Source: an uncultured Methanosarcinales archaeon (GTDB taxonomy: Archaea > Nanobdellota > Nanobdellia > Woesearchaeales > CAYPCY01). From it: a DNA stretch of 64,000 nucleotides. Positions 1 to 64,000 of the stretch are shown piece by piece; positions within the stretch are counted from its first letter, which is position 1; each line of letters starts with the position of its first letter. The notes beneath the pieces were generated by a model, which was not told the origin of the DNA, searched no databases, and saw only the letters and a program-made list of their open reading frames with translations. Position numbers and translations under genes: made by a program. The stretch covers positions 41,456 to 105,455 of the forward strand of contig CAYPCY010000001.1 in NCBI GenBank assembly GCA_964409385.1, in the 5' to 3' direction.

Positions 1-829
1 AATATTCTCTTAGAACGCCTAATACAAAAACAATAAGACAAACAGCCACGGTTATAACACCTATTTTTTTACCAAATATTTTTAGTTTATTCTGTAGTGG
101 AGTTAATTCGGGTTTTGCTGCAAGAACTGTTTCGGCTATTTTTCCAAATTCAGTCTTCATTGCTGTTTTTATTACTATTGCTTTTGCTTTACCCTTGCTT
201 ATTACTGTACCTGTGAAAAGTATGTTTTTTTGTTCTGAAATTAATACACTTTTTTTTATTATGAAATTAGTTTTTTCAACAGGTTTTGATTCTCCTGTTA
301 ATATGGCTTCATCTACTTGTAAATTTTGAGAATTTATTATTCTAGCATCTGCAGGTATTTTGTCTCCTTGAGATAATATTAGAATGTCTCCAACAACTAT
401 ATTTTCTGTGTTTATTCTTTTTCGAATATTATCTCTATAAACTGTTGTAAAAACTGGAGATAGTTTTTTTAATTTTTCTAATGCATTATTTGCTCTATAT
501 TCTTGTATGAATCCTAGAAATGCATTCAATATTACAATTGCTAAAATAACATAAGCATCTAATATTTCTCCTAGAATTAATGAAATTATTATGGCTGCTA
601 TAAGAATATATATTAATATAGAATTAAATTGTCTTAATAAAATTTCAAGCCAGGTTGTTTTTTTCTTTTGTGTTATTTTATTTTTTCCGAATTTATAAAG
701 TCTTATTTTTGCTTCTTTTGTTGTAATTCCTTTTTCAGAAGTATTTAATTCTTTGAAAATTGTTTTAATAGTTTGTTTGTAAGCTTCCACTTTAAATTCT
801 TTTTTTCTAGCATATATTAATTTTTTCAA
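1..829 (-). CDS. P-type cation-transporting ATPase, N-terminal part; the gene continues beyond the window start. No in-frame ATG: the likely start is TTG at 829 or GTG at 790.
   Basis: Minus-strand translation gives LNTSEKGITTKEAKIRLYKFGKNKI, then TM helices, then GDILILSQGDKIPADARII...LQVDEAILTGESKPVEK, the classic P-type ATPase actuator-domain motif. The ATG at 813 is out of frame. There is no stop before position 1. Confidence 0.7.
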   Translation of the reverse strand, partial: MKKLIYARKKEFKVEAYKQTIKTIFKELNTSEKGITTKEAKIRLYKFGKNKITQKKKTTWLEILLRQFNSILIYILIAAIIISLILGEILDAYVILAIVILNAFLGFIQEYRANNALEKLKKLSPVFTTVYRDNIRKRINTENIVVGDILILSQGDKIPADARIINSQNLQVDEAILTGESKPVEKTNFIIKKSVLISEQKNILFTGTVISKGKAKAIVIKTAMKTEFGKIAETVLAAKPELTPLQNKLKIFGKKIGVITVAVCLIVFVLGVLREY

Positions 830-996
830 TGAATGTTACTACTAACAGGTTTTAAATTTTCGAAACCTTTATAAAGAAGTAATACCACTGAATAGTAATA
901 AAGATAGGGGAGTTATGAAGAATTGATTATTATTCTGCTATGAATAAAACACCTCACCCTCTTTTAACCCACTTCAATTCTTCACCCCTTTCTTTT

Positions 997-1671
997 TTAT
1001 ATTAATTTTAAACTAGCTTTTTCAAGAATAAAATCATATTTTGAAAGTTTTCCTTTTCCATCATAAACAGGATAAGAAATTCCTAGAACAGAATCAGGCT
1101 CAGAATCTTTTGCATTAATAACTACGCTTGGAGAATATTTTATATCCAATTCAAACTTATCATATCCTAAATTCAATTCTAATTTTTTCTTAATTCCATA
1201 AACACTCGTTATTTCCCTTGTTGTTTCATAGTCTGTAGATGAATGAAAAGTGTCAAAATAAGCATGTGAATGAATCCAACCAATAATTCTTTTTTGTTCT
1301 TTAATAATTTTTTTCTCAAGACATTCCACCTCTAAAACTTCACAATATGCCCTTTCAATTTTTTGCCTATCTGGTAATTGTAAATCTATTATTTCATCAG
1401 AATCATTCTCAGAAATTGCATAAAGAAAGATTTCTAGTGGAGAATTATATTTTTTAATAATTTTTTTTGCAAGATAAATTCCTTTTAATAATGCTTTTTT
1501 CTTAATTATTACTTGTTTTGGAAAGATATTTATAGTTTCCTGAATCGACACATTAACATAATTTGAAAGAAGTTTAATTATTGTTTTTTCTCTTTTATTA
1601 TATTTTTTTGACTTTTGATATTGTTTCCACCAAAATTTTAATGACTTGTTAGCAACCACAAATCTCACCAC
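997..1671 (-). CDS. JAMM/MPN+ metalloprotease (Rpn11/deubiquitinase-like), last gene of the Ubl-E2-E1-JAMM cassette
   Basis: Motif E...HSHAYFDTFHSSTD fits E-x(n)-H-x-H-x7-S-x2-D. It overlaps the upstream E1-like gene by 23 nt. Confidence 0.7.
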   Translation of the reverse strand: MVRFVVANKSLKFWWKQYQKSKKYNKREKTIIKLLSNYVNVSIQETINIFPKQVIIKKKALLKGIYLAKKIIKKYNSPLEIFLYAISENDSDEIIDLQLPDRQKIERAYCEVLEVECLEKKIIKEQKRIIGWIHSHAYFDTFHSSTDYETTREITSVYGIKKKLELNLGYDKFELDIKYSPSVVINAKDSEPDSVLGISYPVYDGKGKLSKYDFILEKASLKLI

Positions 1672-2929
1672 ACAAATCTTTTTTTCTTGAAAATAAATTT
1701 TGTGAATAAGAAGAAAAATTTAATGAAACATTTTTATTCAAATTTAAAGATAATGCTTCCACTGCCATTTGAGTTCCTACAAACATATTAGTTGTTATCA
1801 CACTAGGAGAAATATTTTCAGACATACAAGAATTTTTAATTTCTTTAAATTTTGAAAATCCTTTTCTACAATCCAAACAATTATTCTTTGACGGAATATA
1901 TGTTGATAATTCCCCTTCAGATTGATCAGTTCTTCCATCAACATAAACTTTTCCTGCTTTTACAGCAGCAGCGCTCAAAATAGATCTGGTTTTAAAATTA
2001 TCTACACAACCAAGAATTATATCAGATTTGGAAATCAAACTATTAATATTATTAACAGAAACATTTTCAACAAGATAAGATACATTAATAGATTTATTAA
2101 GTTTTGATATTCTTTTTGCTAGACTTTTTGATTTATATTCTCCAACAAGTCCATAATACAATATTTGTCTATTTAAATTTGAAGTTTCAACAATATCTGA
2201 ATCAATAATTTTTAAATTAGTATTTGATGATGCCAAACCTAGTGCTGAAAAAGTTCCTAAAGCGCCAGCACCAACAATAAGCGCATTTCCATAGTCGTTC
2301 AACAAAGTAGGTAAAAAATAAGTTACTTTTTCGCTCTCTCTTAATTTTTTCTCACCAGTCAAAACAAACAACTCTTTCCTAACAGAGTCAAGAACTATGG
2401 ACGCAATAATTCCTGAAGTCAACATTCCTTGTTTTCTACCATGATATTCTGATAATAAAATTTCTGACAAACTTTTTTGTTTAATAAATTTAGAACTTTT
2501 TTTTGTGGAGCTAACAGAATACATTTTTATGTTTGATTTCATAGCATACTCAAAACAAATTTCTTTAGAGTAAGAATTATTTGAACATTCTATTATTATA
2601 TCTGGATTTTCATAATTAAGAATGGCCTTTATTGGTTTTATAAAATAACTTGAGTAGTTTACATTTTGATTAATAAGTTTCAAAGTTTCAATAATTAATT
2701 CGTTTTTTTTAGAACCCATACTGTTTTTTTTTAAACTAAGAAAATTAAAATTAGTTTTTGCACGGGTATTATCTATTAACACAATATTTCCAAAACCGAG
2801 TGCTGAAAGTCCTGCTAAAATATATTGGGATGAAAAATCAGTTCCAGAAACAAGTATTTTGGTTTTTTTTAACTTATTTTGATTTTTACGCCCCCATATT
2901 CTAACATGTCTATCTTCAACATCATACAT
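1649..2929 (-). CDS. E1-like ubiquitin-activating enzyme, single chain with an N-terminal inactive adenylation domain and a C-terminal active adenylation domain (eukaryotic Uba1/SAE/NAE-like architecture)
   Basis: N-half has DRHVRIWG...KILVSG with a degenerate Gly loop, matching the YDRQIRLWG start of eukaryotic E1 regulatory subunits. C-half has IVGAGALGT...IDSDIVETSNLNRQ (ThiF/MoeB/E1 ATP-binding motif), CLDC (CxxC) and a candidate catalytic Cys in SCMSENISPS followed by GTQMAVEALSL. The C-terminus is CGEICGC. Confidence 0.7.
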   Translation of the reverse strand: MYDVEDRHVRIWGRKNQNKLKKTKILVSGTDFSSQYILAGLSALGFGNIVLIDNTRAKTNFNFLSLKKNSMGSKKNELIIETLKLINQNVNYSSYFIKPIKAILNYENPDIIIECSNNSYSKEICFEYAMKSNIKMYSVSSTKKSSKFIKQKSLSEILLSEYHGRKQGMLTSGIIASIVLDSVRKELFVLTGEKKLRESEKVTYFLPTLLNDYGNALIVGAGALGTFSALGLASSNTNLKIIDSDIVETSNLNRQILYYGLVGEYKSKSLAKRISKLNKSINVSYLVENVSVNNINSLISKSDIILGCVDNFKTRSILSAAAVKAGKVYVDGRTDQSEGELSTYIPSKNNCLDCRKGFSKFKEIKNSCMSENISPSVITTNMFVGTQMAVEALSLNLNKNVSLNFSSYSQNLFSRKKDLCGEICGC

Positions 2930-3973
2930 TTAACTAACCTCGCAAATTTCAAGATTAGTATTTTTTAAAGTATAATAGGGAATTAATAAATCATTAAAAT
3001 TAATAGGATTTAATTCTCTATGAACTGCTACATTATTAGTAACTCCTTTTTTCAAAAGATTTTCTCCTGTAATCAATACATCTGCAATTTGGCCTGCAAC
3101 ATTATTTTCTTTTAGCTTATTAATATTATAAGAATTAAATGACACTCTTTTGTCTCTCCAATATTGTTTTATATAAGGACCGTGACATATTGATCGAGAA
3201 TTTGTTGAATAATTTGTTAATGGATGTTTATATTTACCTTTTACTCTTGCAATTGTAAATTGAAGTAATGAATTATTAAGAGAAATAGTAGTGTATACTT
3301 CTGCTGGAGGAAATTTATAATAATTGGTGCCTGATTTTATTATAAAAGTTTCCAACTTAGAGATAATTTGATATTTTGAATTTCCAATTTTATTAATTGA
3401 AATATTTCTTTTTATAATAGGAAATTTTTGAATAATATAATTATTGTTAAATGTAATATTTGAATCAATTAAGAAATCATATTTTCTTTTAAATTTATTA
3501 TATGACATCAAATTAGTTAAGGAATACGTACTTTCTTCAAAGTTCACATATTCATGATTATTTTTTGAAGGATTTAAAGAATAAATATTTGTTTGATAAA
3601 AAAGAAGTCCTTTATTCTTATCTAAAATATTATTTATTAATGATTTATTAAATTTTTTTAAATTAACATTAGCTTTTTCAGTTTTTCTTCTACTAATTTT
3701 TTTATTTTTTTTAATAATAAAATACTCATTTGCGACCTCTTCGAAAAAATTATTAATAGTGAAATTTTCTTTTTTATTAGGTATATTATTGTACTTCTCC
3801 AATAATTCATTTTCTAAATATTTAATACTTTCAGAAATTTCAAGGCCTATTTTTATATCATGAAATGCGAGAAAATTATTTTTGGATTCTTTTGTTAAAG
3901 TATATATTCTTTCTTTCATTATTATAAAAGGATCTTTAGAATCCATAAGAATTTTAATAAGTGAAGGAAGCAA
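2930..3973 (-). CDS. E2-like (UBC-fold) ubiquitin-conjugating enzyme candidate with a ~200-aa N-terminal extension of unknown function
   Basis: C-terminal region YKFPPAEVY...KHPLTNYSTNSRSICHGPYIKQYW resembles the E2 core YPFKPP...HPN-x(8-10)-ICL-x(6-8)-W. The stop/start abuts both the Ubl gene and the E1 gene. Confidence 0.4.
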   Translation of the reverse strand: MLPSLIKILMDSKDPFIIMKERIYTLTKESKNNFLAFHDIKIGLEISESIKYLENELLEKYNNIPNKKENFTINNFFEEVANEYFIIKKNKKISRRKTEKANVNLKKFNKSLINNILDKNKGLLFYQTNIYSLNPSKNNHEYVNFEESTYSLTNLMSYNKFKRKYDFLIDSNITFNNNYIIQKFPIIKRNISINKIGNSKYQIISKLETFIIKSGTNYYKFPPAEVYTTISLNNSLLQFTIARVKGKYKHPLTNYSTNSRSICHGPYIKQYWRDKRVSFNSYNINKLKENNVAGQIADVLITGENLLKKGVTNNVAVHRELNPINFNDLLIPYYTLKNTNLEICEVS

Positions 3974-4378
3974 TTACTTTCCTCCTGCGGGTGTATAATC
4001 CATCACTAAATTTATTGATTTAAAAGTTACTTGTGAAGAACCTATAGGACGCTCTTCTTCATTAAGAATTTGTGAAGAATAATCTCCTATTATATCTTGT
4101 AAGCCTATTTCAGTTAATTGGTCATTATTATTTTTAAAATATATTGATGTTCTTCCTTGATTATTTTCCATCCTATTTTTCCATCTCTTTAAAGTTGTTG
4201 TAGTTTCTATTTGAGAAGAAGAGTATTCTTCATTCAAATCATCTTTTTTATTAGTTAATAAATAGTCAGTTATATCTGAAAATGTTCTTTCCATATAAGA
4301 ACTATTCACTTGTTTTGTTAAAGTTTCCAAATTATTTTGTCCTCTTGCTGATAAAGATGTTATTATTGGTTTTTCCAT
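3974..4378 (-). CDS. Ubiquitin-like modifier precursor candidate (C-terminal ...NLVMDYTPAGG-K), first gene of the cassette
   Basis: 134 aa ending in a diglycine plus one extra Lys, as expected for a Ubl that needs C-terminal processing. It abuts the E2-like gene and is co-oriented with the E1 and JAMM genes. The fold itself is not verifiable by eye. Confidence 0.35.
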   Translation of the reverse strand: MEKPIITSLSARGQNNLETLTKQVNSSYMERTFSDITDYLLTNKKDDLNEEYSSSQIETTTTLKRWKNRMENNQGRTSIYFKNNNDQLTEIGLQDIIGDYSSQILNEEERPIGSSQVTFKSINLVMDYTPAGGK

Positions 4379-4524
4379 TTTAATACCTCCAGTAATTTCA
4401 ATTAAAACTATTACTATTTTTTTTATTTAAATTATTGAAGAAAAAGTCTCAGATTTTCAAGAATCTTGAATAACTGTCGACCTCATAGAAAAGTATTTAA
4501 AGTTCTTGCTTTTTTTTCTTATTA

Positions 4525-5160
4525 ATGAAAAGGGTGATTCAAAGGCTTATTAGTAAGCTATTTGGGGGTTTGTTTGGTATTAAAAAAAGGATTAAATTAG
4601 GATTGTATGGTCCTCCAAACGGTGGAAAAACAACTTTAGCAAACAAAATTTGTAAGGATACTCTCGGAGAAGATATTGGTTCAGTTTCCAATGTTCCTCA
4701 TGAAACTAGAGAGATTCAGATTAAAGAAGAAATTAAAATTGAAAGTGATGGAAGATCATTAACTTTTAACCTTGTAGATACTCCTGGAATTGCTACTAGA
4801 ATTGATTATGAAGATTTCTTAAAGTTTGGAATGAAAGAAAAAGAGGCTAAAGAAAGGGCCAAAGAAGCAACAAAGGGAGTAATAGATTCTATTAAATGGC
4901 TTGATGATATGGATACAGTATTAGTAGTTCTTGACTCAACAAAGGATCCTTTTACTCAAGTTAATATTACTATTATTGGAAATCTTCAAGCTAGGAAAAT
5001 TCCTGTTTTAATAGTTGCTAACAAAATTGATCTTAAAAAATCAGATATTAAAAAAGTTGAATCTGCATTTCCTCAATATCCCCTAGTAGGTATTTCTGCT
5101 AAACACGGTAATAATTTAGAAGAATTTTATGATAAAGTTTTTGATTTGGTGAATAAATAA
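4525..5160 (+). CDS. Small GTP-binding protein (Ras-like/TRAFAC class GTPase)
   Basis: G1 GPPNGGKTT, G3 DTPG, G4 NKID, G5 SAK. The stop overlaps the next start (ATGA). Confidence 0.7.
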   Translation: MKRVIQRLISKLFGGLFGIKKRIKLGLYGPPNGGKTTLANKICKDTLGEDIGSVSNVPHETREIQIKEEIKIESDGRSLTFNLVDTPGIATRIDYEDFLKFGMKEKEAKERAKEATKGVIDSIKWLDDMDTVLVVLDSTKDPFTQVNITIIGNLQARKIPVLIVANKIDLKKSDIKKVESAFPQYPLVGISAKHGNNLEEFYDKVFDLVNK

Positions 5161-5537
5161 TGTTAACTTTGCAATTCATTCCTTATTTTGAAATTGAACA
5201 ATTAGATTCTGAAGAAAGAATTAAAAAATTAATTAAATTGGTTAAACAAGAAAAAATAGTTTTGTTAGAAGGACGATTAGATCAAGAAGAAGAAACTGAT
5301 TTAATTAGAAGGACAATGGAAGAAATTTCTGGAAAATTTAAAGGCATAGAATTAAGTGTTATTTATCCTGATGGTGGAGATTCTGATTTTTTTAATAAAT
5401 TAAAACAGACAATATTAAATGTTATTCTTGGAAATAGACAAGGCATGACAATAATAGGTCCTGCATCTATAATTAAAGAAATAAAACAAGATCCTGATAA
5501 GATTCAATTATTTGCTATAGATAAGAGGCGAAAATAA
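5160..5537 (+). CDS. Conserved archaeal protein of unknown function (DUF2073-like), co-operonic with the GTPase
   Basis: 125 aa. Translationally coupled to both neighbours. The family assignment is from memory of conserved archaeal GTPase/DUF2073/Zn-ribbon neighbourhoods. Confidence 0.35.
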   Translation: MLTLQFIPYFEIEQLDSEERIKKLIKLVKQEKIVLLEGRLDQEEETDLIRRTMEEISGKFKGIELSVIYPDGGDSDFFNKLKQTILNVILGNRQGMTIIGPASIIKEIKQDPDKIQLFAIDKRRK

Positions 5538-5918
5538 ATGTCGCACCAATGTGTTAATTGTGGTAATTTATTTGATAATAAATCTGAGAAAATATTAACT
5601 GGTTGTGATTGTGGTGGAAAATTATTTTTTTTCATTAAAAATAATGCATCAATAAAAAAATCTTCTGAGGATCTAATTAAATTAACAACTAAAGATAAAA
5701 AACAAATTGAAAAAGATGTTTATGATTTAATTGGGAATGAATTAGATAAAGATAAACCAATAGTTCTTGATTTAGAAACTATTAAAATTCTTAAGCCTGG
5801 TAAGTATGAGTTAGATCTTGTTTCTTTATTAAAAAAGAAACCTTTAATATTTAAACTTCAAGAAGGAAAGTATGTTATAGATCTTACTGAAAGTTTTAAA
5901 GAAAAATATTTTAAATAA
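5538..5918 (+). CDS. Zn-ribbon protein (CxxC...CxC)
   Basis: N-terminal CVNCGNLF...GCDCGG. It follows the DUF2073-like gene directly. Confidence 0.5.
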   Translation: MSHQCVNCGNLFDNKSEKILTGCDCGGKLFFFIKNNASIKKSSEDLIKLTTKDKKQIEKDVYDLIGNELDKDKPIVLDLETIKILKPGKYELDLVSLLKKKPLIFKLQEGKYVIDLTESFKEKYFK

Positions 5919-5919
5919 G

Positions 5920-6675
5920 ATGTTTGTTGATTGTCATGCCCATTTAGATTCTGAAAAATTTACTAATTTGTCCAGTATTTTAGATAATTCTGTTAAATCA
6001 GGTGTTAAAAGAATCATGAATAATGGATTGGATCCTGAAAGCAATAGAAGAACATTAGAACTTTCTAAACATAAAATTATTGATGCAGCATTAGGTATTC
6101 ATCCCACAATTATTCCTGAATTATCTATAAATGAAATTGATAAAGAAATTAGTTTTATTGAGAAAAATGTTGATGTTATTAAGGCTATTGGCGAAACAGG
6201 TTTAGATTTTCATTGGATTGATAAGAGTGATTTGAAAATTGTTAAAAAAATGAAGGAAACTTTTGAAAAACTTGTAAAGGTTTCTTTAAAGTATTCTAAA
6301 CCTATTATTGTTCATTCTAGAAAGGCAGAACTTGAAACTGTTGAGTTACTTGAAACTCTTAATAGTGAAAAAGTTGTTATGCATAGTTTTACTGGAAAGA
6401 AAGCATTATTAAAAAGAATTATTAAAAATAAATGGTTTGTTTCAATTCCTTGTACTGTAGTTAGAAGTACGCAAATTCAAGATTTTGTTAAGTTAGTTCC
6501 TTTAAAACAATTACTTACTGAGACTGATTGTCCTTGGCAATCTCCATTTTCTGGCAGAAATAATGAGCCAAGATTTGTTTCTGAATCAATAAAAAAGATT
6601 TCTGAAATTAAAGAAATTAATGAAATAGAATTACAAAAGATTATTTTTTCTAATTATATTCGATTGTTTGATTAA
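5920..6675 (+). CDS. tatD: TatD-family metal-dependent hydrolase/DNase
   Basis: MFVDCHAHLD start, with conserved His/Glu/Asp positions typical of TatD. 251 aa. Confidence 0.85.
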   Translation: MFVDCHAHLDSEKFTNLSSILDNSVKSGVKRIMNNGLDPESNRRTLELSKHKIIDAALGIHPTIIPELSINEIDKEISFIEKNVDVIKAIGETGLDFHWIDKSDLKIVKKMKETFEKLVKVSLKYSKPIIVHSRKAELETVELLETLNSEKVVMHSFTGKKALLKRIIKNKWFVSIPCTVVRSTQIQDFVKLVPLKQLLTETDCPWQSPFSGRNNEPRFVSESIKKISEIKEINEIELQKIIFSNYIRLFD

Positions 6676-7480
6676 TAACTTTTTCAATCAGAAAACTATC
6701 TAAATTAATATGTTGTTCAACTCCTTGGTTTAATTTTTTTCTGTTTAATTTTTTGCCTGAACTTTCAAATAATACACTATTAATTCCTTTCTTTGATAAG
6801 TATTCACTCATAGTATAATATCCTGGTTCAAAAGTTAAAATTTTTTCAAGAGCTGTCTTTTCAAAACCTAATGCGTAACCATGAATATTCAATTTCCATT
6901 TTGGAATTGTTCTAGAATCTAATTCGTTAACAAACTTATTAGTTTTATTAAGAAAAGTATTATTAAATTTATTTTTTTTTAGAATTGTTATTGTAGCTGG
7001 TAAAAATCGTGAGTATGCGTGATGATCTATATGTAAATAAATTCCTTCTTCTATTAAATTATCAATTTCATTTCTGAGAGCTGACGCAATTTCTGTATTT
7101 ATGCTATTTTCTTGAAACCATATTCTATTAAGATCTACCTTATCAACTATACTGTTAGTGTCTTTATAGTGATCTATTGTTCGTCTAGCTCCATTTCTAG
7201 CAGCCCAAGGATTACAAAATACTGCTTTGAAAGTTATATTATCAAAAGAATTCTTGTATTTTTCTACTATATTCTTTGCAGATTCTGCAAATGAATAGCA
7301 AGCGGCATATTCATCTCCGTGTAATGCATAGGTTGAAAGTATTGTTTTTTTCCCATTTCCAATTTCTGCACTTATTAAGTATTTATCAAAAGAATTAATT
7401 TTTTTAAGTTTTACATTAAATCCTCTACTTTCTAATTCTTCTAAAGAGTATAATACTTCATGATATGAGTTTTCTTTCAT
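6650..7480 (-). CDS. Zinc hydrolase of the succinylglutamate desuccinylase/aspartoacylase (AstE/AspA, M14-like) family
   Basis: ALHGDEYA, NPWAARNGARR and HIDHH motifs. Confidence 0.55.
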   Translation of the reverse strand: MKENSYHEVLYSLEELESRGFNVKLKKINSFDKYLISAEIGNGKKTILSTYALHGDEYAACYSFAESAKNIVEKYKNSFDNITFKAVFCNPWAARNGARRTIDHYKDTNSIVDKVDLNRIWFQENSINTEIASALRNEIDNLIEEGIYLHIDHHAYSRFLPATITILKKNKFNNTFLNKTNKFVNELDSRTIPKWKLNIHGYALGFEKTALEKILTFEPGYYTMSEYLSKKGINSVLFESSGKKLNRKKLNQGVEQHINLDSFLIEKVINQTIEYN

Positions 7481-7511
7481 GAAAGAGGAAATTTTATGTT
7501 AAATAAAAAGC

Positions 7512-7775
7512 TTACTGAACATATTCTGCTATTTTATGTATAATATATGCAGTTCCTAATCCCATAATTGCATATACAAAATTACTTGTTTCTTCATCAA
7601 GTTCTCTTCTTTTTTGTCTTTTTAATGTTGGTTTATGTTGTTTTTTTATTTTATTTGGTGTTTTTTTTCTAATTTCCCTCTTTTTAACTTGAGAACTTAT
7701 TTTTTTTGCTTCTTTTTTTATTAAATCCGTGATTCCTGAAGATTCTGTTTTCATAATATCTTCTAATAAACTCAT
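7512..7775 (-). CDS. Hypothetical small basic protein with a C-terminal hydrophobic segment
   Basis: ORF only. Confidence 0.3.
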   Translation of the reverse strand: MSLLEDIMKTESSGITDLIKKEAKKISSQVKKREIRKKTPNKIKKQHKPTLKRQKRRELDEETSNFVYAIMGLGTAYIIHKIAEYVQ

Positions 7776-7835
7776 TATTATTATTTTGTTAAAATAATTT
7801 AAAATAATTTCTTAGTTAATTTCAGAAATATTTCA

Positions 7836-8228
7836 TTATTCTAGTAAGAATTTTAATAATTCCCCATCATATTCTATTCTTGGAAGTATCATTACTGAAT
7901 CATGTTTTAATTTATGTATTTCTTTTATTGGCTCTCCAGAAACTTTCGCTTTCAATTTATAATAATTATCTTCTCTTGTTAATTTAATTTCAAATTTATT
8001 CAATACAATTGCATTAACATTTAACATATCAATTATTTCTTGCAACCAATCAAGTGATAAAATTTGAAAATTTCTTGATTTTAGTTCAATTTCAAAATCA
8101 CTTGTTGAATGCGTTTTTTTTAAATCTATTAAATAAGACATTAATTCTATTGCTGATTTCTCTAAAAGTTTTTCTTTGTTTTTTTCTTTTACTGTTATTT
8201 CAACAGCTCTTCCTTTTCTTTTTAACAT
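7836..8228 (-). CDS. Archease-like protein (tRNA-ligase cofactor family) with a divergent N-terminus
   Basis: LLEKSAIELMSYLIDL, DFEIELKS..LDWLQEIIDML..FEIKL and LKAKVSGEPIKEIHKLKHD align to the archease blocks LEEAF..AA..FSLMTDL and LKAKAWGEP..HE.K. The canonical N-terminal HTAD motif is not seen. Confidence 0.45.
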   Translation of the reverse strand: MLKRKGRAVEITVKEKNKEKLLEKSAIELMSYLIDLKKTHSTSDFEIELKSRNFQILSLDWLQEIIDMLNVNAIVLNKFEIKLTREDNYYKLKAKVSGEPIKEIHKLKHDSVMILPRIEYDGELLKFLLE

Positions 8229-8229
8229 T

Positions 8230-8670
8230 TTAATAGTGTTTTAGTAAATTCATTAATGCTGCACCTATTGATGCTGGGAATGCAAGTAAAAAACTACCTC
8301 CAAACAAATCAGGTGTAATTTGGAAAATGTATAAAATTGTAAAACAAACTAGTAAAGTTATTGAATATATTAATAGTACCTGTTCTATAAAATAAAATGT
8401 GAATCTTTTTTTTTGATATTTTTTTAATTTTGAGAATGAAAGAAAAACAGTGTGAAAAATAATTGCTATCGTCAATAGTAGTGCAAATATAAACTTTATT
8501 GTTGTTAATTCATTAACTGCTTGATTAAATCCTTGAGTTAATGAGGTTATTAAAGCAACTAATGTAGCACCTAGAAATACTCTGAATACATTCTCTGCAT
8601 CTAAAGTTTCATGTTTAAATTCGTATTCTAAACCTTTAATTTTTTTTTCTAGACTGTTTATGTGCTTCAT
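8230..8670 (-). CDS. Integral membrane protein (4 predicted TM segments)
   Basis: Hydrophobic segments. ORF only. Confidence 0.35.
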   Translation of the reverse strand: MKHINSLEKKIKGLEYEFKHETLDAENVFRVFLGATLVALITSLTQGFNQAVNELTTIKFIFALLLTIAIIFHTVFLSFSKLKKYQKKRFTFYFIEQVLLIYSITLLVCFTILYIFQITPDLFGGSFLLAFPASIGAALMNLLKHY

Positions 8671-8672
8671 GT

Positions 8673-8885
8673 TCAGTCTATAATTATGGTTTTATATTCT
8701 TCCTCTTTTTCTTCTTTTTTTTCTTGAGGTGTTTGAGATTCTTGGTTCATAAAATCCAAACCTCCCATGCTAAACTCATTAGATTGTGTTGGTGTTGGTT
8801 CATTTTCTAATAGGGTTTGTAAAAGCTCGATCGTCTTTCTTATCTCATTATGAGAATCAGAATTTGTGTCTATTGTTATTTTCAT
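8673..8885 (-). CDS. Hypothetical small acidic protein
   Basis: ORF only. The conserved GC-rich motif lies just upstream. Confidence 0.25.
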   Translation of the reverse strand: MKITIDTNSDSHNEIRKTIELLQTLLENEPTPTQSNEFSMGGLDFMNQESQTPQEKKEEKEEEYKTIIID

Positions 8886-8938
8886 AGCTTGTTTACTGTA
8901 TAATTAGTTTAATAACTTTTCGTTTTATAGTGTTTTTA

Positions 8939-8985
8939 GTGCGCTCGACCAAAGGGAGATACACATCCGTGGATACGGCGGAAAA
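8939..8985. other. Conserved GC-rich non-coding motif, copy 1: GTGCGCTCGACCAAAGGGAGATACACATCCGTGGATACGG. Possible small RNA or regulatory element.
   Basis: About 80% identical to a second copy at 28266-28313 (core GACCAAAGGGA.A.ACACAT.CG.TG.A.ACGG). Each core is followed by a short hairpin (CCGTggatACGG here, AACGGacgaagaCCGTT in copy 2). Both are GC-rich islands in AT-rich intergenic DNA. Confidence 0.5.
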
Positions 8986-8992
8986 TGTAGTG

Positions 8993-9064
8993 GACCCGGC
9001 CGGAGTCGAACCGGCGATCTTCGCCAAGTCAAGGCGACGTCATAGCCACTAGACCACGGGTCCT
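8993..9064 (-). tRNA. tRNA-Val (anticodon GAC), no encoded CCA
   Basis: Reverse complement GGACCCGTGGTCTAGTGGCTATGACGTCGCCTTGACTTGGCGAAGATCGCCGGTTCGACTCCGGCCGGGTCC folds as a cloverleaf: 7-bp acceptor, T-arm GCCGG/CCGGC with TTCGACT loop, anticodon stem TCGCC/GGCGA with loop TTGACTT. Position 37 is T, which is atypical. Confidence 0.7.
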
Positions 9065-10155
9065 TTAATATTAATTATTTGTTCCCACGAGAAGTTTTTA
9101 TTTCCGAAATGGCCATAAGTTGCTGTTTGCCTGAATATTGGTTGTTTCAGATTGAAGTATTTTATCATTTTTGCTGGTGTTAGTGGAAAGTTTTCTTTTA
9201 TTATTCTTATTAGTTCTTCTTCTGTTAATTCTGAAGTTCCAAAAGTATCTACAAATATACTTACTGGTTTTGAAACTCCTATTGCATAACTTAGTCCGAC
9301 TTCGCATTTCTTGCATAGGTTGTTTGCTACTAAGTTTTTTGCTATAAATCTTGTTGCGTAAGCTGCTGATCTGTCCACTTTTGATAAGTCTTTTCCTGAG
9401 AATGCTCCTCCTCCGTGTCTTCCCATTCCTCCATAAGTATCCACTATTATTTTTCTTCCTGTTAGTCCAGCATCTGCTTCTGGTCCTCCTTTAATGAAAC
9501 TTCCTGTTGGATTAATTAAAAATTTAGTATTCTCATCAAAGTATTCTTTACATACTGGTTTTATTACTTTCTCAATTATTTCTGTTTCTAATATTTTTTT
9601 ATTTACTTCTTCATGTTGGGTTGATACTACTATCGTATCTATTCTTTTTGGTTTAGTTCCTTCGTATTCTATTGTCACTTGTGATTTTCCATCTGGTTTT
9701 AAGAATGTTATTTCTTTATTCTTTCTTACTCTTGCTAATTGTTTTGTTAGTTTATGCGCTAAATCTATTGGTAGTGGCATTAATTCTTCTGTTTCGTCAC
9801 ATGCAAAGCCAAACATCATTCCTTGATCTCCCGCTCCTTGTTCTTTATCTTCTGTTTCTGTTACTCCTTGTGATATTTCTTGACTTTGTTTTGTTATATT
9901 AGTTAATACTTTTGGAGTGTATTCATACCCTATTTCTTTTAGAACTTGCCTTACTATCAGTTCTGGTTCTATAATTGCTTTTGTTGTTAATTCTCCTGCA
10001 ATTACTACTAAATCATTTTTTACTAGTGTTTCTATTGCTACTCTTGAATTTTCATCTTGTCTTAAGCATTCATCAAGAATTGCGTCTGAAATTTGATCGC
10101 ATACCTTGTCTGGATGGCCTTCTGTTACACTCTCACTAGTAAATAATCTTTTCAT
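9049..10155 (-). CDS. metK: S-adenosylmethionine synthetase, bacterial/eukaryotic-type MAT
   Basis: [33 protein letters not shown] and [10 protein letters not shown] signatures. The last 5 codons overlap the 5' end of the tRNA-Val gene. Confidence 0.9.
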
Positions 10156-10196
10156 GAGAATTTACAATTAGGAATTGTTTAAAAAACTAACTAAAA

Positions 10197-11465
10197 CTAT
10201 TTCTTTACTATTATTTCAATATTTATAACTTGTTTTATTTCTTTTGTTAAATTATTCTTTAATTTTTCTATATTAATTTTTTCTAATTCTAGAGTTAAAT
10301 TTTCAATATCATTTTTTGTCGAGTTAAGTTTATCTTTCTTTTGTTTAATGGATTTTTCTTGTTCCTCAACTTTTTTAATTATTGTCATTTTTTCTTGTTC
10401 TAGACTATGGATATTTATTTCGGTTGTCAATTTTTTATGTTTCCTTGTAAAATTTTTGAAGTAAGTTCTATCGAGTTTAGTTAGTTTTTGTAAGATTTTA
10501 TTTTTTTTCTTGTCTTTTAATTCTATTCTTCCATCTACAATAAGATTGTTCATCTTGGCAAGCAATTTAACTATTTTTAATTCTTTATCTAATAACAATA
10601 TTTGTAATGGATTTTTTAAATAACTTCTCACCAGTTTTTGTTCTAGTGTGATTCTTTCATATTTTTTTAATGCACGTACTATCACAGAAAAGTTTTGTAA
10701 GATTTCTTTTTCTAAGTTTTCTAATTCTTTAATTACTAGTTTTTTTTTATTAATTAGATTGATAAATTGTTTATGAGACTTTCCTTCTTCAAGATCTTTT
10801 AAGTTGGTCTCTTCATTCTTTATAATTTTGTTTTCCTCTTCATTCTTTTCTTTTGTTAGTTTTATTTTTTCTTTAAGTTCTTTTTTAAAGTTTATTTTCT
10901 GTTGTATTTTCTCTAGATTTTTTTTTAATTCATCTGCTTTTAATATTTTTGATTCTTCAATTGTTTCTTTTGCCTTTTTGATTAACTTAATGAGTTCTTT
11001 GATATTATCATCTACATTTCTTAATTCTAGTATGAAAAATTCATTTAATATTTGGTGGTTTCTTATTGTGTTTTTACCAAAATCATTTAATAATGTATCA
11101 AAAGAATTACAAAACTCTAACAATTTGTTAAAATTTTCAGATAAAACTATTGTTTCTAAGAACCTTTCAATTCTTTTTACATATATTTCTCGGTTACCTT
11201 TCATTATCTGCTTTGCTCTCTCAGGCGTGTTAGGATTTACTTCTGCTTTCAACAATTTTTGACTATTCTCGTATGCGTTATTTTTTTCTTTATCTATGAG
11301 CATTTTTATCTCTGCTAATTTCAGAGTTGTATTAGTAAACATTGTTTTTGACCAAGAATTGATGTACTCTTTTACTTCTAATAGTGTGAGTTCTTTCACT
11401 TCTTCATTCTTCTTAGAAAACTGTTTTAAAAAATTTAAAAATCTCATTTTTTTTGTTAATCTCAT
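10197..11465 (-). CDS. Lys/Glu-rich coiled-coil protein, function unknown
   Basis: Heptad-like K/E/L-rich composition across ~400 aa. Confidence 0.35.
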   Translation of the reverse strand: MRLTKKMRFLNFLKQFSKKNEEVKELTLLEVKEYINSWSKTMFTNTTLKLAEIKMLIDKEKNNAYENSQKLLKAEVNPNTPERAKQIMKGNREIYVKRIERFLETIVLSENFNKLLEFCNSFDTLLNDFGKNTIRNHQILNEFFILELRNVDDNIKELIKLIKKAKETIEESKILKADELKKNLEKIQQKINFKKELKEKIKLTKEKNEEENKIIKNEETNLKDLEEGKSHKQFINLINKKKLVIKELENLEKEILQNFSVIVRALKKYERITLEQKLVRSYLKNPLQILLLDKELKIVKLLAKMNNLIVDGRIELKDKKKNKILQKLTKLDRTYFKNFTRKHKKLTTEINIHSLEQEKMTIIKKVEEQEKSIKQKKDKLNSTKNDIENLTLELEKINIEKLKNNLTKEIKQVINIEIIVKK

Positions 11466-11489
11466 TTTTTATAATTATAATATTAAAAA

Positions 11490-12512
11490 CTAACTATTTA
11501 TTTTTAGTTCTTTCAGTGTTTCCTTAAAGTGTTCTGCATTTATTGTTTTTTTGAACTTCATATGTTTGAAGAAGTGTTTGTAAGTATTATCATAATGTTC
11601 TTTTAGTATTAATTCCCAGAATTTGTCTGGTTTGTTTTCTTTAATGTATTCTATTAATTGATTCATTATCTTTTTTGATAAGTATTTGTTTAATGTTTCT
11701 GTTTGTTTAATGTATTCATAAACATATTTTTTCATTGATGGGTATTCTTTTGTTAAGTGTTTTGCTCTTTGTTTTATTGGCGCTTCTAGTAGTATTCTTT
11801 CTGCTCTGCACATTGCCTTCCATAATGGACTTGGTATTTCTAGACTTCCTACCTTTCTTGATTCGCATTCTATGAATACTTGTTTGTTATTTTTTACTCT
11901 TTCTATATTTTCGTATAGATTAAACAAGAATTGTTTTTGGGTATTTGGTTCATGATCTAATGCTCCGTATGTTGATGATGAGTGATTTGCGCATTTTTCT
12001 AGGTCTATAGATGATAGTTTTTCTAAATATTTTGTTTTTCCTACTCCTGCAAGGCCTGCTATCATTATTAATTTTGGGTAGTTATAATTCTCAAACTTGT
12101 ATTTTATGAAATTTCTGTATGCTTTCATTCCTCCTTTTAGTTGGAATACTTTCAATCCTATTTCTTGGAATAGCATTGTTACTGTTTTTGATCTTAATCC
12201 TCCTCTTGAACAGTATATTAGTATTTCTCCTTCTAGTTTTTTTGCTTTTTTTAGTATTTCATCTAAATTTTTGTAGATATAATTAAATCCTAAATCATAG
12301 GCTACTTCTGGTGATACTTGTGTGTATAAATATCCTACTTCATGATGTTCTTTACTGTGGATTAATGGTATTGATAGTGAGTTTGGAATATGATGATTTT
12401 CGTATTCTTTTTCTGATCTTACATCTATTATTGTTTGTTTTTTTATTTGTTCGCAATTTTTTGTTTTTGGCTTGAACTTTTTAACTTTTAAGTATATTTC
12501 TTTTCCTTTCAT
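11490..12512 (-). CDS. selU: tRNA 2-selenouridine/geranyl-2-thiouridine synthase-like protein (SelU/MnmH family: rhodanese plus P-loop)
   Basis: Rhodanese active-site loop CSRGGLRS followed by Walker A GLAGVGKT. The size (340 aa) and domain order match MnmH/SelU. Confidence 0.55.
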   Translation of the reverse strand: MKGKEIYLKVKKFKPKTKNCEQIKKQTIIDVRSEKEYENHHIPNSLSIPLIHSKEHHEVGYLYTQVSPEVAYDLGFNYIYKNLDEILKKAKKLEGEILIYCSRGGLRSKTVTMLFQEIGLKVFQLKGGMKAYRNFIKYKFENYNYPKLIMIAGLAGVGKTKYLEKLSSIDLEKCANHSSSTYGALDHEPNTQKQFLFNLYENIERVKNNKQVFIECESRKVGSLEIPSPLWKAMCRAERILLEAPIKQRAKHLTKEYPSMKKYVYEYIKQTETLNKYLSKKIMNQLIEYIKENKPDKFWELILKEHYDNTYKHFFKHMKFKKTINAEHFKETLKELKINS

Positions 12513-13456
12513 TTTTTTGTTATTTTACAGACGAAGAATCCTTCACTGTCATTATCTTGTGGATTTATTCTTAATGCATTTTCTAATTCTTTTCTTATTT
12601 CTAGATTTTCAAATTCTAATATTGGTTTTGTTCTTTTGATGTTTAATTTTATTGGTTGTATTTTTGCTTCTGGGAATTCATTTAGTAATCTTGAGATAAC
12701 TGCTTCGTTCTCTTCTGGTTCTAGAGTGCATGTGCTGTATACTAGCGTTCCTTTTTTTTTTAATGCTTGAAATCCTGCTTTTAGTAGTGAATATTGTTGT
12801 TTTGCTATTTGTTTTACTAGGTTCTGACTCCACATTTCTAGTACTTTGAATGATTTTCTTATTGTTCCTGTTCCTGAACATGGAGCATCTACTAGTATTT
12901 TGTCGAATTGTTTTGTTCTAAATCTTGTTCCTGATGCTTGTGTTTCTATCGTGTTTTTTACTCCCATTCTTTGCAGGTTTATTCCTAATGCTTTCAGTCT
13001 TGATCCTTGCAGATCGTTCGCTATTAGTATTCCTTTGTTTTTCATGTATTGTGCTATTTGTGTTGTTTTTGATCCTGGCGCTGCACACATGTCTAATATT
13101 TTATCTTTTGGTTTTGGATCTAAGACTATTGCTGGTAGCATTGATGCTGATTCTTGTACATAAAAGTATCCTAGTGAGTGTTCTTTTAAATTTCCTATGT
13201 CGTAACTTTTTCCTTCTTTCGGGGTTATTTTGAAGCTTTCTTTACTCCAGGGTATTGGTGTTAGATTCCAGTTATTTTCTAGTTTTGTTTTTAGTTCTTT
13301 TACTGTTATTTTTAGTGTGTTTATTCTTATACATTTTGTTAAATAGGTGAATGAACAATCTATGAATTCTTTGTATTCTTTTCCTAATATTTTCTTGTAT
13401 TTTTCTTCAAATTTTGGTTTTAGTTCTATTTTTTTTGATGATGGTATTTTATCCAT
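12509..13456 (-). CDS. NOL1/NOP2/Sun-family RNA cytosine-C5 methyltransferase
   Basis: DMCAAPGSKT (SAM motif I), DAPCSGTG and YSTCT catalytic cysteine motifs. Confidence 0.85.
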   Translation of the reverse strand: MDKIPSSKKIELKPKFEEKYKKILGKEYKEFIDCSFTYLTKCIRINTLKITVKELKTKLENNWNLTPIPWSKESFKITPKEGKSYDIGNLKEHSLGYFYVQESASMLPAIVLDPKPKDKILDMCAAPGSKTTQIAQYMKNKGILIANDLQGSRLKALGINLQRMGVKNTIETQASGTRFRTKQFDKILVDAPCSGTGTIRKSFKVLEMWSQNLVKQIAKQQYSLLKAGFQALKKKGTLVYSTCTLEPEENEAVISRLLNEFPEAKIQPIKLNIKRTKPILEFENLEIRKELENALRINPQDNDSEGFFVCKITKK

Positions 13457-13534
13457 TTTCTTTAAGAATTTGTTTTCTTTTATAAAATTAAAGCATTAAG
13501 TTTGTCATTAGATAGTAATAACATAGTAGAAAAC

Positions 13535-13542
13535 TTTATAAA
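13535..13542 (+). promoter_or_regulatory. TATA box (TTTATAAA), ~23 nt upstream of ATG 13564, implying a leaderless mRNA
   Basis: Archaeal TATA consensus. The spacing fits a leaderless transcript. Confidence 0.3.
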
Positions 13543-13563
13543 CAGATGATTTTTCATAGTATT

Positions 13564-13917
13564 ATGGAAAACCAAAAACAACTTATGAGAACAGGATTTA
13601 TCAATAAAGATTCTTCTTTTTTAAAAACTGTTTTAGAAGATAAAATTCTAAATGAGTATAAGATTAAATGGAATAAAGATAAAGGTCAATTTTGTAGAGA
13701 TACCTTTGATAGTTTATATTCACAAACACTAAATCAATTAAATGATGCAGGTCTTAATGATTATAAAACTAGAAATCTTGGAAATCATAAAATAATTAAT
13801 GTTCCTAATAAAGGAGTTTATGAAATTAATTATCTTATTGATAATGATCATAATTTTTTAATTACTGAATTTTGTGATAAAGAACTTTACAAGTTAATTT
13901 CTGAAAAACTTAATTAG
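13564..13917 (+). CDS. Hypothetical protein (track start 13546; ATG 13564 is preferred because of the TATA spacing)
   Basis: ORF only. Confidence 0.3.
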   Translation: MENQKQLMRTGFINKDSSFLKTVLEDKILNEYKIKWNKDKGQFCRDTFDSLYSQTLNQLNDAGLNDYKTRNLGNHKIINVPNKGVYEINYLIDNDHNFLITEFCDKELYKLISEKLN

Positions 13918-13964
13918 TATTCTTTTTAGAAATAATTAAATAGTATTCTTATCTAAAAATTATT

Positions 13965-14261
13965 ATGTTTAAGAAAGGAGCTAGTATTTCATTCAATACA
14001 ATAACCCTTGCAATTGTTGGTATTATTGTCCTTTTAGTTATAATTACTGTCTTTACTGGTAAGAGTAATTTAATTTCTAAAGATTTGAGTGCTTGCGAAT
14101 CTAAAGGGGGAGTTTGTCAAGGTAGTTGTGCCGATTCTTTTCAAACAGCTACTGATTTTGTTTGTACGGAACAGGAGTTAACTTGTTGTATTAATGTTTA
14201 CGATAAGCCTGTGGAAGATGCTAATGTTGATGTGGTTGATTCTTGGAGTAGTTTAATATGA
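13965..14261 (+). CDS. Small pilin-like protein with a class III (type IV prepilin-like) signal peptide and a Cys-rich C-terminus
   Basis: MFKKGASISFNTITLAIVGIIVLLVIITVF is a KKGA/S-type prepilin signal. Six Cys in the C-terminal half. Overlaps the next gene by 4 nt. Confidence 0.45.
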   Translation: MFKKGASISFNTITLAIVGIIVLLVIITVFTGKSNLISKDLSACESKGGVCQGSCADSFQTATDFVCTEQELTCCINVYDKPVEDANVDVVDSWSSLI

Positions 14262-16018
14262 GAAGAATAAACTTAATTTTAATGTTTGTATTGTTCCTTT
14301 CTAGTTTAGTTTCTGCTCAAGATTATGTTTATCTTTCTCTGAATGGAAATAGTATTTCTGGACAAAATAGTTTAGATTTGGAAGTTGGATCTTCTTATAA
14401 TTTCGAAGCTTCTGGAAGTTCTAATATTGCTAAAGTAAAAATGTACATTTCAGGAACTAATTTGCAGGAAGAAGGATTAACTGCAGATTTTGTTTTTTCT
14501 CCTGAAAGTCCTAACCAGCACGATTTAGTTATTATTGGTTATGACTCTGATGATTATGCCGTTGCTTCTTCAACTTTAACCTTAGTAGTTGGTGGTTGTC
14601 AGGAAGAGTGGGAGTGTTTTGAATGGAGTAGTTGTATTAGTAATTCTCAAACTAGAACTTGTGTTGATAATAATTTTTGTGGAACTAATTATGATGAACC
14701 AGTTCAGGAACAATATTGTGAACCAGACATTCCTGGTTGTACTGATTACTATTCTAATAATTATGATGATTCTGCTACTATTAATGATGGTAGTTGTGAG
14801 TATGATATTTATGGTTGTATGGATATTGAAGCTTTGAATTATGATCCTAATGTTAATATTAATGATTCTAGCTGTGAGTATGAAGAAGAACTTGCTGATG
14901 ACGAATGCAGTTCAGAATTTGATGTTTCTATCTCTGGAGATCCTTGGGTTTACAAATGTTTTTCTTCAAGTACTGCTCAAGGTTGTAAGGATGGTGTTGT
15001 TGGTAATGTTTTTAATATTCCTTCAAATCATGCATTACTTTCTAGATGTCAAGAACAAAATATTGATTTTGAAGGGTATGTTATTCCTGACACATGTTTG
15101 GGACAGAGTGATAGTTTTAATTACTTGAAAGACTGTACCAATCCAAGACTTAATGCTATTAGATTAATGATTATTGAAGAAGCAGAAAAAGAAAATATTG
15201 ATCCTTTATTTGCCCAGGCTGTTGCTTGTGTTGAAACTAAAATATCACATTTACAATCAAATGGTGAAATTCAAGCTAGTGGAACTGGCTCATTAGGTAT
15301 TTTTCAAGTGACAGAAACAACTGCAAGATCTATAGAAAATGATTGTTATAATGAGATTCCTAACTTTGATATTTATGATGAATATGACAATATTGTTTGT
15401 GGTTTGAAAATTATGAATGGAAAAGATGGTTATTTTGATGATGCTAGTGAATATTTGCAAAAAGTTCCTAATAATTGTCCTGAAAGCGAATATCCTGAGT
15501 ATTATGAATTATACTCTACTTATTCAACTAATAAGTGGAATAGGATTGCTAGAGCTTATAATTCCATGTCCTGTAGAACTGGGTCTGGAGCAGATATTTG
15601 TTATGTTGAGAAGGTATTGTATGCTATGAATATTCTTGAAGATTCTTCTTCTGATCTTTCTAAATGTTCGGGCATTATCGATTGTATTGGTAAAGAGGAT
15701 GTTATGAAATTTACATTCAAGGATGATGGTTTTTTTGGTATTGGAAGTAGAGAGTTTGATGTTTTTGCCGGGGTTGTTGATTCTTTCTCAGTATTATCTG
15801 ATGATGATTTCGAGGGTTTAGATGATAATGATATTATTGTTTTGTACAGTTCTGAAGAAAATCGTGTTGCTTTTATTCCTAGTGATAATGAGGGCGAGGA
15901 GGAGTTACTTACTGCTTCTTTAAACAGTTTGTCTAGCCAGTTTTCTTATGATCCTTATGGTGCAATGTATAAGTTCTTGGGAGAAGTAGAGTATACTACT
16001 GATACTTTTATTGGTTGA
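14258..16018 (+). CDS. Secreted Cys-rich protein with GC(T/M)D..NYD..DDGSCEY repeats and a lytic transglycosylase (SLT)-like domain
   Basis: Signal peptide MRRINLILMFVLFLSSLVSA. Repeats CTDYYSNNYDDSATINDGSCEY and GCMDIEALNYDPNVNINDSSCEY. SLT-like core AQAVACVETKISH...ASGTGSLGIFQVTETTA resembles the transglycosylase block ES...GA.GLMQ..P.TA. Confidence 0.5.
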   Translation: MRRINLILMFVLFLSSLVSAQDYVYLSLNGNSISGQNSLDLEVGSSYNFEASGSSNIAKVKMYISGTNLQEEGLTADFVFSPESPNQHDLVIIGYDSDDYAVASSTLTLVVGGCQEEWECFEWSSCISNSQTRTCVDNNFCGTNYDEPVQEQYCEPDIPGCTDYYSNNYDDSATINDGSCEYDIYGCMDIEALNYDPNVNINDSSCEYEEELADDECSSEFDVSISGDPWVYKCFSSSTAQGCKDGVVGNVFNIPSNHALLSRCQEQNIDFEGYVIPDTCLGQSDSFNYLKDCTNPRLNAIRLMIIEEAEKENIDPLFAQAVACVETKISHLQSNGEIQASGTGSLGIFQVTETTARSIENDCYNEIPNFDIYDEYDNIVCGLKIMNGKDGYFDDASEYLQKVPNNCPESEYPEYYELYSTYSTNKWNRIARAYNSMSCRTGSGADICYVEKVLYAMNILEDSSSDLSKCSGIIDCIGKEDVMKFTFKDDGFFGIGSREFDVFAGVVDSFSVLSDDDFEGLDDNDIIVLYSSEENRVAFIPSDNEGEEELLTASLNSLSSQFSYDPYGAMYKFLGEVEYTTDTFIG

Positions 16019-17726
16019 ATATTTTACTTACGTAAGGTCCGTCATTCTTATAACCTAACTTTCTATAATATTCTTTAACTCCAACTCCTGAAATTACTAG
16101 TAGTTTGTCTTTATTGTTTTTTTTACTTATTCTTTCTGCTTCTTGCATTAGTTTCGTTCCTATTCCCATATGTTGTGTTTTTCCTTCCTTGTTTATTCCA
16201 ACTGCCGTTCCGTAGACATGGAGTTCTCTTACTATTGCTGAATTTTTATTTATTTCAGATCTTAATGATTGACTTACAAATCTTAATCTGCAAAATCCTA
16301 ATAGTTTATCTTTTTCTTCTGCTGCTATGAAATATTCTTTTCCTTTGGATGCTTCATATTCTTGAATTTTTATTTTGAAATTTTCTACTTCATGTCCAAC
16401 TTTTGGTTGTCTACATCTTATACACCTACATTTGACTCCTTTTTTTTCTGCTAATTCTGCCACGTATTGTCTTAAGTTTGTTCTTTCTACTCCTGCAGAG
16501 CTGTATTTTGTTGGTATATCTCTTTGAACTCTCATTATTCTACAATATTCAGGCACTATTCTTTTCATTTCTACTATTCTTTCTGATGCTTCTTCAATAT
16601 TTATTGGATTGAATTTTCCTAGTTTCCATAGCTTGTATAAGGGTGTTCCTGGAAATACTAAGCAAGGATATATTTTTAGCATGTCTGGTTTATAGTTTGG
16701 ATTTGTGAATAATTCTTTCATTCCTGCTATATCTTTTTCCCTATTATCTTCTAAAGTTGGCGATCCTGGCATATAATGATAGTTTAGTTTAAATCCTAGG
16801 TCTTTTAGTGTTCTTACTGATTCTATTGTGTGGTTTATGTCATGTCCCCTGTGTGTTATTCTTAGTATTTCATCATAGACTGTTTGTACTCCTAATTCTA
16901 CCTTTGTTGCTCCTTGTTCTAGCATTAGATTTCCTTGTTTTATTAATGCCCAGTCTGGTTTTGTTTCTATTGTTAAGCCTATGCATCTTATGTTTGAAGT
17001 TTCGTTTTCTAGTTTTACTTTTTCTAAAGTGCATGTTTTTTTTAGTTTGAGTATTTTTTCTTGTATTCTTTTTATTCTTTCTTTATTGTCTTTATTTCCT
17101 GGTAGTTCAAAGAACTCTTTGAATTTATTAAGGTCTAATTCTCCTTTTTTGTAGAATGCTTTTGAGAAGTCGTTCATTGCTTTGTAAATATTTTTTACGA
17201 ATTCTTCTTGGTATTCTTTGGCATAACTTGGAAATGTTCCTCCCATTACTATAACATCTGTTTTTTCAGGGTTTTGGTTTAATACTACGTATTGTTCTAA
17301 TCTGTTGAAAACTTGTAAGTAAGAGTCATATCCTGCTCTTATTCCTCTCATTGTTGCTGGTTCTTTTCCTGTGTATGATTGTGGAACATTTCCGAAGTAA
17401 CTGTCTGGACCTCCTGGACAGTATGTGCATTTTCCATGTGGACATGGTGCTGGTTTTGTCATTACTGCTATTATTGCAACTCCACTGTTTGTTCGTACTG
17501 GTTTTGTTTTTAGAAGTTTGTTGTTTTGTAATTGTTTTGGTGCTTTTAGGAATAATTCTATATTTGTTGGTATTTTTTTCTTTTTGTGTTTTATACATAA
17601 TTTTACTTTTAGATTGTTTAGTTGTGCTTTGTTTAAATTGTTTTTTTCTATTTCTTTGAATAGTTCTTGATAATATTCCATGGTTTTTGGTATTTTATTT
17701 GTTTTATAAAGTTTTACTGTCACCAC
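16008..17726 (-). CDS. elp3: Elp3 homolog (radical-SAM plus GNAT tRNA U34 carboxymethyl-modifying enzyme)
   Basis: Radical-SAM cluster CPHGKCTYCPGGPDS and C-terminal GNAT HVYGTAVGI...MGIGTKLM. 572 aa. Confidence 0.9.
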   Translation of the reverse strand: MVTVKLYKTNKIPKTMEYYQELFKEIEKNNLNKAQLNNLKVKLCIKHKKKKIPTNIELFLKAPKQLQNNKLLKTKPVRTNSGVAIIAVMTKPAPCPHGKCTYCPGGPDSYFGNVPQSYTGKEPATMRGIRAGYDSYLQVFNRLEQYVVLNQNPEKTDVIVMGGTFPSYAKEYQEEFVKNIYKAMNDFSKAFYKKGELDLNKFKEFFELPGNKDNKERIKRIQEKILKLKKTCTLEKVKLENETSNIRCIGLTIETKPDWALIKQGNLMLEQGATKVELGVQTVYDEILRITHRGHDINHTIESVRTLKDLGFKLNYHYMPGSPTLEDNREKDIAGMKELFTNPNYKPDMLKIYPCLVFPGTPLYKLWKLGKFNPINIEEASERIVEMKRIVPEYCRIMRVQRDIPTKYSSAGVERTNLRQYVAELAEKKGVKCRCIRCRQPKVGHEVENFKIKIQEYEASKGKEYFIAAEEKDKLLGFCRLRFVSQSLRSEINKNSAIVRELHVYGTAVGINKEGKTQHMGIGTKLMQEAERISKKNNKDKLLVISGVGVKEYYRKLGYKNDGPYVSKIFNQ

Positions 17727-17744
17727 TTATAAGAAACAACATAA

Positions 17745-17762
17745 CCGTAAGTTTTATAAATA
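17745..17762. promoter_or_regulatory. BRE/TATA element CCGTAAGTTTTATAAAT; a palindromic TATA that could serve both divergent genes (elp3 leaderless on the minus strand, SLT gene on the plus strand)
   Basis: The same motif AAC..CCGTAA..TTTATAAA recurs at 19164-19179. A related TATA (GAACAAGTTTTATAAAT, lacking the CCGTAA block) lies at 42815-42829. The distance to the elp3 ATG is 27 nt. Confidence 0.4.
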
Positions 17763-17794
17763 GTTAGTAGATTTTATTCTTGGAGAGGAATATA

Positions 17795-19153
17795 ATGAGT
17801 ATTAAAAATTTTATTGGAAATTCAGTTGATAAAATTAAAAACTATAGAAGTAGAACTAAGATTAAAATTGATAAACATTTAGAACCTGCTTTATTCTGGT
17901 TAGGAGCCAATGCAGGAATTCTATATGGTGGAGATAAAACTTTAGACTTTGTTTCTCAAAATATTGATTCTAACGAAGGACTTGCTATGCTTGGAACTTA
18001 TTCAGGGATCGGATTAGGTTTGGGATTAGCTAATAAGAAAGTTATTAATCCTCTTGCTAAAAAAATTAAAAAAATTCATAATTCAAGATTTAATTCTTGG
18101 AAGGAAGATAATGGTTGGAGTTGGGTAAAAACAGCTTCAGAATTTGGTGCTTTAGCAATCTTATATTCTACTTTAAATTTTAATTCTAGTATTGATAATT
18201 TTAAGAATGATGCTGATAGGATTGTTAATGCATTTTCTAGAAGCAATAAAACTATTGAGAGAATAATTAATGAACCTAACAGATTATTTAATTTTAGTGA
18301 TATAGATTGTGACATTCCTAGAACTTTAACTAAGGAGATTAAAGAAACTAACAAATGGAGTGATAAAGGAAGATTTTTAAGACAATTTAGATGGGATTGT
18401 ACTGTTTCTGAAATTGAAAAGAAATATAATATTCCAGATGGTTTATTAAGTGGTCTTGGTATGCAAGAGGGAGCGGGAGATCCTTTAAGTTTAAATTCTG
18501 GTAATGATGGTGGAGCAGGAAACTGGATGTTTCAACCAGGAACTGCTAAACAGTATGGTTTGAAGATTCATGGTACTTCTAAAAGGACTGGAAGGGATAG
18601 AAATCATGGCTGGAAGCTCTTAAAATTAGTTGAGAATAAGAATTGGAGTTATTCTACTCTTGCCAATATTGATGAAAGATTTAGTATTCCTAAGAGTGCC
18701 AATGCAGCAGGTCGTTATTTAAAGGATTTGCATAATAGATATGGTGATTGGGATAAAGTAATTTCTGCTTATAATCTTGGAAGACCTTGGAAGAATCCTG
18801 AAAGAACCACTCATGTTAAATGCACTAGAAAATATCAAAAGCAGTATCTTGAGAATAAGCTTGAAATGGGAAAACTAATTGATATTGATGTTTTAGAAAG
18901 TCTTAATGATCTAGGAGTTAATTTTGATTATATCCGAAAGAATTCTCAGGGAAAAGATGTCTTTAAATGGCATGTTGGCGCTGGAGAGAATCCTCAATCT
19001 ATTGCTAAACAGTTTAATGAGTGGGATATGAAAAAAGGGGATAAGTATAAAGAGCTTGATTCTACTTCGATTAAAAAGGCAGATGGTAGTTCTGTAGGTA
19101 ATTTAATATTTTCTAATAAACCTGTTTATGTTACTGCAAATGTTAAAGGTTAA
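17795..19153 (+). CDS. Lytic transglycosylase (SLT)-like domain protein (the track ORF starts at TTG 17780)
   Basis: LLSGLGMQEGAGDPLSLNSGNDGGAGNWMFQPGTAKQYGL resembles the SLT core QES.F.P.A.S..GA.GLMQ.MP.TA..YG. An N-terminal hydrophobic segment is present. Confidence 0.5.
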   Translation: MSIKNFIGNSVDKIKNYRSRTKIKIDKHLEPALFWLGANAGILYGGDKTLDFVSQNIDSNEGLAMLGTYSGIGLGLGLANKKVINPLAKKIKKIHNSRFNSWKEDNGWSWVKTASEFGALAILYSTLNFNSSIDNFKNDADRIVNAFSRSNKTIERIINEPNRLFNFSDIDCDIPRTLTKEIKETNKWSDKGRFLRQFRWDCTVSEIEKKYNIPDGLLSGLGMQEGAGDPLSLNSGNDGGAGNWMFQPGTAKQYGLKIHGTSKRTGRDRNHGWKLLKLVENKNWSYSTLANIDERFSIPKSANAAGRYLKDLHNRYGDWDKVISAYNLGRPWKNPERTTHVKCTRKYQKQYLENKLEMGKLIDIDVLESLNDLGVNFDYIRKNSQGKDVFKWHVGAGENPQSIAKQFNEWDMKKGDKYKELDSTSIKKADGSSVGNLIFSNKPVYVTANVKG

Positions 19154-19163
19154 GCATGAACAA

Positions 19164-19179
19164 CCGTAACATTTATAAA
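19164..19179 (+). promoter_or_regulatory. BRE/TATA (CCGTAACATTTATAAA), with SD-like AAGAGGT at 19214-19220 before ATG 19223
   Basis: Matches the 17745 motif. Spacing is consistent with a TSS near 19200. Confidence 0.35.
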
Positions 19180-19222
19180 CAAGTAGTATAATTATACTAC
19201 TATAAAGTAATAAAAGAGGTAA

Positions 19223-19843
19223 ATGATTAAAATGACTGAAATACCAGAACCAACATTGGAAGAAAGAGCTGAGAACGCTTTTACTAGGAGAGAAGAAGTT
19301 TTTAATAGATTAGACTCTTTAAAAACCGATAATTATAACTTAAACTTTGCATTAACTGAAGGCTTCGTTATGTGGGCTAATGATAATGAAATGAAAGGTA
19401 CTGATTGGACAGCAACTCCTGAACAAGTAGATGCTCTAATCGACATTAATAAGAATGTAATTAGACAATATTGTGTTGATTCTGGAGATGTTATGGATCC
19501 TGAAGCAATAAATGAAAACATTTGGGATTCAATAAGACAATTTGACTTTGGATTCTCAGAAGATGCAGTTAGAGAAGATCTTTTAGAATCTGACAATCTA
19601 GACTTCATAAATGTTTATTCGCAAGTATTCCAAAGACAAAGTCAAAGGAATAAGATGCTTAAAGAAACTAGAGCTACTGATAGTATTACTGCAACTAATC
19701 TTGATGAAGCAAAAGAAGATTTCAAGACTTTAGCAGAAAATAACGGTTTCGAATATAGACAAGAACCTAGAACTCTTGAAGAGACTAGGAGAGGCTATAT
19801 AAGACTTGCAGATAAGCTTTACGACACTAATCAACCATTATAA
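19223..19843 (+). CDS. Hypothetical acidic protein
   Basis: ORF only. 206 aa, D/E-rich. Confidence 0.3.
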   Translation: MIKMTEIPEPTLEERAENAFTRREEVFNRLDSLKTDNYNLNFALTEGFVMWANDNEMKGTDWTATPEQVDALIDINKNVIRQYCVDSGDVMDPEAINENIWDSIRQFDFGFSEDAVREDLLESDNLDFINVYSQVFQRQSQRNKMLKETRATDSITATNLDEAKEDFKTLAENNGFEYRQEPRTLEETRRGYIRLADKLYDTNQPL

Positions 19844-19911
19844 GGTTGATTTCTTTTTTGTTATTTCTTTTATTTTTAAGAAATCACACTAGAAATCTTT
19901 GATTTCTTTTT

Positions 19912-21135
19912 TTAATAATTTATTATTCCATAACCAATAAGTCTAAATCTAGTTCCTATTCTTCTTGAGATTGTTACTCTATCTCCTTTACTAGCACATA
20001 TTGGTTTTTTTAATGAACAATTTATTTTATCTTTAGAAATTTCTTTAATTATTCCAACTGTTGCTGCTGAATTCACAGTAAGCATTAATATTTCATTAGT
20101 TTTCAAAGGATCTACTTTTAACTCTTCTTTCGAACCAACAACCCTATCAAGAAGTTTAATATCCAAATTTAATTCGTATAGAACATCAGGCAATTTACCC
20201 TTATGACCTACTAATGAACCAGCTAATGCATCACTTTTAACAACTCCCGGATCTAATTCAGTTAGTAAAGCAACACTCCCTCCAGGAGTTAAAATTTTTA
20301 CTTTTTCAGTTCCTGTCATTAATGAAATTACTTTTGTAATTATTGGTTTTGCAACTATCTTATTTTGTTCTTCAACAGTTCTTCCAGGTTTTATTTCTAT
20401 TGTATCACCTTCGTTTATAGATCCTTGTAGTACTGCACCTCCTAAAACTCCTCCTATTAAATTCTTAATTTTAGTTCCTGGCTTGTTCACATCAAAACTT
20501 CTTGCAATAATTATTTGAAGATCTGCTTTTCCGTTTCTTTTTGGTGTTTGAATTTCTTTCTCTATAGTTTCAATCAATAAATCTACATTCACACCATGTT
20601 GTGCAGATATAGGTATTATTGGAGAGTTTTCATAACTTGTTCCTTTCAAGAATTTTTTAATTTGTTCATAATTTTTAATAATTTTATCTTCAGAAATTAA
20701 ATCTATCTTATTTTGAACTATAACAACATTCTTTATTCCTGATATTTCTAGAGCCATTAAATGCTCTGCAGTTTGTGGTTGTGGACATTGTTCATTTGCA
20801 GCCACCATTAATAATGCACCATCCATTAGTTTTGCTCCTGAAAGCATGGTCGCCATTAAACTTTCATGACCAGGTGCATCAACAAATGAAACTTTTCTTA
20901 ATAATTTAGTTTCTTTACCTTCAACCTTTTTTTTAACAGTATATTTCTCAGTTCCTTTCTTTCCTGAAATTTCACGAAATTCAGCATTTGCATAACCTAA
21001 TCTTATAGTTATACCTCTTTTCATTTCCTCACTGTGAGTATCAGTCCACTTTCCAGTAAGTCTTTCAGTTAAGGTGGTTTTACCGTGATCTACATGACCT
21101 ACAAGCCCAATTGTAATTTCTGGTTGTAAAGACAT
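19912..21135 (-). CDS. eif2g: Translation initiation factor aIF2 gamma subunit
   Basis: VGHVDHGKTTL, GKWTDTHSEEMKRGITI, DAPGH and NKID motifs, and domain order like aIF2-gamma. The usual zinc-knuckle cysteines in domain I are absent. Confidence 0.9.
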   Translation of the reverse strand: MSLQPEITIGLVGHVDHGKTTLTERLTGKWTDTHSEEMKRGITIRLGYANAEFREISGKKGTEKYTVKKKVEGKETKLLRKVSFVDAPGHESLMATMLSGAKLMDGALLMVAANEQCPQPQTAEHLMALEISGIKNVVIVQNKIDLISEDKIIKNYEQIKKFLKGTSYENSPIIPISAQHGVNVDLLIETIEKEIQTPKRNGKADLQIIIARSFDVNKPGTKIKNLIGGVLGGAVLQGSINEGDTIEIKPGRTVEEQNKIVAKPIITKVISLMTGTEKVKILTPGGSVALLTELDPGVVKSDALAGSLVGHKGKLPDVLYELNLDIKLLDRVVGSKEELKVDPLKTNEILMLTVNSAATVGIIKEISKDKINCSLKKPICASKGDRVTISRRIGTRFRLIGYGIINY

Positions 21136-21137
21136 AA

Positions 21138-21635
21138 TTAGTTAGAATTCTCCTCTTTAGTTTCTTCTTTTGAGGTTTCTTCTTTAGCTTTTTCAGTTGT
21201 TTTTTTCACTTCCTCAACAGGCTTTGCTTCAACTTCTTCAGATTTAGCCTCATCAGTAGTTTTTGTTTTTTCAGCAAAAAAATCTTCTTTTCCTGATTTT
21301 ATAATTTTAACATTTAATTGTGCTGTATTTCTTGATATTGTATTTCCAGAAACTGTTTTTCTTACTCTCATACCATTTTTTCTTTTATTATTAAAACCGA
21401 TTCCTTCAGTAATTAGAATTTTATTTCGTGATTGTCCATCTACATCAGTTCTCATTGGAAATCCTGCATTATCTGAACCACCAGTAATTTCAAACTCATA
21501 ACCTGAAAAGTCTATAATCTCTCCTTTAAAAGAATCTCCTATTCGTTTTCCCATTAAGTTTTTAGAATTATCCTCTGATAATACTTTTTGTATTGTCTTT
21601 CCTGATTTTTCAGACATATTTAGCTTTAATTCCAT
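21138..21635 (-). CDS. rps6e: Ribosomal protein S6e with a Lys/Glu-rich C-terminal extension
   Basis: GKRIGD..KGE..D.SGYEFEITGGSDNAGFPM matches the S6e core. It lies 2 nt from the aIF2-gamma gene. Confidence 0.85.
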   Translation of the reverse strand: MELKLNMSEKSGKTIQKVLSEDNSKNLMGKRIGDSFKGEIIDFSGYEFEITGGSDNAGFPMRTDVDGQSRNKILITEGIGFNNKRKNGMRVRKTVSGNTISRNTAQLNVKIIKSGKEDFFAEKTKTTDEAKSEEVEAKPVEEVKKTTEKAKEETSKEETKEENSN

Positions 21636-21713
21636 AAAATTTTGAATTTGATATTGATTTATAAATCTTTGGTTGAGAATACTTTATATATCTTAACTTT
21701 TCTCTCTAATATC

Positions 21714-22613
21714 ATGAATTATCAAAAGATACCTGCAGTAGAGAATTTTCAGTTTTATATAGATTTAGGATTCAAAAAAACTAAGAAACATAAGACTCAA
21801 GTTAAAAGAATTAGTGCTTTTTCTGATGGTATTTCTTCTAGATTTTCAAAAATAATAGATTTATTTCCTAGTTTTGATCAATTTTCTGATTTTGAAAAAG
21901 AACTAGCAAGACAATTATTCAGTATTTCTGAAACAAGAAAGGCTTTAGGAAAGTTAGACTCTGCAAGGAGGAAATTGAGTTTATTATCGAAATTTTACTC
22001 TTCTAAAATAAATAATCATTTAAAGAAAACAAGGCCTAAAACTTCTTTTACTGATAAACAAGCTAATAATTTTTTAAAAGAATTTTATGGTCGTGCAGCA
22101 TCTGTAGTTAAACAATTGAAAAAAGAACTTATATTTCTTGAGAATATTAGAAAAGAATTAAGGGATTTTCCTTTCGTTCGAGATGTATTTACTGTTTGTA
22201 TTGCAGGATTTCCTAATGTTGGAAAATCTACATTATTAAAGAAAATATCTACTTCAAAACCAGAAATTCAAGATTATGGTTTTACTACTAAACGATTGAA
22301 TATTGGTTATCTTGATGAGAAAAAACAAGTTCAATTAATAGATACTCCTGGTACTTTGAATAGGGGGAAAATGAATAAAATAGAAAAACAGGCTGATCTT
22401 GCCTTAACACACCTTGCCAATCTTATTGTTTATGTTGTTGATCCTACAGAACCTTATCCTTTAAAGAAACAAAAACAACTCCTTCTCACTCTAAAAAAAT
22501 TCAATAAGAAAATAATTGTTTATCAGAGCAAAGCAGATATTATTGGTGACAAAAAATTATTCAATGCAGTTACTGATCCTGCAGTTTTGAAAGAAATGAT
22601 TATGCCTCAATGA
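21714..22613 (+). CDS. Nog1-family GTPase (archaeal NOG1 N-terminal domain plus G domain)
   Basis: G1 GFPNVGKST, FTT, G3 DTPG and a SKAD G4-like motif. The N-terminal ~150 aa resemble the NOG1 N domain. ATG 21714 is preferred over the track start 21642 because the region is intergenic and divergent. Confidence 0.65.
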   Translation: MNYQKIPAVENFQFYIDLGFKKTKKHKTQVKRISAFSDGISSRFSKIIDLFPSFDQFSDFEKELARQLFSISETRKALGKLDSARRKLSLLSKFYSSKINNHLKKTRPKTSFTDKQANNFLKEFYGRAASVVKQLKKELIFLENIRKELRDFPFVRDVFTVCIAGFPNVGKSTLLKKISTSKPEIQDYGFTTKRLNIGYLDEKKQVQLIDTPGTLNRGKMNKIEKQADLALTHLANLIVYVVDPTEPYPLKKQKQLLLTLKKFNKKIIVYQSKADIIGDKKLFNAVTDPAVLKEMIMPQ

Positions 22614-23112
22614 CACTGGATTTACAAGGAAGTTTATAAGCTGCTCTTTTCAGCGCATTTCTGCCAACTTCTTCATTATTTACCTTGACTTCCATTAATA
22701 TTTGTCCTTTTTTTACTCTTGCTGCTAATCCTATAGGTTTTCCGAAAGAAAACTTCATTCCAGTACTTAACCTGTCAGCTCCAGCTCCTGAAGCTATAGG
22801 ATTTTCTCTAAGGACATGATGTGGATAAATTCTTATATTAAAAAAGAACATTAATCTTCCTAATTGGTCTTCTAAGTATCTGTTTGTTGTTTGTCTTGCT
22901 GATTCTAAAGCATTATGTCTTATTTGTACTGCTTCTTTCGAAACTAGTTGAAAAGAATATTTATATTTAGAATTTACTTTTCCATGAGAGTATTTAACTA
23001 CTTTATTATTTGGTGTTGCCCTAATAAAGTTTAGTTTCCTATATTTGCTCTTTCTAGTATAAGGTCTCGCATCAAGTCTTCTGTATGCTGTTCCTTTTCT
23101 TAGCTTGGCCAT
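22600..23112 (-). CDS. rpl10e: Ribosomal protein L10e (uL16)
   Basis: MAKLRKGTAYRRLDARPYTRKSKY... matches the conserved L10e N-terminus and length. Confidence 0.85.
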   Translation of the reverse strand: MAKLRKGTAYRRLDARPYTRKSKYRKLNFIRATPNNKVVKYSHGKVNSKYKYSFQLVSKEAVQIRHNALESARQTTNRYLEDQLGRLMFFFNIRIYPHHVLRENPIASGAGADRLSTGMKFSFGKPIGLAARVKKGQILMEVKVNNEEVGRNALKRAAYKLPCKSSVIEA

Positions 23113-23148
23113 GAACTTGCAAAATTATGACATATTTAAAAACTTTTT

Positions 23149-23598
23149 CTATTTTATTGCTTCAAAATCTGTCAAAAATTCTTCTTTTTTTAATTCTTCA
23201 AGAACAAAATATTCTTCTTTTGCTGTTATTTGGTATTGGAGCATTGAATCACTAAATTCTTGAAATTCTTTCATATTCTTAAATATACATTCAACTAAAA
23301 AATCATATTGATTATTTACTTTAAATATGCTATTTGTTGAATAACTAGTTAGTAGAAAGTTCAGGAGTTTTTCTTTTTCTCCATTTTCTATCGCTAATAA
23401 GAAATTAACTCTTAAATCATAGCCTAACCCCCTAAAATTTAGTAATGCTGTGTGTTTTGTTATTATATTTCCTTCATATTGTTTTAACCTGTCAAATATT
23501 GTGCTTACTGGAATTCCTGTTTTTCTACTTATTTTTGTTAATGGTTGTCTTGCATTCTTTCTAAATTGTGTTATTAACCTAATTTCTTTTTCATTCAT
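23149..23598 (-). CDS. Lrp/AsnC-family transcriptional regulator
   Basis: N-terminal HTH (ISRKTGIPVSTIFDRLK) plus a C-terminal RAM-like domain. 149 aa. Confidence 0.75.
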   Translation of the reverse strand: MNEKEIRLITQFRKNARQPLTKISRKTGIPVSTIFDRLKQYEGNIITKHTALLNFRGLGYDLRVNFLLAIENGEKEKLLNFLLTSYSTNSIFKVNNQYDFLVECIFKNMKEFQEFSDSMLQYQITAKEEYFVLEELKKEEFLTDFEAIK

Positions 23599-23687
23599 TT
23601 TAACCCTCCTTGGAAGTTTTCCAAAGGTTTAGAATTATTTTTGTTTTAGAATGATATAAACATTGTTTTAGAATTAGAACTGTTTGT

Positions 23688-23704
23688 TTCAGAAAATTTC
23701 TGAA
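23688..23704. promoter_or_regulatory. Perfect palindrome TTCAGAAA-A-TTTCTGAA between the Lrp regulator gene and the divergent 23778 operon; candidate operator
   Basis: 8-bp inverted arms with a 1-nt spacer. Flanked by a direct repeat GTTTTAGAAT x2. Confidence 0.3.
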
Positions 23705-23777
23705 CCTGAACTTTTCAGTTAATTTTTTAAATTAATTCCTGAAACATTTTTAAACCTAATTCTCCTTTAGTAACATT

Positions 23778-25283
23778 ATGCACGGTATTGAAGAAGGGAT
23801 TCTTCAATTATTCAAGGAAAATCCTGAAAGAGAATTCAAAACTACTGAGATTGTTGAGAAAGTTTGCTCTCAAAATTTTTCTCAAGATAAACTCTTAAAG
23901 GCGCAACTTCACAGAAAAGCATTATATTATTTGAATAAACTTGTAGATTCAGAAATATTAAAAGTTTCTAAAGTGATTGGGAAAGGAGAAAAATGTTTTT
24001 CATTAACAATTCAACATGGAGAAATACTTCTTAAAGGGAAAAAAACAATAATAATTTCTAATACTGGAGCTCCTTCAACCCCAATTGAAGGTTTTGAAGA
24101 AAGTAAATTAATCTTAAAATATGAAATTCCAACTTGGATTACAAAATTAAATTCTGTATTAATAAACGCTTCAGGACTGAAAATAAAAACATTTTTTACA
24201 TTATTAAAAGAGTCTGTAATTTCAGTTAATGATTCTGTAGGTATAATTAATCTAGAGAATTTAATGATTGAACACTCTAAAGATTTACTTGACAAACTTA
24301 TTGAATTATCTTTGGATTATTCCAAAAAAATTAGTGTTTCAATCAATATTTCAAAACTTCATAAGATTAAAGAATTTTTGAAATTATACGTTAATTCATA
24401 CAATAATAATTTATTACTTGTTTTTGAAGGTTCTCCTTCAGAATTACATTCTCAATCAAGAGTCTTTCTTGAAATTATTGATTTGTTCAAGGAAAAAAAG
24501 ATAAAGTTAAACATTAAAAATTCTGATATTTCCAAAGCTCCATATATTATTGGAAAGATAGGCTCATATACTTTCAATGATAAAGATTGGAATGTTTTTT
24601 TAGAGAAAGATTCTGAATTACCACTAATTTCACTGTCTCAATCTTCAATAATTGTGGATGTAAACAAATTTTTCAAAGAAAAAAACGTTTCTGATTTTAG
24701 AGAATCTCTTCTTAAAATTGCTAATTCTTTACTTTTAGGAAATATTATTCAAAGAAAAAGATCTGACGAGTTTTTTCAACAATTTGATTCTTTCAATAAG
24801 AATAAAAAAAACAGATTATTTTCTTATTCTTCAAATTATATTAGATTCTGGAATTATGATTGGGAGAAGAATTATGATTTTGTTACTTTACTTAATAGTT
24901 GTATTCCTCAAGTTAAAGAATTCTGTTCTAATGAAGAAACAATTTACAAGTCTTGTGGAATGCCAATAAGATTCAGAATTTCATTTTCTTCAGTAAGTAA
25001 AAGGTTTGATGATAATTTAAGCCATAGAGATTACTCAAAGGTTGAAATTAAAAGTATTAAGGATATTGAATCTGTAAAAATTAAAAAATTTCTTAGGACT
25101 AGAGAAGAATTATTAGATTATTTTGATGGTGGTGACAGGGTTAGATTTTTTAGAACTGGAGATTTTGAAAATAAGGATGTTCTTCAAGAAATTATCTTAA
25201 TAATGAATTCTTACAGACTTCCTTATTTTTGTTTTGATTTTACTAGAATGAGAGGTAATACTAAATTAACACATTATTTTTAG
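23778..25283 (+). CDS. Hypothetical protein (501 aa), co-transcribed with the thyA-fold paralog
   Basis: ORF only. Its stop is 1 nt before the next start. Confidence 0.3.
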   Translation: MHGIEEGILQLFKENPEREFKTTEIVEKVCSQNFSQDKLLKAQLHRKALYYLNKLVDSEILKVSKVIGKGEKCFSLTIQHGEILLKGKKTIIISNTGAPSTPIEGFEESKLILKYEIPTWITKLNSVLINASGLKIKTFFTLLKESVISVNDSVGIINLENLMIEHSKDLLDKLIELSLDYSKKISVSINISKLHKIKEFLKLYVNSYNNNLLLVFEGSPSELHSQSRVFLEIIDLFKEKKIKLNIKNSDISKAPYIIGKIGSYTFNDKDWNVFLEKDSELPLISLSQSSIIVDVNKFFKEKNVSDFRESLLKIANSLLLGNIIQRKRSDEFFQQFDSFNKNKKNRLFSYSSNYIRFWNYDWEKNYDFVTLLNSCIPQVKEFCSNEETIYKSCGMPIRFRISFSSVSKRFDDNLSHRDYSKVEIKSIKDIESVKIKKFLRTREELLDYFDGGDRVRFFRTGDFENKDVLQEIILIMNSYRLPYFCFDFTRMRGNTKLTHYF

Positions 25284-25284
25284 A

Positions 25285-25932
25285 ATGATAATAAATAAGA
25301 ACATAATGGAAGCATGGAGTACTGCTTTAGAACTAGTTTTGACCGAAGGAGTATCATTTAAGGATTCTGAAGGACGAATTTGTAAAGAAGCTATGAATTT
25401 AACAATCACAGTATTAAACCCTTCAAAGGACATTAGAAAACCAATTGAGGAACTTACTAAACTAAAGAAATGGACTTATCCTGATTTTGAAGAATTAAAG
25501 AATATAATGTTGCAAAAGTCTCAAAGTTCAAGTTATGAATACACTTACGGCCATAGAATTTTTAATTTTAATTTGAAAGATCAAATTCATGATTTTTTAA
25601 AACCACTCTTAACTTCAGACCCTACCAGCAGAAGGGGTTTTGTTAGTTTGTGGGATCCTGAAAAAGACAGTAATATAGAAAATAAGAATATTCCTGGACT
25701 TGTAGGTATTTACTTCAAAAAAAATAAGGGTTTAGACCTTACCGCTTTTATTAGAAGTAATGATATTTTTGTTGGATGGCCAGCAAATATTTACCAATTA
25801 TATTGTATTCAAGAGTATGTTGCTAAACTTTTAGGTTTTAAAATAGGTAAATTAACTACTTTTTCAACTAGTGCACATGTTTTTGAAGATAATATTAATG
25901 ATATAAGAAGGATTATCAACCGAAATCTTTAA
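25285..25932 (+). CDS. Thymidylate synthase (ThyA)-fold paralog lacking the catalytic cysteine
   Basis: TSRRGFVSLWDPEKD (cf. SRRIIVSAWNP.D), IRSNDIFVGWPANIYQLY (cf. QRSCDVFLGLPFNIASYAL) and TSAHVF.DN (cf. GDTHLYSNH). The position of the PPCH nucleophile reads NIPGLVG. Confidence 0.55.
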   Translation: MIINKNIMEAWSTALELVLTEGVSFKDSEGRICKEAMNLTITVLNPSKDIRKPIEELTKLKKWTYPDFEELKNIMLQKSQSSSYEYTYGHRIFNFNLKDQIHDFLKPLLTSDPTSRRGFVSLWDPEKDSNIENKNIPGLVGIYFKKNKGLDLTAFIRSNDIFVGWPANIYQLYCIQEYVAKLLGFKIGKLTTFSTSAHVFEDNINDIRRIINRNL

Positions 25933-25959
25933 ATATACTCAAAAAGGAATTGAAAAATT

Positions 25960-26115
25960 ATGGAAGAATACATTGCTGAAGAAGCCAAGGAATATGAAGA
26001 AAGCACTGAAGAACTAATGGAAGATGATGAAATATCTCCAGAAGAAGAAGCTTTTATGAAAGGATATGACGAAGACGCTAAAAATAGTGAAGATGAGGAT
26101 GAAACAGAAGAGTAA
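25960..26115 (+). CDS. Possible small acidic protein (52 aa, MEEYIAEEAKEYEE...), not in the ORF track
   Basis: Intergenic ORF in the sense orientation to its neighbours. The Ser-rich antisense ORF 25929-26171 is probably spurious. Confidence 0.2.
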   Translation: MEEYIAEEAKEYEESTEELMEDDEISPEEEAFMKGYDEDAKNSEDEDETEE

Positions 26116-26147
26116 ACTTTAAATAGAATATTTCTTCTAAAATAATT

Positions 26148-26444
26148 ATGGAACTCGGTGGCAATATTCAACTGACTGGATTTGACGATTTAGAAACTGC
26201 AGAATTAATTGTAGTGAAAAAGATTGTTGGTAATTATTCCAGGAAATTTTCTGAAATGTGTGAACTGAAAGGATTACATGTTACTTTTAAACCAGTTCAT
26301 AAGACTAAAGGAAGTGAAAAATTTGAAATTCATGCTCAAGTTCAAGATTCTGGCAAGAATTATAACAGTAAATTAACTGATAGGAACTTATTTGTTGTTT
26401 TAGATTCTGTTCTTAAGAATGTTGAAAAACAGATTAAGAAGTAG
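26148..26444 (+). CDS. Ribosome hibernation factor-like protein (HPF/RaiA/YfiA family)
   Basis: 98 aa. NIQLTG, LHVTFK, FEIHAQVQ..GKNY and LFVVLDSVLKNVEKQIKK align to HPF blocks NITG, VYVVLKV, EIHASAEGQDMY and AIDGLIDKLARQLTKHK. Confidence 0.45.
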   Translation: MELGGNIQLTGFDDLETAELIVVKKIVGNYSRKFSEMCELKGLHVTFKPVHKTKGSEKFEIHAQVQDSGKNYNSKLTDRNLFVVLDSVLKNVEKQIKK

Positions 26445-26859
26445 TTTTTTCTTTTGATTCTTTTTTAGGTTTTACTGTTTCTAAACTCTTCGAGTTTTGA
26501 AGCTCAGAATCGTTTTGTGATTCTTTTGTTTTTTTCTTTTCTTTCTTTAAAGGTTCTTTTGATTCTTTCTCTTTAGGTTCTTCTTTCTTTAAGTCTGTCT
26601 TGTCTGTATATTTATGACCTGATAATTCGGCCTTTGCAATTCCATCATCACTAATAACATCTACTTTCACATGATGTGGTGGATTCTTTCCACCTTTACT
26701 CCATAATTCTTCGTTAAGTTTTGGTCCTAGCTTTACTGTTTCAACTTTCATATGTCTTTTTAAGAATTGTTGAAGTCCAGAAACTGCCTTTTTTGTTTTT
26801 TTCCATTTAGAAGTTCTTCTGAAATGTTTTCTTAAAGGAATATTATATGTTCTTTCCAT
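26434..26859 (-). CDS. rpl31e: Ribosomal protein L31e with a Lys/Glu-rich C-terminal extension
   Basis: ERTYNIPLRKHF...KKAVSGLQQFLKRHMK...VKLGPKLNEELWSKGGKNPPHHVKV matches the L31e core. Confidence 0.8.
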   Translation of the reverse strand: MERTYNIPLRKHFRRTSKWKKTKKAVSGLQQFLKRHMKVETVKLGPKLNEELWSKGGKNPPHHVKVDVISDDGIAKAELSGHKYTDKTDLKKEEPKEKESKEPLKKEKKKTKESQNDSELQNSKSLETVKPKKESKEKTTS

Positions 26860-26860
26860 T

Positions 26861-27031
26861 TTACTTGTTTAGTTTGGTTCTTCTCCAACTTCTTTTTACT
26901 GTAGTGTGTCTTCCAGGATGTACTTTTCTTCCCATACCATAAATTTTTTGCACTGTCCAGAAAGGCGCCCATCTAGTCATTCTTCCTGCTTTGATAAGCC
27001 TTAACTTCCTGTTTTTATGGTTTATACTCAT
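26861..27031 (-). CDS. rpl39e: Ribosomal protein L39e (56 aa), absent from the ORF track
   Basis: Manual translation gives MSINHKNRKLRLIKAGRMTRWAPFWTVQKIYGMGRKVHPGRHTTVKRSWRRTKLNK, with the L39e hallmark R(H/S)WRRTKL. Its ATG overlaps the S19e stop (ATGA), and its stop abuts the L31e start. Confidence 0.75.
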   Translation of the reverse strand: MSINHKNRKLRLIKAGRMTRWAPFWTVQKIYGMGRKVHPGRHTTVKRSWRRTKLNK

Positions 27032-27447
27032 TTTTTAGCCTTTGCTGTTTTATTCAAGAATTTTTCTCCTTGTGGTGTTAGAATTCTTCCTTTATGATTT
27101 CCTTTCTTATCCTGTTTTACAAATCCTGCAGTCTCAAGTTGTTGTAATGATTTTCTTATTATATTTCCTGAGGCTTTAAAGAATCTTTCTGGTTTGTATC
27201 CTCTGTTTTTTTTACTTCCATAATCATTTCTTAATTTTGATACTCCTATTGGTCCTTTCTCAGCTACTTTTCTGAATATAGATGCAGTTCTAAAATACCA
27301 CCAGTCATTATCTACTGGAGGAAATTCTTTACTAACTCCTGTTTTTACAAACTTTGCCCAGTCTGGAGCTTTCACTTCCTTGACTGATTTTAGTTCTTTA
27401 GAGAGTTTTTCTACAAGTTCCTGTTTCTTAATATTATATGCTAACAT
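27028..27447 (-). CDS. rps19e: Ribosomal protein S19e
   Basis: PDWAKFVKTG..KEFPP.DNDWWYFRTASIFRKV...GRILTPQGEKFLNK matches S19e. Confidence 0.85.
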   Translation of the reverse strand: MLAYNIKKQELVEKLSKELKSVKEVKAPDWAKFVKTGVSKEFPPVDNDWWYFRTASIFRKVAEKGPIGVSKLRNDYGSKKNRGYKPERFFKASGNIIRKSLQQLETAGFVKQDKKGNHKGRILTPQGEKFLNKTAKAKK

Positions 27448-27485
27448 TTTCGTGTTTAAAAGTACTCTCGTAGAATTCTGATTGG

Positions 27486-27494
27486 TTTATAAAG
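27486..27494 (-). promoter_or_regulatory. TATA box (minus-strand CTTTATAAA) ~39 nt upstream of the S19e ATG
   Basis: Archaeal TATA consensus upstream of the S19e-L39e-L31e operon. Confidence 0.3.
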
Positions 27495-27506
27495 ATTATG
27501 GTGTGA

Positions 27507-28175
27507 CTAATTTGAAGAAAGAATTTTAGCCATACTTGTTGCAAAATTTATGTCATTAACTCTTATTAAATTTTCATAATGTTGATTTTCTGTTAAGAAT
27601 TGTGAATTATATCTTTTTTCAGGCATCATTATTGGAATATTTTCTTTTAATTCTAACATTTTCTCTACCTGTTCTGGCGCATCATCAATTACAAAATTTA
27701 TTTTGGTATTATTTGAGAGGTATTCTTGGATTACGCTTTTTTTATCATTACTAAATATTATTTCATTAAATTTTAGTTTGTTAACATCCATCCACATTAT
27801 TGTTTTTTCCATTGCATTAGTATAGTAATAATCCTCATTATCTTCCTTTCCCCTTGTTGATAATATTATTACTTGGTCAGAATTTCGTTTTGCAACATCT
27901 AATAATTTTTTAGATCCTTTATATGGTTTTATTGTTTGAAAATAATGTTTATCTCCAACTCCTCTTAATAGATTTTTTGCTCCGAACTCATTTAGTTCTG
28001 GAATTTGATTTTTTCCAACTTCTAACAAGTCTGAAAATTTGTAAATATGATTATTTTCTTTTCTTACTTTTAAGTATTTATTATATTCTCCATTGAATTC
28101 TTCCTTTATGAATTTTTCAACTGTTTTTTCTAAAGGATATATTGTTTCGTCAATGTCTATTATTGATATTTTCAT
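27507..28175 (-). CDS. HAD-superfamily hydrolase, 5'(3')-deoxyribonucleotidase-like
   Basis: N-terminal motif I IIDIDETIY (DxDxT). Size and later motifs are HAD-like. Confidence 0.4.
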   Translation of the reverse strand: MKISIIDIDETIYPLEKTVEKFIKEEFNGEYNKYLKVRKENNHIYKFSDLLEVGKNQIPELNEFGAKNLLRGVGDKHYFQTIKPYKGSKKLLDVAKRNSDQVIILSTRGKEDNEDYYYTNAMEKTIMWMDVNKLKFNEIIFSNDKKSVIQEYLSNNTKINFVIDDAPEQVEKMLELKENIPIMMPEKRYNSQFLTENQHYENLIRVNDINFATSMAKILSSN

Positions 28176-28265
28176 TAGAACAAAAAGAAAATTATACTAA
28201 TTAATAAAAGTAGTGCATTTTATAGAGTGAACTTTGCTTTTGGTGAAAACGTTTTGAAACATTAA

Positions 28266-28313
28266 TGTGCTTGACCAAAGGGAAACACATACGGTGTAAA
28301 CGGACGAAGACCG
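28266..28313. other. Conserved GC-rich non-coding motif, copy 2: GTGCTTGACCAAAGGGAAACACATACGGTGTAAACGGACGAAGACCGTT
   Basis: See copy 1 at 8939-8985. It lies directly after the stop of the 28315-29826 gene on the minus strand and upstream of the HAD gene. Confidence 0.5.
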
Positions 28314-28314
28314 T

Positions 28315-29826
28315 TTAGGGGAAGTTCCATACTGGTGGACTATTTTGAATCACTATTTCTACTGTTTGAATTTGTGAAGTGAATAATTCATTTTCTGCCC
28401 ACATTCTTACTTCAACAATATCTTCTTTTTCATAATTATTATTTTCTAGAGTTGTTGTTGTCTCTCCACTGGTTACTTCTATTAATTCTTCATTTAAGAA
28501 TTCTCCATTTACAAACCATTCGAAATGTATAACTCCTGTCAGGTTTCCTTCATCGACATAGGTTATACTTGCTGTTATGTCATCATTTGTTGTTGGTTCT
28601 TCAGGTTGTAGTGTTGCTTCAGTTAGTGTTATTGTTGATGGTTTATCTTGAACTTTTATTAGGATTGTTTTTTCTACTGTGTCTTTGCCGTCTGTCGCTA
28701 GTATTCTAACTTCATAATCTGCTGTGCATCCTTCTTCGTCACATCCTTGTGGATGTGCATCTTCTAGTGTTGTTTGTTTTGTTGATGATTCCATCCATCC
28801 TTCAAAGCTTATTATTATATCGTCTTGATCAGCATCTGTTGCTGTAACATCTATACTTACTAGGTCTCCTTCTATTACTTCAATCTCTTCAGGAGATTCT
28901 ATTACTGGTAGGTTGTTTAGTGCTTTTATTTCTAAATTTATTGTTTTAGTTACTTCTTCCACACCATCATTTGCTGTTATTTTTATTTCGTAAGTTCCTG
29001 CATCTCCAACTTCTGTCTGCCATTCTTCTTCTATTCCTTCTATTGTTATTGTTAGTTCGTCATCGTCCTTATCAGTAACTTCATAATTTAGTGGTATTAA
29101 ATCTCCTTCTGTAGCTTCAAAATCTTCTGCTTCTATTTCTGGAAGTCTATTAACATCCTTAATTAATAGTTTAATTTCATGGGTTGTTTTTTGGAAGTCG
29201 TCTTCTGCTTCTATCATTATAGTATATTCTGCAGTACATCCTTTTTCTTCACATCCTTGTGGGTATGCTTGATTATAGTTTATTTCTTGTTCTTTATTTT
29301 GTGTATATCCTTTTATTGTTGTTGTGAAACTATCATTTTCCTCATCTGTCACTTCATATTCTATATTTAGTGTTTCTCCTTCATTCAGTATTATTTCTGC
29401 TAATGCTTGTATTTCTGGAGCATTGTTTACTGTTAGTATTATTAATTGTATATTTTCTTCTATTGAGAATTCTCCGTCTGATGCTATGACTGTTACTGTG
29501 TAAGTTCCTGCATCTCCAACTTCTGTCTGCCAGGTTCCTTCTTCATCTAACGGTTCTGAAAATTGTAAGTTTAAAGAATCACCATCCGGGTCTGATACTA
29601 TTTCTTTTAGGTTGATTAAGTCTCCTTCTTCAAACTCTATGCTAAATGCTGTTTCTAGTTCTTCTTGTTGTTCTGGAGTTTCTTCAGTTTCAGGTTCTTC
29701 TGATTCTGTTGATACATTAAAATCTTGAGAAAAAACATCTTCTATTGTTGGTAGTAATACTGGTTCTGACTGTTCGCATGCTATTAAAAAAAGACTAAGT
29801 ATTGTTAGTATTATTAAAACCCTCAT
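28315..29826 (-). CDS. Secreted or lipoprotein-like acidic surface protein with repeated cadherin/Ig-like modules
   Basis: Signal plus Cys (LSLFLIAC). Repeated blocks EGDLI.L..EV(S/T)D.D.D.L....E....EEWQTEVGDAGTY..(K/T)ITA.DG, and (H/Y)PQGC(D/E)E(E/K)GCTA(D/E)Y. Confidence 0.5.
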   Translation of the reverse strand: MRVLIILTILSLFLIACEQSEPVLLPTIEDVFSQDFNVSTESEEPETEETPEQQEELETAFSIEFEEGDLINLKEIVSDPDGDSLNLQFSEPLDEEGTWQTEVGDAGTYTVTVIASDGEFSIEENIQLIILTVNNAPEIQALAEIILNEGETLNIEYEVTDEENDSFTTTIKGYTQNKEQEINYNQAYPQGCEEKGCTAEYTIMIEAEDDFQKTTHEIKLLIKDVNRLPEIEAEDFEATEGDLIPLNYEVTDKDDDELTITIEGIEEEWQTEVGDAGTYEIKITANDGVEEVTKTINLEIKALNNLPVIESPEEIEVIEGDLVSIDVTATDADQDDIIISFEGWMESSTKQTTLEDAHPQGCDEEGCTADYEVRILATDGKDTVEKTILIKVQDKPSTITLTEATLQPEEPTTNDDITASITYVDEGNLTGVIHFEWFVNGEFLNEELIEVTSGETTTTLENNNYEKEDIVEVRMWAENELFTSQIQTVEIVIQNSPPVWNFP

Positions 29827-29886
29827 TTAAATCCCTCCAGTGTTATCATTCTTGAGGGAGTAAGAACTATTTAAATTTTGTGGTAG

Positions 29887-30969
29887 TTACGAAAACGTCT
29901 TTTTTACTTTTTCAAAGAATCCTTTTTCTTCTTTTGTGAAGTCTTCGCCTGTTTCTTTTGCGTAGGTTTCTAGAATTTCTCTTTCTTTTCTTGATAGATG
30001 TTCAGGTATTACAACATTTACTCTTACCATTTGGTCTCCTATTGGTGTTCCTTTAACGCCTAAACCTTTCATTCTTAAGAGTGTTTTTGGTTGTGTTCCT
30101 TGTGGTATTTTTAGTTTTTTCTTGTCTTTTAGTGTGGGAACTTTTATTTCGCATCCTAGTGTTGCTTGTACGAAGCTAATGCTTGCATTGTAGTAAATAT
30201 CATTTTCTTCTCTTTCAAATAGGGAATGTTCTTTCACTGTTATGAAAATGTATAAGTCTCCTGGAGTTTCTCCTCTTCCACCTGCTTCTCCTTCTTCTGT
30301 AATTCTTAATTTATATCCTGTATCTACTCCTGCCGGAATTTTTATTTGTAATTTTTTTGATTTATTTATTGATCCTTGTCCTGAACATTCTTCACACAGA
30401 TTCTTTGGTATTTTTCCTAATCCTTCACATGCATCGCATGCTGCTGTTGTTTGAAATATGCCTAATGGTGTTCTTCTTGTTTGCCTTAGTCTTCCTTGAC
30501 CATTACATGTTTGACAAGTTATTTCTTCTTGACTTTCTGCTCCTGTTCCTTCGCATTTTTCACAAACACTTTTTTTTCTTAGTGAGATTGTTTCTTCCGT
30601 TCCGAATGCTGCTTGTTCTAGTGTTATTTCTAGGTCGTATCTTATATCGTATCCTTTCCTAGTTTTTCCTCCGAAGAATGAATTTCCTCCTCCGAAGAAT
30701 GAACTGAATATGTCTTCAAATCCTTGGGCTTGTGAATAGTCAAATCCTTGTGTTTGATCTGCAGTTCCGAATCTGTCGTAGTTTGTTCTTGCTTTTGAAT
30801 CACTTAAGACTTTATGTGCTTCATTTATTTCTTTGAATTTTTCTTCTTTTGCAGAGTCTCCACTATGTAGATCTGGATGGTATTTTTTTGCTAGTTTTTT
30901 GTAGGCTTTCTTTATTTCTTCTGTTGAAGCTTCTTTAGATATGCCTAGTGTTTCGTAATAGTCTTTCAT
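29887..30969 (-). CDS. dnaJ: Chaperone DnaJ
   Basis: J domain (YKKLAKKYHPD), G/F region and four CxxCxGxG zinc-finger repeats. Confidence 0.9.
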   Translation of the reverse strand: MKDYYETLGISKEASTEEIKKAYKKLAKKYHPDLHSGDSAKEEKFKEINEAHKVLSDSKARTNYDRFGTADQTQGFDYSQAQGFEDIFSSFFGGGNSFFGGKTRKGYDIRYDLEITLEQAAFGTEETISLRKKSVCEKCEGTGAESQEEITCQTCNGQGRLRQTRRTPLGIFQTTAACDACEGLGKIPKNLCEECSGQGSINKSKKLQIKIPAGVDTGYKLRITEEGEAGGRGETPGDLYIFITVKEHSLFEREENDIYYNASISFVQATLGCEIKVPTLKDKKKLKIPQGTQPKTLLRMKGLGVKGTPIGDQMVRVNVVIPEHLSRKEREILETYAKETGEDFTKEEKGFFEKVKKTFS

Positions 30970-30994
30970 ATTTTAAAAAAAATAAAAGAAAAAA

Positions 30995-32854
30995 TTATTT
31001 TTTCTTTTCGTCAACTACTTCTGCATCAACTACTTTTTCTTTTTTCTTTTTTCCGTTGGTTGATCCATTGGTTGTTGCTTTACTAGCTTCTGCTTCTGCT
31101 GCTTTCTTGTACATTTCTGTACTTATTTTTTGTGCTAGTTCGTTTATTTTTTCTACTTGTTTCTTTATTTTTTCTATGTCTTTCTTTTCAGGTTCTAGTA
31201 ATTTCTTTAGGGAATCTACTTCTTTTTTTATTCCGTCTAATTCTTTACTTTCTACTTTTCCTTCAAAGTCTTTATAGAGTTGTTCTGTTGAGTAAACAAG
31301 TGATTCTGCTTGATTTAAGACTTCTATATTTTCTTTTCTTGTCTTGTCTGCTTCAGCATGTTTTTCTGCTTCTTTCTTCATTGTTTCTATTTCTTCATCT
31401 TTCAGTTTTTGACTGGATGTTATTTTTATGCTTTGTTCTTTTCCAGTTCCTTTGTCTTTTGCTGAAACATGTACTATTCCATTACTGTCTATGTCGAAAG
31501 TAACTTCTACTTGTGGTATTCCTCTTGGAGCTGGTGGTATTCCTACTAGGTCGAATTGTCCTAGTATTTTATTGTCTTCTGCCATTGCTCTTTCTCCTTG
31601 GAATACTCTTATTGTTACTGCTGGTTGATTATCTGCAGCTGTGGAGAATGTTTGTGATTTTTTTGTTGGAATTGTAGTATTCTTTTCTATTTGTTTTGTG
31701 AATACTCCTCCTAGAGTTTCTATTCCTAGACTTAATGGAGTTACGTCTAATAATAGTACGTCTTTTATATCTCCTGCTAGTACTCCTGCTTGGATTGATG
31801 CTCCTTGAGCTACACATTCCATTGGATCTACTCCTCCTTCTGCTTTCTTTTCAGTAAATTTTTCTAAGAATTTTTTTACTATTGGCATTCTTGTTGGTCC
31901 GCCTACTAGTATTACTTTATCCACTGTTTTTAGTTTTGCATCTTTTAATGCTTGTTCTAGTGGTGCTTTTGTTTTTTCAACTATTGGAGTTACTAGTTCT
32001 TCTAGTTTTGCTCTTGTTAGTTTTAATTCTAAGTTTTTGGGTCCGTCTGCAGTGCTTGTTATGAATGGCAAGTTAATTTCAGTATCTATTACTGTTGATA
32101 ATTCTATTTTTGCCTTTTCTGATGCTTCGTTTATTCTTTGCATTGCTGTTGGATCATTTGTTAAATCTACTTTTTCTTTTTTCTTGAATTCTTCAACTAC
32201 ATGTTTCACTATTGTTTCGTCCATGTCTCTTCCGCCTAGTTTTGTGTCTCCTGAGGTTGATTTTACTTCGAATACTCCGTCTCCGAAGTCCATTATTGTA
32301 ACATCTAGTGTTCCTCCTCCTAGGTCGAAAACTAGTATTTTTTGGTCTTGTTCTTTTTTGTCTAGACCGTATGCTAGTGATGCTGCTGTTGGTTCATTAA
32401 TTATTCTTATTACTTCTAATCCTGCTATTGTTCCTGCATCTTTTGTTGCTTGTCTTTGGTTATCGTCAAAGTATGCTGGTACTGTGATTACTGCTTTTTC
32501 TACTTTGTCTCCTAGGTATTCTTCAGCGTCTTTCTTTATTTTTTGTAGTATGAATGCTGAGATTTGTTGTGGGGTGTATTCTTTATTATTAATCTTGTAT
32601 TTGTGTTTACTGCCTATTTTTCTTTTTGCTCCTTCTATTGTATTTTCTGGATTGCTTACTGCTTGTCTTCTTGCGGGTTCTCCTACTAGCATTTCTTCTT
32701 TTTTTGTGAATGCTACTATGCTTGGGAATGCTTTTCCGTATAGGCTTGCTCCTTCGCTGCTTGGTATCATCTTTGGTCTTCCAGCTTCTAGTACTGATGC
32801 TGCTGAGTTACTTGTTCCTAAATCTATTCCAATTATTTTAGTCATTTTTATCAC
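30995..32854 (-). CDS. dnaK: Chaperone DnaK (Hsp70)
   Basis: [29 protein letters not shown] and other Hsp70 signatures. 619 aa. Confidence 0.95.
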
Positions 32855-33155
32855 CTAATGCTTTTGTTCTTATTGCTTCTACTTTTTCTTCAATGATTAG
32901 TGTTCTATTTTCTCCCATTAGTTTTTTGTGGGAGTTTATTTCTACTATTTCAAAGAATTTTTTTAGTTTTGCCATGTTTATGTTGTCGTAGTCTTTTATT
33001 GAGGATAGTGCTTCGTAAATTTCTTGGTCTGTTGTTAGTAGGTTGTATTTTGATGGTTCGTATATTATTAGATTGTTTAGTTCTTGATCGTCTGTCATTA
33101 GAAATCTTAGTATTGTGTGTGCTGGTAAATATTTCTTTTTTAGTTCAATATTCAT
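32838..33155 (-). CDS. Hypothetical 105-aa protein inserted between grpE and dnaK, translationally coupled to both
   Basis: Its ATG overlaps the grpE stop (ATGA), and its 3' end overlaps the dnaK start by 17 nt. Confidence 0.35.
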
Positions 33156-33601
33156 TTTCCGCCTCTTGATATTTTTACTTTTGTGTGTCGTATTATTTTG
33201 TTTTTGAATTTGTATCCTTTTTGTAGTTCTTCTAATATTGTGTCTTGTTCTTCTTTTGATTCTTCTGTTAGTAGTGCTTCGTGAATGTGTGGGTTGAATT
33301 CTCCGTTTATTTTTATTTTTTGTAGTCCTTCTTTTTCTAGTGTTTGTAGTATTTGTTTTTCTATTAGTTGTATTCCTTCTTTGAATTGTTCTGGGTTTTT
33401 TGTGTTTTTCATTGCTTGTTCGAATGAATCTAGAATTGGTAGTAAATTTTTTGTTAGTTCCGCTGAGGCGTATTCGATACTTTCTTTTTGTTGTATTTCT
33501 TTTCTTTTTTTGTAGTTTTCAAAGTCTGCCTTAGCTAATTTTAAGGATTCTAACAATTGTTGATTTTCTTTTTCTAACGTTTTTATTGTATTTTTTTTCA
33601 T
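33152..33601 (-). CDS. grpE: Nucleotide exchange factor GrpE
   Basis: ADFENYKKR, LLPILDSFE, NPHIHEAL and ELQKGYKFKNKIIRHTKVKI match GrpE blocks. Confidence 0.8.
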   Translation of the reverse strand: MKKNTIKTLEKENQQLLESLKLAKADFENYKKRKEIQQKESIEYASAELTKNLLPILDSFEQAMKNTKNPEQFKEGIQLIEKQILQTLEKEGLQKIKINGEFNPHIHEALLTEESKEEQDTILEELQKGYKFKNKIIRHTKVKISRGGK

Positions 33602-33702
33602 TGTCGTTTCGTTGAGTTTAAATCAACAGAGTTGAAATAATGTTGACTTATTTATAAAGTTTATGGAAAGTTTTTTAAATTATATTGCTTATTTTAATTT
33701 TC

Positions 33703-34101
33703 ATGATAAGGAATTTCCACAGGATTACAATAATAAAAAACAGAAAACCTCCTAAGCATCTAAATGAGGAAATTAAATGGTTGGCTAGTTCTCTAGGACT
33801 AATCAACCAAAGAGATAAAGACAGGAGCTGTTTTAGAATATTCGTAGTATTACTACAAAACAAGGATGAAGGCCTTTCCAGTGATGAAATAGCTTACAAG
33901 CTAGAATTAAGCAGGGGAACAGTAGTTCACCATCTAGAAAAGATTATAGAAACAGGAATTGTAATTCCAGAACATAATAAATACATCTTAAGAAGTTCTA
34001 ATTTGAATCATACAGTTGAAGAAATCCAAAGAGATATTGAAAATACTTGGAAAAATATTAGAGAAACAGCTTCTAAAATTGATAAAAAGTTAGGGTTATA
34101 A
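33703..34101 (+). CDS. Winged-helix transcriptional regulator (ArsR/TrmB-like)
   Basis: LSSDEIAYKLELSRGTVVHHLEKIIETGIV is an HTH. TATA TTTATAAAG at 33651-33659. Confidence 0.45.
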   Translation: MIRNFHRITIIKNRKPPKHLNEEIKWLASSLGLINQRDKDRSCFRIFVVLLQNKDEGLSSDEIAYKLELSRGTVVHHLEKIIETGIVIPEHNKYILRSSNLNHTVEEIQRDIENTWKNIRETASKIDKKLGL

Positions 34102-34123
34102 ATTACTAGTTGTTTCTAACCCC

Positions 34124-35098
34124 ATGACTTCAGGAATAGTATTGGCAGGAGGCGCAGCAAAAGATACTCCTAGTTTAGCATTAGCCAGGTGGTATTACGA
34201 AAAAGTTTATGGAGAAACTTACTATTGGGGAAAGTATAAGCCTCTTAAGAAAGTAAAGATAAAACAAGATGGTAAAATAATAAAACAACCAATGGTTGAT
34301 CTAGTTATTAAAAATTTGTCCAAGGCTAAATCTATTGATGAAATTATTGTTGTTGGAGAAGAAGAAAGATTAAACAAAATGCTTGATCTTACTAATTATT
34401 CAGTTCCTGTAAAATTTGTTCAACAAGTTGGTGCTATCGCAGAGAATATTTTGGAAGCTTATCATCATTCTAAAAGTGGAAAGAAAAATAAGAATGCTTT
34501 ATTCGTCCCATGTGACATTCCTAAGGCAATGCCTAATGATTACGACACTTTCATAAGAGCATGCTCTAATTATACTGCTGATTTATACTATGCGGTTATT
34601 GGCAAGGAAAGCATTAATGGAAAGTCTAAAATGTTTAATAGACCCTATTTTTGGGCGGTAGATGATGTTTTCAACACTACAAATCCTTATTTGGAAAAAC
34701 AGGGTTTCTTCAATAAAACAATCGATTTGTTTGTTAATGGCTTGGCCGTAATGACTGGAAATACTGAATTTTATCAGAATTCTAAGTCTTTAACTAGGGG
34801 GTTTAGACCTTCCAATATTGGTTTTGGAAATCCTAGGAAAGTAAAAAAGTTTGAAAACCTAAATTATATTTATAGAGTTAGGAAAGCTAAAGAAATATTC
34901 ACTGTTTTATCAATCTTTAAAGAAGCAATTCCTGAAACAATTGATTATTCTCGTGGCAGATTGAAAGTTTCTCAAATTAATAATACTTTTTCGAATTTTA
35001 TCGGTGGAGATGTTAAAATGGTTGAAGTTTTCAGTTCAGCAACTTCATTAGATATTGATTCTAAAGAAGATTCTGATGATAAGTATTGGACTCGTTAA
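34124..35098 (+). CDS. Nucleotidyltransferase-like protein (MobA/NTP-transferase-like N-terminus)
   Basis: GIVLAGGAAKD...ALFVPCDIP resembles the GxxLAGG...D.P pattern of MobA-like NTP transferases. Divergent. Confidence 0.35.
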   Translation: MTSGIVLAGGAAKDTPSLALARWYYEKVYGETYYWGKYKPLKKVKIKQDGKIIKQPMVDLVIKNLSKAKSIDEIIVVGEEERLNKMLDLTNYSVPVKFVQQVGAIAENILEAYHHSKSGKKNKNALFVPCDIPKAMPNDYDTFIRACSNYTADLYYAVIGKESINGKSKMFNRPYFWAVDDVFNTTNPYLEKQGFFNKTIDLFVNGLAVMTGNTEFYQNSKSLTRGFRPSNIGFGNPRKVKKFENLNYIYRVRKAKEIFTVLSIFKEAIPETIDYSRGRLKVSQINNTFSNFIGGDVKMVEVFSSATSLDIDSKEDSDDKYWTR

Positions 35099-35130
35099 TA
35101 TTTATAAGTTAATGATTTATTCTTTTTATT

Positions 35131-36060
35131 ATGTTAGTTAGAAGCGAAGCTACAACAAGCAAAGAATTCGGTTGTAAACCTTCCGAAAGGACTGTTGAAG
35201 ATAGTTTAAATTATGGAATCATTAATTTGGATAAACCTAAAGGACCTACCAGTCACCAAGCTGTTGATTATTTGAAAAAAATATTAAATATTTCCAAAGC
35301 GGGACATTCAGGAACTTTAGATCCTGGCGTTACTGGAGTATTACCTGTAGCTCTTGAAAGATCCACTAGGATCATTGGTCAAGTTTTGAAGGCTGGAAAG
35401 GAATATGTTTGTGTTATGCATTTGCATTCTGAAGTTTCTGAAGCAATTATTAAAAAAGCAGTTAAGGAAATGACAGGAAATATTAAGCAATTACCTCCTG
35501 TAAAATCCGCTGTTAAAAGACAAAAAAGATTTAGGAATGTTTACTCTGTAAATATATTAGAAATTGATGGTAAGGACGTGTTATTTACCATTTCTTGCCA
35601 GGCTGGAACTTATATTAGAAAATGGGTTCATGATTTCGGATTAAAAGTTAAAGTAAATGCGCACATGGCAGAATTAAGAAGAACAAAAGCAGGTCCTTTC
35701 ACTGAAGAAAACCTTGTTAGTTTGCATGACTTGTCTGATAATTATCATTTTTGGAAGGAAGGAAAAGATTGTTTGAAAATAATTCCTGTTGAAGATGCAA
35801 TTCCTCACTTGAAAAAAGTTTATGTTTTCGACAATTCTATTGACAGTTTATGCCACGGGGCTAATCTGAACCTTCCTGGAATTAGTAAGTTAGACGAGAA
35901 TATTGTGAAAGATGAAGAAATTGCTATTATGAGCTTGAAAGGAGAACTTGTTTGTTTAGGAAAGGCTGTCTTATCTAGTAAGGAACTGTTAGGTAGTAAA
36001 GGATTAGCTGTTAATTCACATACTGTATTCATGCTTCCAGGAACTTATCCTAAAAATTAA
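35131..36060 (+). CDS. cbf5: H/ACA RNP pseudouridine synthase Cbf5 (TruB family with PUA domain)
   Basis: INLDKPKGPTSHQAVDYLKKIL...AGHSGTLDPGVTGVLPVAL (catalytic Asp in GTLDP) plus a C-terminal PUA domain. Confidence 0.9.
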   Translation: MLVRSEATTSKEFGCKPSERTVEDSLNYGIINLDKPKGPTSHQAVDYLKKILNISKAGHSGTLDPGVTGVLPVALERSTRIIGQVLKAGKEYVCVMHLHSEVSEAIIKKAVKEMTGNIKQLPPVKSAVKRQKRFRNVYSVNILEIDGKDVLFTISCQAGTYIRKWVHDFGLKVKVNAHMAELRRTKAGPFTEENLVSLHDLSDNYHFWKEGKDCLKIIPVEDAIPHLKKVYVFDNSIDSLCHGANLNLPGISKLDENIVKDEEIAIMSLKGELVCLGKAVLSSKELLGSKGLAVNSHTVFMLPGTYPKN

Positions 36061-36315
36061 TATTATAGAAAACTTAATAAAAGACAAAATAAAAGTTAAT
36101 TATATGGATTATAGAAAACATCTAAAAGTAATGAGTACTGCCATAAGAAAAAGACAATTAGATATTTACACACTATTCAAAAAGAAATTGATGATTCATT
36201 AAACAAGGGACAAACACTTTCTGAATCTCAAATTAAGTCTTTAATTAAAATAATTGGTAAAGATAAACTTTTTAGGAAGTCTGAAACGATAAAAACAAGA
36301 ACTTTAAGACATTTA

Positions 36316-36930
36316 GTGTGGAAGACTAATCAAGGATTTATACATACAGAAAACGTGTTGAAGGCAGGATTTCCTGAATTGAAAGATTTGAAGACCGAAA
36401 AAGAAATAGTTAATGGATTTTCTAGAGACATGCTTGGCATGATTAAAGAAAGAAAAAGAACTTTAGAAAGACTTGATTCATACCTTGAATTAGAAGAAGC
36501 ATTTTTAGAAACTAAAGAAATAGAAAAATATAAAGATATTTTATCAACTGAAAAAGAATTATTATCACAATTAAACTTAGGAAATCAAAAAGCAGTAAAA
36601 ATAAAATCAAAATTTGTTTCTTTTATGAAATCATTTTATTCAGAACATAAGAAAACCCTTGAAGAACAGAAAAAAGAAGGTGCAGAGACAGCAATGTTAA
36701 GATTTGGAGCTGCTTTATCAACATTATTATTTGTTGGAAGTATAAGTCTTGCATTAATATTTTCAGACACGCCAGTTAGTCAAGACGAATTATTAACAGC
36801 CACAGCTGCTACAGGAGCTTTAACATTCTTTCCGATAATTCTTGCAAAAATAACTTTTTCTTCAATGAAAATTATGACTTCTTTAGATAATGTTAAAGTT
36901 TTATTATCTGGAGAAAAAAGAGAATTATAA
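36316..36930 (+). CDS. Hypothetical protein with a C-terminal TM segment (GTG start in the track; the true start is uncertain)
   Basis: ORF only. There is no in-frame ATG between the upstream stop at 36112 and 36316. Confidence 0.3.
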   Translation: MWKTNQGFIHTENVLKAGFPELKDLKTEKEIVNGFSRDMLGMIKERKRTLERLDSYLELEEAFLETKEIEKYKDILSTEKELLSQLNLGNQKAVKIKSKFVSFMKSFYSEHKKTLEEQKKEGAETAMLRFGAALSTLLFVGSISLALIFSDTPVSQDELLTATAATGALTFFPIILAKITFSSMKIMTSLDNVKVLLSGEKREL

Positions 36931-36931
36931 A

Positions 36932-37210
36932 TCAAACAGTGAACAATCTGGAATCTGTAACTTTAAATAATTGAATTCTAGCACCTGCATCAAGCCAACC
37001 ATGCGCATAGTTTAAAGCTCCATAAGCCAAAACAAAATCTCCTTTGTCCTTGAAATGTTTGGCATCTGAATAATACCTTTCTGCCATGTCTAAAAAGTCT
37101 AATGCTTGATCCTTCCTTTTAACAGCCATTTCTGAAGATTTAACTTTATCCAAGGCTTCTTTTGTAATACTAAAGTATTTGTCTAGTTTCTCTTCAGTTA
37201 TTTCCTTCAT
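36932..37210 (-). CDS. Conserved small archaeal protein of unknown function (DUF357-like, motif AYGALNYAHGWLDAG)
   Basis: 92 aa. The family assignment is from memory and is low-confidence. Confidence 0.3.
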   Translation of the reverse strand: MKEITEEKLDKYFSITKEALDKVKSSEMAVKRKDQALDFLDMAERYYSDAKHFKDKGDFVLAYGALNYAHGWLDAGARIQLFKVTDSRLFTV

Positions 37211-37379
37211 AAAAAGAAAGAATTATTAAATATTTAATAAATATTGTTTTTATTTCAGAAAAGTTTCAAAAACCAATTTTTAACATCATCAAAAACAGTT
37301 CCACTTTCTACAACTGTTGTTGCCAGTATTATTCCGACTTTTGAACTTTTCATCTTATAAACTTATAATCTTATACTAT

Positions 37380-37568
37380 TTATTTGTTTCCCAAGTAATA
37401 AGCTATTGTTAATCCAACTCCTGTTATTGATGGGTAAAGTAAATTATTGTAATCTAGTGTATTATCTAGTAATCCTACTGTTTGTTGAATTCCATAAACT
37501 AAACCACCATTCAACACAACTAATCCTAAGAATTTTGCTGAACTTTTAATTTTGTCTTCAAGACTCAT
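37380..37568 (-). CDS. Small membrane protein
   Basis: 62 aa, two hydrophobic segments. Confidence 0.25.
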   Translation of the reverse strand: MSLEDKIKSSAKFLGLVVLNGGLVYGIQQTVGLLDNTLDYNNLLYPSITGVGLTIAYYLGNK

Positions 37569-37645
37569 AATGTAATCCTAAAATAAAGACATATATATAT
37601 ATATTTTTAACAAAATATTTAAAACAAGCATTATAAAATAAGTCT

Positions 37646-38119
37646 ATGAGAACTTCAATCAGAACGGGTTTGAGCTTTGGATTAAATTCTGGAGTTATTA
37701 CAACCTTGGGTTTGATGATTGGATTAAACGCTAGTACTGGTTCTAAACTTGCAGTTACGGGCGGTATCTTAACTATTGCAATTGCAGATGCATTATCTGA
37801 TGCTGTTGGAATTCAAGCTAGTGAGGAATGCAAGGTTAAATATACAAGAAATGAAATTTGGCAGGCGGGAATTACTACTTTCTTCGCTAAATTCATTTTT
37901 GCTTTAACTTTCTTAATACCTGTTGTATTATTTGACTTACCTTCTGCTATTAAAGTAAGTATTGCTTGGGCATTGTTATTAATAACTTTATTCAGTATTT
38001 ACATCGCAAAACTAGAAAAAAGCAGTATTTCAAAATCAATAGCAAGGCATGTACTTCTTACAATTATAGTTATTATCCTTGCACAACTAGCTGGAAATTT
38101 AATTAATAAAATGTTCTAG
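37646..38119 (+). CDS. VIT1/CCC1-family membrane protein (putative iron/manganese transporter)
   Basis: GLNSGVITTLGLMIGL...AIADALSDAVG resembles the VIT-family G..DGL.....L..G and A.A.S glycine-rich TM motifs. Confidence 0.45.
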   Translation: MRTSIRTGLSFGLNSGVITTLGLMIGLNASTGSKLAVTGGILTIAIADALSDAVGIQASEECKVKYTRNEIWQAGITTFFAKFIFALTFLIPVVLFDLPSAIKVSIAWALLLITLFSIYIAKLEKSSISKSIARHVLLTIIVIILAQLAGNLINKMF

Positions 38120-38204
38120 AAGTTCAAATTAAATTCTATAATTTCGTAAATAAACAAGTTTTTTCATAAGTTTACTTTTAGTATTCTTGTTTTAATAATT
38201 TAAC

Positions 38205-38516
38205 ATGTTTAAAGTTATTAGAACAAATACTTACATGAACGAAATTAAAAATTGGCCTAAACAATATAAACTTTCTGAAGATAAATTACCTTTAAAACTA
38301 TCATTAAATCCTTTTTCAGGTTCACAATTAAGTTTTTCTTTTTTAAGAGAGAAAAGAATTCGTGAAAAAAGAATTTATTATTTAATTTATGAAGATTTAA
38401 AACTAGTATTATTAGTTGCTACCAGTTCTAAAAAAACACAACAAAAAACTATTGATAATATTAAAGAAGAATTGAAAGAATTTAGAAAAGTTGCCGAGTC
38501 TATAATGCTCTACTAA
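38205..38516 (+). CDS. RelE/ParE-like toxin-fold protein (candidate type II toxin), apparently orphan
   Basis: C-terminal REKRIYYLIYEDLKLVLLVATSSKK resembles the RelE/ParE core (R..R.IY......V.VL.IGHR). Confidence 0.35.
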   Translation: MFKVIRTNTYMNEIKNWPKQYKLSEDKLPLKLSLNPFSGSQLSFSFLREKRIREKRIYYLIYEDLKLVLLVATSSKKTQQKTIDNIKEELKEFRKVAESIMLY

Positions 38517-38742
38517 ATCTTCCTTTTTTTAAATCTTCTAAACTCTCATTAAACTGTCTAACTACATCATCATCTAATTTTTTTAATCTTCCATAATCTT
38601 TTTTTGAAATCTTGACAGTTTCCATTACCTAAATTAGGTATTTTATTATTTTATAAATTTTACTAGTAAAAATAAGAAAATATTCTATAATAAACTGTTT
38701 TAAAACAAAAACTTTATATACGCTAGTTTAACATGTTAGAAT

Positions 38743-39144
38743 ATGGCTTTAGAAACAACTTTACAACTTAGCGGCGCAGTAGTTATGGGTTTAGTTATTG
38801 GATTACTTGAAGTGATCTTTGTGCATGCTGATGAGAGAGGTTTGGGCTGGCTTTCTCATGCTATTCACGCGTTACCAGTCACTATAATTTTTGTTTTTAT
38901 TGCTATGAATGCGCCTTATGTTCTTGGATTAATAAACTTAGCAATTAATGCATGGATTACTATTGGTGTTCAAGTTCTTATTGCTATTATTGCAATGATT
39001 AAGATTGGAGGGGCAGCAGCAATAACTGGAAAAGTGGGAGAAAAAAAGAGTCATATTCTAATTATTGGTATTCTTGTTGGTGCATCACCTTACATTTGGC
39101 AGTATGGTTTAGAGCCTATTCTAGGACCTTTAATACCCTTCTAA
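38743..39144 (+). CDS. Integral membrane protein
   Basis: 4 TM segments. The stop is 1 nt before the next start. Confidence 0.35.
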   Translation: MALETTLQLSGAVVMGLVIGLLEVIFVHADERGLGWLSHAIHALPVTIIFVFIAMNAPYVLGLINLAINAWITIGVQVLIAIIAMIKIGGAAAITGKVGEKKSHILIIGILVGASPYIWQYGLEPILGPLIPF

Positions 39145-39145
39145 A

Positions 39146-39979
39146 ATGAGAGTCGGCGGTCAAGCATTGATTGAAGGAGTTATGATGAAAACTTCTGACG
39201 CGTATTCTATGGCTGTTAGAAAACCTACTGGTAAAATAGTAACAGTTAAAAAAACATTTAAGAGTTTAACAAAAAAAAGGCCTTATAGTCTGCCTTTCAT
39301 CAGAGGTATTATTATATTGGGAGAAATGCTAGGTATTGGCTTTAAAGCATTAAATTTCTCAGCTAGGGTTTCTGGTCAGGAAGATGAAGAATTAAGTCCT
39401 GCTGCTACTTTTTTCACAATTGCAGCATCAATAGTTTTTGTTATTTTAATCTTTAAATTATTTCCTTTAATGATTGCTAATTTTATTTCTCCAAACAATT
39501 ATTTTCTTTATAATTTAACAGATGGAGTTTCTAAACTATTACTTTTCTTAATTTATTTATTATTGATTTCTAGGATGAAGGATGTTCAGACTACCTTTCA
39601 ATATCATGGTGCTGAGCATAAGGCAATTCATTGTTATGAAAGTAAGAAAAAATTAACCATTAAAAATGTTCAATCTTTCCAAACAATGCATCCTCGTTGT
39701 GGAACTTCTTTCATTGCATGGGTTATTCTATCAAGTGTTATTATTTACATGATTATTCCTTTAAATTTTGGATTCTTAGGAAAATTACTAACAAGAATTT
39801 TATTACTACCAATTATTGCAGGTATTTCTTATGAATTATTAAGATTAACGGCTGGAGATAACATACTTTCAAGAATTCTAGCACTTCCAGGAATTTTGAT
39901 TCAAAAAATTACTACTAAAGAACCTTCTACTAGACAGGTTGAAGTTGCCATTGCTGCTTTGAATAAGGTAGTAAAATAG
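39146..39979 (+). CDS. DUF1385-family membrane metal-dependent protein
   Basis: GGQALIEGVMMK, HGAEHKAIH and HPRCGTSF motifs typical of DUF1385. Confidence 0.55.
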   Translation: MRVGGQALIEGVMMKTSDAYSMAVRKPTGKIVTVKKTFKSLTKKRPYSLPFIRGIIILGEMLGIGFKALNFSARVSGQEDEELSPAATFFTIAASIVFVILIFKLFPLMIANFISPNNYFLYNLTDGVSKLLLFLIYLLLISRMKDVQTTFQYHGAEHKAIHCYESKKKLTIKNVQSFQTMHPRCGTSFIAWVILSSVIIYMIIPLNFGFLGKLLTRILLLPIIAGISYELLRLTAGDNILSRILALPGILIQKITTKEPSTRQVEVAIAALNKVVK

Positions 39980-40014
39980 AAAACTATAAATAGAATTTCA
40001 CCACAATATCTATT

Positions 40015-40272
40015 ATGTCTAATGAAAAAACCACTACTATTTTACTAGTCACTCTTTTTGCTTTTGCATTAGGATTTACTGCAGCCACAATTAGCGACAA
40101 GAACATTGTAGGTTTTGGTTTTGAATCATTACAGGGGAACTGGCAGATTTACTGTCAAAAACCCACACCTTCAGTGTATGTTTGTAATGGAGGTAGTGAA
40201 GAAAATAATATTGTAAATTGTTGTGCATCAGAACATACTATGCTTTATGCAGAATGGGCACCTACTGGTTAA
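40015..40272 (+). CDS. Small secreted Cys-containing protein
   Basis: Signal/TM segment plus 5 Cys. Confidence 0.3.
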   Translation: MSNEKTTTILLVTLFAFALGFTAATISDKNIVGFGFESLQGNWQIYCQKPTPSVYVCNGGSEENNIVNCCASEHTMLYAEWAPTG

Positions 40273-40585
40273 CAACATACAATTCTGGAGTCCAATTCTT
40301 AATTTTTGTTTCTAATCGTTTATATTCTTCCTTCTTAACTATTTGTCTCATAAAAGGAACTAATTGTTTTAATTCTTTCTTTAGATTTTCTAGTTTACTT
40401 CTTATTATTTCTAGTTGTTCTGCAGAATATTTTAATGCTTCCCTTCTTTGAAAACTATTACTGTATATTTGTCTTGACATTCTTTCTATTCTTGCTATTA
40501 ACTTTATTGAACTTTCTGAAAGATTAATTGTGCTTTCTTCTATGAATTCTATATTTCTTACTATTTCTCTATACATTTCATCCAT
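40262..40585 (-). CDS. Hypothetical coiled-coil protein
   Basis: ORF only. Confidence 0.3.
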   Translation of the reverse strand: MDEMYREIVRNIEFIEESTINLSESSIKLIARIERMSRQIYSNSFQRREALKYSAEQLEIIRSKLENLKKELKQLVPFMRQIVKKEEYKRLETKIKNWTPELYVVNQ

Positions 40586-40671
40586 ACTATCTTCTTAATT
40601 GATTAACTATTTATTTTTTTCCAAAAGATATTTAAACAAATAAAGCTAATTTTTTAGGAAAGAGGTGTATA

Positions 40672-41733
40672 TTGGCAGATAATGAAGATATTGGAATTCC
40701 AGCTCCTGAAAAGACATTACCAGCTTTAGATGCTGATGAAGAATCATTATTAGAACCTGATAATTCTCCTCCTGCTTTAGAAGATCATATTGATAATTTT
40801 GAAAAATCTTCTGAAGATAAAGAAGTTGTTAAAGAAGAAATTTCTAATATTGAACTTCCTAAGGAAACTTTAGAGTCTCCAAAGGAAGATACAATTCCTA
40901 ATATTGAAACTAAGTTAGAAGCTGCAACTCCAAAAAAGGGTTTTTTTCAGAATATTAAAGAAAAATTCAGTAAGCAAGAAACTAAACTACCTACACCTGT
41001 TAAGATAGAACCTGTAAGAACAGAACCTGAACTTCCTAAAGAAGAACTTGTTGAAGAACCAAAAGAGACAGAATTGCCTCCTGAAGTTGAAGGGAAGAAA
41101 ATTTCTGACATTATTGAAAAAGTAAAGGATAAAGAAGATGATATTAGAAAGCGAGAAAATTTACTTATTATAAAAAGGGAGGAACTCAAGCATAAATCAT
41201 TAGATTTGAAGGGTATGGAGTCTGAAATTAATAATAGACTTACTAAGCTTGAAGAATTAGAAAAATTAATTAGTAGTAAAGAGGGAGAATTAGCGTATAA
41301 AGAAGAGTTAATTGCTGAAAAGGAAAAACAAATTCTTGAAATTGAAGATTATGTTAAAAAAATTCAAGAAAAGAGGATTAAACAGGATGTTTTTATTGAG
41401 ACTACTGCTAAGAAGCTTGATGAAAAGTCTATGTTTAAGAATTTCCTTCATGAGAAAATTCTTCCTAAAGAAGAAATTCCTTCTATGGATATGGAATTTG
41501 ATAATTTTTCTGAACGTTTAGATAAAATTCAAATTTTTAATTTAGTAGATTATGCTTATTCTTTATTAAGGGAAGGTAATTATTCTGAGGCTAGAAAAGT
41601 TTATTCTCGGTTAAGATTGAAATTTAAGAATTCAAGACTTGATTCTGTTGAGAAAGCAGTGGCATTGACTGCTGTTAAAAGCTTATATTTTGATTTAAGA
41701 TCTTATTCTGAAGGTCTTGTTTCTAGCCAATAA
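40672..41733 (+). CDS. Acidic, Glu/Lys-rich coiled-coil protein
   Basis: PE/KE-rich low-complexity N-half and a coiled-coil C-half. Confidence 0.35.
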   Translation: MADNEDIGIPAPEKTLPALDADEESLLEPDNSPPALEDHIDNFEKSSEDKEVVKEEISNIELPKETLESPKEDTIPNIETKLEAATPKKGFFQNIKEKFSKQETKLPTPVKIEPVRTEPELPKEELVEEPKETELPPEVEGKKISDIIEKVKDKEDDIRKRENLLIIKREELKHKSLDLKGMESEINNRLTKLEELEKLISSKEGELAYKEELIAEKEKQILEIEDYVKKIQEKRIKQDVFIETTAKKLDEKSMFKNFLHEKILPKEEIPSMDMEFDNFSERLDKIQIFNLVDYAYSLLREGNYSEARKVYSRLRLKFKNSRLDSVEKAVALTAVKSLYFDLRSYSEGLVSSQ

Positions 41734-42746
41734 TCGTCATACATAAATTTTGTTTGTAGAAATTGTTCAATTACATAAATTTCTGATTTCATATGATTAG
41801 TTGTTTTTTCCATTATTATTTTGCTTCCTGGAAGTAATCCCATTATTATTAATACTTGATCAGCCATATGTTTGTCTATAGAATTTACTGATTTCACTTC
41901 TTTATCTAAATTTTCTGAAGCTACTCTTCCTATTTGTTCGGGAGTTCTAAATCCATCATCTAAAAAATCGGTTCCTATAACAACATCCTCAAATATTCCC
42001 CATAGTGTAATTCCTGAACCTTTATTTGCTGATTTTGAGTATTCATTTCTTACATCTGCATTAAATATTAGTCTTGGTGGTCTTGCTTGTTTTTCAGTGG
42101 TTTGTTCTTCTATTTGGTCTTGCGATGCGTGACTTACTCCTTTTACATGTAATAATTCTCCTTTTTCTCTTAATTTTAATGGTTCAAAACTTGTTCTTAT
42201 TTTTTTTAAGAATTCTTCTGCAGTATGTTTTGATCTATGAATTCTTGCTTTGAAAATGAATTCGCATTCTCCTTGTCCATTAGGGAAATATCCTCTTTTT
42301 GATATTGTTGCTTGAAATTTACAGTATTTATTCAGGAAATTTCCGTAAACATTCACGAAATAGTCATAACTGGGGCTCCATTTAACATCAGTTCCTCCTT
42401 TTATTTTTACTTTTGAATCCATAAACATTAGTAGTGGACTTAATGCTTGCATTACTAGTGTTATTGAACCTGCCGTTGTTATTTCTATATTCAAGTTTTT
42501 TTGAACTAGTGTTTTTGGAGTGAATTCTACTTCTTCACTTCCTAGACTTGCTCCTTTTATTTCTGCATTTGTTAATTCTTGTATTGCTTTTAGAACGTGT
42601 AAATGTTGATTTTTTATTCCTGGTGTTTTTCTTCCTTTCCTTATATTTACTATTTTGAAGGGTTTTCTTGTTAATGCACTTAGTGAAACTGCTGTTCTTA
42701 ACATTTGACCTCCTCCTTCATATAAGCTACCGTCTAGTTCTATCAT
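41703..42746 (-). CDS. rtcA: RNA 3'-terminal phosphate cyclase
   Basis: IELDGSLYEGGGQMLRTAVSLSALT..PFKIVNIRKGRKTPGIKNQHLHVL matches the RtcA N-terminal signature. Confidence 0.85.
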   Translation of the reverse strand: MIELDGSLYEGGGQMLRTAVSLSALTRKPFKIVNIRKGRKTPGIKNQHLHVLKAIQELTNAEIKGASLGSEEVEFTPKTLVQKNLNIEITTAGSITLVMQALSPLLMFMDSKVKIKGGTDVKWSPSYDYFVNVYGNFLNKYCKFQATISKRGYFPNGQGECEFIFKARIHRSKHTAEEFLKKIRTSFEPLKLREKGELLHVKGVSHASQDQIEEQTTEKQARPPRLIFNADVRNEYSKSANKGSGITLWGIFEDVVIGTDFLDDGFRTPEQIGRVASENLDKEVKSVNSIDKHMADQVLIIMGLLPGSKIIMEKTTNHMKSEIYVIEQFLQTKFMYDDYWLETRPSE

Positions 42747-42814
42747 GATTTATTGTAGTCTTTCATGTTTAAAAAGCTAACAGATTGAATTAATTACTAG
42801 TTAGTGACAAAAAG

Positions 42815-42829
42815 AACAAGTTTTATAAA
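42815..42829 (+). promoter_or_regulatory. TATA box (GAACAAGTTTTATAAAT) 22 nt upstream of ATG 42852; leaderless
   Basis: Same motif family as 17745. Confidence 0.35.
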
Positions 42830-42851
42830 TGATTAAAGCAAAAAAAGAAAC

Positions 42852-44234
42852 ATGCTTGCTAAAGAAATAGACATAATAATTTTTAGTATAATAAGTGGTA
42901 GAAGATTTACTGAAAATTTTAGAGAAACTTACTCACACTATCGATTAGCTTTGGATTCTTCAAACCTAAACATAAAATATCATAATACTGATGATAGATT
43001 ATATAAAGATCTTAAATCAAGAGAAACACTTCCATCATTAATTATTTATGAGTTACGTAATTTTCCAGCAATGGATACTGAATGGTGGTTATTTCATAAA
43101 GTAGTAAATAAAAAATTTCCAGGAATTAAGAAAATTGCTAGCTTAGGTAAAATAAAAAAACCAGAGAATTATCTTCATTCTTCTCTTTCTGATGAGAAGA
43201 TAATATTTAAGGAACAAATTGCTTACAAAAAACCTTTCGGAAAGGAATATCTTGAAGAAATATTAAATCCTAAGAATCACATAATTAAAACAAAAAAGAA
43301 AGAATTAATACCTTCTAAAAAAAACTTATTTGATAAAGTTGATGAACTCTTAGATCTTGGATTCAGAGGGTTTGTTTATACTCCTATCATTGATTTTCTT
43401 CTCCAAACTGAAGCAAAAAGTTTACTGAAATTTAATCTTAATGTCCAACCTTCAAAACTATATTTAATTGTTGCGCCTTCTGGTTTTGGAAAAACTTCTT
43501 TAATTGAAGAATTAAAATACTGCGGAGTTAAACAAACTCCTAAAATAACTACAAGACCATATAGACCATTAATAAATCCAAGAAATAAAGTTTTATACGA
43601 ACCACTAATCGAGGAATTCAATGAAGAACTAAAAGAAGAATTTGGAAAAAACTATGAAGAAAAAGTTCTTACAGAACTATCTAAAGAATTCACAAATACT
43701 AAAGATCCTGAATCCGAATCCATAATTCAGGAAATTTTTGAAATTCTTTCTGACAAACAATCAAGAAATAATTATAAGGAGAAAGGAATAAAATCAATAA
43801 AACCATCTAAATTCACTAAACAAGTTAAAGATGGGAAAATTCTAGGTTCTCACTTGTACAAAGGAAATCTGTATGGCTTTGAAAAGAAAAAATTTGATAA
43901 ACTTGTAGATTCAACAGATCAATATGTTTTCGACATTTGCGACTTAGATACTGCTCTTAAAGTTAGAGAAGAAAATGAAGGAAGGGTTGAAATAATTGGG
44001 ATTTTTCCTTCATTATTATTCGCAGGATTTGGTCTAGAGAAAAAAATTGAAAATTATAAACTAATAAATAAATATTCTTCTTACATAATGCGAGAAACTA
44101 AAAATAGATTAAATCAAATAATTGCAGATTCGAGATTCATTGAAGAAAACCATGACAAATTCGATCTTATCTTAGATAAAGACACGATAAGAGAAAACAG
44201 AAACACAATGTTAGAGTATATGAGTAGAAATTAA
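42852..44234 (+). CDS. Guanylate-kinase-like P-loop protein, paralog 1 (460 aa, with an ~190-aa N-terminal extension)
   Basis: VAPSGFGKTSL (P-loop)...KITTRPYRP (cf. GMP kinase TTR.PR.GE)...YKGNLYGF...DICDLDTALKVRE. Confidence 0.5.
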   Translation: MLAKEIDIIIFSIISGRRFTENFRETYSHYRLALDSSNLNIKYHNTDDRLYKDLKSRETLPSLIIYELRNFPAMDTEWWLFHKVVNKKFPGIKKIASLGKIKKPENYLHSSLSDEKIIFKEQIAYKKPFGKEYLEEILNPKNHIIKTKKKELIPSKKNLFDKVDELLDLGFRGFVYTPIIDFLLQTEAKSLLKFNLNVQPSKLYLIVAPSGFGKTSLIEELKYCGVKQTPKITTRPYRPLINPRNKVLYEPLIEEFNEELKEEFGKNYEEKVLTELSKEFTNTKDPESESIIQEIFEILSDKQSRNNYKEKGIKSIKPSKFTKQVKDGKILGSHLYKGNLYGFEKKKFDKLVDSTDQYVFDICDLDTALKVREENEGRVEIIGIFPSLLFAGFGLEKKIENYKLINKYSSYIMRETKNRLNQIIADSRFIEENHDKFDLILDKDTIRENRNTMLEYMSRN

Positions 44235-44235
44235 A

Positions 44236-45336
44236 ATGAAACAACAATTAAAAGAACAAGGATTTGATATTAGTAAAATAGATAAACAAGACATTTTTAA
44301 AATATTCAAAACAAATGAATCAAAAAGCGCTCATAGAATAGGTTTTTTTTTGGTTGAAAAATTAAATGCTCCGCCCTATTTTGTTAAAATACAATTTGAA
44401 AAAGAAAATTCTGAAGTTGAAATAATTAAAGAAAATAAAATTAATTTTTTTGCATTTAACTTAAAAGAATCTGGCGCATGTAATACATATTTAAAATTAA
44501 AAAAAAGAAAAGAAATAGATTGTGGAATTGGTTTTGGAATACTAAATAAGTCTATAGAAAAAACAAATAAATTAGCCATTAAACTGAATTTAGAATCTTA
44601 TCTTGATGATTTTGCTTACCTTAATAATAACTTTGTTTGTGAACTAGAATCACTTATTGAAATCAATAAAAACATGTTCAAAAATCAAGGTTTTACAATT
44701 TTGGGTCAATCAGGAGTTGGAAAAAACACTTTAATAAATAATCTTCTCCAATATCATAAACGAGCAGGACTTTGCACTAAAATAACTACTCGTCCTTTAA
44801 GAAAAACAGATAATAGAATTAGACAAGTTTCTGAAAAAGAATTTATTAAGCTTATCAAGAAAAAACAATTAGTTGGTTTGAATGAATATGACAATAATCT
44901 TTATGGATATCTTCGAAATGAGATTGAAGCACATATTAAATTCGGATTAGATATGTTTATAGACACGGTAGTTCCTGATGTCGCAACCGATTTAAAAAAA
45001 GAATTTCCTGGTTTTTTTAGAACTATAACTCTTGAGAAAAAAAATGAACAAGTTACTTCTAATTTGATTAACAGATTTGAAAAATTTGATAAACAGAATT
45101 CAAATTTAAATTATCAAAGGCAATCTTTGAATAACAGAATAAATAAGCTTATTGAAAGTGACGAAGAATATAATAAAATGATTGAAATTGCTGATTTTGT
45201 TCTTAAAGATGATTTTTTTGGTTTCAAAAATAATGAGTTTAGAAGATATATTAATTATTCCAGAACTGTTTTATTTCATCCAAAAAACATAACTTTAACA
45301 GATAGATATAATAAATTATATGGAAGACACAAATAA
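44236..45336 (+). CDS. Guanylate-kinase-like P-loop protein, paralog 2 (366 aa)
   Basis: ILGQSGVGKNTL...KITTRPLRKTD...EKEFIKLIKKKQLVGLNEYDNNLYGY aligns to Gmk SAPSGAGKSSL...HTTR.PR.GE...EEF....G.F.E.A...YGT. Confidence 0.5.
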   Translation: MKQQLKEQGFDISKIDKQDIFKIFKTNESKSAHRIGFFLVEKLNAPPYFVKIQFEKENSEVEIIKENKINFFAFNLKESGACNTYLKLKKRKEIDCGIGFGILNKSIEKTNKLAIKLNLESYLDDFAYLNNNFVCELESLIEINKNMFKNQGFTILGQSGVGKNTLINNLLQYHKRAGLCTKITTRPLRKTDNRIRQVSEKEFIKLIKKKQLVGLNEYDNNLYGYLRNEIEAHIKFGLDMFIDTVVPDVATDLKKEFPGFFRTITLEKKNEQVTSNLINRFEKFDKQNSNLNYQRQSLNNRINKLIESDEEYNKMIEIADFVLKDDFFGFKNNEFRRYINYSRTVLFHPKNITLTDRYNKLYGRHK

Positions 45337-45727
45337 AAAAGGAACTCTAGAATTACTATGTGGACCGAGTGGAGTTGGAAAATCATTTTCAATTCCTGAA
45401 GGAAATAAATCATATAGATGGACTACTCGTCCAAAACGTGAAGGAGAGATAGACAGTAGAATTTATTCTGGAAGAACTACTGACGGATTCTTTATGGCTG
45501 AAGAAGAATTTATTGGAAAAAAGGAAGAACTGGTTGGCATTCATAAATATCCTGATCATAACACAAATTATTATTATGGATTTCCCAAGAGAGATATAAT
45601 TAAAGCGATAGATGAAGAAAAAACTATTAATATTTTTAAGACTGCTTTTACAGATCTGATAGAGTCTAATAAAGAATCAAATCTAATGTATTATTTCATA
45701 GACTATTTAGATATTTTTTCTGACTAA
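45320..45727 (+). CDS. Guanylate-kinase-like P-loop protein, paralog 3 (135 aa, kinase core only)
   Basis: LLCGPSGVGKSF...WTTRPKREGEIDSRIYSGRTTDGFFMAEEEF. Overlaps paralog 2 by 17 nt. Confidence 0.5.
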   Translation: MEDTNKKGTLELLCGPSGVGKSFSIPEGNKSYRWTTRPKREGEIDSRIYSGRTTDGFFMAEEEFIGKKEELVGIHKYPDHNTNYYYGFPKRDIIKAIDEEKTINIFKTAFTDLIESNKESNLMYYFIDYLDIFSD

Positions 45728-45728
45728 T

Positions 45729-46388
45729 TTAACCTTTCAAGAACATTTCTATAGCTTCTACTTGATCTCTTCTAAACTTACCCAACAAACTAGGTAGTTT
45801 ATTTATAGAAATCCATTCTCCTGATTTGGATTCTTCAGAAAGTCTTATTTCTTCATCTTCATAATCCACTCTATAATATGTTGCCCATTCTTTATTTGCA
45901 GGATTTAATATTTTCTTCTTAAACAATAGTTTCAAACGACTTTTATCAATATTAATCCCTGCTTCTTCTTTCATTCCTCTTACTGCTCCATTATCATAAC
46001 TTTCTCCAATATTCAAATGTTCACCAACACTTAAATCAGCACATCCTGGAAATAAATCTTTATCTTCTCCCCTATACTGTATGTAGACTTTATCTTTGTC
46101 TACTAGAAAAACATTGGATCCTCTGTGAAAGAAAAAACTTCCTAAACTTCCTTCACCATGACATTCTTTTCTATAAAACAATAATTTTTTTTTATTAACA
46201 ATTACTGGTTTGTCTTCAGAATCAAATATTTGGAATAATTCTCCACTTCTCTTTTTTTCATATAATATTATGAAATTTTCAGTTTCTCCTTTTTTTAAAT
46301 TCGAAGAATTTTGAATATCAGAATTGCAAAGCAATTCTTTTGTTTCTAACTTTTTCCCTGTAATCTTCTCTAGGTCTTCAATCTTCAT
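45729..46388 (-). CDS. Nudix hydrolase
   Basis: VGEHLNIGESYDNGAVRGMKEEAGI approximates the Nudix box G.5E.7REU.EE.GU. Confidence 0.5.
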   Translation of the reverse strand: MKIEDLEKITGKKLETKELLCNSDIQNSSNLKKGETENFIILYEKKRSGELFQIFDSEDKPVIVNKKKLLFYRKECHGEGSLGSFFFHRGSNVFLVDKDKVYIQYRGEDKDLFPGCADLSVGEHLNIGESYDNGAVRGMKEEAGINIDKSRLKLLFKKKILNPANKEWATYYRVDYEDEEIRLSEESKSGEWISINKLPSLLGKFRRDQVEAIEMFLKG

Positions 46389-47293
46389 TTTACTTTCAGT
46401 GTTAGTAATGCGCTTTTCATTTCAAATGCTGTTTCAAACATGTTTATTAAAATTCCTAGAATTTTTGAATCTTTTCTTTCTTTTCCAGAAATAATGTCTA
46501 TTTCTTTTCTTATAGAAACTTCTTTTTCTCCCAAACTTAAAATTTTAGAGAATTTAAAGTCATAAAGTAATTCATAAAATATTTTTACTAAAGAATTTAT
46601 TTCTTCTAATAATTTAATTAAATCTTTCTCTACTATTATTTTTTTGTTTGAAACTTCTTGATTTAAACTCTTGTAAATATCTGCTAAGATTTCTGTTTGT
46701 TCAGCAATAACATATAATGGAAATGGTCTGTCGTAATTTACTTGATGACCTGCATTTAGTATTCTCCTACAAAAATCTGTATGTCTATCTACAATTCTAT
46801 CTTTTGAAATTATTGATTTTGAATGTTCAAAATCTTTTTTCTTAATTGCATTTAGTGTTTCTTCTGCAATATCTAAAATTGCAAATCCCATCTTTCTAAA
46901 TATTGTATTAAAATCTTTAGGATCTAATGAAGATATTGTTTCTACTATTACTGTTTCTTTCTTCACATCCATTATTTCAAAAACGTGACAAGTCCTGTCC
47001 AAAGTATTCTCAATAATTTCAAGCTCCTTATCAGTAGAATACCTTAATTTAACATTTCTAAATCCTGCTTTGTATATAGCGCATATTGTCCTATTAAGCA
47101 TTGACTTCAAATTAGTTAAATCAATATCAATTTCTGAATATACTTTTTTCTTTGATGTTCTTAGAACTAATGAGTTTTTTTCTTCATCAATATTCAGATC
47201 ATCTCCTTTAGAAATATTATTTTTCTTAACCCAATCACTAGGCAGACTAACTGTTAAAGTGTTCTGACCAACTAAATTTACTTTTCTCTTCAT
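46385..47293 (-). CDS. AbrB/SpoVT-domain plus PhoU-like regulator
   Basis: N-terminal LVGQNTLTVSLPSDWVKKNNISKGDDL (swapped-hairpin AbrB-like) followed by a helical PhoU-like repeat region. Confidence 0.45.
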   Translation of the reverse strand: MKRKVNLVGQNTLTVSLPSDWVKKNNISKGDDLNIDEEKNSLVLRTSKKKVYSEIDIDLTNLKSMLNRTICAIYKAGFRNVKLRYSTDKELEIIENTLDRTCHVFEIMDVKKETVIVETISSLDPKDFNTIFRKMGFAILDIAEETLNAIKKKDFEHSKSIISKDRIVDRHTDFCRRILNAGHQVNYDRPFPLYVIAEQTEILADIYKSLNQEVSNKKIIVEKDLIKLLEEINSLVKIFYELLYDFKFSKILSLGEKEVSIRKEIDIISGKERKDSKILGILINMFETAFEMKSALLTLKVK

Positions 47294-47338
47294 TAATAAA
47301 AGAAAGACTAAGTAATATAAATACTTTTGTGAAAGTAA

Positions 47339-48307
47339 TTACTGAAATATATATTCTTGTAAATTAACTGGTATTGTATTGCCCATTACTAATACTTTGA
47401 AGTCTTTAATTACATTAGGGAATTGTTGCCCTAGTGTTCTCATAAAATCATAAACCTCATTTATTGATTCATAATGTACTATTAATTCAAGATTTGTAAT
47501 CCCTATATACTCTGATAAGAATATTACTCTATTATTCATTGACAAATAAGTAATCATCTTGTTTTTTTGTTCTACAGGACAAGCTCCAAAATGCATTAAA
47601 ATCCTGAATTTTGTATTTCCTATCTTTTGTGTGCTTATTATTGCTTTAAACCTTAATATAATCTCTTCATCAACTAATTTTTTTATTCTATAACTTATTG
47701 CATTCGCTGTTAATCCTAGCTTCTTTGCTATTGATACAGATGATGTTTTCGCATTTTTTGTTAATAATCTTATTATGTTCTTATCAATATCATTAATAGT
47801 TGCTGGCGTAATAACTTCTTTTTCCATTCTTACTTGCTCATGAGTATTATTTTCTATAAGATAATCTAAAGCATATTCATTAAAGCTTACTCCTAGCATA
47901 AGATTTGAATTTAAAATTTTGTTACCAAAATTTTCAAAAAATTTGTCTTCTATCACTTTTATTTCAGTTAGTGTTTTTGCTCTTATTGACAAGGAAAAAT
48001 CATAATCTCCATAGAATAATGTTATAAAACCTATCTTCTTATCAGATTCACAAAACTTCATTAATTCTTTAATATCATTATCACTAAATCCTGTGAACTT
48101 AACATAAATTTTTGAAAATAAATATCCTAGCTTTAAGCTATTTAGTTCAAGATCATAATTCTTTATTATTCCTTTTTCTTCAAGTCTTTTTATTCTATAC
48201 GCTATTACTTCTTTAGCTAAACCTATCTTTTTTGATAGTGAATTCATAGATTGTCTACAATCAAGATTTAGATGATACAATATTTTTTTATCTTTAACAT
48301 CTAACAT
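47339..48307 (-). CDS. Tandem double Lrp/AsnC-type regulator (two HTH-RAM modules). Start taken at the internal ATG; the track start is 48373.
   Basis: Two HTH segments (SMNSLSKKIGLAKEVIAYRIKRL and SSVSIAKKLGLTANAISYRIKKL), each followed by a RAM-like domain. Confidence 0.55.
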   Translation of the reverse strand: MLDVKDKKILYHLNLDCRQSMNSLSKKIGLAKEVIAYRIKRLEEKGIIKNYDLELNSLKLGYLFSKIYVKFTGFSDNDIKELMKFCESDKKIGFITLFYGDYDFSLSIRAKTLTEIKVIEDKFFENFGNKILNSNLMLGVSFNEYALDYLIENNTHEQVRMEKEVITPATINDIDKNIIRLLTKNAKTSSVSIAKKLGLTANAISYRIKKLVDEEIILRFKAIISTQKIGNTKFRILMHFGACPVEQKNKMITYLSMNNRVIFLSEYIGITNLELIVHYESINEVYDFMRTLGQQFPNVIKDFKVLVMGNTIPVNLQEYIFQ

Positions 48308-48637
48308 ATTATTAAAAACAAAAATTATCTTTTTAAATTTTTTGTTTTTCGTAAAAAAATAGAAATTATCCAAAAATTAAGATTATTTTTTTAAAAAAAA
48401 TAGAAATTTTATAATTTTAATAAAAAAATTAAGTAAATATTTTAGTTTTGATTAAAAAATAAACAATTAGTTTTATAATAGGGTTTTGACTTATAGTCTT
48501 CAAACCAGTAAAAACACCAGTAATTACATAATTACTAATAATAATTATAATTGACAAAAGTATATATGTTCCCAATCACATATACTAAATAAATCCATTA
48601 ATTGATTGGAAGATTTACAAAAAAACTGGAAAATTAA

Positions 48638-49069
48638 ATGAAAAGTACCGACCTTGAAATACTAAGACAATTAAGAAAGAATTCGAGAGAATCAATAACT
48701 AACATTAGCAAGCAAACCGGAATTCCAACCTCAACAGTATTTTGTAAAATAAAAGATCACGAGAGGTTAATAAAAAAGTACACTGCCTTGATTGACTTTT
48801 CAAAACTCGGCTTTAACAATTGGATGAGGTTGGTCTTCCATATTGAAAGGGAAGAAAAAGAAAGATTAATGGAATTACTAAAAGAGAACGAGAACATAAA
48901 CTCAATTCATGAACTAGTTGGAGAATCAAATATCATGATTGAAACAATTCACAGAAACATCAAGGATTATTTAGACTTCCTTGAATACTTACAATCAAAG
49001 TTTGAAATTAAAGAATTACAACAATTCCATGTCATAACTGACAAAAAACAAGAAGCATTTATGAACTAA
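48638..49069 (+). CDS. Lrp/AsnC-family transcriptional regulator
   Basis: ILRQLRKNSRESITNISKQTGIPTSTVFCKIK is an HTH; RAM-like C-terminus. Confidence 0.6.
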   Translation: MKSTDLEILRQLRKNSRESITNISKQTGIPTSTVFCKIKDHERLIKKYTALIDFSKLGFNNWMRLVFHIEREEKERLMELLKENENINSIHELVGESNIMIETIHRNIKDYLDFLEYLQSKFEIKELQQFHVITDKKQEAFMN

Positions 49070-49080
49070 AAAATAAGAAA

Positions 49081-49599
49081 ATGATAGCGTTAGCTTTGAA
49101 TAAAAAGGAAAAATTGCTAATAAGTTTCCTAAGACAAAATGCTAGGGAGACTTTAACTAATCTTAGCAAGAAAACTTCAATTCCAATAAGTACAATATAT
49201 GATAGTCTAAAAGAAAATAATTACATTACTAGAAATACTTGTTTATTAGATTTTGAAAAGTTAGGATTTCATACTCGTGTTAATATTTTCTTAAAATCAT
49301 CTGCGAAAAATAGAAAAGAGTTGGAAAACTACTTGGTAGGTCATCAAAATGTTAATTCTGTCTTTAGAATAAATAATAATTTTGACTTTTTGATAGAAGG
49401 AATTTTCAAGCAAGTAAAGGATGTTCAAGAAGTTATAGAATTACTTGAAAAAAACTTTGGAGATTTAAAAAAAGATATTTTTTACATTACTGAAGAGTTG
49501 AAGAAGGAAGAATTTCTCAGTAGTCCTGACCTGGTACAAACCCAAAAAACTTCCAAGATGACCGGAAATCCTCCGGCAAATTCTGGGTATGTCTTTTAA
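49081..49599 (+). CDS. Lrp/AsnC-family transcriptional regulator, paralogous to 23149-23598
   Basis: LISFLRQNARETLTNLSKKTSIPISTIYDSLK is an HTH. FRINNNFDFLIEGIFK resembles the 23149 protein's FKVNNQYDFLVECIFK. Confidence 0.6.
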   Translation: MIALALNKKEKLLISFLRQNARETLTNLSKKTSIPISTIYDSLKENNYITRNTCLLDFEKLGFHTRVNIFLKSSAKNRKELENYLVGHQNVNSVFRINNNFDFLIEGIFKQVKDVQEVIELLEKNFGDLKKDIFYITEELKKEEFLSSPDLVQTQKTSKMTGNPPANSGYVF

Positions 49600-52500
49600 A
49601 ATGAATAAACAAACTTTATTTATGGGGGAAGTAATAAATAAAACAAATATACTTTCGTTAAAAGTATTATCTTTCTTGCTCATATTCATCTTACTGCCTT
49701 TTGTTATTGCCTCTGAAACAACTTATGGTTCAGTCTATGAAATTGAAGAGATTGACAGAAAAGAATTATTTCAAGAAACAGTCAGAGAAAAACTTGAAAA
49801 ACAAGCATTAATCTATAAAGTAATTCCTACAGAAAAAGGAAATGAAATTTACAGAATTGATTCTGAAGGTAACATTATTGATGAAGATATTCCTCTTATT
49901 ATAAGTTCAATTAATTTATCTTCAAACTATTACGATGCAAAAATTTACGAGTCTCAAATTCAATCTCAAACTGTAAAACAAGGTAGTGGTGAAGGAGAAT
50001 CCTCCACTAGAGATATGGATTGTAATAATGCATATTATTTAGATTGGGAAGATGAAGGATCCGTCACCGGCTGGTATCCTCCAAACGAATACGAAAATCA
50101 TTGGTTTGAAATAGATCTTCCTAACGATGATGAATTTCTGATAGGTATTGACATGTCTAATAATGATGATTTTGATTTATATGTACATCCTGAATGTAAT
50201 GATGGATGGGTTTGCAGACCGTATGATGGAACAGGAGATACAGAAATTTGTTATGTCGATAATTTAGATGGAGATGTCTATATTAGAATTCATGCATATT
50301 ATTTAGGAGATGATGATCCTTATTATCTATATATTTATCCTCTTGAAGGAAATAATGATTATTGTGATATTTGGGATGATTGGGGAGTTCCTTGTGAAGA
50401 AGGAGAGTGGGATTGTGAAAGTGATTCTGATTGTGAGTCTGGTTTAGATTGTATGGGACCTTATGGAGATTACAATCCTAATTATTATGATGGATGTTGT
50501 GAACCTGGCGATGAATGGGACGCCAACAGTCATGAATGTATTTCAGGAGGTTGCGAAGAAGGTTGGTTAAACGAATATGATTGTGGTTCTGGCAACATGA
50601 GAAAAAGACTTTACCAAAATTCTGACTGTAGCACTGATTGGGAAAATTGGGAAGATTGTGACGATTATGATACAGGGTGGGATTACTTCTGTTCTGGAGA
50701 TTGTATACAAAGAGAAGAAACAGATTATTACTGTTCTGATTCTTCAAATTCTTGCCAAGGAAGTTATGACCAAGATACTCTTTCTTGTAACGGAGATTCT
50801 GATTACTGTGACGATAGGTATGATCATCAGGACGCTTGCGGAAAGTGTGGATATGAAGATTACGATTGTGATTGGAATAGTGAATGTTCAGGAAGTCTAG
50901 AATGTACAGGACCCATCTGGGGAGCACTAGATGGTTGTTGCAATCCAGGAGAACAATGGGACGGTAGCGGAAACTGCGGAGAATGCTTCGCAGACAGTGA
51001 CTGTGACGATCAAAATTATTATTCAGGTTGGAATTACGAATGTGGTAGTAATTATGTTAAAAAATATAGGACATTTTACGATTTTGGTTGTTCAGGAGGT
51101 AATGATTGTGTAGCTAATCAAATAAACGAGGAAGAAATTTATTATAATGGAAATTCTGATTATTGTTCTAAGAGTATAGAATTTGGTTGTGGAGGGTGCG
51201 ATTATGAACAATATGATTGTGATTGGAATAGTGAATGTTCAGGAAGCCTAGAATGTACAGGACCCATCTGGGGAGCACTAGATGGTTGTTGCAATCCAGG
51301 AGAACAATGGGACGGTAGCGGAAACTGCGGAGAATGCTTCGCAGACAGTGATTGTAACAGCCAAGATTACTATTCAGAATGGTATTACGAATGTGGTTAT
51401 GATTATGTCAAAAAGTATCGAATATTTTATGATTATTCTTGTTCAGGAGGTAATGATTGTATAGTTAATGAAATTGTTGAAGAAATAATATACAACAATG
51501 GAAATGAAGATTATTGTGATAAAAGTTTAGAGTATGGTTGTGGAGCTTGTGGATATGAACAATATGATTGTGATAGTAATAGTGAATGTTCAGGAAGCCT
51601 AGAATGTATGGGTTCAATCGGAGGCGCACTAGATGGTTGTTGCAATCCAAATGAAGAATGGGATGAAGTTAATTATGAGTGTATTTTCAACACTGTTTGT
51701 GGTGATGGAATTTGCAGTCCTGACGAGTATTGTGTTCAAGATTGTTTAGTTATTGACAGTTTTATTGACAATCCTGACTCTGTTGATTATGGAGAACCTG
51801 TTTCAGTAACTGTTAAGGTTGATAATATTGGAACTGTTACTTTATCTGAAAATATCGAAGCAGGAATTGTTCCTGAATCTTGGGCTGGTTTAATCTATCC
51901 TGATAGAAGTTCTACTCCTATTAGTGGTTGTTGTGACGCAAACGAATATTATGATTCTTTCCATCTGGAAATTAGTCCTGGACAGAGTGAATACGTTACT
52001 TTTAGTATTATAGCTCCTAATCCTGACTCTATTGATAATTGTGGTGATGGGGGTAGTGCTTGGGATTCTTCATTTAATTTAATTTCAGGATTGTATGTTG
52101 AGTGCTTTGAAGGATATACTGATTTTACAAGTACGGAGATTGATGTTTCTTATGAACCTCCTTGTAATAATAATGGTATTTGTGAAGAGTGGGAAAGTTT
52201 TGAAACTTGTTCTTCAGACTGTGTGTGTAATGGTAATGGAATTTGTGATGGTTTAGAAACTTTTGATACTTGCGCTAGTGAATGTTATTGTGATTTTGAT
52301 GGAACTTGCGACAGTTTTCAGGGAGAGAATGAGTATACTTGTGCCGCTGATTGTGTTCCTGATTGTGATATTCCTGACGGTAGTTCTTACGCTTGTGATT
52401 GTGATTCTAATATTGAATGTCCTTCGGGTTTGTTCTGTAATTTTGTTTCTGGTCCTGACGCTTGTGAGGAGATTAATTATGAGGATGAATGTTCTAACTA

Positions 52501-54739
52501 TAATGATTATTATTGTAATTCTGGAAATGTTTTCCAGTGTGTTTTTGAATCTACTAATTATGTTGAGGAACTAGTTGATGTTTGTACTAGTGGAGAGTTT
52601 TGTGATTCTCAAGTTGTTTCTGGCACTGGCGAGTGTAGTTTATTACCTGTTCATTTAGACTTGTGGATTGATTATGCACCTGTTGGTTTAACTGTTAATA
52701 AGCAAGTTGGTGATGTATTCACAGTTAATATTTATGCGGAACAGTCTACAACTGTTGATTTACAATATTCAGCAGTATTTTCTGGAGATTGTCCTCTAGG
52801 TAGTTATTCTTTAGACACTGGAGTTAATTCTTGCGAGTTAAGTGTTAATTCAGGATTTGGTAATTATATTATTAGTGTTAATGATAATGTAGTTACTTTG
52901 AATATTGTTTCAGAACCTTCATTGATTGTTGTTACTAATGTTGAGAAGTTGTTTGAAAGATTCCCTTATGAAGAAAGAGGGGTTGAAGCTACATTAAGTC
53001 AAACTTATGAGAATTCTGTTTCAAATTCGGTAGTTTATGATCTTAGCAAGTACATTTCTGGACATCCTTTCAATAGTTTTTCAAATTATAATGAGCATGT
53101 TGATAATCTTAACATGATGGATAATTCTTATACTGTTGAAGCTTCTGAATTCATTAAGGAAAAATGTAATGGTTGTTCTGATATTATGATTCTTGGTGAT
53201 GATTATGTTATTCCAGGATATAGAAGAATTATTGATGAGTACTTGACTGAATGGTTATGGTTTAACGGCGTTGCTGTAGAGTCTGTAATAACTACTGACA
53301 TTCCTTATATTGAAAAAGAAGTTTTATTGTTTTCTGAATATTTCGAAATTTTCAGGCAAGGATCTGGTTATCAGGGTAAGAATGTCTTAGTAATTCATCC
53401 TGCTAATGAAGATAGTTCCATGAGTGATAGTATTGAAGGTTTGAAGACTGCTTTTGTTGATCGTGGTTTTGATCCTGACTTCACAGATATTTCAGGAGAT
53501 ACTATTTATTGTGTTGATGAATCTTGGAGTAGTGATGCTTCTGGTAAGACTCTTATTCTTATTGGTTCTGAAGAGGATAATAATGCTTTTTCTTGCTTGC
53601 CTTTTATCCAGGCAGATTTAGATAATTATAGTGCTGCTCACTTACTTCCTAACGTTTGGGATACTGACGAATTTGCCTTAGTAATTAATACTGATGATCC
53701 TGCTGTTATTGAAAGTTTCGCATCTATGGTTAGAGAACAACAACTTGAGAATTTAGGTAGTGAGACTGCTTACTTCTTTAATATGGGAACTCAATATGTT
53801 GGTTATGGAGCTTTGGTTCTTGGTGCTGGGTTGATAATTGCTGGTACTGGTGGTGCTGCAGCTCCTGCAGGTTTGATTTTAATTGGGGGTATTGCTAATG
53901 TTGCTGCAGATTCAACTGATGTTGCTAATACTTGTTATGTTAATTATGATAGTATGGGCTGGTGTGGAGGCACTATTGCCTTAGCAGCAATTCCGGTCCT
54001 CCCTAGCAAGCCTGTTAAAGCTTTTATCAGGCAAATTAAGGATTTCAATTTTAATCAAATTGTTAATTTGCAATTAGTAGATGATGTAATGAAGAAATCC
54101 ATTAAATATTTTCAACCTGACGATCTTAAGAATGTAATTAAAAATGAGGAAACTCTTGAATTATTTTCTGACGGTAAACATTTCTTGATAGGGGGGGATG
54201 ATATTACTTCTATTAAAGTTGCTGAATTTAATAATATTAAAAAAGAACATTTAGCCGAAGGTTTTGTTAACTTGAAAAGGTTAGATTTAGATAATGCTTA
54301 TTTAGATCCTGATTGGTTAACCCAATTAAGAATGCAAGGAGGAAATCCTGGCTTTTGGGCTGAATTAAAACATGCTTCTGATCAGATAGATAATTTTGAT
54401 AAAGTTATTGTTGGGAAAAGACATGTAGGACTTAATATTGACATGGATGTATTATTGAAAAAAGAAGGCGTTCAAGAAGCTATTCTTGATGAAGTTAAGA
54501 ATTATAATAGTCTTCTAGAAATAGAAGAATTTAATTTAGGAGATGATTTATACAAACAATTAACTGCAAGAATTGGTTCTATAGGAACTACTGTTGAAGT
54601 TGCAGGAGATACTCTTACAATAACAAATGTCAGACTTATTGTTAGAGAAAATACACCTATAGGTCCAAATTTACAAACATTTTTAGATGAGAATCCTTCA
54701 ATGGAATTAATTAGATTTAGAGGAGTTGATTGGCCATGA
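49589..54739 (+). CDS. Giant secreted Cys-rich protein (1716 aa) with tandem ~117-aa Cys-rich modules, a Gly/Ala-rich hydrophobic segment and an unknown C-terminal domain
   Basis: Signal peptide LSFLLIFILLPFVIASE. Repeated modules CG.CGYE.YDCDWNSECSGSLECTGPIWGALDGCCNPGEQWDGSGNCGECFADSDC. More than 150 Cys in total. Confidence 0.6.
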   Translation: MSFKMNKQTLFMGEVINKTNILSLKVLSFLLIFILLPFVIASETTYGSVYEIEEIDRKELFQETVREKLEKQALIYKVIPTEKGNEIYRIDSEGNIIDEDIPLIISSINLSSNYYDAKIYESQIQSQTVKQGSGEGESSTRDMDCNNAYYLDWEDEGSVTGWYPPNEYENHWFEIDLPNDDEFLIGIDMSNNDDFDLYVHPECNDGWVCRPYDGTGDTEICYVDNLDGDVYIRIHAYYLGDDDPYYLYIYPLEGNNDYCDIWDDWGVPCEEGEWDCESDSDCESGLDCMGPYGDYNPNYYDGCCEPGDEWDANSHECISGGCEEGWLNEYDCGSGNMRKRLYQNSDCSTDWENWEDCDDYDTGWDYFCSGDCIQREETDYYCSDSSNSCQGSYDQDTLSCNGDSDYCDDRYDHQDACGKCGYEDYDCDWNSECSGSLECTGPIWGALDGCCNPGEQWDGSGNCGECFADSDCDDQNYYSGWNYECGSNYVKKYRTFYDFGCSGGNDCVANQINEEEIYYNGNSDYCSKSIEFGCGGCDYEQYDCDWNSECSGSLECTGPIWGALDGCCNPGEQWDGSGNCGECFADSDCNSQDYYSEWYYECGYDYVKKYRIFYDYSCSGGNDCIVNEIVEEIIYNNGNEDYCDKSLEYGCGACGYEQYDCDSNSECSGSLECMGSIGGALDGCCNPNEEWDEVNYECIFNTVCGDGICSPDEYCVQDCLVIDSFIDNPDSVDYGEPVSVTVKVDNIGTVTLSENIEAGIVPESWAGLIYPDRSSTPISGCCDANEYYDSFHLEISPGQSEYVTFSIIAPNPDSIDNCGDGGSAWDSSFNLISGLYVECFEGYTDFTSTEIDVSYEPPCNNNGICEEWESFETCSSDCVCNGNGICDGLETFDTCASECYCDFDGTCDSFQGENEYTCAADCVPDCDIPDGSSYACDCDSNIECPSGLFCNFVSGPDACEEINYEDECSNYNDYYCNSGNVFQCVFESTNYVEELVDVCTSGEFCDSQVVSGTGECSLLPVHLDLWIDYAPVGLTVNKQVGDVFTVNIYAEQSTTVDLQYSAVFSGDCPLGSYSLDTGVNSCELSVNSGFGNYIISVNDNVVTLNIVSEPSLIVVTNVEKLFERFPYEERGVEATLSQTYENSVSNSVVYDLSKYISGHPFNSFSNYNEHVDNLNMMDNSYTVEASEFIKEKCNGCSDIMILGDDYVIPGYRRIIDEYLTEWLWFNGVAVESVITTDIPYIEKEVLLFSEYFEIFRQGSGYQGKNVLVIHPANEDSSMSDSIEGLKTAFVDRGFDPDFTDISGDTIYCVDESWSSDASGKTLILIGSEEDNNAFSCLPFIQADLDNYSAAHLLPNVWDTDEFALVINTDDPAVIESFASMVREQQLENLGSETAYFFNMGTQYVGYGALVLGAGLIIAGTGGAAAPAGLILIGGIANVAADSTDVANTCYVNYDSMGWCGGTIALAAIPVLPSKPVKAFIRQIKDFNFNQIVNLQLVDDVMKKSIKYFQPDDLKNVIKNEETLELFSDGKHFLIGGDDITSIKVAEFNNIKKEHLAEGFVNLKRLDLDNAYLDPDWLTQLRMQGGNPGFWAELKHASDQIDNFDKVIVGKRHVGLNIDMDVLLKKEGVQEAILDEVKNYNSLLEIEEFNLGDDLYKQLTARIGSIGTTVEVAGDTLTITNVRLIVRENTPIGPNLQTFLDENPSMELIRFRGVDWP
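50837..51700 (+). repeat. 351-bp coding tandem repeat (2 near-identical copies plus a partial third) inside the giant protein gene
   Basis: Copies start at 50837, 51188 and 51539. The spurious ORFs 50931-51113 and 51282-51464 are displaced by exactly 351 nt and are near-identical. Confidence 0.8.
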
Positions 54740-55299
54740 GTAATTATAATAAATTTATTTTTAAGATTGAAAAAGAAGAAGATATTGAATTAATTAATAG
54801 TATAATAAATAAATACTGTTCTGAAAAAAATACTACTGAAGAATCTTTCAAACAATTAATTATTGGTGAAATGATTATTGATGTTTATTATACTGTAGAA
54901 AAAGATAGTTCTAAAACTAAATATGTTAGTTTTTCGGTTAATCAAATCAGGTTTAGTACTGAATCATTTTATAATTTAATTAAAGAGATAGGATCGGCAA
55001 TTTCAATGTCTGGAACGGGATATAACGAATACGAACCAGAAAAGGATCCTGAAGTTTTAGAAGAGGGTAAAAAAGGAATTTTTAAGAGATCTTATGATGT
55101 TGAAGATTTTTGGCCTTGGTCTCTTTTTTCTAAAGAATTAGTTGAAAAATACGGTAAAGATAAATTGTTTAGTGCTCCTGTTGAATTTGTTGAAGAATTT
55201 AATAATGGTTCTGTATTTTTAATGATTAATAAAAATTCAATGGGAACTAATAACTTCGAACAAAGAAAAAAATTAAGGGAATACTTAAGAAATGAATAA
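54730..55299 (+). CDS. Hypothetical 189-aa cytoplasmic protein overlapping both giant genes (possible accessory, immunity or chaperone)
   Basis: Its start overlaps the 49589 gene stop by 10 nt, and its stop overlaps the 55292 gene start by 8 nt. Confidence 0.35.
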   Translation: MAMSNYNKFIFKIEKEEDIELINSIINKYCSEKNTTEESFKQLIIGEMIIDVYYTVEKDSSKTKYVSFSVNQIRFSTESFYNLIKEIGSAISMSGTGYNEYEPEKDPEVLEEGKKGIFKRSYDVEDFWPWSLFSKELVEKYGKDKLFSAPVEFVEEFNNGSVFLMINKNSMGTNNFEQRKKLREYLRNE

Positions 55300-58200
55300 A
55301 CAATTAATTTTAGGAATTTATATTTTACTTTTGTTTTCACAAGCTTTAGCTGTGGAGTTTGTTAGTGAGAAAAATTCTGTTTCTAGAATTGTTGGTGAAT
55401 CACCTACTGAATTAATTACTCAATTGAAGAGAACTTCTCTTAATATTGATGAAGCTACTTATTACAGTTACGAAACAAGTCTTATTAACAAGAAAGATAA
55501 TATTCTTAATGAACAATTTGGTGGTGTTGATACTAATCTTCCTAATTATTATAATTTTTACGAAATTCAGGATTCTGTAGATTCTCTTTCAAATAATGAA
55601 TTGTTTATTCTTGAAGCATTTGGTGGAGATTCTTTTCAAGAGGTTAAATCTGCAAGTTTTTTAGGGGATGAATTATCAGTCCAGGATATTACTGATTGGC
55701 AATCTTCTTTTGAAATGAATACTCCCTTATTTATTTTTGATGCTCCTAATGCAGGAGTTTACATGCCTAAGGATGATACTTTCGTTTCTAGACTAGTTAG
55801 GGATTCTACAATAATCGCTCCTTCGTATTATAACTCTCCAGAATTTACCAAGTCAGTACTTTGTAATTTACAGTCTGGAAAGACTATTGGTGAGACTTTC
55901 AAGGATGCTAGAAACTTCCATTTTAATGGCGGTTCCTCTAATAATTATATTGGATTGGTTTTACAGTCTTATAATTTATATGGTAATCCTAGACAGGTTA
56001 TTTCCATGCCTTCCTTTGACATTGCTGATTACTGCCAGAATAATCTTGAAAATTTAGCGAATGGTATTGAATATTTGGGGGAGGTTGGTAATTATTCTTT
56101 GTTTAGAAAACATTTAACTTACACTATTGATGATTTTGAAATTGTTAATAATACTATTGAAATTCCAGGTCTTAATCAAAGGCTTTCTTTTGGAGAACCA
56201 ATAGTTCCTGTTTCTATAAGAACTACTTATTTTCCTAAAGATACTATTTTCATGAATTTTAGTGTTAATGAAATCAGTAATCCAGAAAGTTTTAATCTTA
56301 ACTTTTCTTCTTACGAGTTTGACTTTGTTGATAGGCATTGTTATCAAGAAGAGTTCGGAGAGGAAATCATTCTTTCGGAAGGTTATGGTAAGACTCATAA
56401 TTTGATTGCTAAAATACTTCCAGTTAGGATTGATAATTGTTCTTCTGGAGATATTACTTTATTTAAACAATTTAATTACAGTGTTGATTACATCACATTA
56501 AGTCCTGTGATGATTAAGGAAGTTAGTGTTCCTTCAAAAGTTTATTCTAATGAAATTGTTAATGTTGATGTTGAAATTTTGAATTTGAAAGATTCTGTTA
56601 GTTTTGGTTCTTTGGCTGTTTACAAGGGTTCTGAACTTATTACTGAGAATGAAATTAACTCTTCAATTTATAATCATACATTAAGTTTTTATGCGCCTGA
56701 AGAGGGAATTCATAAGTATAGTGTAGAATTTATTTTTGAGAATGAAACTGCTCATTATAAAGAGTTTATTCTTGAGTCTGTAATTTTAGAAGTTGATGCT
56801 TCCATTCCAGTTTCTATAAATGAAGAAACCACTATTAATCTAGAATTATACTCTCCCTTAACTTTTGATACTGTTATGGAGTATTACTTGTTAAAAGATG
56901 AAGAGATTCTTGATTCTGGAGTTTTAGAGTTTGAAGTTTCTGGATTAATAAATCAAGAAATTTCTTTTACTGGACTTTCAAGGGAAGACCAGAATTATTT
57001 GCTGAGAATTAATAATTATTACTTAGGGAATCAGAAAACTAATACTTTCTTATTAACAATTAATAATCTTCCTTTACTTAATGTTGATTATGATACTGTT
57101 TTTGAAAATGAATCTTTCATTATTAGTTTTGAAGCTACTGATTTGGATAATGATCCTTTAACAATTTCAATAGATGATGAGAATTTCATTCAAGAAAATA
57201 ATAGTTTTGTTTGGGATACTGAATTTACTGATTCTGGAGATTATACTGTTGAACTTACTGTTTTTGATGGTTTATTAACAAATTCTTTGCTTATTCCATT
57301 TTCTATTGAAAATTGGTTATTGCCAATGAGTATTTCTGGCGGTTTAGTTTATAGTAATGGAGAAATAATTAATAATTCAATTTTGGATGTTTATATTAAT
57401 AATATTTTATTTAGTAGTTTTGAAGTTGATACTAGTTATTCAATTAATATTCCTGCAGACAATTTTGATAATTATGGTTTTTTTGAAGATGATATTATTA
57501 GTTTCAAACTTGATAATTATGACGTTGTGGAAACTTTAAGTTTCATTCCTGAAGAAGAAATTAGTTTGGACTTGACTGTTTTACTTCCTAATACTGCTCC
57601 TGTCTTTGATGAAATTTCTGATCAATTAATTAATGAAGGTTATGCTTTAACTATTGAACTTAATGTTTCAGATCCTGATGGTGATGACTTAACTTATTTA
57701 CTTGAAGGTCCTGGAATTTTATTCAATAATACTTATGTTTGGGAGACTTTATTTGAAGATTCTGGAATTTATGATGTTTCAATAATAGTTTCAGATTTTG
57801 AATATTCAATCACTAGAACATTCTCTATTGAAGTTTTGAATATTAATAGACTTCCTGTAATTGAAGAAATTCTTAATCAAATTATTCATGAGAATGAAAC
57901 TTTAATTATTGAACTTAATGTTTCAGATCCGGACAGTGATGAATTAACAATTTCATTGGATGGGGTTGGAGAGATAATTGATGAAACTTTTGTTTTCTCT
58001 CCTGAATATGGTAGTTCAGGAATTTATGATGTTTCAATAATAGTTTCAGATTTTGAATCTTCAGTTACTGAAAATTTCTCTATTGAAGTTTTGAATATTA
58101 ATTTACCTCCAGTTGTAGAGTTTGAATTTGATGATGAATTAGTTAATGAGGTAGACTCTATCAGCATAATAGTTAATGCTGTTGATCCTGATAATAATGA

Positions 58201-59734
58201 ATTAACTTATAGTATTGATAATGACAATTTCATTCAAGAAAATAATAGTTTTGTTTGGGAAACAAATTATGAAGATAGTGGAATTTATAATTTCACAATT
58301 ACTGTTTCTGATTCGGAATATTTTGTTACTAATGATTTTATGACTGAAATCTTAAACACTAACAGACCACCAACATTCACTATAATTCCTTCAGAATTAA
58401 ACCTTACTTATTTCGAGGGAGATCTTATTGAATTTTACATTACTGTTTCAGACCCTGACAATGAGAATTCAGTTAGTAATGATGATAATGATCTAAGTAT
58501 TAGTTCAAACAGTGATTTTTTACAGCAGGATATGGAATTATTTTACAGATTTACTAATTATAGTGATAGTGGTGTTTATGATGTTAGTTTCTTAATTAGT
58601 GATGGAGACTTCAATATTATGACTCCAACTTACATAGTTACTGTTGTTAATGTCAATCTTGCGCCTGTTATTGTTTCAGTTCCTACTACTGAAGTTTATG
58701 AAGGTGAATTATATACTTATAATATTCAAATTTATGATTCTGATGGTGATGAAGTATTCCTTAGTGTTAATGGTCCTGAAGGAATGTTTATTGAGAATAA
58801 TGTTCTTTTATGGTATACTGAAGAGGGGGATTCTGGAACTTATGATATTAGTCTTGAGGCTTCTGACAATAATTTAAGTTCTTTCCAAAATTTCGAATTA
58901 ACAGTTAATAATTTGGTTAATCCTCCTGAACTTTTTAATATTCAAGAGAACATAACTACTTATTCAGGAAGTATTTCTTGGGAGACAGATATTCCTTCAA
59001 CTTATGAGTTTGTTTATGGAACTGATGATATTGAAACTGTCATTTCGAGTGATGTATTAAGTTATGCTGCTTCATTATTATTAAGTTTTAATGATGATAC
59101 TGCTTACACTTATGAAATTACTTCTTGTAATGAAGATAATGAATGTTCAAGTTCTGGAAGTTTAGAATTTACTACTTTACTTGCTGGAGATATGAATTTT
59201 GATGGAGTTATTACTTCCATGGAGGATATAATTCCCATAGTTGACATTATATTAACTGAGGAGTATACTGAATTAGCATTTATTATTGCTGATGTTAATA
59301 ATGATGGTGGTGTTAATGTTCTTGACATAGTTGAACTTGTTAATTTATTTTCTGTTTATAGTTCTGATAGTTTAACTATTAATGGTGGTATTGGAATTAA
59401 TCTTGGCGATTATAATAATCTTCCTTTAACTGATAAATGGAAAATTCTTGATTCTGAAGGAGGAGTTAAGGCTAAATTGAGAGAAAATATATTATTCATT
59501 AATGGTGCGGGAAGTATTAGTTTAGAACTTACTAATTCATATGACGGATTTGTTGTTAATAGGGAAGAACTTGATTTAAGAATTATTTCTTTAATAGAAG
59601 AGGAGGAAGAAGATATTATTATTCCTTCTGAAACAATTGTTAATAAAACAAAACTTAAGAAACCTATTGTTAAGATAATTCCTAAAAAAGAAGTTAACAA
59701 AAGTGTTAAGAAAAAGATTAAAAGATTTAAATAG
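55292..59734 (+). CDS. Giant secreted surface protein (1480 aa) with multiple cadherin/Ig-like repeat modules, an FN3-like segment, a dockerin-like Ca-binding pair and a Lys-rich C-terminus
   Basis: Signal peptide ILLLFSQALAVE. Repeats LNVSDPDGDDLTY, LNVSDPDSDELTISLDG, VNAVDPDNNELTYSIDN and ATDLDNDPLTISIDD with internal ~261-nt near-identical DNA repeats (GIYDVSIIVSDFE x2). Dockerin-like DMNFDGVITSMEDIIPIVDIIL...DVNNDGGVNVLDIVELVNLF. Confidence 0.6.
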   Translation: MNKQLILGIYILLLFSQALAVEFVSEKNSVSRIVGESPTELITQLKRTSLNIDEATYYSYETSLINKKDNILNEQFGGVDTNLPNYYNFYEIQDSVDSLSNNELFILEAFGGDSFQEVKSASFLGDELSVQDITDWQSSFEMNTPLFIFDAPNAGVYMPKDDTFVSRLVRDSTIIAPSYYNSPEFTKSVLCNLQSGKTIGETFKDARNFHFNGGSSNNYIGLVLQSYNLYGNPRQVISMPSFDIADYCQNNLENLANGIEYLGEVGNYSLFRKHLTYTIDDFEIVNNTIEIPGLNQRLSFGEPIVPVSIRTTYFPKDTIFMNFSVNEISNPESFNLNFSSYEFDFVDRHCYQEEFGEEIILSEGYGKTHNLIAKILPVRIDNCSSGDITLFKQFNYSVDYITLSPVMIKEVSVPSKVYSNEIVNVDVEILNLKDSVSFGSLAVYKGSELITENEINSSIYNHTLSFYAPEEGIHKYSVEFIFENETAHYKEFILESVILEVDASIPVSINEETTINLELYSPLTFDTVMEYYLLKDEEILDSGVLEFEVSGLINQEISFTGLSREDQNYLLRINNYYLGNQKTNTFLLTINNLPLLNVDYDTVFENESFIISFEATDLDNDPLTISIDDENFIQENNSFVWDTEFTDSGDYTVELTVFDGLLTNSLLIPFSIENWLLPMSISGGLVYSNGEIINNSILDVYINNILFSSFEVDTSYSINIPADNFDNYGFFEDDIISFKLDNYDVVETLSFIPEEEISLDLTVLLPNTAPVFDEISDQLINEGYALTIELNVSDPDGDDLTYLLEGPGILFNNTYVWETLFEDSGIYDVSIIVSDFEYSITRTFSIEVLNINRLPVIEEILNQIIHENETLIIELNVSDPDSDELTISLDGVGEIIDETFVFSPEYGSSGIYDVSIIVSDFESSVTENFSIEVLNINLPPVVEFEFDDELVNEVDSISIIVNAVDPDNNELTYSIDNDNFIQENNSFVWETNYEDSGIYNFTITVSDSEYFVTNDFMTEILNTNRPPTFTIIPSELNLTYFEGDLIEFYITVSDPDNENSVSNDDNDLSISSNSDFLQQDMELFYRFTNYSDSGVYDVSFLISDGDFNIMTPTYIVTVVNVNLAPVIVSVPTTEVYEGELYTYNIQIYDSDGDEVFLSVNGPEGMFIENNVLLWYTEEGDSGTYDISLEASDNNLSSFQNFELTVNNLVNPPELFNIQENITTYSGSISWETDIPSTYEFVYGTDDIETVISSDVLSYAASLLLSFNDDTAYTYEITSCNEDNECSSSGSLEFTTLLAGDMNFDGVITSMEDIIPIVDIILTEEYTELAFIIADVNNDGGVNVLDIVELVNLFSVYSSDSLTINGGIGINLGDYNNLPLTDKWKILDSEGGVKAKLRENILFINGAGSISLELTNSYDGFVVNREELDLRIISLIEEEEEDIIIPSETIVNKTKLKKPIVKIIPKKEVNKSVKKKIKRFK

Positions 59735-59748
59735 AAAATAAGTTTCAC

Positions 59749-61527
59749 TTATTTTATATAGCCACCCTTTTGTAAATTCCATAATTTCTTATAGACTCCT
59801 TTTCTTCTTATTAATTGTTTATGTTTTCCTTCCTGCACTATCTTTCCTTTTTCTAACACTATTATTTTATCTGCAGTCATTATTGTTGAGAGTCTATGTG
59901 CGATTATTATTGATGTTCTTCCCTGCATTAGTTTTTTTAAGTCTTTCTGAATTTCATGTTCCGTTTCTGAATCTAATGCGGAGGTTGCTTCATCCAATAC
60001 TAAGATTTTTTTATTAGCTAGTAATGCCCTGGCTATTGATACTCTTTGTTTTTCTCCACCTGATAATTTAACTCCTCTTTCTCCAACTATTGTTTTTTCC
60101 TTGTACGGGAAAGTGTTTATTATCTTGTCTAATTGAGAGAATTTTATTGCTCTCCTAACTTCTTTTCTTTTAGCTGTTGGTTTTGAAAATTTAATATTAT
60201 TGTAGATTGTATCATCAAATAATACGCATTCTTGAGGAACAATGCTTAATTCAGACCTTAAGGATTCTTGCTTGTAATCTCTACTGTCTCTTCCATCTAT
60301 TAGTATTTGTCCTCCATTTAGATTGTAAAGTCTATACAATAATTTTACTAGTGTTGACTTTCCACTTCCTGAATGTCCAACTATTGCTGTTTTAGTGTTC
60401 TTTTCTATTTTCAGATTGAAATTTTTGAATATTCTTCTTTTATTATATTTGAATGTTAAATTTTTAAATTCTATCTCTCCCTTCTTTACTTTTAACTTTT
60501 TTGAGTGTGGTAAATCTTGTACTTCCCTATCTATTTTCCCGTATTGGAATAAACTTTCAAAATCTGCCATTGACCGATAAAATCCTCTTATTCCATGTAT
60601 GAAACCAAATAGTGGGCCGAATAAATTACCATAGATTGTATATATGAACACTATTGTTCCTAGTGTTAGTTCTCCTTCTAAAAATCTCATTGTTGGAAAG
60701 TAGATTAGTAGTATTGTTCCTGTTCCTATAATTAATGATTGTCCTGCATCCATCCATCTGTAGTAATTCCAGAATTTTAGTAGTGAGTCTTTTGTGTTAT
60801 TACTTAATTTTTTGAATTTTGTTATTATTGTTGATTCTTTTCCAAAGTATTTTATTGATTCTATGTTTGTGAAGAAGTCACTAATATTTGCTTTTTCTGT
60901 ATCTTCTATTGTGTTTGCGATTGTTTTATATTTTATTTGGAAGTGTAATATTAAAACACTGTATAATATGAATATTGTTACTGTCGAGACTACTACTATT
61001 GCTGATAATGCGTCAAAGTATAATAGGGATAGACTTACTACTGCTACTTGGAACAATAATGGAAAGGTATTGAATACTAATACATCAGTCATTCTCTCAA
61101 CTGCTGATCCTCCTCTTATTAGTCTTGCAATTAATGATCCTGTCTTGTTTGAAGTGTGGAAATTGTAGGATAGGTTTAGGATGTGATTGAAAAATTTGGT
61201 TTTTAGATTTCTTATTAGTTTTACTTCTAATTTATTTATTGAATTTATTTTTATCCAGTGTATTATTGTTTTTATTATTATTGTCAGTGATAATACTATT
61301 AATAGAGTGATTAGTATTTCTGTGAATACTTGTTTTGTTATTAGGTTGTCTGAGAATTTTGTTCCTTCGTCTACAAATACTTTGAATAATAATTTTGGCA
61401 CTACTCTTAAGAATTCTATTATTAATACTGCTATTAGAATTCCTATTATTCCTTTTTTATATTTTTTTAAGAGTCCGAAGTATATTTTTAGATTGTGTTT
61501 TACATCTGTATCTCTTGTTCTTATCAT
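59749..61527 (-). CDS. ABC transporter, fused permease/ATPase exporter (MsbA/MdlB-like)
   Basis: Six N-terminal TM segments, then Walker A GHSGSGKST, signature LSGGEKQRVSIARAL and Walker B ILVLDEATSALD. Confidence 0.9.
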   Translation of the reverse strand: MIRTRDTDVKHNLKIYFGLLKKYKKGIIGILIAVLIIEFLRVVPKLLFKVFVDEGTKFSDNLITKQVFTEILITLLIVLSLTIIIKTIIHWIKINSINKLEVKLIRNLKTKFFNHILNLSYNFHTSNKTGSLIARLIRGGSAVERMTDVLVFNTFPLLFQVAVVSLSLLYFDALSAIVVVSTVTIFILYSVLILHFQIKYKTIANTIEDTEKANISDFFTNIESIKYFGKESTIITKFKKLSNNTKDSLLKFWNYYRWMDAGQSLIIGTGTILLIYFPTMRFLEGELTLGTIVFIYTIYGNLFGPLFGFIHGIRGFYRSMADFESLFQYGKIDREVQDLPHSKKLKVKKGEIEFKNLTFKYNKRRIFKNFNLKIEKNTKTAIVGHSGSGKSTLVKLLYRLYNLNGGQILIDGRDSRDYKQESLRSELSIVPQECVLFDDTIYNNIKFSKPTAKRKEVRRAIKFSQLDKIINTFPYKEKTIVGERGVKLSGGEKQRVSIARALLANKKILVLDEATSALDSETEHEIQKDLKKLMQGRTSIIIAHRLSTIMTADKIIVLEKGKIVQEGKHKQLIRRKGVYKKLWNLQKGGYIK

Positions 61528-61747
61528 TTTAATCTTCCACTAGCAAATTTTATAAATTACTCTATTATAATATATTCCTGTCAAAGTCAAGTTTTATTGA
61601 TGAGTCTAACTCTTTAAAATCAAAAATATTAAGTGAAGAGCTAGATTCGGAGTAAATTATTAATTATTTAAATTTACCGGATTATTTTCGGAAGATTTTC
61701 GAAAATAATGGAATGTTTTTTATAGTTTATAAAATTAAATTTGAAAA

Positions 61748-62197
61748 ATGCAAAATACTAATTTCTCTCTAAAAGACAAAAACGGCAAGACTTATTCTTT
61801 AAATGATTTCAATTCTAACTTCATAATCTTATACTTTTATCCTAAAGATAACACTCCAGGATGCACTATTGAAGCAATTCAATTTTCAAACCATATTAAG
61901 GAGTTTGAAGAACTTAATGCTCAAGTTATTGGAATTTCTGGTGGTGACGAAAAGACAAAAACTAAATTTTGTGAAAAACACAACTTGAAAATATTATTGC
62001 TTTCCGACCCCGACTTTTCCGTTTCTAAAGCTTACGGAGTTTATGGAGAGAAAAGTTTCATGGGCAAAAAATACTTTGGAATCTCCAGAGTTACCTTCAT
62101 CCTTGACAAAAATAAAAAAATTATAAAAACGTATACTAAAGTAAAACCTCCATTCCACTCGTCAGAAGTTCTTGAATTCTTAAAAAAAAAACAATAA
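61748..62197 (+). CDS. bcp: Peroxiredoxin, Bcp/PrxQ type
   Basis: FYPKDNTPGCTIEA is the Bcp active-site motif. Confidence 0.85.
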   Translation: MQNTNFSLKDKNGKTYSLNDFNSNFIILYFYPKDNTPGCTIEAIQFSNHIKEFEELNAQVIGISGGDEKTKTKFCEKHNLKILLLSDPDFSVSKAYGVYGEKSFMGKKYFGISRVTFILDKNKKIIKTYTKVKPPFHSSEVLEFLKKKQ

Positions 62198-62764
62198 CTA
62201 AGTAAGTCTTTCTTCCACAACCTTCCAATCTATAACTTCAAAGAATGCATTAATATAATCTGCTCTTTTAAGACCATAATCTATGATGAAAGCATGTTCA
62301 AAAACATCCATTACTAGTAAAGGACTTGCTCCTGTCAAATGTCCTATATCATGCTCATTAATCCACACATTGAATAATTTATCAGCAGTATTGTCATAAG
62401 CTAGTATTACCCAACCTATTCCTCTCATCGCACCAGACGCTTTGAAATCTTGCTCCCAATTCTCAAAACTTCCAAAATCTTTAGTTATTTTATCTTTTAA
62501 CTTTCCTATCTGACTTGGAGTTTTACTCATATTTTCAAAGTACAACTCGTGTAACCTCATTCCATTAAACTCCCAACCGAACCTTCTTTTTAACTCTGCA
62601 TATTCTGGCTCGAAACCCTTATTTTCTAAAGAAAGCCTAGTTAATTTCTCTATTAACTTATTAGTATTAGTTACATACCCATTATATAATGTAAAGTGAG
62701 TTTCTAAAAGATTATCACTGAATCCATTAATTCCTAGTAAATCGAAAGTTTTTGCTTTATACAT
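62198..62764 (-). CDS. sod: Fe/Mn-family superoxide dismutase (divergent)
   Basis: C-terminal DVFEHAFIIDY...W (cf. D.WEHAYY.DY) and N-terminal ..ETHF...N.YV.N.NKL (cf. E.HH.KHH..YV.NLN). One first-shell residue context is divergent. Confidence 0.65.
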   Translation of the reverse strand: MYKAKTFDLLGINGFSDNLLETHFTLYNGYVTNTNKLIEKLTRLSLENKGFEPEYAELKRRFGWEFNGMRLHELYFENMSKTPSQIGKLKDKITKDFGSFENWEQDFKASGAMRGIGWVILAYDNTADKLFNVWINEHDIGHLTGASPLLVMDVFEHAFIIDYGLKRADYINAFFEVIDWKVVEERLT

Positions 62765-62853
62765 ATTACCACCTCAAGAATACAATATTACCCTCATTTT
62801 TAAGCTTTCCCATTAAGAAAAAATTTTTATAATTGATTCTTTCAAGAAATAGT

Positions 62854-63516
62854 ATGAAACCTATCATTGCAGTTAATTTCAAAACTTATAAGGAAAGCAC
62901 GGGAGAGCAAGGAGTTATTCTAGCCAGGGAATTAGAAAGAGCATCTAAAGAACTTCAAGTTTCAGTAATTCTTGTCGTTCAACCCACTGATTTATACAGG
63001 ATTTCTAAAGAAGTTTCACTGCCTGTTTATTCAGAACATGTTGACCCAATCAGTTACGGAGCTCATACTGGGAGTATTCTTGCAGAGTCATTAAAAGAAA
63101 ATAATGCAGTTGGTGTCTTACTTAATCATTCTGAAGATCGTTTTAGGATTGACAAACTAGAAGAGAGCATTAAAAGAAGTAACAAGGTTGGTTTGAAAAC
63201 AATGGTTTGTGCTACTGACGAATTAGCTGCTAAGACAATCGCTGCCTTCAATCCTGACTTTGTAGCTGTAGAACCTCCCGAACTAATTGGAGGGGATATT
63301 TCAGTATCAACCTCTAATCCTAAGATTGTTAGTGATTCTGTTGCTAATGTTAAGAAAGTAAATCCTAAAATTATTATTCTTTGCGGTGCAGGAATAAAAA
63401 CAAATACTGATTTTAAGAAGGCATTACAACTTGGAGCTTCAGGAGTTTTAATAGCTTCAGGAATTGTCCTTGCTAAAAACCCCTACAGAAAATTGAAAGA
63501 ACTAGGCCAGATTTAA
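62854..63516 (+). CDS. tpiA: Triosephosphate isomerase, short archaeal type
   Basis: KPIIAVNFKTY, NHSE, EPPELIG and GAGI motifs. ~220 aa, as for archaeal TIM. Start taken at the internal ATG; the track start is 62833. Confidence 0.85.
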   Translation: MKPIIAVNFKTYKESTGEQGVILARELERASKELQVSVILVVQPTDLYRISKEVSLPVYSEHVDPISYGAHTGSILAESLKENNAVGVLLNHSEDRFRIDKLEESIKRSNKVGLKTMVCATDELAAKTIAAFNPDFVAVEPPELIGGDISVSTSNPKIVSDSVANVKKVNPKIIILCGAGIKTNTDFKKALQLGASGVLIASGIVLAKNPYRKLKELGQI

Positions 63517-63993
63517 GAAGAATAATATTGGATAATAATAAGTGCTTTCATCTGACGATTTAGTAATTGTTAATTTAAAACTATACTTTCCTGAAGGACT
63601 TCCTTCATTAGATATTAAGAATGGCTTGTAAATTTCCTCATTATTAGGCAAAGTCACAATATTTTCTGCAAATTCATAATCCCAATTTCCAGTACAAGCA
63701 CTTTCAGTTGTTTCATCTGGAAAATAACTAACACATTCTACATTTATGCTAAAAATTTCCTCTGCGCCTACAATATTCTTTATTCCAACACCAAACACTC
63801 CCTGTCTTCCCTCAGCATCCTGAACCAGTGGATAAACAGCCACTTTCTCTCCAGAAATTACTAATTGCTTCAATGCTTGTTCTTGTTGTGCAGATAGTTG
63901 ATTTGTTAATTTTCCACTTTGTTCAAAAACTTGATACATTATTGTCATTCCCATTCCAAGAACTAATATTGCTACTATTATCACTACAAGCAT
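63502..63993 (-). CDS. Membrane-anchored protein, possibly pilin/archaellin-like (N-terminal hydrophobic helix)
   Basis: MLVVIIVAILVLGMGMTIMYQVF, then a soluble domain with 2 Cys. Confidence 0.3.
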   Translation of the reverse strand: MLVVIIVAILVLGMGMTIMYQVFEQSGKLTNQLSAQQEQALKQLVISGEKVAVYPLVQDAEGRQGVFGVGIKNIVGAEEIFSINVECVSYFPDETTESACTGNWDYEFAENIVTLPNNEEIYKPFLISNEGSPSGKYSFKLTITKSSDESTYYYPILFFLNLA

Positions 63994-64000
63994 ATTTACT

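What the first reader, a model, noticed from the sequence alone, without database searches (positions are those of the whole stretch)
3974..4378. Candidate Ubl encoded as a precursor with one extra residue after the diglycine (…YTPAGG-K)
A C-terminal GG followed by a single Lys implies obligatory processing, for which the operon's own JAMM protease is the obvious candidate. This resembles pro-ubiquitin logic and differs from SAMP/TtuB-type carriers, which usually end in GG. The protein is also long (134 aa), with a ~60-aa N-terminal region of unknown role.
Basis: inference. Interest (0 to 1): 0.55.

Follow-up and report, generated by a model that had tools for sequence, protein, structure and literature searches.

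The report
Archaeal ubiquitin-like protein precursor gene
This gene encodes a ubiquitin-like tag made with one spare amino acid after its reactive Gly-Gly end, in an uncatalogued four-gene tagging operon of tiny DPANN-type archaea; the trimming logic is already known from other microbes.

Summary
Window 3974-4378 (-) is a real 134-aa gene ending YTPAGG-K, with an SD site and dN/dS 0.15 against an 83%-identical relative that ends AGG-N.

The family sits in a conserved operon in DPANN-type archaeal MAGs:
- Ubl;
- a large E2-like protein (invariant His and Cys);
- a tandem ThiF E1 (invariant crossover-loop Cys368);
- a JAMM peptidase (E80, H134xH136x7S144xxD147).

The most likely mechanism is that JAMM removes Lys134, E1 adenylates Gly133, and the Ubl passes by thioester to E2 and then to a target. 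This is inferred, not shown.

The "60-aa N-terminal region" is not separate. It is conserved and forms part of the fold.

One-residue pro-Ubl trimming by an operon JAB is already demonstrated (E. aridi BilA/BilC; Caldiarchaeum Ub/Rpn11). What is new is the family, which no Pfam, NCBIfam or PADLOC model covers.

The parts
3974..4378 (-). Gene for the 134-aa pro-Ubl: an expanded single beta-grasp domain with a flexible tail, A131-G132-G133-K134.
3977..3985 (-). Codons GGA GGA AAG for G132-G133-K134. The predicted scissile bond is G133|K134. The same GGAGG also serves as the Shine-Dalgarno site for the next gene, 7 nt before its TTG start at 3973.
   Evidence: Sequence. The GG column is conserved with variable tails. 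The orthologue has GGAGGAAATTAAGTG.
4223..4243 (-). Codons for D46-D-L-N49-E-E-Y52, the most conserved motif of the family (consensus DxLNxxY). It lies in the loop between helix 33-40 and helix 54-71.
   Evidence: Y52 is invariant and D46 and N49 are at least 90% conserved in 32 sequences. Secondary structure.
4379..4392 (-). Ribosome-binding site of the Ubl gene (GGAGGTATTAAA before the ATG).
   Evidence: Sequence; the same arrangement is present in L001.
2930..3973 (-). 347-aa E2-like protein. Invariant H250 (codon 3224-3226) and C263 (codon 3185-3187) lie in a YKHP-x(11)-IC-x(8)-W motif. The TTG start abuts the Ubl stop codon.
   Evidence: Alignments of 4 and 8 diverged homologues. hhalign against UBE2D2/UBE2N/UBE2I gives P=8e-4 and aligns the HPN motif, the Cys, the Trp and helix 2 in register. 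There are no Pfam, NCBIfam, PADLOC or PDB sequence hits, and the AF2 model failed.
1649..2929 (-). 426-aa E1 made of two tandem ThiF domains. The N-terminal domain has a degenerate nucleotide-binding motif. The C-terminal domain is an active adenylation domain with GxGxxG at 220-225 (2255-2272), R254-Q255, D310, the zinc pair C351xxC354, and invariant C368 (1826-1828). There is no inserted Cys domain, no UFD and no rhodanese domain.
   Evidence: Pfam ThiF 1.5e-51 with two matched stretches. Alignments; C368 is invariant in 15 of 15 sequences. The profile matches MoeB, UBA3, ThiF, SAE2 and UBA5 in the PDB, and BilD is not among the 60 hits shown.
997..1671 (-). 224-aa JAMM/MPN+ metallopeptidase with E80 (1432-1434) and H134-x-H136-x7-S144-xx-D147 (1231-1272). 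It is the predicted pro-Ubl processing enzyme and deconjugase. Its start overlaps the E1 gene by 23 nt.
   Evidence: Weak Pfam JAB and Prok-JAB hits. The motif is conserved in homologues. The profile's best PDB hit is the Caldiarchaeum Rpn11-like protein at E=6.7e-5, followed by AMSH, BRCC36 and Rpn11.

Best explanation
The gene encodes the precursor of a ubiquitin-like modifier. It belongs to an uncatalogued, rare family found mainly in DPANN-type archaeal MAGs and is the first gene of a translationally coupled operon: Ubl, E2-like, E1, JAMM.

Shown here:
- The protein is predicted with high confidence to be one compact, expanded beta-grasp domain.
- Its family keeps a Gly-Gly (or Gly) a few residues after the last strand, followed by an unconserved tail of 0-27 residues.
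- The linked E1 has all adenylation motifs and an invariant crossover-loop Cys.
- The linked large protein has an invariant His and Cys in an E2-like arrangement.
- The linked JAMM has a complete catalytic motif.

Inferred:
1. The JAMM peptidase cuts between G133 and K134 and frees the G133 carboxylate.
2. The E1 active domain adenylates G133 and takes the Ubl onto C368 as a thioester.
3. The Ubl is passed to C263 of the E2-like protein.
4. It is then transferred to lysines of unknown target proteins.
5. The same JAMM reverses the modification.

The exact length of the tail (one codon) probably also reflects gene packing. GGA-GGA-AAG-TAA places a GGAGG ribosome-binding site exactly 7 nt before the start of the E2-like gene.

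For: C-terminus: 19 of 32 members have GG at the aligned column and 3 more are shifted by one. Six have xG. Only 3 end exactly at GG, and a one-residue tail is the commonest state. Operon-linked members from further loci end GG-NQSSTLEMML, GG-VGKAYD, GG-YTLNIVDYLK, GG-KY, GG-LYSLLK and GGG-YSPR. The orthologue has K replaced by N.

Operon: the same four gene types occur in loci from MAGs labelled Woesearchaeota, Methanosarcinales and in unlabelled metagenome contigs (L001, L008, L010, L012, L013, L016, L047-L054); a Nanoarchaeia MAG (L014) carries the Ubl-like, E2-like and E1 genes but no detectable JAMM.

E1: GxGxxG, RQ and D310 are invariant, and C368 is invariant in 15 of 15 sequences, including those that have lost the CxxC zinc pair.

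E2-like: His and Cys are invariant in 8 sequences of 19-53% identity. hhalign against canonical E2s gives P=8e-4 with the catalytic motifs in register.

JAMM: E80/HxHx7SxxD is present, and the nearest solved relatives are ubiquitin isopeptidases.

Precedent: CsRpn11 cuts CsUb-pre exactly after GG and removes 9 residues (PMC6043591). E. aridi BilC cuts BilA between G97 and A98, so one residue is removed (PMC10557695). E1/E2/JAB gene clusters never carry a rhodanese domain on the E1, unlike sulfur-carrier clusters (PMC1779556).
Against: - No biochemical evidence exists for any step.
- The E2 assignment rests on a motif and a weak profile match (hhalign probability 24%). The AF2 model of that protein was unusable (pLDDT 37), and no library recognises it.
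- The JAMM hits to Pfam are below the gathering threshold.
- One related locus (L014) has no JAMM within 5 kb, and its Ubl-like protein has no GG.
- Four family members stop right after the last strand and cannot be conjugated.
- No E3, target or proteasome link was identified.
Confidence: 0.65

Rival explanations
1. Sulfur-carrier system. The beta-grasp protein would be a ThiS/MoaD/QbsE-like thiocarboxylate carrier. The JAMM would trim it as QbsD trims QbsE, the E1 would adenylate it for sulfur transfer to a cofactor, tRNA or metabolite, and no protein would be modified.
For: The E1's closest sequence relatives by profile include MoeB and ThiF. Operons combining JAB, an E1 and a ThiS/MoaD-like protein for sulfur chemistry are known (PMC1779556). 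QbsE/QbsD is recalled from my own knowledge and was not checked here. A rhodanese/SelU-like gene lies a few kb away in the close relatives.
Against: - The E1 has no rhodanese domain, which the sulfur-type JAB operons characteristically carry.
- A large protein with an invariant E2-like His...Cys motif is conserved between the Ubl and E1 genes in the loci examined.
- There are no biosynthetic genes in the operon, and the flanking genes differ between loci.
- The Ubl has no ThiS or MoaD Pfam signal.
- The nearby rhodanese gene is not conserved with the operon in other loci.
Confidence: 0.1
2. The Ubl precursor is real, but Lys134 is removed by a general cellular carboxypeptidase or aminoacyl-trimming activity. 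The operon JAMM would act only as a deconjugating isopeptidase.
For: A single basic C-terminal residue is an easy carboxypeptidase substrate (own knowledge). A 276-aa ORF at 6650-7480 nearby has no Pfam call in the precomputed tables. L014 keeps the Ubl-like, E2-like and E1 genes without a JAMM.
Against: Family tails reach 6-27 residues and have varied chemistry, which calls for an endopeptidase that recognises the Ubl body. In both experimentally studied operon types the operon JAB does the processing. The JAMM co-occurs with tailed Ubls in nearly every locus.
Confidence: 0.12
3. The extra codon has no role in the protein. It persists because GGA-GGA-NNN-TAA places a GGAGG ribosome-binding site at the organism's preferred 7-nt spacing before the overlapping start of the E2-like gene. 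Processing is then a cost of gene packing rather than a regulatory step. This is compatible with the best explanation and concerns only why the tail is exactly one residue.
For: Window: GGAGG-AAAGTAA-TTG. L001: GGAGG-AAATTAA-GTG. The Ubl gene's own site is GGAGG-TATTAAA-ATG. All three have a 7-nt spacer. The extra residue is not conserved (K versus N).
Against: Other family members have tails of 0-27 residues with different gene junctions, for example a 12-nt gap in L008 and a 236-nt gap in L012. Spacing therefore cannot explain tails in general. It also rests on only two closely related genomes.
Confidence: 0.3
4. The operon is an antiviral defence system of the Bil type. It would tag proteins of an invading virus rather than host proteins.
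For: It has the same four-part gene set as BilABCD. Some relatives (L012, L016) have the Bil gene order Ubl-E2-JAB-E1. Bil is a proven defence system.
Against: - None of the four proteins has a significant PADLOC Bil hit; BilD scores E=0.015.
- In the window and its relatives the operon sits in a conserved housekeeping neighbourhood: OapA/B/C, TatD, archease and a P-type ATPase.
- No defence genes or CapH/CapP/WYL regulators were seen next to it.
- No relatives were found in IMG/VR viral contigs.
Confidence: 0.15

Closest known systems
Type II BilABCD operon of Ensifer aridi (BilA Ubl, BilB/CEHH E2, BilC JAB, BilD E1)
   Same: - Both are four-gene operons encoding a Ubl, an E2, a JAB and an E1.
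- Both have a single beta-grasp Ubl made with exactly one residue after the reactive Gly. BilC cuts between G97 and A98 (PMC10557695).
- Both have a diverged E2 that standard profiles miss.
- The E1 is a fused inactive-plus-active adenylation pair.
- Relatives L012 and L016 share the gene order Ubl-E2-JAB-E1.
   Different: - The host is archaeal (DPANN-type), not bacterial.
- There is no significant profile match to Bil models, and BilD is not among the 60 PDB hits shown for the E1 profile.
- The E1 is only 426 aa, with no mobile CYS domain. The invariant Cys lies in the crossover loop, as in ThiF and UBA5.
- The Ubl is 134 aa with about 45-55 extra residues woven into the fold.
- The E2-like protein is 347-633 aa.
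- The window's gene order is Ubl-E2-E1-JAB.
- There is no defence-island context.
Caldiarchaeum subterraneum ubiquitin operon (CsUb, E1, E2, small RING E3, CsRpn11)
   Same: Both are archaeal operons encoding a pro-Ubl whose post-GG extension is removed by the operon's own JAMM. That JAMM also deconjugates (PMC6043591). CsRpn11 is the best solved-structure match of the JAMM profile here (E=6.7e-5).
   Different: - CsUb is a bona fide ubiquitin-family sequence of 87 aa with a 9-residue tail. The protein here has no ubiquitin, ThiS or MoaD Pfam signal.
- No RING E3 gene is present in the operon.
- The E2 here is far larger and is not recognised by UQ_con or Prok-E2 models.
SAMP/UbaA/HvJAMM1 sampylation (Haloferax) and TtuB/TtuC (Thermus)
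   Different: - Those systems have no E2.
- Their modifiers are ThiS/MoaD-type, double as sulfur carriers, and mostly end at GG.
- Their E1 is a single-domain homodimer. The NCBIfam SAMP-E1 model scores 83 bits against a cut-off of 450.
JAB-linked sulfur-carrier operons (PdtH/PdtF/PdtG, QbsE/QbsC/QbsD, CysO/Mec+)
   Same: A small beta-grasp protein, an E1 and a JAMM peptidase are encoded in one operon. In QbsE, residues after the GG are removed by the JAMM (own knowledge; operon types in PMC1779556).
   Different: [quoted passage not shown] Here there is no rhodanese domain and no biosynthetic genes, and an E2-like protein is present.

Membership tests
Ubiquitin-like beta-grasp modifiers (Ubl superfamily, functional class) | Beta-grasp (ubiquitin superfold) structure. 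| tested here: met
Ubiquitin-like beta-grasp modifiers (Ubl superfamily, functional class) | A flexible C-terminal tail with a conserved terminal Gly-Gly or Gly that is, or becomes, the C-terminus. | tested here: met
   22 of 32 members have GG and 6 of 32 have xG at the aligned position. The tail after it is unconserved and 0-27 residues long. Residues 131-134 have low pLDDT.
Ubiquitin-like beta-grasp modifiers (Ubl superfamily, functional class) | Genomic or functional coupling to an E1-type adenylating enzyme. | tested here: met
   A ThiF-type E1 lies in the same operon in the window and in every related locus long enough to show it.
Ubiquitin-like beta-grasp modifiers (Ubl superfamily, functional class) | Covalent attachment to targets through the C-terminal Gly. 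| not testable with these tools
   Needs biochemistry or proteomics.
BilABCD (Type I/II bacterial ISG15-like operons) | Sequence membership of the four proteins in the BilA-D families. | tested here: not met
   PADLOC gives no hit for the Ubl, E2-like or JAMM proteins, and BilD scores only E=0.015. BilD is absent from the 60 hits shown for the E1 profile against the PDB. PADLOC v2 may lack Type II models.
BilABCD (Type I/II bacterial ISG15-like operons) | E1 with IAD-AAD plus a mobile catalytic CYS domain. | tested here: not met
   IAD-AAD is present (two ThiF stretches), but the protein is 426 aa with no insertion at the crossover loop. The invariant Cys368 lies 14 residues after the CxxC pair.
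BilABCD (Type I/II bacterial ISG15-like operons) | The four-gene set Ubl, E2, JAB and E1, with JAB pre-processing of the Ubl. | tested here: inconclusive
   The gene set is present, with the E2 inferred. Pre-processing is inferred from the tailed GG. The window's gene order differs, while L012 and L016 match.
BilABCD (Type I/II bacterial ISG15-like operons) | Defence-island context or CapH/CapP/WYL regulators. | tested here: not met
   The neighbours are OapABC, TatD, archease and a P-type ATPase. No such regulators are present in the related loci examined.
Caldiarchaeum/Asgard-type archaeal ubiquitin system | The modifier is a ubiquitin-family sequence. | tested here: not met
   No Pfam hit at E<=1. 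No PDB sequence hit to ubiquitin, even with the family profile.
Caldiarchaeum/Asgard-type archaeal ubiquitin system | A UBC-family E2 and a small RING E3 in the operon. | tested here: not met
   No UQ_con, Prok-E2 or RING hits in the operon proteins. Only an E2-like motif is present.
Caldiarchaeum/Asgard-type archaeal ubiquitin system | An Rpn11-like JAMM that cleaves the pro-Ub after GG. | tested here: inconclusive
   The JAMM motif is intact, and CsRpn11 is the best PDB hit of the profile at E=6.7e-5. Cleavage was not tested.
SAMP/UbaA sampylation and TtuB | A ThiS/MoaD-type modifier, a single-domain UbaA E1 and no E2. | tested here: not met
   No ThiS or MoaD hit. The E1 is a tandem-domain protein and scores 83 bits against the 450-bit cut-off of the SAMP-E1 model. 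An E2-like gene is present.
Bub (6E/DUF6527) operons | A DUF6527 serine protease, and an E1 and E2 that lack catalytic cysteines (oxyester chemistry). | tested here: not met
   No DUF6527 hit. E1 C368 and E2-like C263 are invariant. BubCD is only a distant E1 match at 3.6e-9.
JAB-linked sulfur-carrier operons | An E1 fused to a rhodanese domain, with biosynthetic genes in the operon. | tested here: not met
   The E1 has only ThiF domains. The operon has four genes and none is biosynthetic. The criterion is taken from PMC1779556.

The most novel reading that the evidence does not exclude
This is one instance of a previously undescribed ubiquitin-like conjugation system largely confined to DPANN-type archaea (MAGs labelled Woesearchaeota and Nanoarchaeia, plus two labelled Methanosarcinales). 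Its distinctive parts would be:
- its own Ubl family, an expanded beta-grasp with a conserved DxLNxxY loop, sometimes accompanied by GG-less paralogues;
- a fused inactive/active E1 pseudo-dimer, like eukaryotic E1s, that keeps the primitive crossover-loop cysteine;
- a giant E2-like enzyme;
- a eukaryote-type JAMM.

It would be a lineage separate from the Caldiarchaeum/Asgard, SAMP, Bil and Bub systems. In ultra-small, host-dependent cells it might tag the cell's own or the host's proteins.
Probability: 0.4. Interest if true: 0.7.

Novelty: new variant of a known kind. Interest (0 to 1): 0.5.

Why it matters
Complete Ubl, E2, E1 and deubiquitinase operons in prokaryotes are the main evidence for how eukaryotic ubiquitination arose. 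So far they come from Caldiarchaeum and Asgard archaea and from bacterial defence operons (Bil, Bub, CBASS Cap2/Cap3). A further lineage in DPANN-type archaea would add an independent data point on two questions: which features are ancestral, and what such a system does in a minimal genome. The relevant features here are pro-Ubl trimming by JAMM, a fused IAD-AAD E1, the position of the E1 cysteine, and E3-less E2s.

In practical terms, the precursor, JAMM, E1 and E2-like proteins are small enough to reconstitute in E. coli. The prediction of a 128-Da loss (Lys134) is directly testable.

It has an exact experimental precedent in BilA.

Tried and rejected
- **Sequence libraries.** Pfam, NCBIfam, PADLOC and PDB searches of the Ubl and the E2-like protein, with single sequences and with profiles, gave nothing usable. 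The COP9 subunit 2 hits (E 0.12-0.7) and the PPAT hit (E 0.012) were judged spurious.
- **Word-indexed homologue search.** It found only the self cluster and one relative for the Ubl and for the E2-like protein, and 5 proteins with the family profile. The exhaustive HMMER search was needed to find the family.
- **E2-like structure.** The result was pLDDT 37, so no fold search was run on it.
- afdb50 was unavailable.
- **Viral links.** IMG/VR held no relatives of the E1. BFVD held no significant structural match; the best was a phage tail-assembly Ubl at E 0.023.
- **Organism name.** Exact-sequence look-ups returned no names for window proteins, and the window's genome was not among the GTDB representative hits. 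The DPANN assignment is therefore inferred from archaeal markers and from the taxonomy of operon relatives.
- **Artefact.** I considered whether Lys134 is an assembly or annotation artefact. I rejected this because the identical sequence occurs on at least 7 independent contigs and the stop is a clean TAA.
- **N-terminal domain.** I considered whether the N-terminal 60 aa form a separate domain. I rejected this on the structure model and on family-wide conservation.
Full report
**1. The observation**

The minus strand of the window carries a 134-aa ORF at 3974-4378. It starts at an ATG that follows GGAGG by 7 nt, and it ends ...NLVMDYTPAGGK-TAA. The identical protein is encoded on at least 7 contigs from independent marine metagenomes. 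An 83%-identical orthologue (P0002, locus L001) has the same length and ends ...YTPAGGN. Between the two genes dN/dS is 0.15, compared with 0.18 for the E1 gene. This is therefore a translated, constrained gene, and the last residue is real and variable.

As a control, GG within the last four residues occurs in 2 of the 69 long ORFs of the window. The other is a GrpE that ends RGGK. The motif by itself would not be convincing.

**2. What the protein is**

No curated library recognises it. Pfam, NCBIfam, PADLOC and PDB sequence searches all came back empty. An exhaustive HMMER scan of 1.84 billion cluster representatives found 33 relatives at E<=1e-3. Nearly all are 129-166 aa and align over the full length.

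With that 32-sequence alignment, AlphaFold2 gives a very confident single-domain model (pLDDT 95.2, pTM 0.87). Its elements are strands 5-11 and 20-24, helices 26-30, 33-40 and 54-71, strands 75-82 and 88-91, helix 97-104, and strands 106-112 and 115-130. Only residues 131-134 have low confidence.

The protein is thus a beta-grasp with roughly 45-55 residues of family-specific elaboration. It is distant from every solved structure.

It supplies the first hairpin and the helices of the fold. It also holds the most conserved residues of the family, D46, N49 and invariant Y52 in the consensus DxLNxxY.

**3. The C-terminus across the family**

| State at the column aligned to G132-G133 | Members (of 32) |
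|---|---|
| GG at the aligned column | 19 |
| GG shifted by one position | 3 |
| xG | 6 |
| Sequence stops right after the last strand | 4 |

After the Gly the sequence is unconserved and 0-27 residues long. Only 3 members end exactly at GG, and a single extra residue (K, N, Q, R or S) is the commonest state.

Members found next to E1 genes in further loci end GG-NQSSTLEMML, GG-VGKAYD, GG-YTLNIVDYLK, GG-KY, GGG-LDSL..., QQGG-LYSLLK and GGG-YSPR. A conserved GG followed by a disposable tail is the signature of a pro-Ubl.

**4. The operon**

The four genes are packed head to tail.
- The Ubl stop codon abuts the TTG start of a 347-aa gene (2930-3973).
- That gene abuts a 426-aa E1 gene (1649-2929).
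- The E1 gene overlaps a 224-aa JAMM gene (997-1671) by 23 nt.

*E1.* It has two ThiF domains (Pfam 1.5e-51, two stretches). The N-terminal domain has a degenerate nucleotide-binding motif. The C-terminal domain has invariant GxGxxG, R254-Q255 and D310, the zinc pair C351xxC354, and C368. C368 is invariant in 15 of 15 family E1s, including those that have lost the CxxC pair. Its position, 14 residues after the CxxC, matches the crossover-loop cysteines of ThiF and UBA5. That comparison is from my own knowledge. There is no inserted CYS domain, no UFD and no rhodanese domain. By profile, the active domain is about equally close to MoeB, UBA3, ThiF, SAE2, UBA7 and UBA5. BilD is not among the 60 hits shown, and BubCD is distant.

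*E2-like protein.* It has no library hit. Eight homologues of 19-53% identity share an invariant Y-x-H-(P/I), 11-16 residues, I-C, usually followed by W, and then a helix of the form IAxVL...L. A single pre-specified hhalign comparison with UBE2D2, UBE2N and UBE2I aligns HPN, the catalytic Cys, the Trp and helix 2 in register, at P=8e-4 and probability 24%. I treat it as an E2-like enzyme with catalytic C263. This is an inference, because the AF2 model was unusable (pLDDT 37).

*JAMM.* It has E80 and H134-S-H136-x7-S144-xx-D147, conserved in its homologues. Its profile matches the Caldiarchaeum Rpn11-like protein best (E=6.7e-5), then AMSH, BRCC36 and Rpn11.

**5. Distribution and context**

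The same gene set, sometimes ordered Ubl-E2-JAB-E1 and sometimes with two JAMM paralogues or a second GG-less Ubl paralogue, occurs in:
- Woesearchaeota MAGs (L008/L015, L013);
- a Nanoarchaeia MAG (L014), which carries only the Ubl-like, E2-like and E1 genes, with no detectable JAMM;
- two MAGs labelled Methanosarcinales (L012, L016);
- eight metagenome contigs.

Nothing was found in IMG/VR. The window is 25-33% GC. It carries archaeal markers next to the operon: an OapA-like GTPase, OapB, OapC and TatD at 4525-6675. Archease, Cdc6 and TFIIE are present in the syntenic relatives. The neighbourhood is conserved between two genomes that differ by about 20% at the nucleotide level, and it contains no recognisable defence genes. 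In other lineages the flanking genes are unrelated. I could not obtain an organism name for the window.

**6. Mechanism**

Shown here by computation: the fold, the conserved GG with its variable tail, the operon linkage, and intact catalytic motifs in the E1 and the JAMM.

Inferred: the JAMM removes Lys134. The E1 adenylates Gly133 and forms a thioester at C368. The Ubl moves to C263 of the E2-like protein and then to target lysines. The JAMM also reverses the modification.

Two experimental precedents support the inference. CsRpn11 cuts CsUb-pre exactly after GG and removes nine residues (PMC6043591). E. aridi BilC cuts BilA between G97 and A98, removing a single residue (PMC10557695). In addition, prokaryotic E1/E2/JAB clusters lack the rhodanese domain that marks sulfur-carrier operons (PMC1779556).

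One side observation concerns why the tail is exactly one codon. The GG codons GGAGGA followed by AAG-TAA place a GGAGG site 7 nt before the TTG start of the E2-like gene. That is the same spacing as at the Ubl gene's own start, and L001 keeps it (GGAGGAAATTAAGTG). Gene packing may therefore help to explain the one-codon tail.

**7. Comparison with known systems**

In function it works like a Bil or Caldiarchaeum-type operon. It is not a member of any of the following families:
- **Bil:** profiles are not matched, and the E1 lacks the CYS domain.
- **Caldiarchaeum/Asgard type:** the modifier is not a ubiquitin-family sequence, and there is no RING E3.
- **SAMP:** an E2-like gene is present, and the SAMP-E1 model scores far below its cut-off.
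- **Bub:** the catalytic cysteines are invariant, and there is no DUF6527.
- **Sulfur-carrier/JAB operons:** there is no rhodanese domain and there are no biosynthetic genes.

Full-text searches found no description of a DPANN Ubl/E2/E1/JAMM operon. That library is incomplete, so earlier cataloguing elsewhere cannot be excluded.

**8. Verdict**

It is wrong about the N-terminal region and overstated in its contrast with other prokaryotic Ubls.

The one-residue precursor is ordinary for this class. The interest lies in the family and operon, which appear to be an uncatalogued archaeal variant of prokaryotic ubiquitin-like conjugation systems.

Interest 0.5; novelty: new variant of a known kind.

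Noticed in passing
window 3973-3985 (-) and 4379-4392 (-); L001 8354-8368: The Gly-Gly codons GGAGGA, the extra codon and TAA together place a GGAGG Shine-Dalgarno site exactly 7 nt before the TTG (GTG in L001) start of the E2-like gene. The spacing equals that at the Ubl gene's own start. The one-codon tail may partly reflect translational coupling.
   Followed up: partly
window 33152-33601 (-): A GrpE homologue (Pfam 5.8e-38) also ends ...SRGGK. It serves as an internal control showing that a terminal GG-K occurs by chance in this window (2 of 69 long ORFs).
   Followed up: yes
L016 10243-10650; L011 1533-2009; L013 3207-3623; proteins P0025, P0028, P0035: Some genomes carry a second paralogue of the Ubl family that stops right after the last strand. 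It has no GG tail, so it cannot be conjugated, and its role is unknown. It could be a decoy, an adaptor or a target.
   Followed up: no
proteins P0006 (270 aa) and P0034 (402 aa): P0006 is a tandem duplication of the domain without a terminal GG. P0034 embeds the domain between an N-terminal extension and a C-terminal hydrophobic, probably membrane-spanning, segment.
   Followed up: no
window 1826-1828 (-), E1 residue C368; alignment: The crossover-loop Cys is invariant in 15 of 15 family E1s even where the CxxC zinc pair is lost (L012, L014, L023). Larger relatives carry a 40-60 residue insertion before the DIIxGCxDN motif rather than a CYS domain.
   Followed up: partly
window 4525-5918 (+): The genes for an OapA-like GTPase, OapB (PF09846) and OapC (PF09845) are transcribed divergently from the Ubl operon. 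In the syntenic relatives a Cdc6/Orc1 gene lies about 6 kb beyond the JAMM gene, so the operon may lie near the replication origin.
   Followed up: no
L048 2049-3950; L049 2223-3887; L053 2193-3809: In one subgroup the gene between the Ubl and the JAMM is 538-633 aa. The E2-like HMM misses it, but it keeps an HP(Y/F)xH...(I/L)C motif near its C-terminus. It is probably a further diverged E2-like enzyme.
   Followed up: partly
L014 3124-6410: This Nanoarchaeia locus has the Ubl-like, E2-like and E1 genes but no JAMM within 5 kb. Its Ubl-like protein ends ...YDLGLGSKHLDSYLP, without a GG. It is an exception to the family pattern.
   Followed up: no
L012 2448-3719 and 7162-10263: The E2-like protein of L012 itself ends ...TSGGL. 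A 1033-aa protein downstream begins with the N-terminal segment (KSIEPIKIT-YALDKSNYIAKRI) that also opens the L012 JAMM homologue; a JAMM catalytic motif in it was not checked.
   Followed up: no
window 8991-9063 (-): A single tRNA gene is the only Rfam hit at gathering threshold in the 64-kb window.
   Followed up: no

What the first reader, a model, noticed from the sequence alone, without database searches (positions are those of the whole stretch)
8939..8985. Conserved GC-rich ~45-nt intergenic motif (copy 1 of 2), possibly a small RNA or cis-regulatory element
GTGCGCTCGACCAAAGGGAGATACACATCCGTGGATACGG is ~80% identical to 28266-28313 (core GACCAAAGGGA.A.ACACAT.CG.TG.A.ACGG), and each core is followed by a short hairpin. 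Both copies sit in AT-rich intergenic DNA immediately downstream (minus strand) of a gene (tRNA-Val here, a surface-protein gene in copy 2) and upstream of the next minus-strand gene. In a ~30% GC genome, two such GC-rich look-alikes are unlikely by chance. I could not fit them to tRNA, C/D or H/ACA boxes. Candidates are an unannotated sRNA family, a split-gene RNA fragment, or a shared operator or terminator.
Basis: seen in the sequence. Interest (0 to 1): 0.5.

Follow-up and report, generated by a model that had tools for sequence, protein, structure and literature searches.

The report
Small mobile hairpin repeat in archaeon
The two GC-rich look-alikes are real copies of a roughly 60-base hairpin-forming repeat that has been inserted, duplicated or lost at different places (mostly beside tRNA genes) in a tiny DPANN archaeon and a close relative. 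It belongs to no described family and its role is unproven.

Summary
Copy 1 (8926-8987) and copy 2 (28255-28316) are more alike than composition-matched chance allows (36 bits against 21.6±2.0).

The host is an AT-rich (29% GC) Woesearchaeota-like DPANN archaeon. Rfam matches only the tRNA.

Three comparisons show a discrete, movable unit of about 58-62 nt:
- At the tRNA-Val site, two relatives lack exactly 62 nt.
- At the orthologous copy-2 site, a relative carries two tandem units.
- A third copy lies 2.9 kb beyond the window, in front of an intron-containing tRNA-Asn. It sits between perfect 11-nt duplicates of that tRNA's 5' end.

The conserved core is itself a 26-nt imperfect hairpin. Four of its nine pairs show compensatory changes, and its internal-loop and bulge bases never vary. 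All five copies point the same way as the neighbouring genes.

The element is not coding. It is not a C/D-box RNA, a K-turn, a CRISPR repeat, an attC site or an integrase scar. Its variable position relative to promoters argues against an operator or terminator.

Best reading (about 0.5): a lineage-specific, non-autonomous dispersed hairpin repeat, like REP or MITE elements but atypical. Main rival (about 0.3): a small RNA or RNA hairpin processed from tRNA or mRNA precursors. Genome-wide copy number and expression could not be tested.

The parts
8926..8987 (-). Copy 1: a 62-nt block immediately 3' of tRNA-Val that two relatives lack
   Evidence: Global alignment with L033 and L034 gives one 62-column gap, with the tRNA and the downstream promoter/ORF aligned on both sides (sequences).
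8939..8964 (-).
   Evidence: RNAalifold and pair counts: 9 pairs, and copy 1 keeps 8 of them.
8967..8978 (-). Copy 1 small hairpin CCGU-AUCC-ACGG (sense reading)
   Evidence: Read from the sequence; predicted in the fold of the tRNA-Val precursor region.
8988..8992 (-). CACTA, the last bases of tRNA-Val plus trailer: left direct repeat bracketing copy 1 (further CACTA copies at 8937-8941 and 8928-8932)
   Evidence: Read from the sequence. The relatives' empty site reads GGGTCCACTAAAACG.
8990..9063 (-). tRNA-Val(GAC), the gene copy 1 is attached to
   Evidence: ARAGORN; Rfam tRNA model, 61 bits.
28255..28316 (-). Copy 2: a unit of about 61-62 nt that starts inside the stop codon of the 503-aa Ig-like surface-protein gene. 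It is bracketed by AAACG at 28312-28316 and 28250-28254.
   Evidence: Sequences; the orthologous unit r1 in L032 is 32/34 identical over the core.
28265..28290 (-). Copy 2 main hairpin (H2)
28298..28316 (-). Copy 2 hairpin H1 (AAACGG..CCGUUU), overlapping the TAA stop codon
   Evidence: The relative has AAACGA..UCGUUU, which is compensatory.
28200..28254 (-). Spacer that occupies the place of the relative's second tandem unit; possibly a decayed second copy (weak)
   Evidence: Alignment with L032: 50% identity here against 92-95% over copy 2. It begins with AAACG and ends with ..GCACTA, like a unit. No HMM or CM hit.

Best explanation
The motif is a member of a lineage-specific family of short (about 58-62 nt), non-coding, non-autonomous dispersed repeats in a Woesearchaeota-like DPANN archaeon.

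Anatomy. Each unit has four parts:
- a 5' hairpin (AAAC..GUUU);
- a variable linker;
- a short A/T-rich tail.

Shown:
- The unit is gained or lost as a block. It is a 62-nt presence/absence difference at tRNA-Val, and there are one versus two tandem units at the surface-protein locus.
- One copy sits between perfect 11-nt duplicates of the 5' end of tRNA-Asn.
- The hairpin is kept by compensatory changes, while its internal-loop and bulge bases never vary.
- All copies lie on the same strand as the local genes.

Inferred:
- New copies arise by insertion at staggered breaks (or by template switching) in non-coding margins of transcription units, especially tRNA gene ends. Only events whose target duplication rebuilds the tRNA survive.
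- The invariant loop and bulge of the hairpin are the recognition site of an unidentified trans-acting protein that mobilises the element.
- The element is mainly selfish or neutral. Any effect on the host (for example a structured RNA end) is secondary.
For: - Real similarity: 36.4 bits against a null of 21.6 +/- 2.0.
- Empty site: two relatives have tRNA-Val followed directly by the same conserved promoter and 70-aa ORF, and lack exactly 62 nt.
- Copy-number change: the orthologous intergenic site in the relative holds two tandem units with a period of about 61 nt, at L032 5497-5544 and 5559-5603.
- Third copy: L042 15171-15228, same organism (99.99% identical over 8.25 kb of overlap). It lies between two perfect copies of GCCTCCGTAGC, the first 11 nt of an intron-containing tRNA-Asn. 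The TATA-like box sits upstream of the outer, partial copy (and 77 repeat family D7).
- Hairpin: 9 pairs, 97.8% of cells paired, 4 pairs with compensatory double changes, and 0 of 500 shuffles reach the covariation score. Slid controls give 20-42% paired.
- Invariant unpaired bases in all five copies.
- All five copies are in sense orientation.
- Position relative to promoters varies, which fits insertion rather than regulation.
- RAYT-type (REP-associated) tyrosine transposases are the only transposase KO reported with strict hits in 256 Nanobdellota proteomes (preprint 10.64898/2026.05.13.725050). An enzyme class that recognises hairpins therefore exists in the phylum.
Against: - Only 3 loci were found in about 72 kb of the source organism and 1 locus in about 43 kb of the closest relative. 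None was found in about 55 kb of more distant relatives.
- No transposase, integrase or reverse transcriptase was found in the window or its extension.
- There are no terminal inverted repeats.
- The flanking duplications differ in length (5 nt and imperfect at tRNA-Val, 11 nt at tRNA-Asn), which fits no classical transposase and does not fit RAYT/IS200-type insertion.
- Copies at different loci are only 65-75% identical, so no source copy for the apparently recent tRNA-Asn event has been seen.
- The 62-nt difference at tRNA-Val could be a deletion in the relatives between CACTA repeats.
- Conservation between the two organisms (92-95%) is only modestly above the coding background of 80-90%.
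- Sense orientation and location in probably highly expressed transcripts fit an RNA function equally well.
Confidence: 0.5

Rival explanations
1. A family of small structured RNAs, or of protein-binding RNA hairpins, with no promoter of their own. They would be transcribed as part of tRNA or mRNA precursors and released by RNase Z (copy 1), RNase P (the tRNA-Asn copy) or 3'-end processing (copy 2). In this view the gene copies are evolutionarily mobile, as archaeal C/D-box sRNA genes are.
For: - All five copies are in sense orientation inside transcription units: the tRNA-Val trailer, the tRNA-Asn leader and a surface-protein 3' end.
- The hairpin shows compensatory changes and has invariant loop and bulge bases.
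- There is a precedent. [quoted passage not shown]
Against: - No Rfam family matches.
- There are no C/D or H/ACA boxes on either strand.
- No single-stranded segment is conserved that could act as a guide or seed. The linker and tail differ between copies.
- The hairpins are weak, at -4.5 to -7 kcal/mol, and whole-unit folding z-scores run from +0.15 to -1.2.
- The element is dispensable at tRNA-Val in two relatives.
- No expression data are available.
Confidence: 0.3
2. A double-stranded DNA binding site (operator or upstream activating site) for a transcription factor that co-regulates the downstream genes.
For: Copies 1 and 2 lie upstream of the promoters of the next genes, and the core is an imperfect inverted repeat.
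Against: - The distance to the TATA-like boxes is inconsistent: 8 nt and about 50-60 nt in the window, about 5 nt in the relative.
- The third copy is downstream of its promoter, about 40 nt into the transcript.
- The element is absent from the otherwise almost identical promoter region of the 70-aa ORF in two relatives.
- Compensatory changes next to the loop (CC/GG to CU/AG) are what a folded single strand predicts, not what a dimeric DNA-binding protein predicts.
- The downstream genes are unrelated.
Confidence: 0.05
3. Scars of site-specific integration (att-site remnants) of viruses or plasmids at tRNA genes, with the repeat being a leftover arm of the integrated elements.
For: - Two of the three loci are at tRNA genes.
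- Partial tRNA copies flank the tRNA-Asn insert.
- In the same region, perfect partial copies flank both ends of tRNA-Thr (D7, D8, D14).
Against: - No integrase lies between or next to the repeats, and the genes between copies 1 and 2 are housekeeping genes.
- The inserts are only 49-70 nt.
- Copy 2 is not at a tRNA.
- Covariation in the hairpin indicates selection on the unit itself.
Confidence: 0.07
4. An intrinsic transcription terminator or 3'-end stabilising hairpin module.
For: Copies 1 and 2 and the relative's copies start within 0-5 nt of the end of the upstream gene. Short T runs are present.
Against: - The third copy lies between a promoter and its tRNA in sense orientation, where a terminator would be harmful.
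- No consistent oligo-T tract follows the hairpin.
- Relatives manage without it at tRNA-Val.
Confidence: 0.05

Closest known systems
REP / REPIN sequences mobilised by RAYT (Y1 tyrosine) transposases, and the related IS200/IS605 palindrome-associated elements
   Same: - A short imperfect palindrome in extragenic DNA, often right after stop codons.
- It occurs singly or in tandem.
- The hairpin is kept by compensatory changes and has conserved unpaired bases.
- All copies lie on one strand.
- RAYT-type genes are reported in the same phylum.
   Different: - No RAYT or Y1 gene occurs in the roughly 72 kb of source-organism DNA available.
- There is no conserved GTAG-like 5' tetranucleotide.
- At least one copy has an 11-nt flanking duplication, which these peel-and-paste elements do not make.
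- The unit has two different hairpins.
- Copy number looks low.
MITEs (miniature inverted-repeat transposable elements)
   Same: - Non-coding and non-autonomous.
- Intergenic.
- Presence/absence differences between close relatives.
- Flanking direct duplication.
   Different: - No terminal inverted repeats.
- The duplication length is not fixed (5 against 11 nt).
- At about 60 nt it is smaller than most MITEs.
- No parent IS is seen.
Dicistronic tRNA-sRNA genes and 'mobile' C/D-box sRNA genes of Nanoarchaeum equitans (PMC3491384)
   Same: A small G+C-rich element with no promoter of its own, lying directly 3' of a tRNA-Val gene in a related nano-sized archaeon. Such genes are scattered at ORF ends and vary between genomes.
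   Different: There are no C, D, C' or D' boxes on either strand and no guide-like conserved single strand. Expression is unknown.
K-turn / K-loop (L7Ae-binding) motifs
   Same: On the window + strand the invariant bases form tandem G.A/A.G pairs next to a short G-C stem.
   Different: - There is no 3-nt bulge beside the G.A pairs.
- The two 'loop' pairs covary, so the helix is continuous.
- On the strand that is sense to all neighbouring genes, the same positions are U.C/C.U.

Membership tests
REP/REPIN (RAYT-associated) | Short (about 20-40 nt) imperfect palindrome located in extragenic DNA | tested here: met
   26-nt hairpin with 9 pairs, in all five copies, all intergenic.
REP/REPIN (RAYT-associated) | Tens to hundreds of copies per genome | not testable with these tools
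   Only about 72 kb of the genome could be read, holding 3 loci. The public scans did not contain this organism.
REP/REPIN (RAYT-associated) | A RAYT (Y1 transposase) gene in the genome, typically flanked by REPs | tested here: inconclusive
   No Y1_Tnp or other transposase domain in the window or L042 ORFs. The rest of the genome was not seen.
REP/REPIN and IS200/IS605-derived elements | Insertion without target-site duplication, 3' of a fixed tetra- or pentanucleotide | tested here: not met
   The tRNA-Asn copy lies between perfect 11-nt duplicates. The left flanks differ between copies.
MITE | Terminal inverted repeats | tested here: not met
   The ends of the units (AAAC.. and ..TATTAA / ..GTTTCA) are not inverted copies of each other (sequences).
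MITE | Target-site duplication of fixed length | tested here: not met
   CACTA (5 nt, imperfect context) at tRNA-Val against 11 nt at tRNA-Asn.
C/D-box sRNA | C box RUGAUGA and D box CUGA (plus C'/D') at the RNA ends | tested here: not met
   Neither strand of any copy has them (read). No Rfam snoRNA-type hit even at E<=10.
K-turn (L7Ae site) | Tandem sheared G.A pairs | tested here: met
   GA...GA is invariant in all five copies on the window + strand (reverse complement).
K-turn (L7Ae site) | 3-nt bulge between the canonical stem and the G.A pairs | tested here: not met
   The pairs flank the G.A pairs directly on both sides. The only bulge is a single base, two pairs away.
CRISPR array / solitary repeat | Regularly spaced near-identical repeats with unique spacers of 25-50 nt, and cas genes | tested here: not met
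   At most two units, 30/34 identical, with a spacer of about 23 nt. No cas domain in any ORF scanned.
Integron attC site | R''(RYYYAAC) ... R'(GTTRRRY) boxes pairing across the whole site | tested here: not met
   The boxes are absent. AAAC pairs with a GUUU only 7-11 nt away, not with the far end.
Integrase att scar at a tRNA gene | Integrase gene or element genes between or next to the direct repeats | tested here: not met
   Housekeeping genes lie between copies 1 and 2. No recombinase domain near any copy.
Archaeal BHB intron in tRNA | Bulge-helix-bulge motif at both junctions | tested here: inconclusive
   No BHB is apparent in folds of the tRNA-Asn precursor. The junctions are direct repeats, not complementary. 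No dedicated BHB search was run.
Any Rfam 15 family | Covariance-model score at or above the gathering threshold | tested here: not met
   Only tRNA reaches threshold. Hits over the elements at E<=10 are noise.

The most novel reading that the evidence does not exclude
The element, together with the other small inserts flanked by perfect partial tRNA copies at tRNA-Thr, reflects an undescribed copy-and-paste process in DPANN archaea. In this process tiny hairpin units are inserted into the ends of tRNA genes with variable-length target duplications that regenerate the tRNA. This is SINE-like behaviour (A/T-rich tail, possible 5' truncation of copy 1), possibly through an RNA or single-strand intermediate.
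Probability: 0.12. Interest if true: 0.8.

Novelty: new variant of a known kind. Interest (0 to 1): 0.45.

Why it matters
DPANN archaea have very small, streamlined genomes and are thought to carry few mobile elements. A self-propagating 60-nt hairpin unit would be a marker of ongoing genome plasticity in such a genome. This would hold especially if it targets tRNA gene ends and leaves duplications of tRNA termini. It would also be a cheap strain-typing marker, and a lead to an unknown hairpin-recognising enzyme.

If the element is instead a processed small RNA, it would extend the tRNA-linked sRNA arrangement known from Nanoarchaeum to mesophilic marine relatives, with a new RNA type.

In either case the practical lesson is that these intergenic G+C islands are not tRNA halves or known guide RNAs.

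Tried and rejected
- **Rfam.** Run at gathering threshold on the window and at E<=10 on both loci and on the L042 tRNA region. Only tRNAs were found.
- **Collection-wide DNA scans.**
  - Genome contigs and metagenome contigs returned only chance hits in unrelated, mostly G+C-rich contigs. They did not even return the source organism, so neither collection contains it.
  - In hindsight the patterns were built on the loop, which turned out to be the variable part.
  - Three viral-contig scans gave chance hits or nothing.
  - Phage and plasmid BLAST gave only chance nuoG matches.
- **Synteny through MetK homologues**. MetK is next to tRNA-Val only in this organism, so these loci served only as about 55 kb of negative search space.
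- **Wasted look-ups.** One went on an ORF whose called start differs, and one on contigs too short to reach the tRNA.
- **Coding hypothesis.** An ATG-initiated peptide and a 'PYVFPFGQAH*' frame were considered and rejected. The frames are not shared between copy 1 and copy 2, and copy 1 follows a tRNA.
- **Integrated element between the two copies.** Rejected, because the genes there are ribosomal proteins, eIF2-gamma, Elp3, RsmB and the like.
- **Strand choice by folding energy.** No difference was found.
- **Weak CM hit downstream of the L31e gene** (window 26403-26436 and its orthologue). It is an unrelated hairpin inside an overlapping ORF.
- **Literature searches.** No description of such an element was found.

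Full report
**Observation.** The two stretches are present as described. A pattern search finds the core only at 8947-8966 and 28273-28292. Uniform scoring does not separate the pair from the many AT-rich chance matches in this 29%-GC window (score 13). I therefore scored with a composition-aware matrix. The best match of copy 1 anywhere in the window is copy 2, at 36.4 bits. 300 shuffled versions of the query gave 21.6 +/- 2.0 bits (maximum 28.0). The similarity is real. HMM and covariance-model searches find no further copy inside the window.

**Host and setting.** The window encodes S19e, S6e, L31e, L10e, eIF2-gamma, archease, Elp3, Cbf5-like TruB, RNA cyclase, a bacterial-type MetK and DnaK/DnaJ. 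The closest MetK homologues are named Woesearchaeota or 'archaeon'. It is therefore an AT-rich DPANN archaeon. All neighbours of both copies are on the minus strand.
- Copy 1 locus: MetK > tRNA-Val(GAC) > copy 1 > 70-aa ORF > DUF2391 protein > archease.
- Copy 2 locus: DnaJ > 503-aa Ig-like surface protein > copy 2 > 222-aa HAD/NT5C-like protein > S19e.

No transposase, integrase or cas gene occurs in the window. The 19 kb between the copies is housekeeping DNA.

**Known RNA families.** Rfam 15 gives only the tRNA at gathering threshold. At E<=10 it gives nothing meaningful over either copy. Neither strand has C/D or H/ACA boxes. Whole-unit folds are unremarkable, with z-scores from +0.15 to -1.2.

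**Relatives, locus 2.** The 222-aa protein has one non-identical homologue in 5.8 billion clusters (73% identity). Its contig (L032) is syntenic. In the orthologous intergenic space it carries two tandem units, r1 (5497-5544) and r2 (5559-5603), about 61 nt apart. Copy 2 and r1 agree at 32/34 core positions. Nucleotide identity between the two genomes is 0.80-0.90 in the flanking genes and 0.92-0.95 over the unit. It falls to about 0.5 in the spacer that replaces r2 in the window. The unit is thus the best-kept part of the spacer, but only modestly above the coding background. Copy number differs between the genomes.

**Relatives, locus 1.** Homologues of the DUF2391 protein (82-83% identity) led to three contigs from two further organisms. 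In these, tRNA-Val is followed directly by the same promoter region and the 70-aa ORF. Global alignment shows one clean 62-nt gap in the relatives. It lies between GGGTCCAC(TA) and (TA)AAACGAAAAGTTATTAAAC, and the flanks are otherwise nearly identical. In the window the block is bracketed by CACTA repeats. The gap length equals the unit length at locus 2. Parsimony cannot decide between insertion in this lineage and deletion in the others.

**A third copy.** The last contig look-up returned L042, which is 99.99% identical to the window over 8.25 kb and runs 8 kb past its right end. The HMM finds a copy at L042 15173-15199 (E = 4.7e-5). Model R1 scores that site at 49 bits, but it was one of the five training copies. 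The sequence reads:

TATA-like box ... T GCCTCCGTAGC [AAACCTTTTCAGGTTTGATCGGGAATGTATGTTTCCCTACGGTCAAGCATACTATTAA] GCCTCCGTAGC TTAGCGG...

The second GCCTCCGTAGC is the 5' end of a tRNA-Asn(GTT) gene with a 42-nt intron (and 77 repeat family D7). A 58-nt unit therefore sits between perfect 11-nt duplicates of the tRNA's first bases, downstream of the tRNA promoter and in sense orientation. This is the clearest sign of an insertion with target duplication.

**Anatomy.**
- Units c2, r1, r2 and c3 begin with AAAC and form a first hairpin: AAACGG/CCGUUU, AAACGA/UCGUUU, AAAC/GUUU and AAACC/GGUUU. These differ by compensatory changes.
- Copy 1 lacks this start and may be 5'-truncated.
- On the five-copy alignment its nine pairs are 97.8% paired. 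Four pairs show compensatory double changes (A-U/G-C, G-C/A-U, U-A/C-G, C-G/U-A). None of 500 shuffles reaches the covariation score, and slid controls give 20-42% pairing.
- The unpaired internal-loop bases are invariant (UC/UC on the sense strand, GA/GA on the other), as is a bulged G.
- Folding energies are modest (-4.5 to -7 kcal/mol) and equal on both strands. Copy 1 has one wobble and one mismatch on either strand. The strand cannot be decided from structure alone.
- All five copies are co-oriented with their neighbouring genes.

**What it is not.**
- Not coding: the frames are not shared and copy 1 follows a tRNA.
- Not an operator or activator site: the distance to TATA-like boxes is 8 nt, about 50-60 nt and about 5 nt in different copies. 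One copy lies inside a transcript, and the element is absent from an otherwise conserved promoter region.
- Not a terminator: one copy lies between a promoter and its tRNA.
- Not an integrase scar, CRISPR repeat, attC site, C/D-box RNA or canonical K-turn (see the membership table).

**Best explanation and rival.** The block-wise gain or loss, the tandem copy-number change, the perfect target duplication at tRNA-Asn, the covarying hairpin with invariant unpaired bases, and the lack of any fixed relation to promoters fit best with a short non-autonomous dispersed repeat. It is akin to REP or MITE elements. Its hairpin would be the handle for an unidentified mobilising protein (confidence about 0.5).

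Several features count against a classical member of either family:
- There are no terminal inverted repeats.
- The duplication length is variable.
- No transposase lies in reach.
- Density is low.
- The copies have diverged to 65-75% identity.

A preprint reports RAYT-type transposases as the only transposase KO with strict hits in 256 Nanobdellota proteomes. This makes a hairpin-recognising enzyme plausible in the phylum but proves nothing here.

The main rival (about 0.3) is an RNA-level role. Every copy is sense and embedded in a tRNA or mRNA precursor. In Nanoarchaeum equitans an sRNA directly follows tRNA-Val and is released by RNase Z (PMC3491384). The two readings are not exclusive, because mobile small-RNA genes are known.

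**Limits.**
Those collections do not contain this organism anyway.
- Only about 72 kb of the source genome and about 43 kb of its closest relative could be read.
- No expression data exist in the tools.
- Genome-wide copy number, the mobilising enzyme and transcription therefore remain open.

**Novelty and interest.** The element matches no described family. It behaves like a known kind (small dispersed palindromic repeats) with unusual traits. The neighbouring tRNA-Thr carries perfect partial copies of both its ends around unrelated small inserts (D8 and D14). This hints at a more general and possibly new insertion process at tRNA gene ends in this lineage. I rate that reading at about 0.12 but as clearly interesting if true.

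Noticed in passing
L042 17918-18143 (same organism; equals window coordinates of about 69665-69890, beyond the right end): tRNA-Thr(TGT) (17981-18053) is bracketed by perfect partial copies of its own ends. GCCTCTGTAGCATA (14 nt) starts 63 nt upstream of the gene's own copy, and CAACTCCCATCAGAGGCTT (19 nt) starts 89 nt downstream of the gene's own copy. The 49-nt and 70-nt fillers contain hairpins. They have no other copy in the DNA at hand. The tail of the 49-nt filler (TAAAAACACT) equals the tail of copy 1.
   Followed up: partly
L042 15283-15341 and 17726-17784: A 59-nt module (AAAATGTG..TTTTGAACTTCTGTATTCTTYGAATACA, with a 7-bp palindrome), 80% identical between the two places. It lies right after the stop codons of two unrelated genes, upstream of the tRNA-Asn/Ile cluster and of tRNA-Thr. 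It is a second small intergenic repeat family.
   Followed up: partly
L042 14890-14977 and 15058-15170 (minus strand): Intron-containing tRNA-Ile(GAT) (15-nt intron) and tRNA-Asn(GTT) (42-nt intron) were missed by ARAGORN in bacterial mode but found by the Rfam tRNA model. Just downstream of tRNA-Ile lies CACTCGATTCTACCAGACT, a reverse complement of parts of that tRNA.
   Followed up: partly
window 9049-9063: The MetK ORF runs 15 nt into tRNA-Val and ends ..IINIKGPVV*. In a relative (L034) a different ORF upstream of tRNA-Val ends with the same peptide. The overlap is therefore read-through of the ORF into the tRNA gene and its conserved upstream bases, not a real protein feature.
   Followed up: partly
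window 9049-11465 compared with L033 2271-3337: Compared with the closest relative, the window has two extra genes (a 422-aa ORF with no Pfam hit, and MetK) inserted between the rhodanese/SelU-like gene and tRNA-Val. In the relative, MetK lies elsewhere (L007). tRNA-Val is thus a rearrangement point on both of its sides.
   Followed up: no
window 26950-26989: Another G+C-rich island in an apparent intergenic gap between the S19e and L31e genes. Gene calls on identical contigs place a 56-aa ORF there (possibly an L39e-like ribosomal protein). It is unrelated to the motif.
   Followed up: no
window 49589-59734: Two giant ORFs (1716 and 1480 aa; the latter has Cadherin-like and Big_9 hints on record) have long internal DNA repeats. 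Examples are 50852-51312 against 51203-51663 at 85%, and 57598-57847 against 57853-58102. These are probably repetitive surface proteins.
   Followed up: no

What the first reader, a model, noticed from the sequence alone, without database searches (positions are those of the whole stretch)
13965..16018. Pilin-like gene overlapping a secreted Cys-rich protein that carries an SLT (lytic transglycosylase)-like domain
A class-III signal-peptide (prepilin-like) mini-protein overlaps by 4 nt a 586-aa secreted protein with GC(T/M)D..NYD..DDGSCEY repeats and an SLT-like catalytic block (ACVET...SGTGSLGIFQVTETTA). Archaea of this kind lack murein. A surface-appendage-linked muralytic enzyme points to attack on, or penetration of, a bacterial partner, or else to horizontally acquired DNA.
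Basis: partly seen in the sequence, partly recalled or inferred. Interest (0 to 1): 0.55.

Follow-up and report, generated by a model that had tools for sequence, protein, structure and literature searches.

The report
Pilin-like gene coupled to archaeal wall-cutter
A tiny marine archaeon that has no bacterial-type cell wall carries a small pilus-subunit-like gene fused by overlap to a secreted enzyme built to cut bacterial cell wall, and related archaea keep the same pairing inside whole clusters of pilus-like proteins armed with three kinds of wall-degrading enzymes, which points to a surface device for attacking or docking onto bacteria.

Summary
ORF A (13965-14261, 98 aa) has a class-III (prepilin-like) N-terminus plus a six-Cys head. 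It overlaps by ATGA ORF B (14258-16018, 586 aa), a Sec-signal protein with 24 Cys.

ORF B carries a genuine SLT/GH23 domain (aa 299-460):
- Pfam SLT scores above gathering.
- Glu326, the GIFQ motif and the AYN motif are all present.

The host is a low-GC DPANN-type archaeon and the locus sits among housekeeping genes, so it is neither viral nor a recent transfer.

Murein-type transglycosylases in Woese-/Pacearchaeota, and the idea that they attack bacteria, are already published.

What I found no paper describing:
1. ORF A belongs to a conserved DPANN family of small pilin-like proteins.
2. That family is reciprocally linked to clusters of 9-15 co-directional genes, most with class-III-like N-termini.
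3. Proteins in those clusters carry SLT, Amidase_2 or Peptidase_M23 domains.
4. The family's Cys head resembles tick carboxypeptidase inhibitor and beta-defensins (E 4e-5; the shuffled control gave nothing).

Best reading: a reduced version of a surface module that targets peptidoglycan. Enzyme activity, pilin processing and a physical A-B link are all untested.

The parts
13965..14261 (+). ORF A: 98-aa small class-III-signal (type IV pilin-like) protein with a six-Cys head. It belongs to a conserved DPANN family.
   Evidence: ORF. Only two close homologues exist, both syntenic. The 16-member family alignment A4 has the consensus M.KKGVELS.NTIIIAAI.LLVLVVL...SC...GG.C...C...C.....CC. dN/dS is 0.28.
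13965..13979 (+). Putative class III signal peptide (MFKKG), with predicted cleavage after Gly5.
   Evidence: It matches the FlaFind-type pattern [KR]G[A..][S..][I..] followed by a hydrophobic helix. Cleavage itself is inferred, not shown.
13980..14060 (+). Hydrophobic N-terminal helix of the mature ORF A (aa 6-32).
   Evidence: Hydropathy is 3.2 over 18 aa. This is the most conserved part of family A4.
14094..14189 (+). Six-Cys head of ORF A (C-x6-C-x3-C-x11-C-x6-CC), net charge -4.
   Evidence: Coordinates and charge are. The head-only family profile A6 hits the tick carboxypeptidase inhibitor C-domain (E 4.1e-5) and beta-defensins. The control with Cys fixed and other residues shuffled gave no hit.
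14258..14261 (+). ATGA overlap: the stop of ORF A and the start of ORF B, suggesting translational coupling.
   Evidence: The sequence is. The same overlap occurs in relative L002.
14258..16018 (+). ORF B: 586-aa secreted, disulfide-rich, multidomain protein with an SLT/GH23 domain.
   Evidence: It has 24 Cys and no membrane segment after the signal.
14258..14317 (+). Sec-type signal peptide (MRRINLILMFVLFLSSLVSA|QD).
   Evidence: Read directly from the sequence. No signal-peptide predictor was available, so this is inference.
14318..14596 (+). N-terminal beta-rich domain (aa 21-113), specific to this lineage.
   Evidence: Only L002 has a relative. The single-sequence AF2 model shows strands but at low confidence.
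14597..14719 (+). Cys module CQEEWECFEWSSCISNSQTRTC...C (aa 114-154).
   Evidence: The same module occurs at the C-terminus of P0015.
14735..14881 (+). Two GC(T/M)D..NYD..D(D/S)SCEY repeats (aa 160-182 and 186-208).
   Evidence: They match repeats in Flavobacteria CHU_C/T9SS proteins at 44-56% identity. They also match a 588-aa class-III-signal protein of the same genome (L020 325-2091).
15152..15637 (+). SLT / GH23 lytic-transglycosylase domain (aa 299-460) of a Cys-containing subfamily found only in DPANN-type archaeal MAGs.
15233..15235 (+). Codon of the predicted catalytic Glu326 (in the VET motif; E-S in relatives).
   Evidence: It is invariant column E28 of alignment A2. It aligns with the catalytic E-S of MltC.
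15665..16015 (+). C-terminal domain (aa 470-586) of unknown function.
   Evidence: The only relative is P0024 (50% identity, 127 aa). No Pfam family hits it and none of the fetched loci has it.
17780..19153 (+). Second, unrelated SLT protein (457 aa, MltD-like) on the other side of Elp3.
   Evidence: Pfam SLT scores 36.5 bits. There are weak hits to MltD in NCBIfam and to PDB 8rhe. It is not of the ORF B subfamily (hhalign probability 7%).
63502..64000 (-). Another class-III-signal protein, cut by the window end (174 aa in full: MNSKGMDVSVNMLVVIIVAILVLG...).
   Evidence: L020 8739-9263. A 164-aa MKRGDLSLSTNAIVVLIMALVVLG... protein lies nearby, two genes away.

Best explanation
ORF A and ORF B form a translationally coupled two-gene unit in a marine, ultra-small DPANN archaeon, probably of the Woesearchaeota/Pacearchaeota (Nanoarchaeia) type. 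I read it as a pared-down version of a lineage-specific surface module that targets bacterial peptidoglycan.

**ORF A.** It is made with a class III signal peptide. After cleavage behind Gly5 it would insert by its hydrophobic helix into the membrane or into a type-IV-pilus-like filament. That would expose a small disulfide-knotted head of the beta-defensin / carboxypeptidase-inhibitor type.

**ORF B.** It is exported by Sec and oxidised to about 12 disulfides. Its GH23 domain would use Glu326 as the single acid/base to cleave the MurNAc-beta-1,4-GlcNAc bond of murein. The Cys-rich repeats and the unique N- and C-terminal domains would provide binding or docking.

**Together.** The pair would let the cell bind and locally open the sacculus of a neighbouring bacterium, for attachment, for access to its contents, or for muropeptide scavenging.

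**Shown:** gene structure, family membership, a catalytically complete SLT fold, and the reciprocal genomic linkage of the two families with each other and with amidase/M23 domains.

**Inferred:** signal cleavage, filament assembly, any A-B contact, the substrate, and the ecological role.
For: **The SLT domain is real and catalytically complete.**
- Pfam SLT scores above gathering.
- Glu, G..Q and YN are invariant across the family.
- The family profile hits MltC and Slt70.
- The AF2 model has pLDDT 95.4.

**The subfamily looks archaeal.** All 13 loci in species-representative genomes are archaeal MAGs. Seven are labelled Woesearchaeota or Nanoarchaeia, five carry an 'uncultured Methanosarcinales' label, and one is labelled only 'archaeon'. 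One named member is P0047, from a Nanoarchaeia archaeon.

**ORF A belongs to a real family.** There are 16 aligned members from independent MAGs.

**Linkage, starting from SLT.** ORF-A-type genes lie beside the SLT gene in L003-6, L008, L011, L013 and L016-19.

**Linkage, starting from ORF A.** Of 15 non-redundant metagenome loci with enough downstream DNA, 10 carry SLT, Amidase_2 or M23 downstream on the same strand.

**The clusters are pilin-like.** 62 of 88 cluster genes have [KR]-G + hydrophobic N-termini, against 1 of 37 flanking genes.

**The target is probably murein.** Giant cluster proteins carry Peptidase_M23 (E 4.5e-25 and 9e-23) or Amidase_2 (E 8.7e-24 and 1.8e-27), usually together with an SLT-like domain. 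One cluster protein has an OmpA-like match just below threshold.

**A processing enzyme sits beside the family once.** An archaeal A24 class III signal peptidase (Peptidase_A24 plus Arc_PepC, both above gathering) lies 1.4 kb from two ORF-A-type genes in L048.

**The genes are coupled and selected.** The ATGA overlap is conserved in L002 and dN/dS is 0.28 for both genes.

**Supporting context in the same genome.**
- There are further class-III-signal proteins, one of which carries ORF B's repeats.
- DsbB lies about 2 kb outside the window.

**Literature.** The same role has been proposed for DPANN transglycosylases (PMC8204110, PMC9723730), and archaeal peptidoglycan hydrolases have been shown to kill bacteria (PMC12352652).
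Against: - ORF B itself has a Sec signal, not a pilin-type N-terminus, and nothing shows that it touches ORF A.
- The window has no amidase or M23 domain. It also has no pilus ATPase, platform protein or prepilin peptidase, and none lies within about 10 kb either side.
- ORF A and its relatives hit no curated pilin N-terminal model in Pfam or NCBIfam.
- Many family members do not fit the strict FlaFind cleavage pattern.
- ORF B's full-length architecture is an orphan, with only one relative.
- Five of the 15 reciprocal-test loci showed no recognised hydrolase.
- No bacterial host of any Woese- or Pacearchaeote has been demonstrated, and there are no expression data.
Confidence: 0.6

Rival explanations
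1. Same parts, different purpose. ORF B is a freely secreted bacteriolytic or scavenging enzyme, used for competition or for feeding on cell-wall debris. ORF A is an unrelated small surface protein that happens to share the operon. There is no appendage and no host contact.
For: - ORF B has an ordinary Sec signal and no anchor.
- No pilus machinery was found nearby.
- Secreted archaeal peptidoglycan hydrolases that kill bacteria are documented (PMC12352652).
- Two reciprocal-test loci have lone ORF-A-type genes with no hydrolase (L048, L078).
Against: - The ATGA coupling is conserved.
- The two families are linked reciprocally in many independent MAGs.
- In relatives the SLT, amidase and M23 domains are themselves fused to class-III-type N-termini.
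Confidence: 0.22
2. The GH23 domain acts on a glycan other than murein. Candidates are chitin or chito-oligosaccharides, a host archaeal surface glycan, or pseudomurein. On this view the link to bacteria is illusory.
- The subfamily is very divergent from bacterial enzymes, at about 18-22% identity.
- Known DPANN hosts are archaea (general knowledge; PMC8204110 abstract).
Against: - In related clusters the same subfamily travels with Amidase_2 and Peptidase_M23, which act on the peptide stems of murein.
- There is a second, MltD-like SLT 1.8 kb away.
- All three family-1 transglycosylase motifs are kept.
Confidence: 0.12
3. ORF A is not a pilin at all. It would be an uncleaved, N-terminally anchored membrane protein, for example a docking partner, chaperone or inhibitor of ORF B. 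Its head resembles small enzyme inhibitors.
For: - No pilin HMM hits it.
- The head resembles tick carboxypeptidase inhibitor and helianthamide, both of which are enzyme inhibitors.
- Lys-Lys before a hydrophobic helix is also what a simple signal-anchor looks like.
Against: - A Gly or Ala directly after the basic residues recurs in 62 of 88 cluster proteins.
- One or two tandem small genes sitting at the head of a multi-'pilin' cluster is typical of pilus operons.
- An A24 peptidase lies next to two family members in L048.
- An archaeon without murein needs no immunity protein against a transglycosylase.
Confidence: 0.2
4. The locus is recently acquired foreign DNA, from a bacterium, a virus or a mobile element, and has no adapted role in the archaeon.
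For: - The SLT domain is ultimately of bacterial type.
- GC is slightly higher here (0.325 against about 0.28).
- The repeats match Flavobacteria proteins.
Against: - The flanks are rRNA methyltransferase, Elp3 and eIF2-gamma.
- The synteny is kept in a relative at 75% identity.
- Both genes are under purifying selection.
- No relatives exist in IMG/VR.
- The SLT subfamily was found only in archaeal MAGs.
- Other Cys- and Gly-rich genes in the window have equal or higher GC.
Confidence: 0.04

Closest known systems
Murein-like lytic transglycosylase proteins of Woesearchaeota/Pacearchaeota (fam00969 of Castelle et al. 2021, PMC8204110; GH23 of Vigneron et al. 2022, PMC9723730)
   Same: - An extracellular SLT/GH23 domain in a small-genome DPANN archaeon that lacks murein.
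- The same proposed role, binding or degrading bacterial wall.
- The giant relatives found here (L014 at 2282 aa; L016-19 at about 1300 aa) fit their description of 'large proteins up to 3000 aa'.
   Different: - ORF B is only 586 aa, uses a Sec signal, and has an otherwise orphan domain set.
- The papers I read mention no pilin-like partner gene, no class-III N-termini and no co-resident M23 or amidase domains. The words pilin, pilus and pili occur 0 times in them.
- I could not compare directly with the fam00969 sequences.
Bacterial family-1 lytic transglycosylases (Slt70, MltC, MltE, MltF, LtgA; Pfam PF01464, CAZy GH23)
- The E-S/T, G-[LIV]-[MF]-Q and A-Y-N motifs.
- A single catalytic Glu.
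   Different: - Sequence identity is about 18-22%.
- There are four extra conserved Cys, probably forming two disulfides, and an insertion between motifs II and III.
- The host is archaeal, with no sacculus of its own to remodel.
Specialised transglycosylases of bacterial trans-envelope machines (EtgA of the T3SS, VirB1 of the T4SS; pilus- and flagellum-associated enzymes)
   Same: An SLT domain is encoded inside, or next to, an operon for a surface filament or secretion apparatus. EtgA is among the sequence and structure hits.
   Different: Those enzymes open the producer's own wall so that the machine can assemble. Here the producer has no murein, so the wall to be opened must belong to another cell.
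Archaeal type IV pilins and type-IV-filament systems, and type IV pili of episymbiotic Patescibacteria (PMC9894109, PMC11623550)
   Same: - A short basic leader ending in Gly, then a hydrophobic helix about 20-25 aa long.
- Small subunit genes sit at the head of multi-'pilin' clusters.
- An ultra-small episymbiont uses pili for host contact.
   Different: - The head is a 32-residue six-Cys knot rather than an Ig-like or alpha-beta pilin domain.
- Known pilin HMMs give no hit.
- No ATPase or platform protein lies adjacent.
- Pilin-type proteins carrying peptidoglycan hydrolase domains are not described in the literature I could search.
Beta-defensin-fold mini-proteins (tick carboxypeptidase inhibitor, beta-defensins, big defensins, helianthamide)
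   Same: - The six-Cys framework C-x6-C-x3-4-C-x9-C-x6-CC, with GG before the second Cys.
- The family profile aligns end to end with the TCI C-domain (E 4.1e-5) and with beta-defensin 8 (E 0.006).
- Big defensins likewise pair a hydrophobic N-terminal part with this kind of domain.
   Different: - All of these proteins are from animals (my own knowledge).
- ORF A's head is acidic (-4), not cationic.
- Pfam defensin and I68 scores for relatives stay just below gathering, and the window protein itself gives no hit.
- No structure was predicted, so homology and convergence cannot be told apart.

Membership tests
SLT domain / family-1 lytic transglycosylase (PF01464, GH23) | Match to the curated family model above its gathering score | tested here: met
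   Pfam SLT scores 24.6 bits against a cut-off of 21.3, E 2e-5, over aa 304-435. Relatives score up to 54 bits.
SLT domain / family-1 lytic transglycosylase (PF01464, GH23) | Catalytic Glu in the E-S motif, plus the G-L-M-Q and A-Y-N-x-G motifs | tested here: met
   ORF B has E326-T, G347-I-F-Q350 and A433-Y-N-S. E, G, Q, Y and N are invariant in the 16-sequence alignment A2. The Glu aligns with the E-S of MltC.
SLT domain / family-1 lytic transglycosylase (PF01464, GH23) | Lysozyme-like all-alpha fold | tested here: met
SLT domain / family-1 lytic transglycosylase (PF01464, GH23) | Non-hydrolytic cleavage of murein that yields 1,6-anhydro-MurNAc | not testable with these tools
Archaeal type IV pilin-like (class III signal peptide) protein | A short basic leader ending in Gly/Ala, then a hydrophobic helix of about 20 residues at the extreme N-terminus | tested here: met
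   The N-terminus reads MFKKG|ASISFNTITLAIVGIIVLLVIITVF. It fits the FlaFind-type pattern and was the only clean hit in the window. The feature is conserved across family A4.
Archaeal type IV pilin-like (class III signal peptide) protein | Match to curated pilin/archaellin N-terminal models | tested here: not met
   There is no Pfam or NCBIfam pilin hit for ORF A or for any of the 16 family members at E <= 0.1.
Archaeal type IV pilin-like (class III signal peptide) protein | A class III signal peptidase (PibD/FlaK/EppA, peptidase A24) in the same genome | tested here: inconclusive
In metagenome locus L048 an A24 + Arc_PepC peptidase lies 1.4 kb from two family members.
Archaeal type IV pilin-like (class III signal peptide) protein | A type-IV-filament ATPase and platform protein; assembly into a filament | tested here: inconclusive
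   None lies adjacent in any of the loci whose flanking genes I inspected. A 590-aa product with weak T2SSE and KH hits lies about 8 kb outside the window but is cut off. Filament formation cannot be tested here.
DPANN pilin-like cluster carrying peptidoglycan hydrolases (defined here) | An ORF-A-type small Cys-knot gene on the same strand as, and within a few kb upstream of, an SLT, Amidase_2 or M23 protein | tested here: met
   In the window, ORF A abuts the SLT gene. The same linkage is seen in L003-6, L008, L011, L013 and L016-19 and in 10 of 15 reciprocal loci.
DPANN pilin-like cluster carrying peptidoglycan hydrolases (defined here) | 8-13 co-directional genes, most with class-III-like N-termini, with the hydrolase itself carrying such an N-terminus | tested here: not met
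   The window has only ORF A plus a Sec-signal ORF B, and the neighbouring genes are housekeeping. It is at best a reduced variant.
Beta-defensin-fold / tick carboxypeptidase inhibitor-like domain (head of ORF A) | A six-Cys framework with sequence similarity beyond the Cys positions | tested here: inconclusive
   Family profile A6 against the PDB gives TCI at E 4.1e-5 and beta-defensin 8 at E 0.006, and all 8 hits have this fold. The control with Cys fixed and other residues shuffled gave no hit at E <= 10. Against that, Pfam scores for relatives are below gathering (24.4 vs 25; 19.4 vs 21; 18.6 vs 22.2) and the window protein gives none. No structure model was made.

The most novel reading that the evidence does not exclude
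Woesearchaeota/Pacearchaeota-type DPANN archaea build a type-IV-pilus-like filament that works as a 'muralytic pilus'. The major subunit would be a roughly 80-100-aa pilin with a beta-defensin-like disulfide knot. The minor, pilin-anchored subunits would carry lytic transglycosylase, MurNAc-L-Ala amidase and M23 endopeptidase domains. The apparatus would breach the peptidoglycan of bacterial hosts or prey across domains. The window's ORF A/ORF B pair would be a minimal form in which the enzyme is secreted separately. A corollary would be the first beta-defensin-fold domain outside animals.
Probability: 0.3. Interest if true: 0.85.

Novelty: new variant of a known kind. Interest (0 to 1): 0.62.

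Why it matters
Whether the very abundant Woese- and Pacearchaeota live on bacteria is an open question. No host is known, and so far the only hint has been the presence of murein transglycosylase domains.

This locus and its relatives make the question sharper in two ways:
- The wall-cutting domains are not stray enzymes. They are embedded in, or coupled to, a conserved set of pilin-like surface proteins.
- They come together with the two other enzyme classes needed to take murein apart.

That yields concrete, testable parts:
- a 98-aa pilin-like protein;
- a 160-aa enzyme domain with a named catalytic residue;
- a candidate processing peptidase.

It also yields a marker gene family for finding such systems in metagenomes.

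If the small Cys head proves to have a beta-defensin fold, the known range of that fold would extend to archaea.

Tried and rejected
**Approaches that led nowhere**
- Single-sequence AF2 of full-length ORF B gave pLDDT 36 and was useless. Only the domain with an alignment worked.
- Full-length ORF B has no solved relative by phmmer.
- It has no relative in the GTDB species representatives or in IMG/VR. The SLT subfamily motif also found nothing viral.
- Alignments A2 and A4 were too divergent for pattern scans, so I used the tighter subsets A3 and A5.
- The afdb50 fold library was unavailable.
- NCBIfam gave nothing for ORF A or ORF B.
They gave only TARA mesopelagic 0.1-0.22 um hints, so the taxon assignment rests on gene content and on where the SLT subfamily occurs.

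**Ideas considered and dropped**
- The two SLT proteins of the window are paralogues. BLASTP and hhalign say they are not.
- ORF A's head is a cationic antimicrobial peptide. Its net charge is -4.
- The defensin-like hits are a pure Cys-spacing artefact. The shuffled control gave none, although I ran only one shuffle.
- The locus is a provirus or island. It has housekeeping flanks and conserved synteny.

**Other limits**
- The sigma-70 promoter scanner was not used because the host is archaeal.
- A TTAAATA box lies about 25 nt upstream of the ORF A start. In a 28% GC genome this carries little weight.


Full report
**1. What is there**

The window is a low-GC (about 28%) stretch of an archaeal chromosome. 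Around the finding lie an RsmB-type methyltransferase, a rhodanese/SelU protein, Elp3, eIF2-gamma, S6e, NOG1, archease and OapB/OapC. Further along are DnaK/DnaJ, Cbf5, RtcA and very large surface proteins with Ig-like repeats. Cluster members come from TARA mesopelagic 0.1-0.22 um samples. This is the profile of an ultra-small marine DPANN archaeon. No source gave an organism name, so the assignment is an inference.

The only close relative of ORF A (P0021, 75% identity) sits in a syntenic contig. There it is again overlapped by ATGA with the start of an ORF B homologue. Both genes show dN/dS of about 0.28, against 0.12 for the neighbouring RsmB. They are therefore real, selected and fast-evolving genes.

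**2. ORF B**

It has a Sec-type signal, 24 Cys and no membrane anchor. Its parts, in order:

| Region (aa) | Feature | Evidence |
|---|---|---|
| 21-113 | lineage-specific beta-rich domain | |
| 114-154 | C..W..C..W module | |
| 160-208 | two GC(T/M)D..NYD..SCEY repeats, also in marine Flavobacteria surface proteins and in a 588-aa class-III-signal protein of the same genome | |
| 299-460 | SLT domain | see below |
| 470-586 | orphan C-terminal domain | |

The SLT call is solid:
- Pfam scores above gathering.
- An exhaustive search of 1.84 billion representatives found only 24 relatives. They define a divergent subfamily with the catalytic Glu, the G..Q of GLMQ and the YN of AYN invariant, plus four conserved Cys.
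- The family profile finds MltC, Slt70, MltE and EtgA.
- With that alignment AF2 gives pLDDT 95.4.

All 13 loci that carry the subfamily motif in species-representative genomes are archaeal MAGs. Seven are labelled Woesearchaeota or Nanoarchaeia, five carry an 'uncultured Methanosarcinales' label, and one is labelled only 'archaeon'. No viral contig has the subfamily.

**3. ORF A**

Its N-terminus (MFKKG|ASISFNT + hydrophobic helix) fits a class III signal pattern, and it was the only clean hit in the window. It is not an orphan.

Small proteins of 75-103 aa lie next to the SLT-subfamily gene in many of the independent loci. They have the same N-terminus and the same Cys framework (consensus M.KKGVELS.NTIIIAAI.LLVLVVL ... 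SC...GG.C...C...C.....CC).

No curated pilin model recognises them. That is a failed membership test, and I report it as such.

**4. The wider system**

In L003-6, L008, L013 and L016-19 the SLT gene is part of a run of 9-15 co-directional genes. In these runs 62 of 88 products begin with [KR]-G plus a hydrophobic helix, against 1 of 37 flanking genes. One or two ORF-A-type genes open the run.

The SLT domain takes one of two forms. It is either a stand-alone pilin-like protein of 264-280 aa, or part of a terminal protein of roughly 560-1380 aa. In four loci those giant proteins also carry Peptidase_M23 (L008, L018) or Amidase_2 (L016, L019), at E 1e-23 to 1e-27.

A second architecture puts the SLT at the C-terminus of multi-pass membrane proteins of about 800 aa (L009, L010, L015; cut at the contig end in L012).

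I also ran the reciprocal test. A metagenome scan with an ORF-A-family motif returned 65 loci. Of 15 non-redundant loci with at least about 7 kb of downstream sequence, 10 have SLT, Amidase_2 or M23 downstream on the same strand. The other five break down as follows:
- one (L049) has a near-threshold OmpA-like match, a family I know to bind peptidoglycan;
- one (L064) is a pilin-like cluster with no recognised hydrolase domain;
- two (L048, L078) are lone gene copies;
- one (L073) is a false positive.

In L048 an archaeal A24 peptidase (Peptidase_A24 plus Arc_PepC, both above gathering) lies 1.4 kb from two ORF-A-type genes.

**5. Interpretation**

Three enzyme classes that together dismantle murein are attached to, or coupled with, class-III-signal proteins in archaea that have no murein. 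This argues that the target is the wall of another cell, a bacterium. It also argues that the enzymes are presented on or beside a type-IV-filament-like structure.

The window's locus is a reduced version: one pilin-like gene, translationally coupled to a Sec-exported enzyme.

- **Shown:** domain identity, motif conservation, family membership and genomic linkage.
- **Inferred:** signal cleavage, filament formation, A-B contact, substrate and ecological role.

The main rivals are listed with their tests: a freely secreted lysin, a non-murein substrate, ORF A as a plain membrane anchor or inhibitor, and recent horizontal transfer.

**6. Comparison with the literature**

Murein-type transglycosylases in Woese- and Pacearchaeota, and the idea that they bind or degrade bacterial walls, have been published repeatedly:
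- PMC8204110, which cites Rinke 2013 and Castelle 2015;
- PMC9723730;
- PMC10936187;
- PMC11537232.

Archaeal peptidoglycan hydrolases that kill bacteria have been demonstrated for other enzyme families (PMC12352652).

None of the papers I checked for those words mentions pilins or pili in this context. A 2026 survey of archaeal type-IV-filament systems mentions no transglycosylase. Targeted full-text searches found nothing either.

The SLT finding is therefore known. What appears new is the small Cys-knot pilin-like family, its reciprocal linkage, and the M23 and amidase cargo. The library does not cover subscription journals, so this is not proof of novelty.

**7. An unexpected detail**

The Cys head of the ORF A family aligns end to end, with all six Cys in register, with two kinds of animal mini-protein:
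- the C-terminal domain of tick carboxypeptidase inhibitor (E 4.1e-5);
- mouse beta-defensin 8 (E 0.006).

All eight PDB hits have the beta-defensin fold. A control profile, with Cys fixed and the other residues shuffled, found nothing at E <= 10.

Pfam defensin and I68 scores for relatives fall just short of gathering, and the window protein itself gives none. The window head is acidic. Fold and homology therefore remain open.

**8. Verdict**

- Observation: confirmed.
- Interpretation: partly supported. It is right about the parts and about the likely direction. It is unproven on function and wrong on recent transfer.
- Novelty: a new variant of a known kind.
- Interest: moderate to high. 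The value lies less in the window's own pair of genes than in the conserved system to which they point.

Noticed in passing
window 17780-19153 (+): A second SLT protein (457 aa) lies on the other side of Elp3. Pfam SLT scores 36.5 bits, with E-G, GNWMFQ and AYNLG motifs. It has weak MltD-like hits and hydrophobic, Gly-rich N-terminal segments. It is not of ORF B's subfamily. The archaeon therefore carries two unrelated murein-type transglycosylases within 5 kb.
   Followed up: partly
window 14094-14189; family alignments A4/A6 (L003, L005, L008, L011, L016-L019): The six-Cys head of the ORF A family resembles tick carboxypeptidase inhibitor and beta-defensins (PDB profile E 4.1e-5 and 0.006). 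A shuffled-residue control gave no hit. Pfam defensin and I68 scores are just below gathering. I know of no report of this fold outside animals.
   Followed up: partly
L008 11784-15476; L018 5730-9866; L016 5784-9800; L019 5823-9836; L023 12564-16616; L058 15796-17679: Proteins of about 630-1380 aa, most of them giant and with class-III-like N-termini, carry Peptidase_M23 or Amidase_2 together with an SLT-like domain. They sit at the end of pilin-like gene clusters in Woesearchaeota/Nanoarchaeia MAGs.
   Followed up: yes
L048 2379-3491 (-): An archaeal class III signal peptidase (Peptidase_A24 plus Arc_PepC, both above gathering) lies 1.4 kb from two tandem ORF-A-type genes.
   Followed up: yes
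window 63502-64000 (-), continued in L020 8739-9263; also L020 8033-8527 and L020 325-2091: Three more class-III-signal proteins of the same genome lie at or just past the window end (174, 164 and 588 aa). The 588-aa one (MKKGQVATEFL...) carries the same GCTD..NYD..DDGSCEY repeats as ORF B.
   Followed up: partly
L009 5994-8543, L010 6051-8429, L012 1-1443, L015 6000-8459: There is a second architecture for the same SLT subfamily. The domain sits at the C-terminus of a multi-pass membrane protein of about 800 aa. That gene is preceded by a 383-398-aa protein with an N-terminal helix and followed by two or three lipoprotein-like paralogues of about 320 aa.
   Followed up: no
window 49589-54739 (+) and 55292-59734 (+): Two very large secreted proteins. 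One is 1716 aa with 98 Cys and no Pfam hit. The other is 1480 aa with Big_9, cadherin-like, PKD and He_PIG repeats. They are probably surface adhesins of the same cell.
   Followed up: no
L087 9230-9772 (about 2 kb outside the window start) and L087 15328-15754: A DsbB homologue lies just outside the window, which fits the many disulfide-rich exported proteins. About 8 kb outside is a 590-aa product with weak T2SSE and KH hits. It is cut by the locus end, so it could be either a filament ATPase or a PINA-type enzyme.
   Followed up: no
window 13546-13917 (+): A 123-aa ORF with no signal peptide and no family hit lies 47 nt upstream of ORF A. It is conserved in L002 (75% identity, dN/dS 0.27). 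It may belong to the same transcript.
   Followed up: partly
L003 5816-6004, L005 5831-6004: In the distant clusters, too, a short ORF (50-62 aa, one hydrophobic helix) overlaps the start of the SLT gene by ATGA. This echoes the ORF A/ORF B coupling in the window.
   Followed up: no
window 14597-14719; P0015 C-terminus: The module C..EW.C..WS.C..N.QTRTC.D.N.CGT of ORF B recurs at the end of an unrelated 501-aa secreted protein from a JGI metagenome. It looks like a mobile Cys-rich module with no Pfam family.
   Followed up: no
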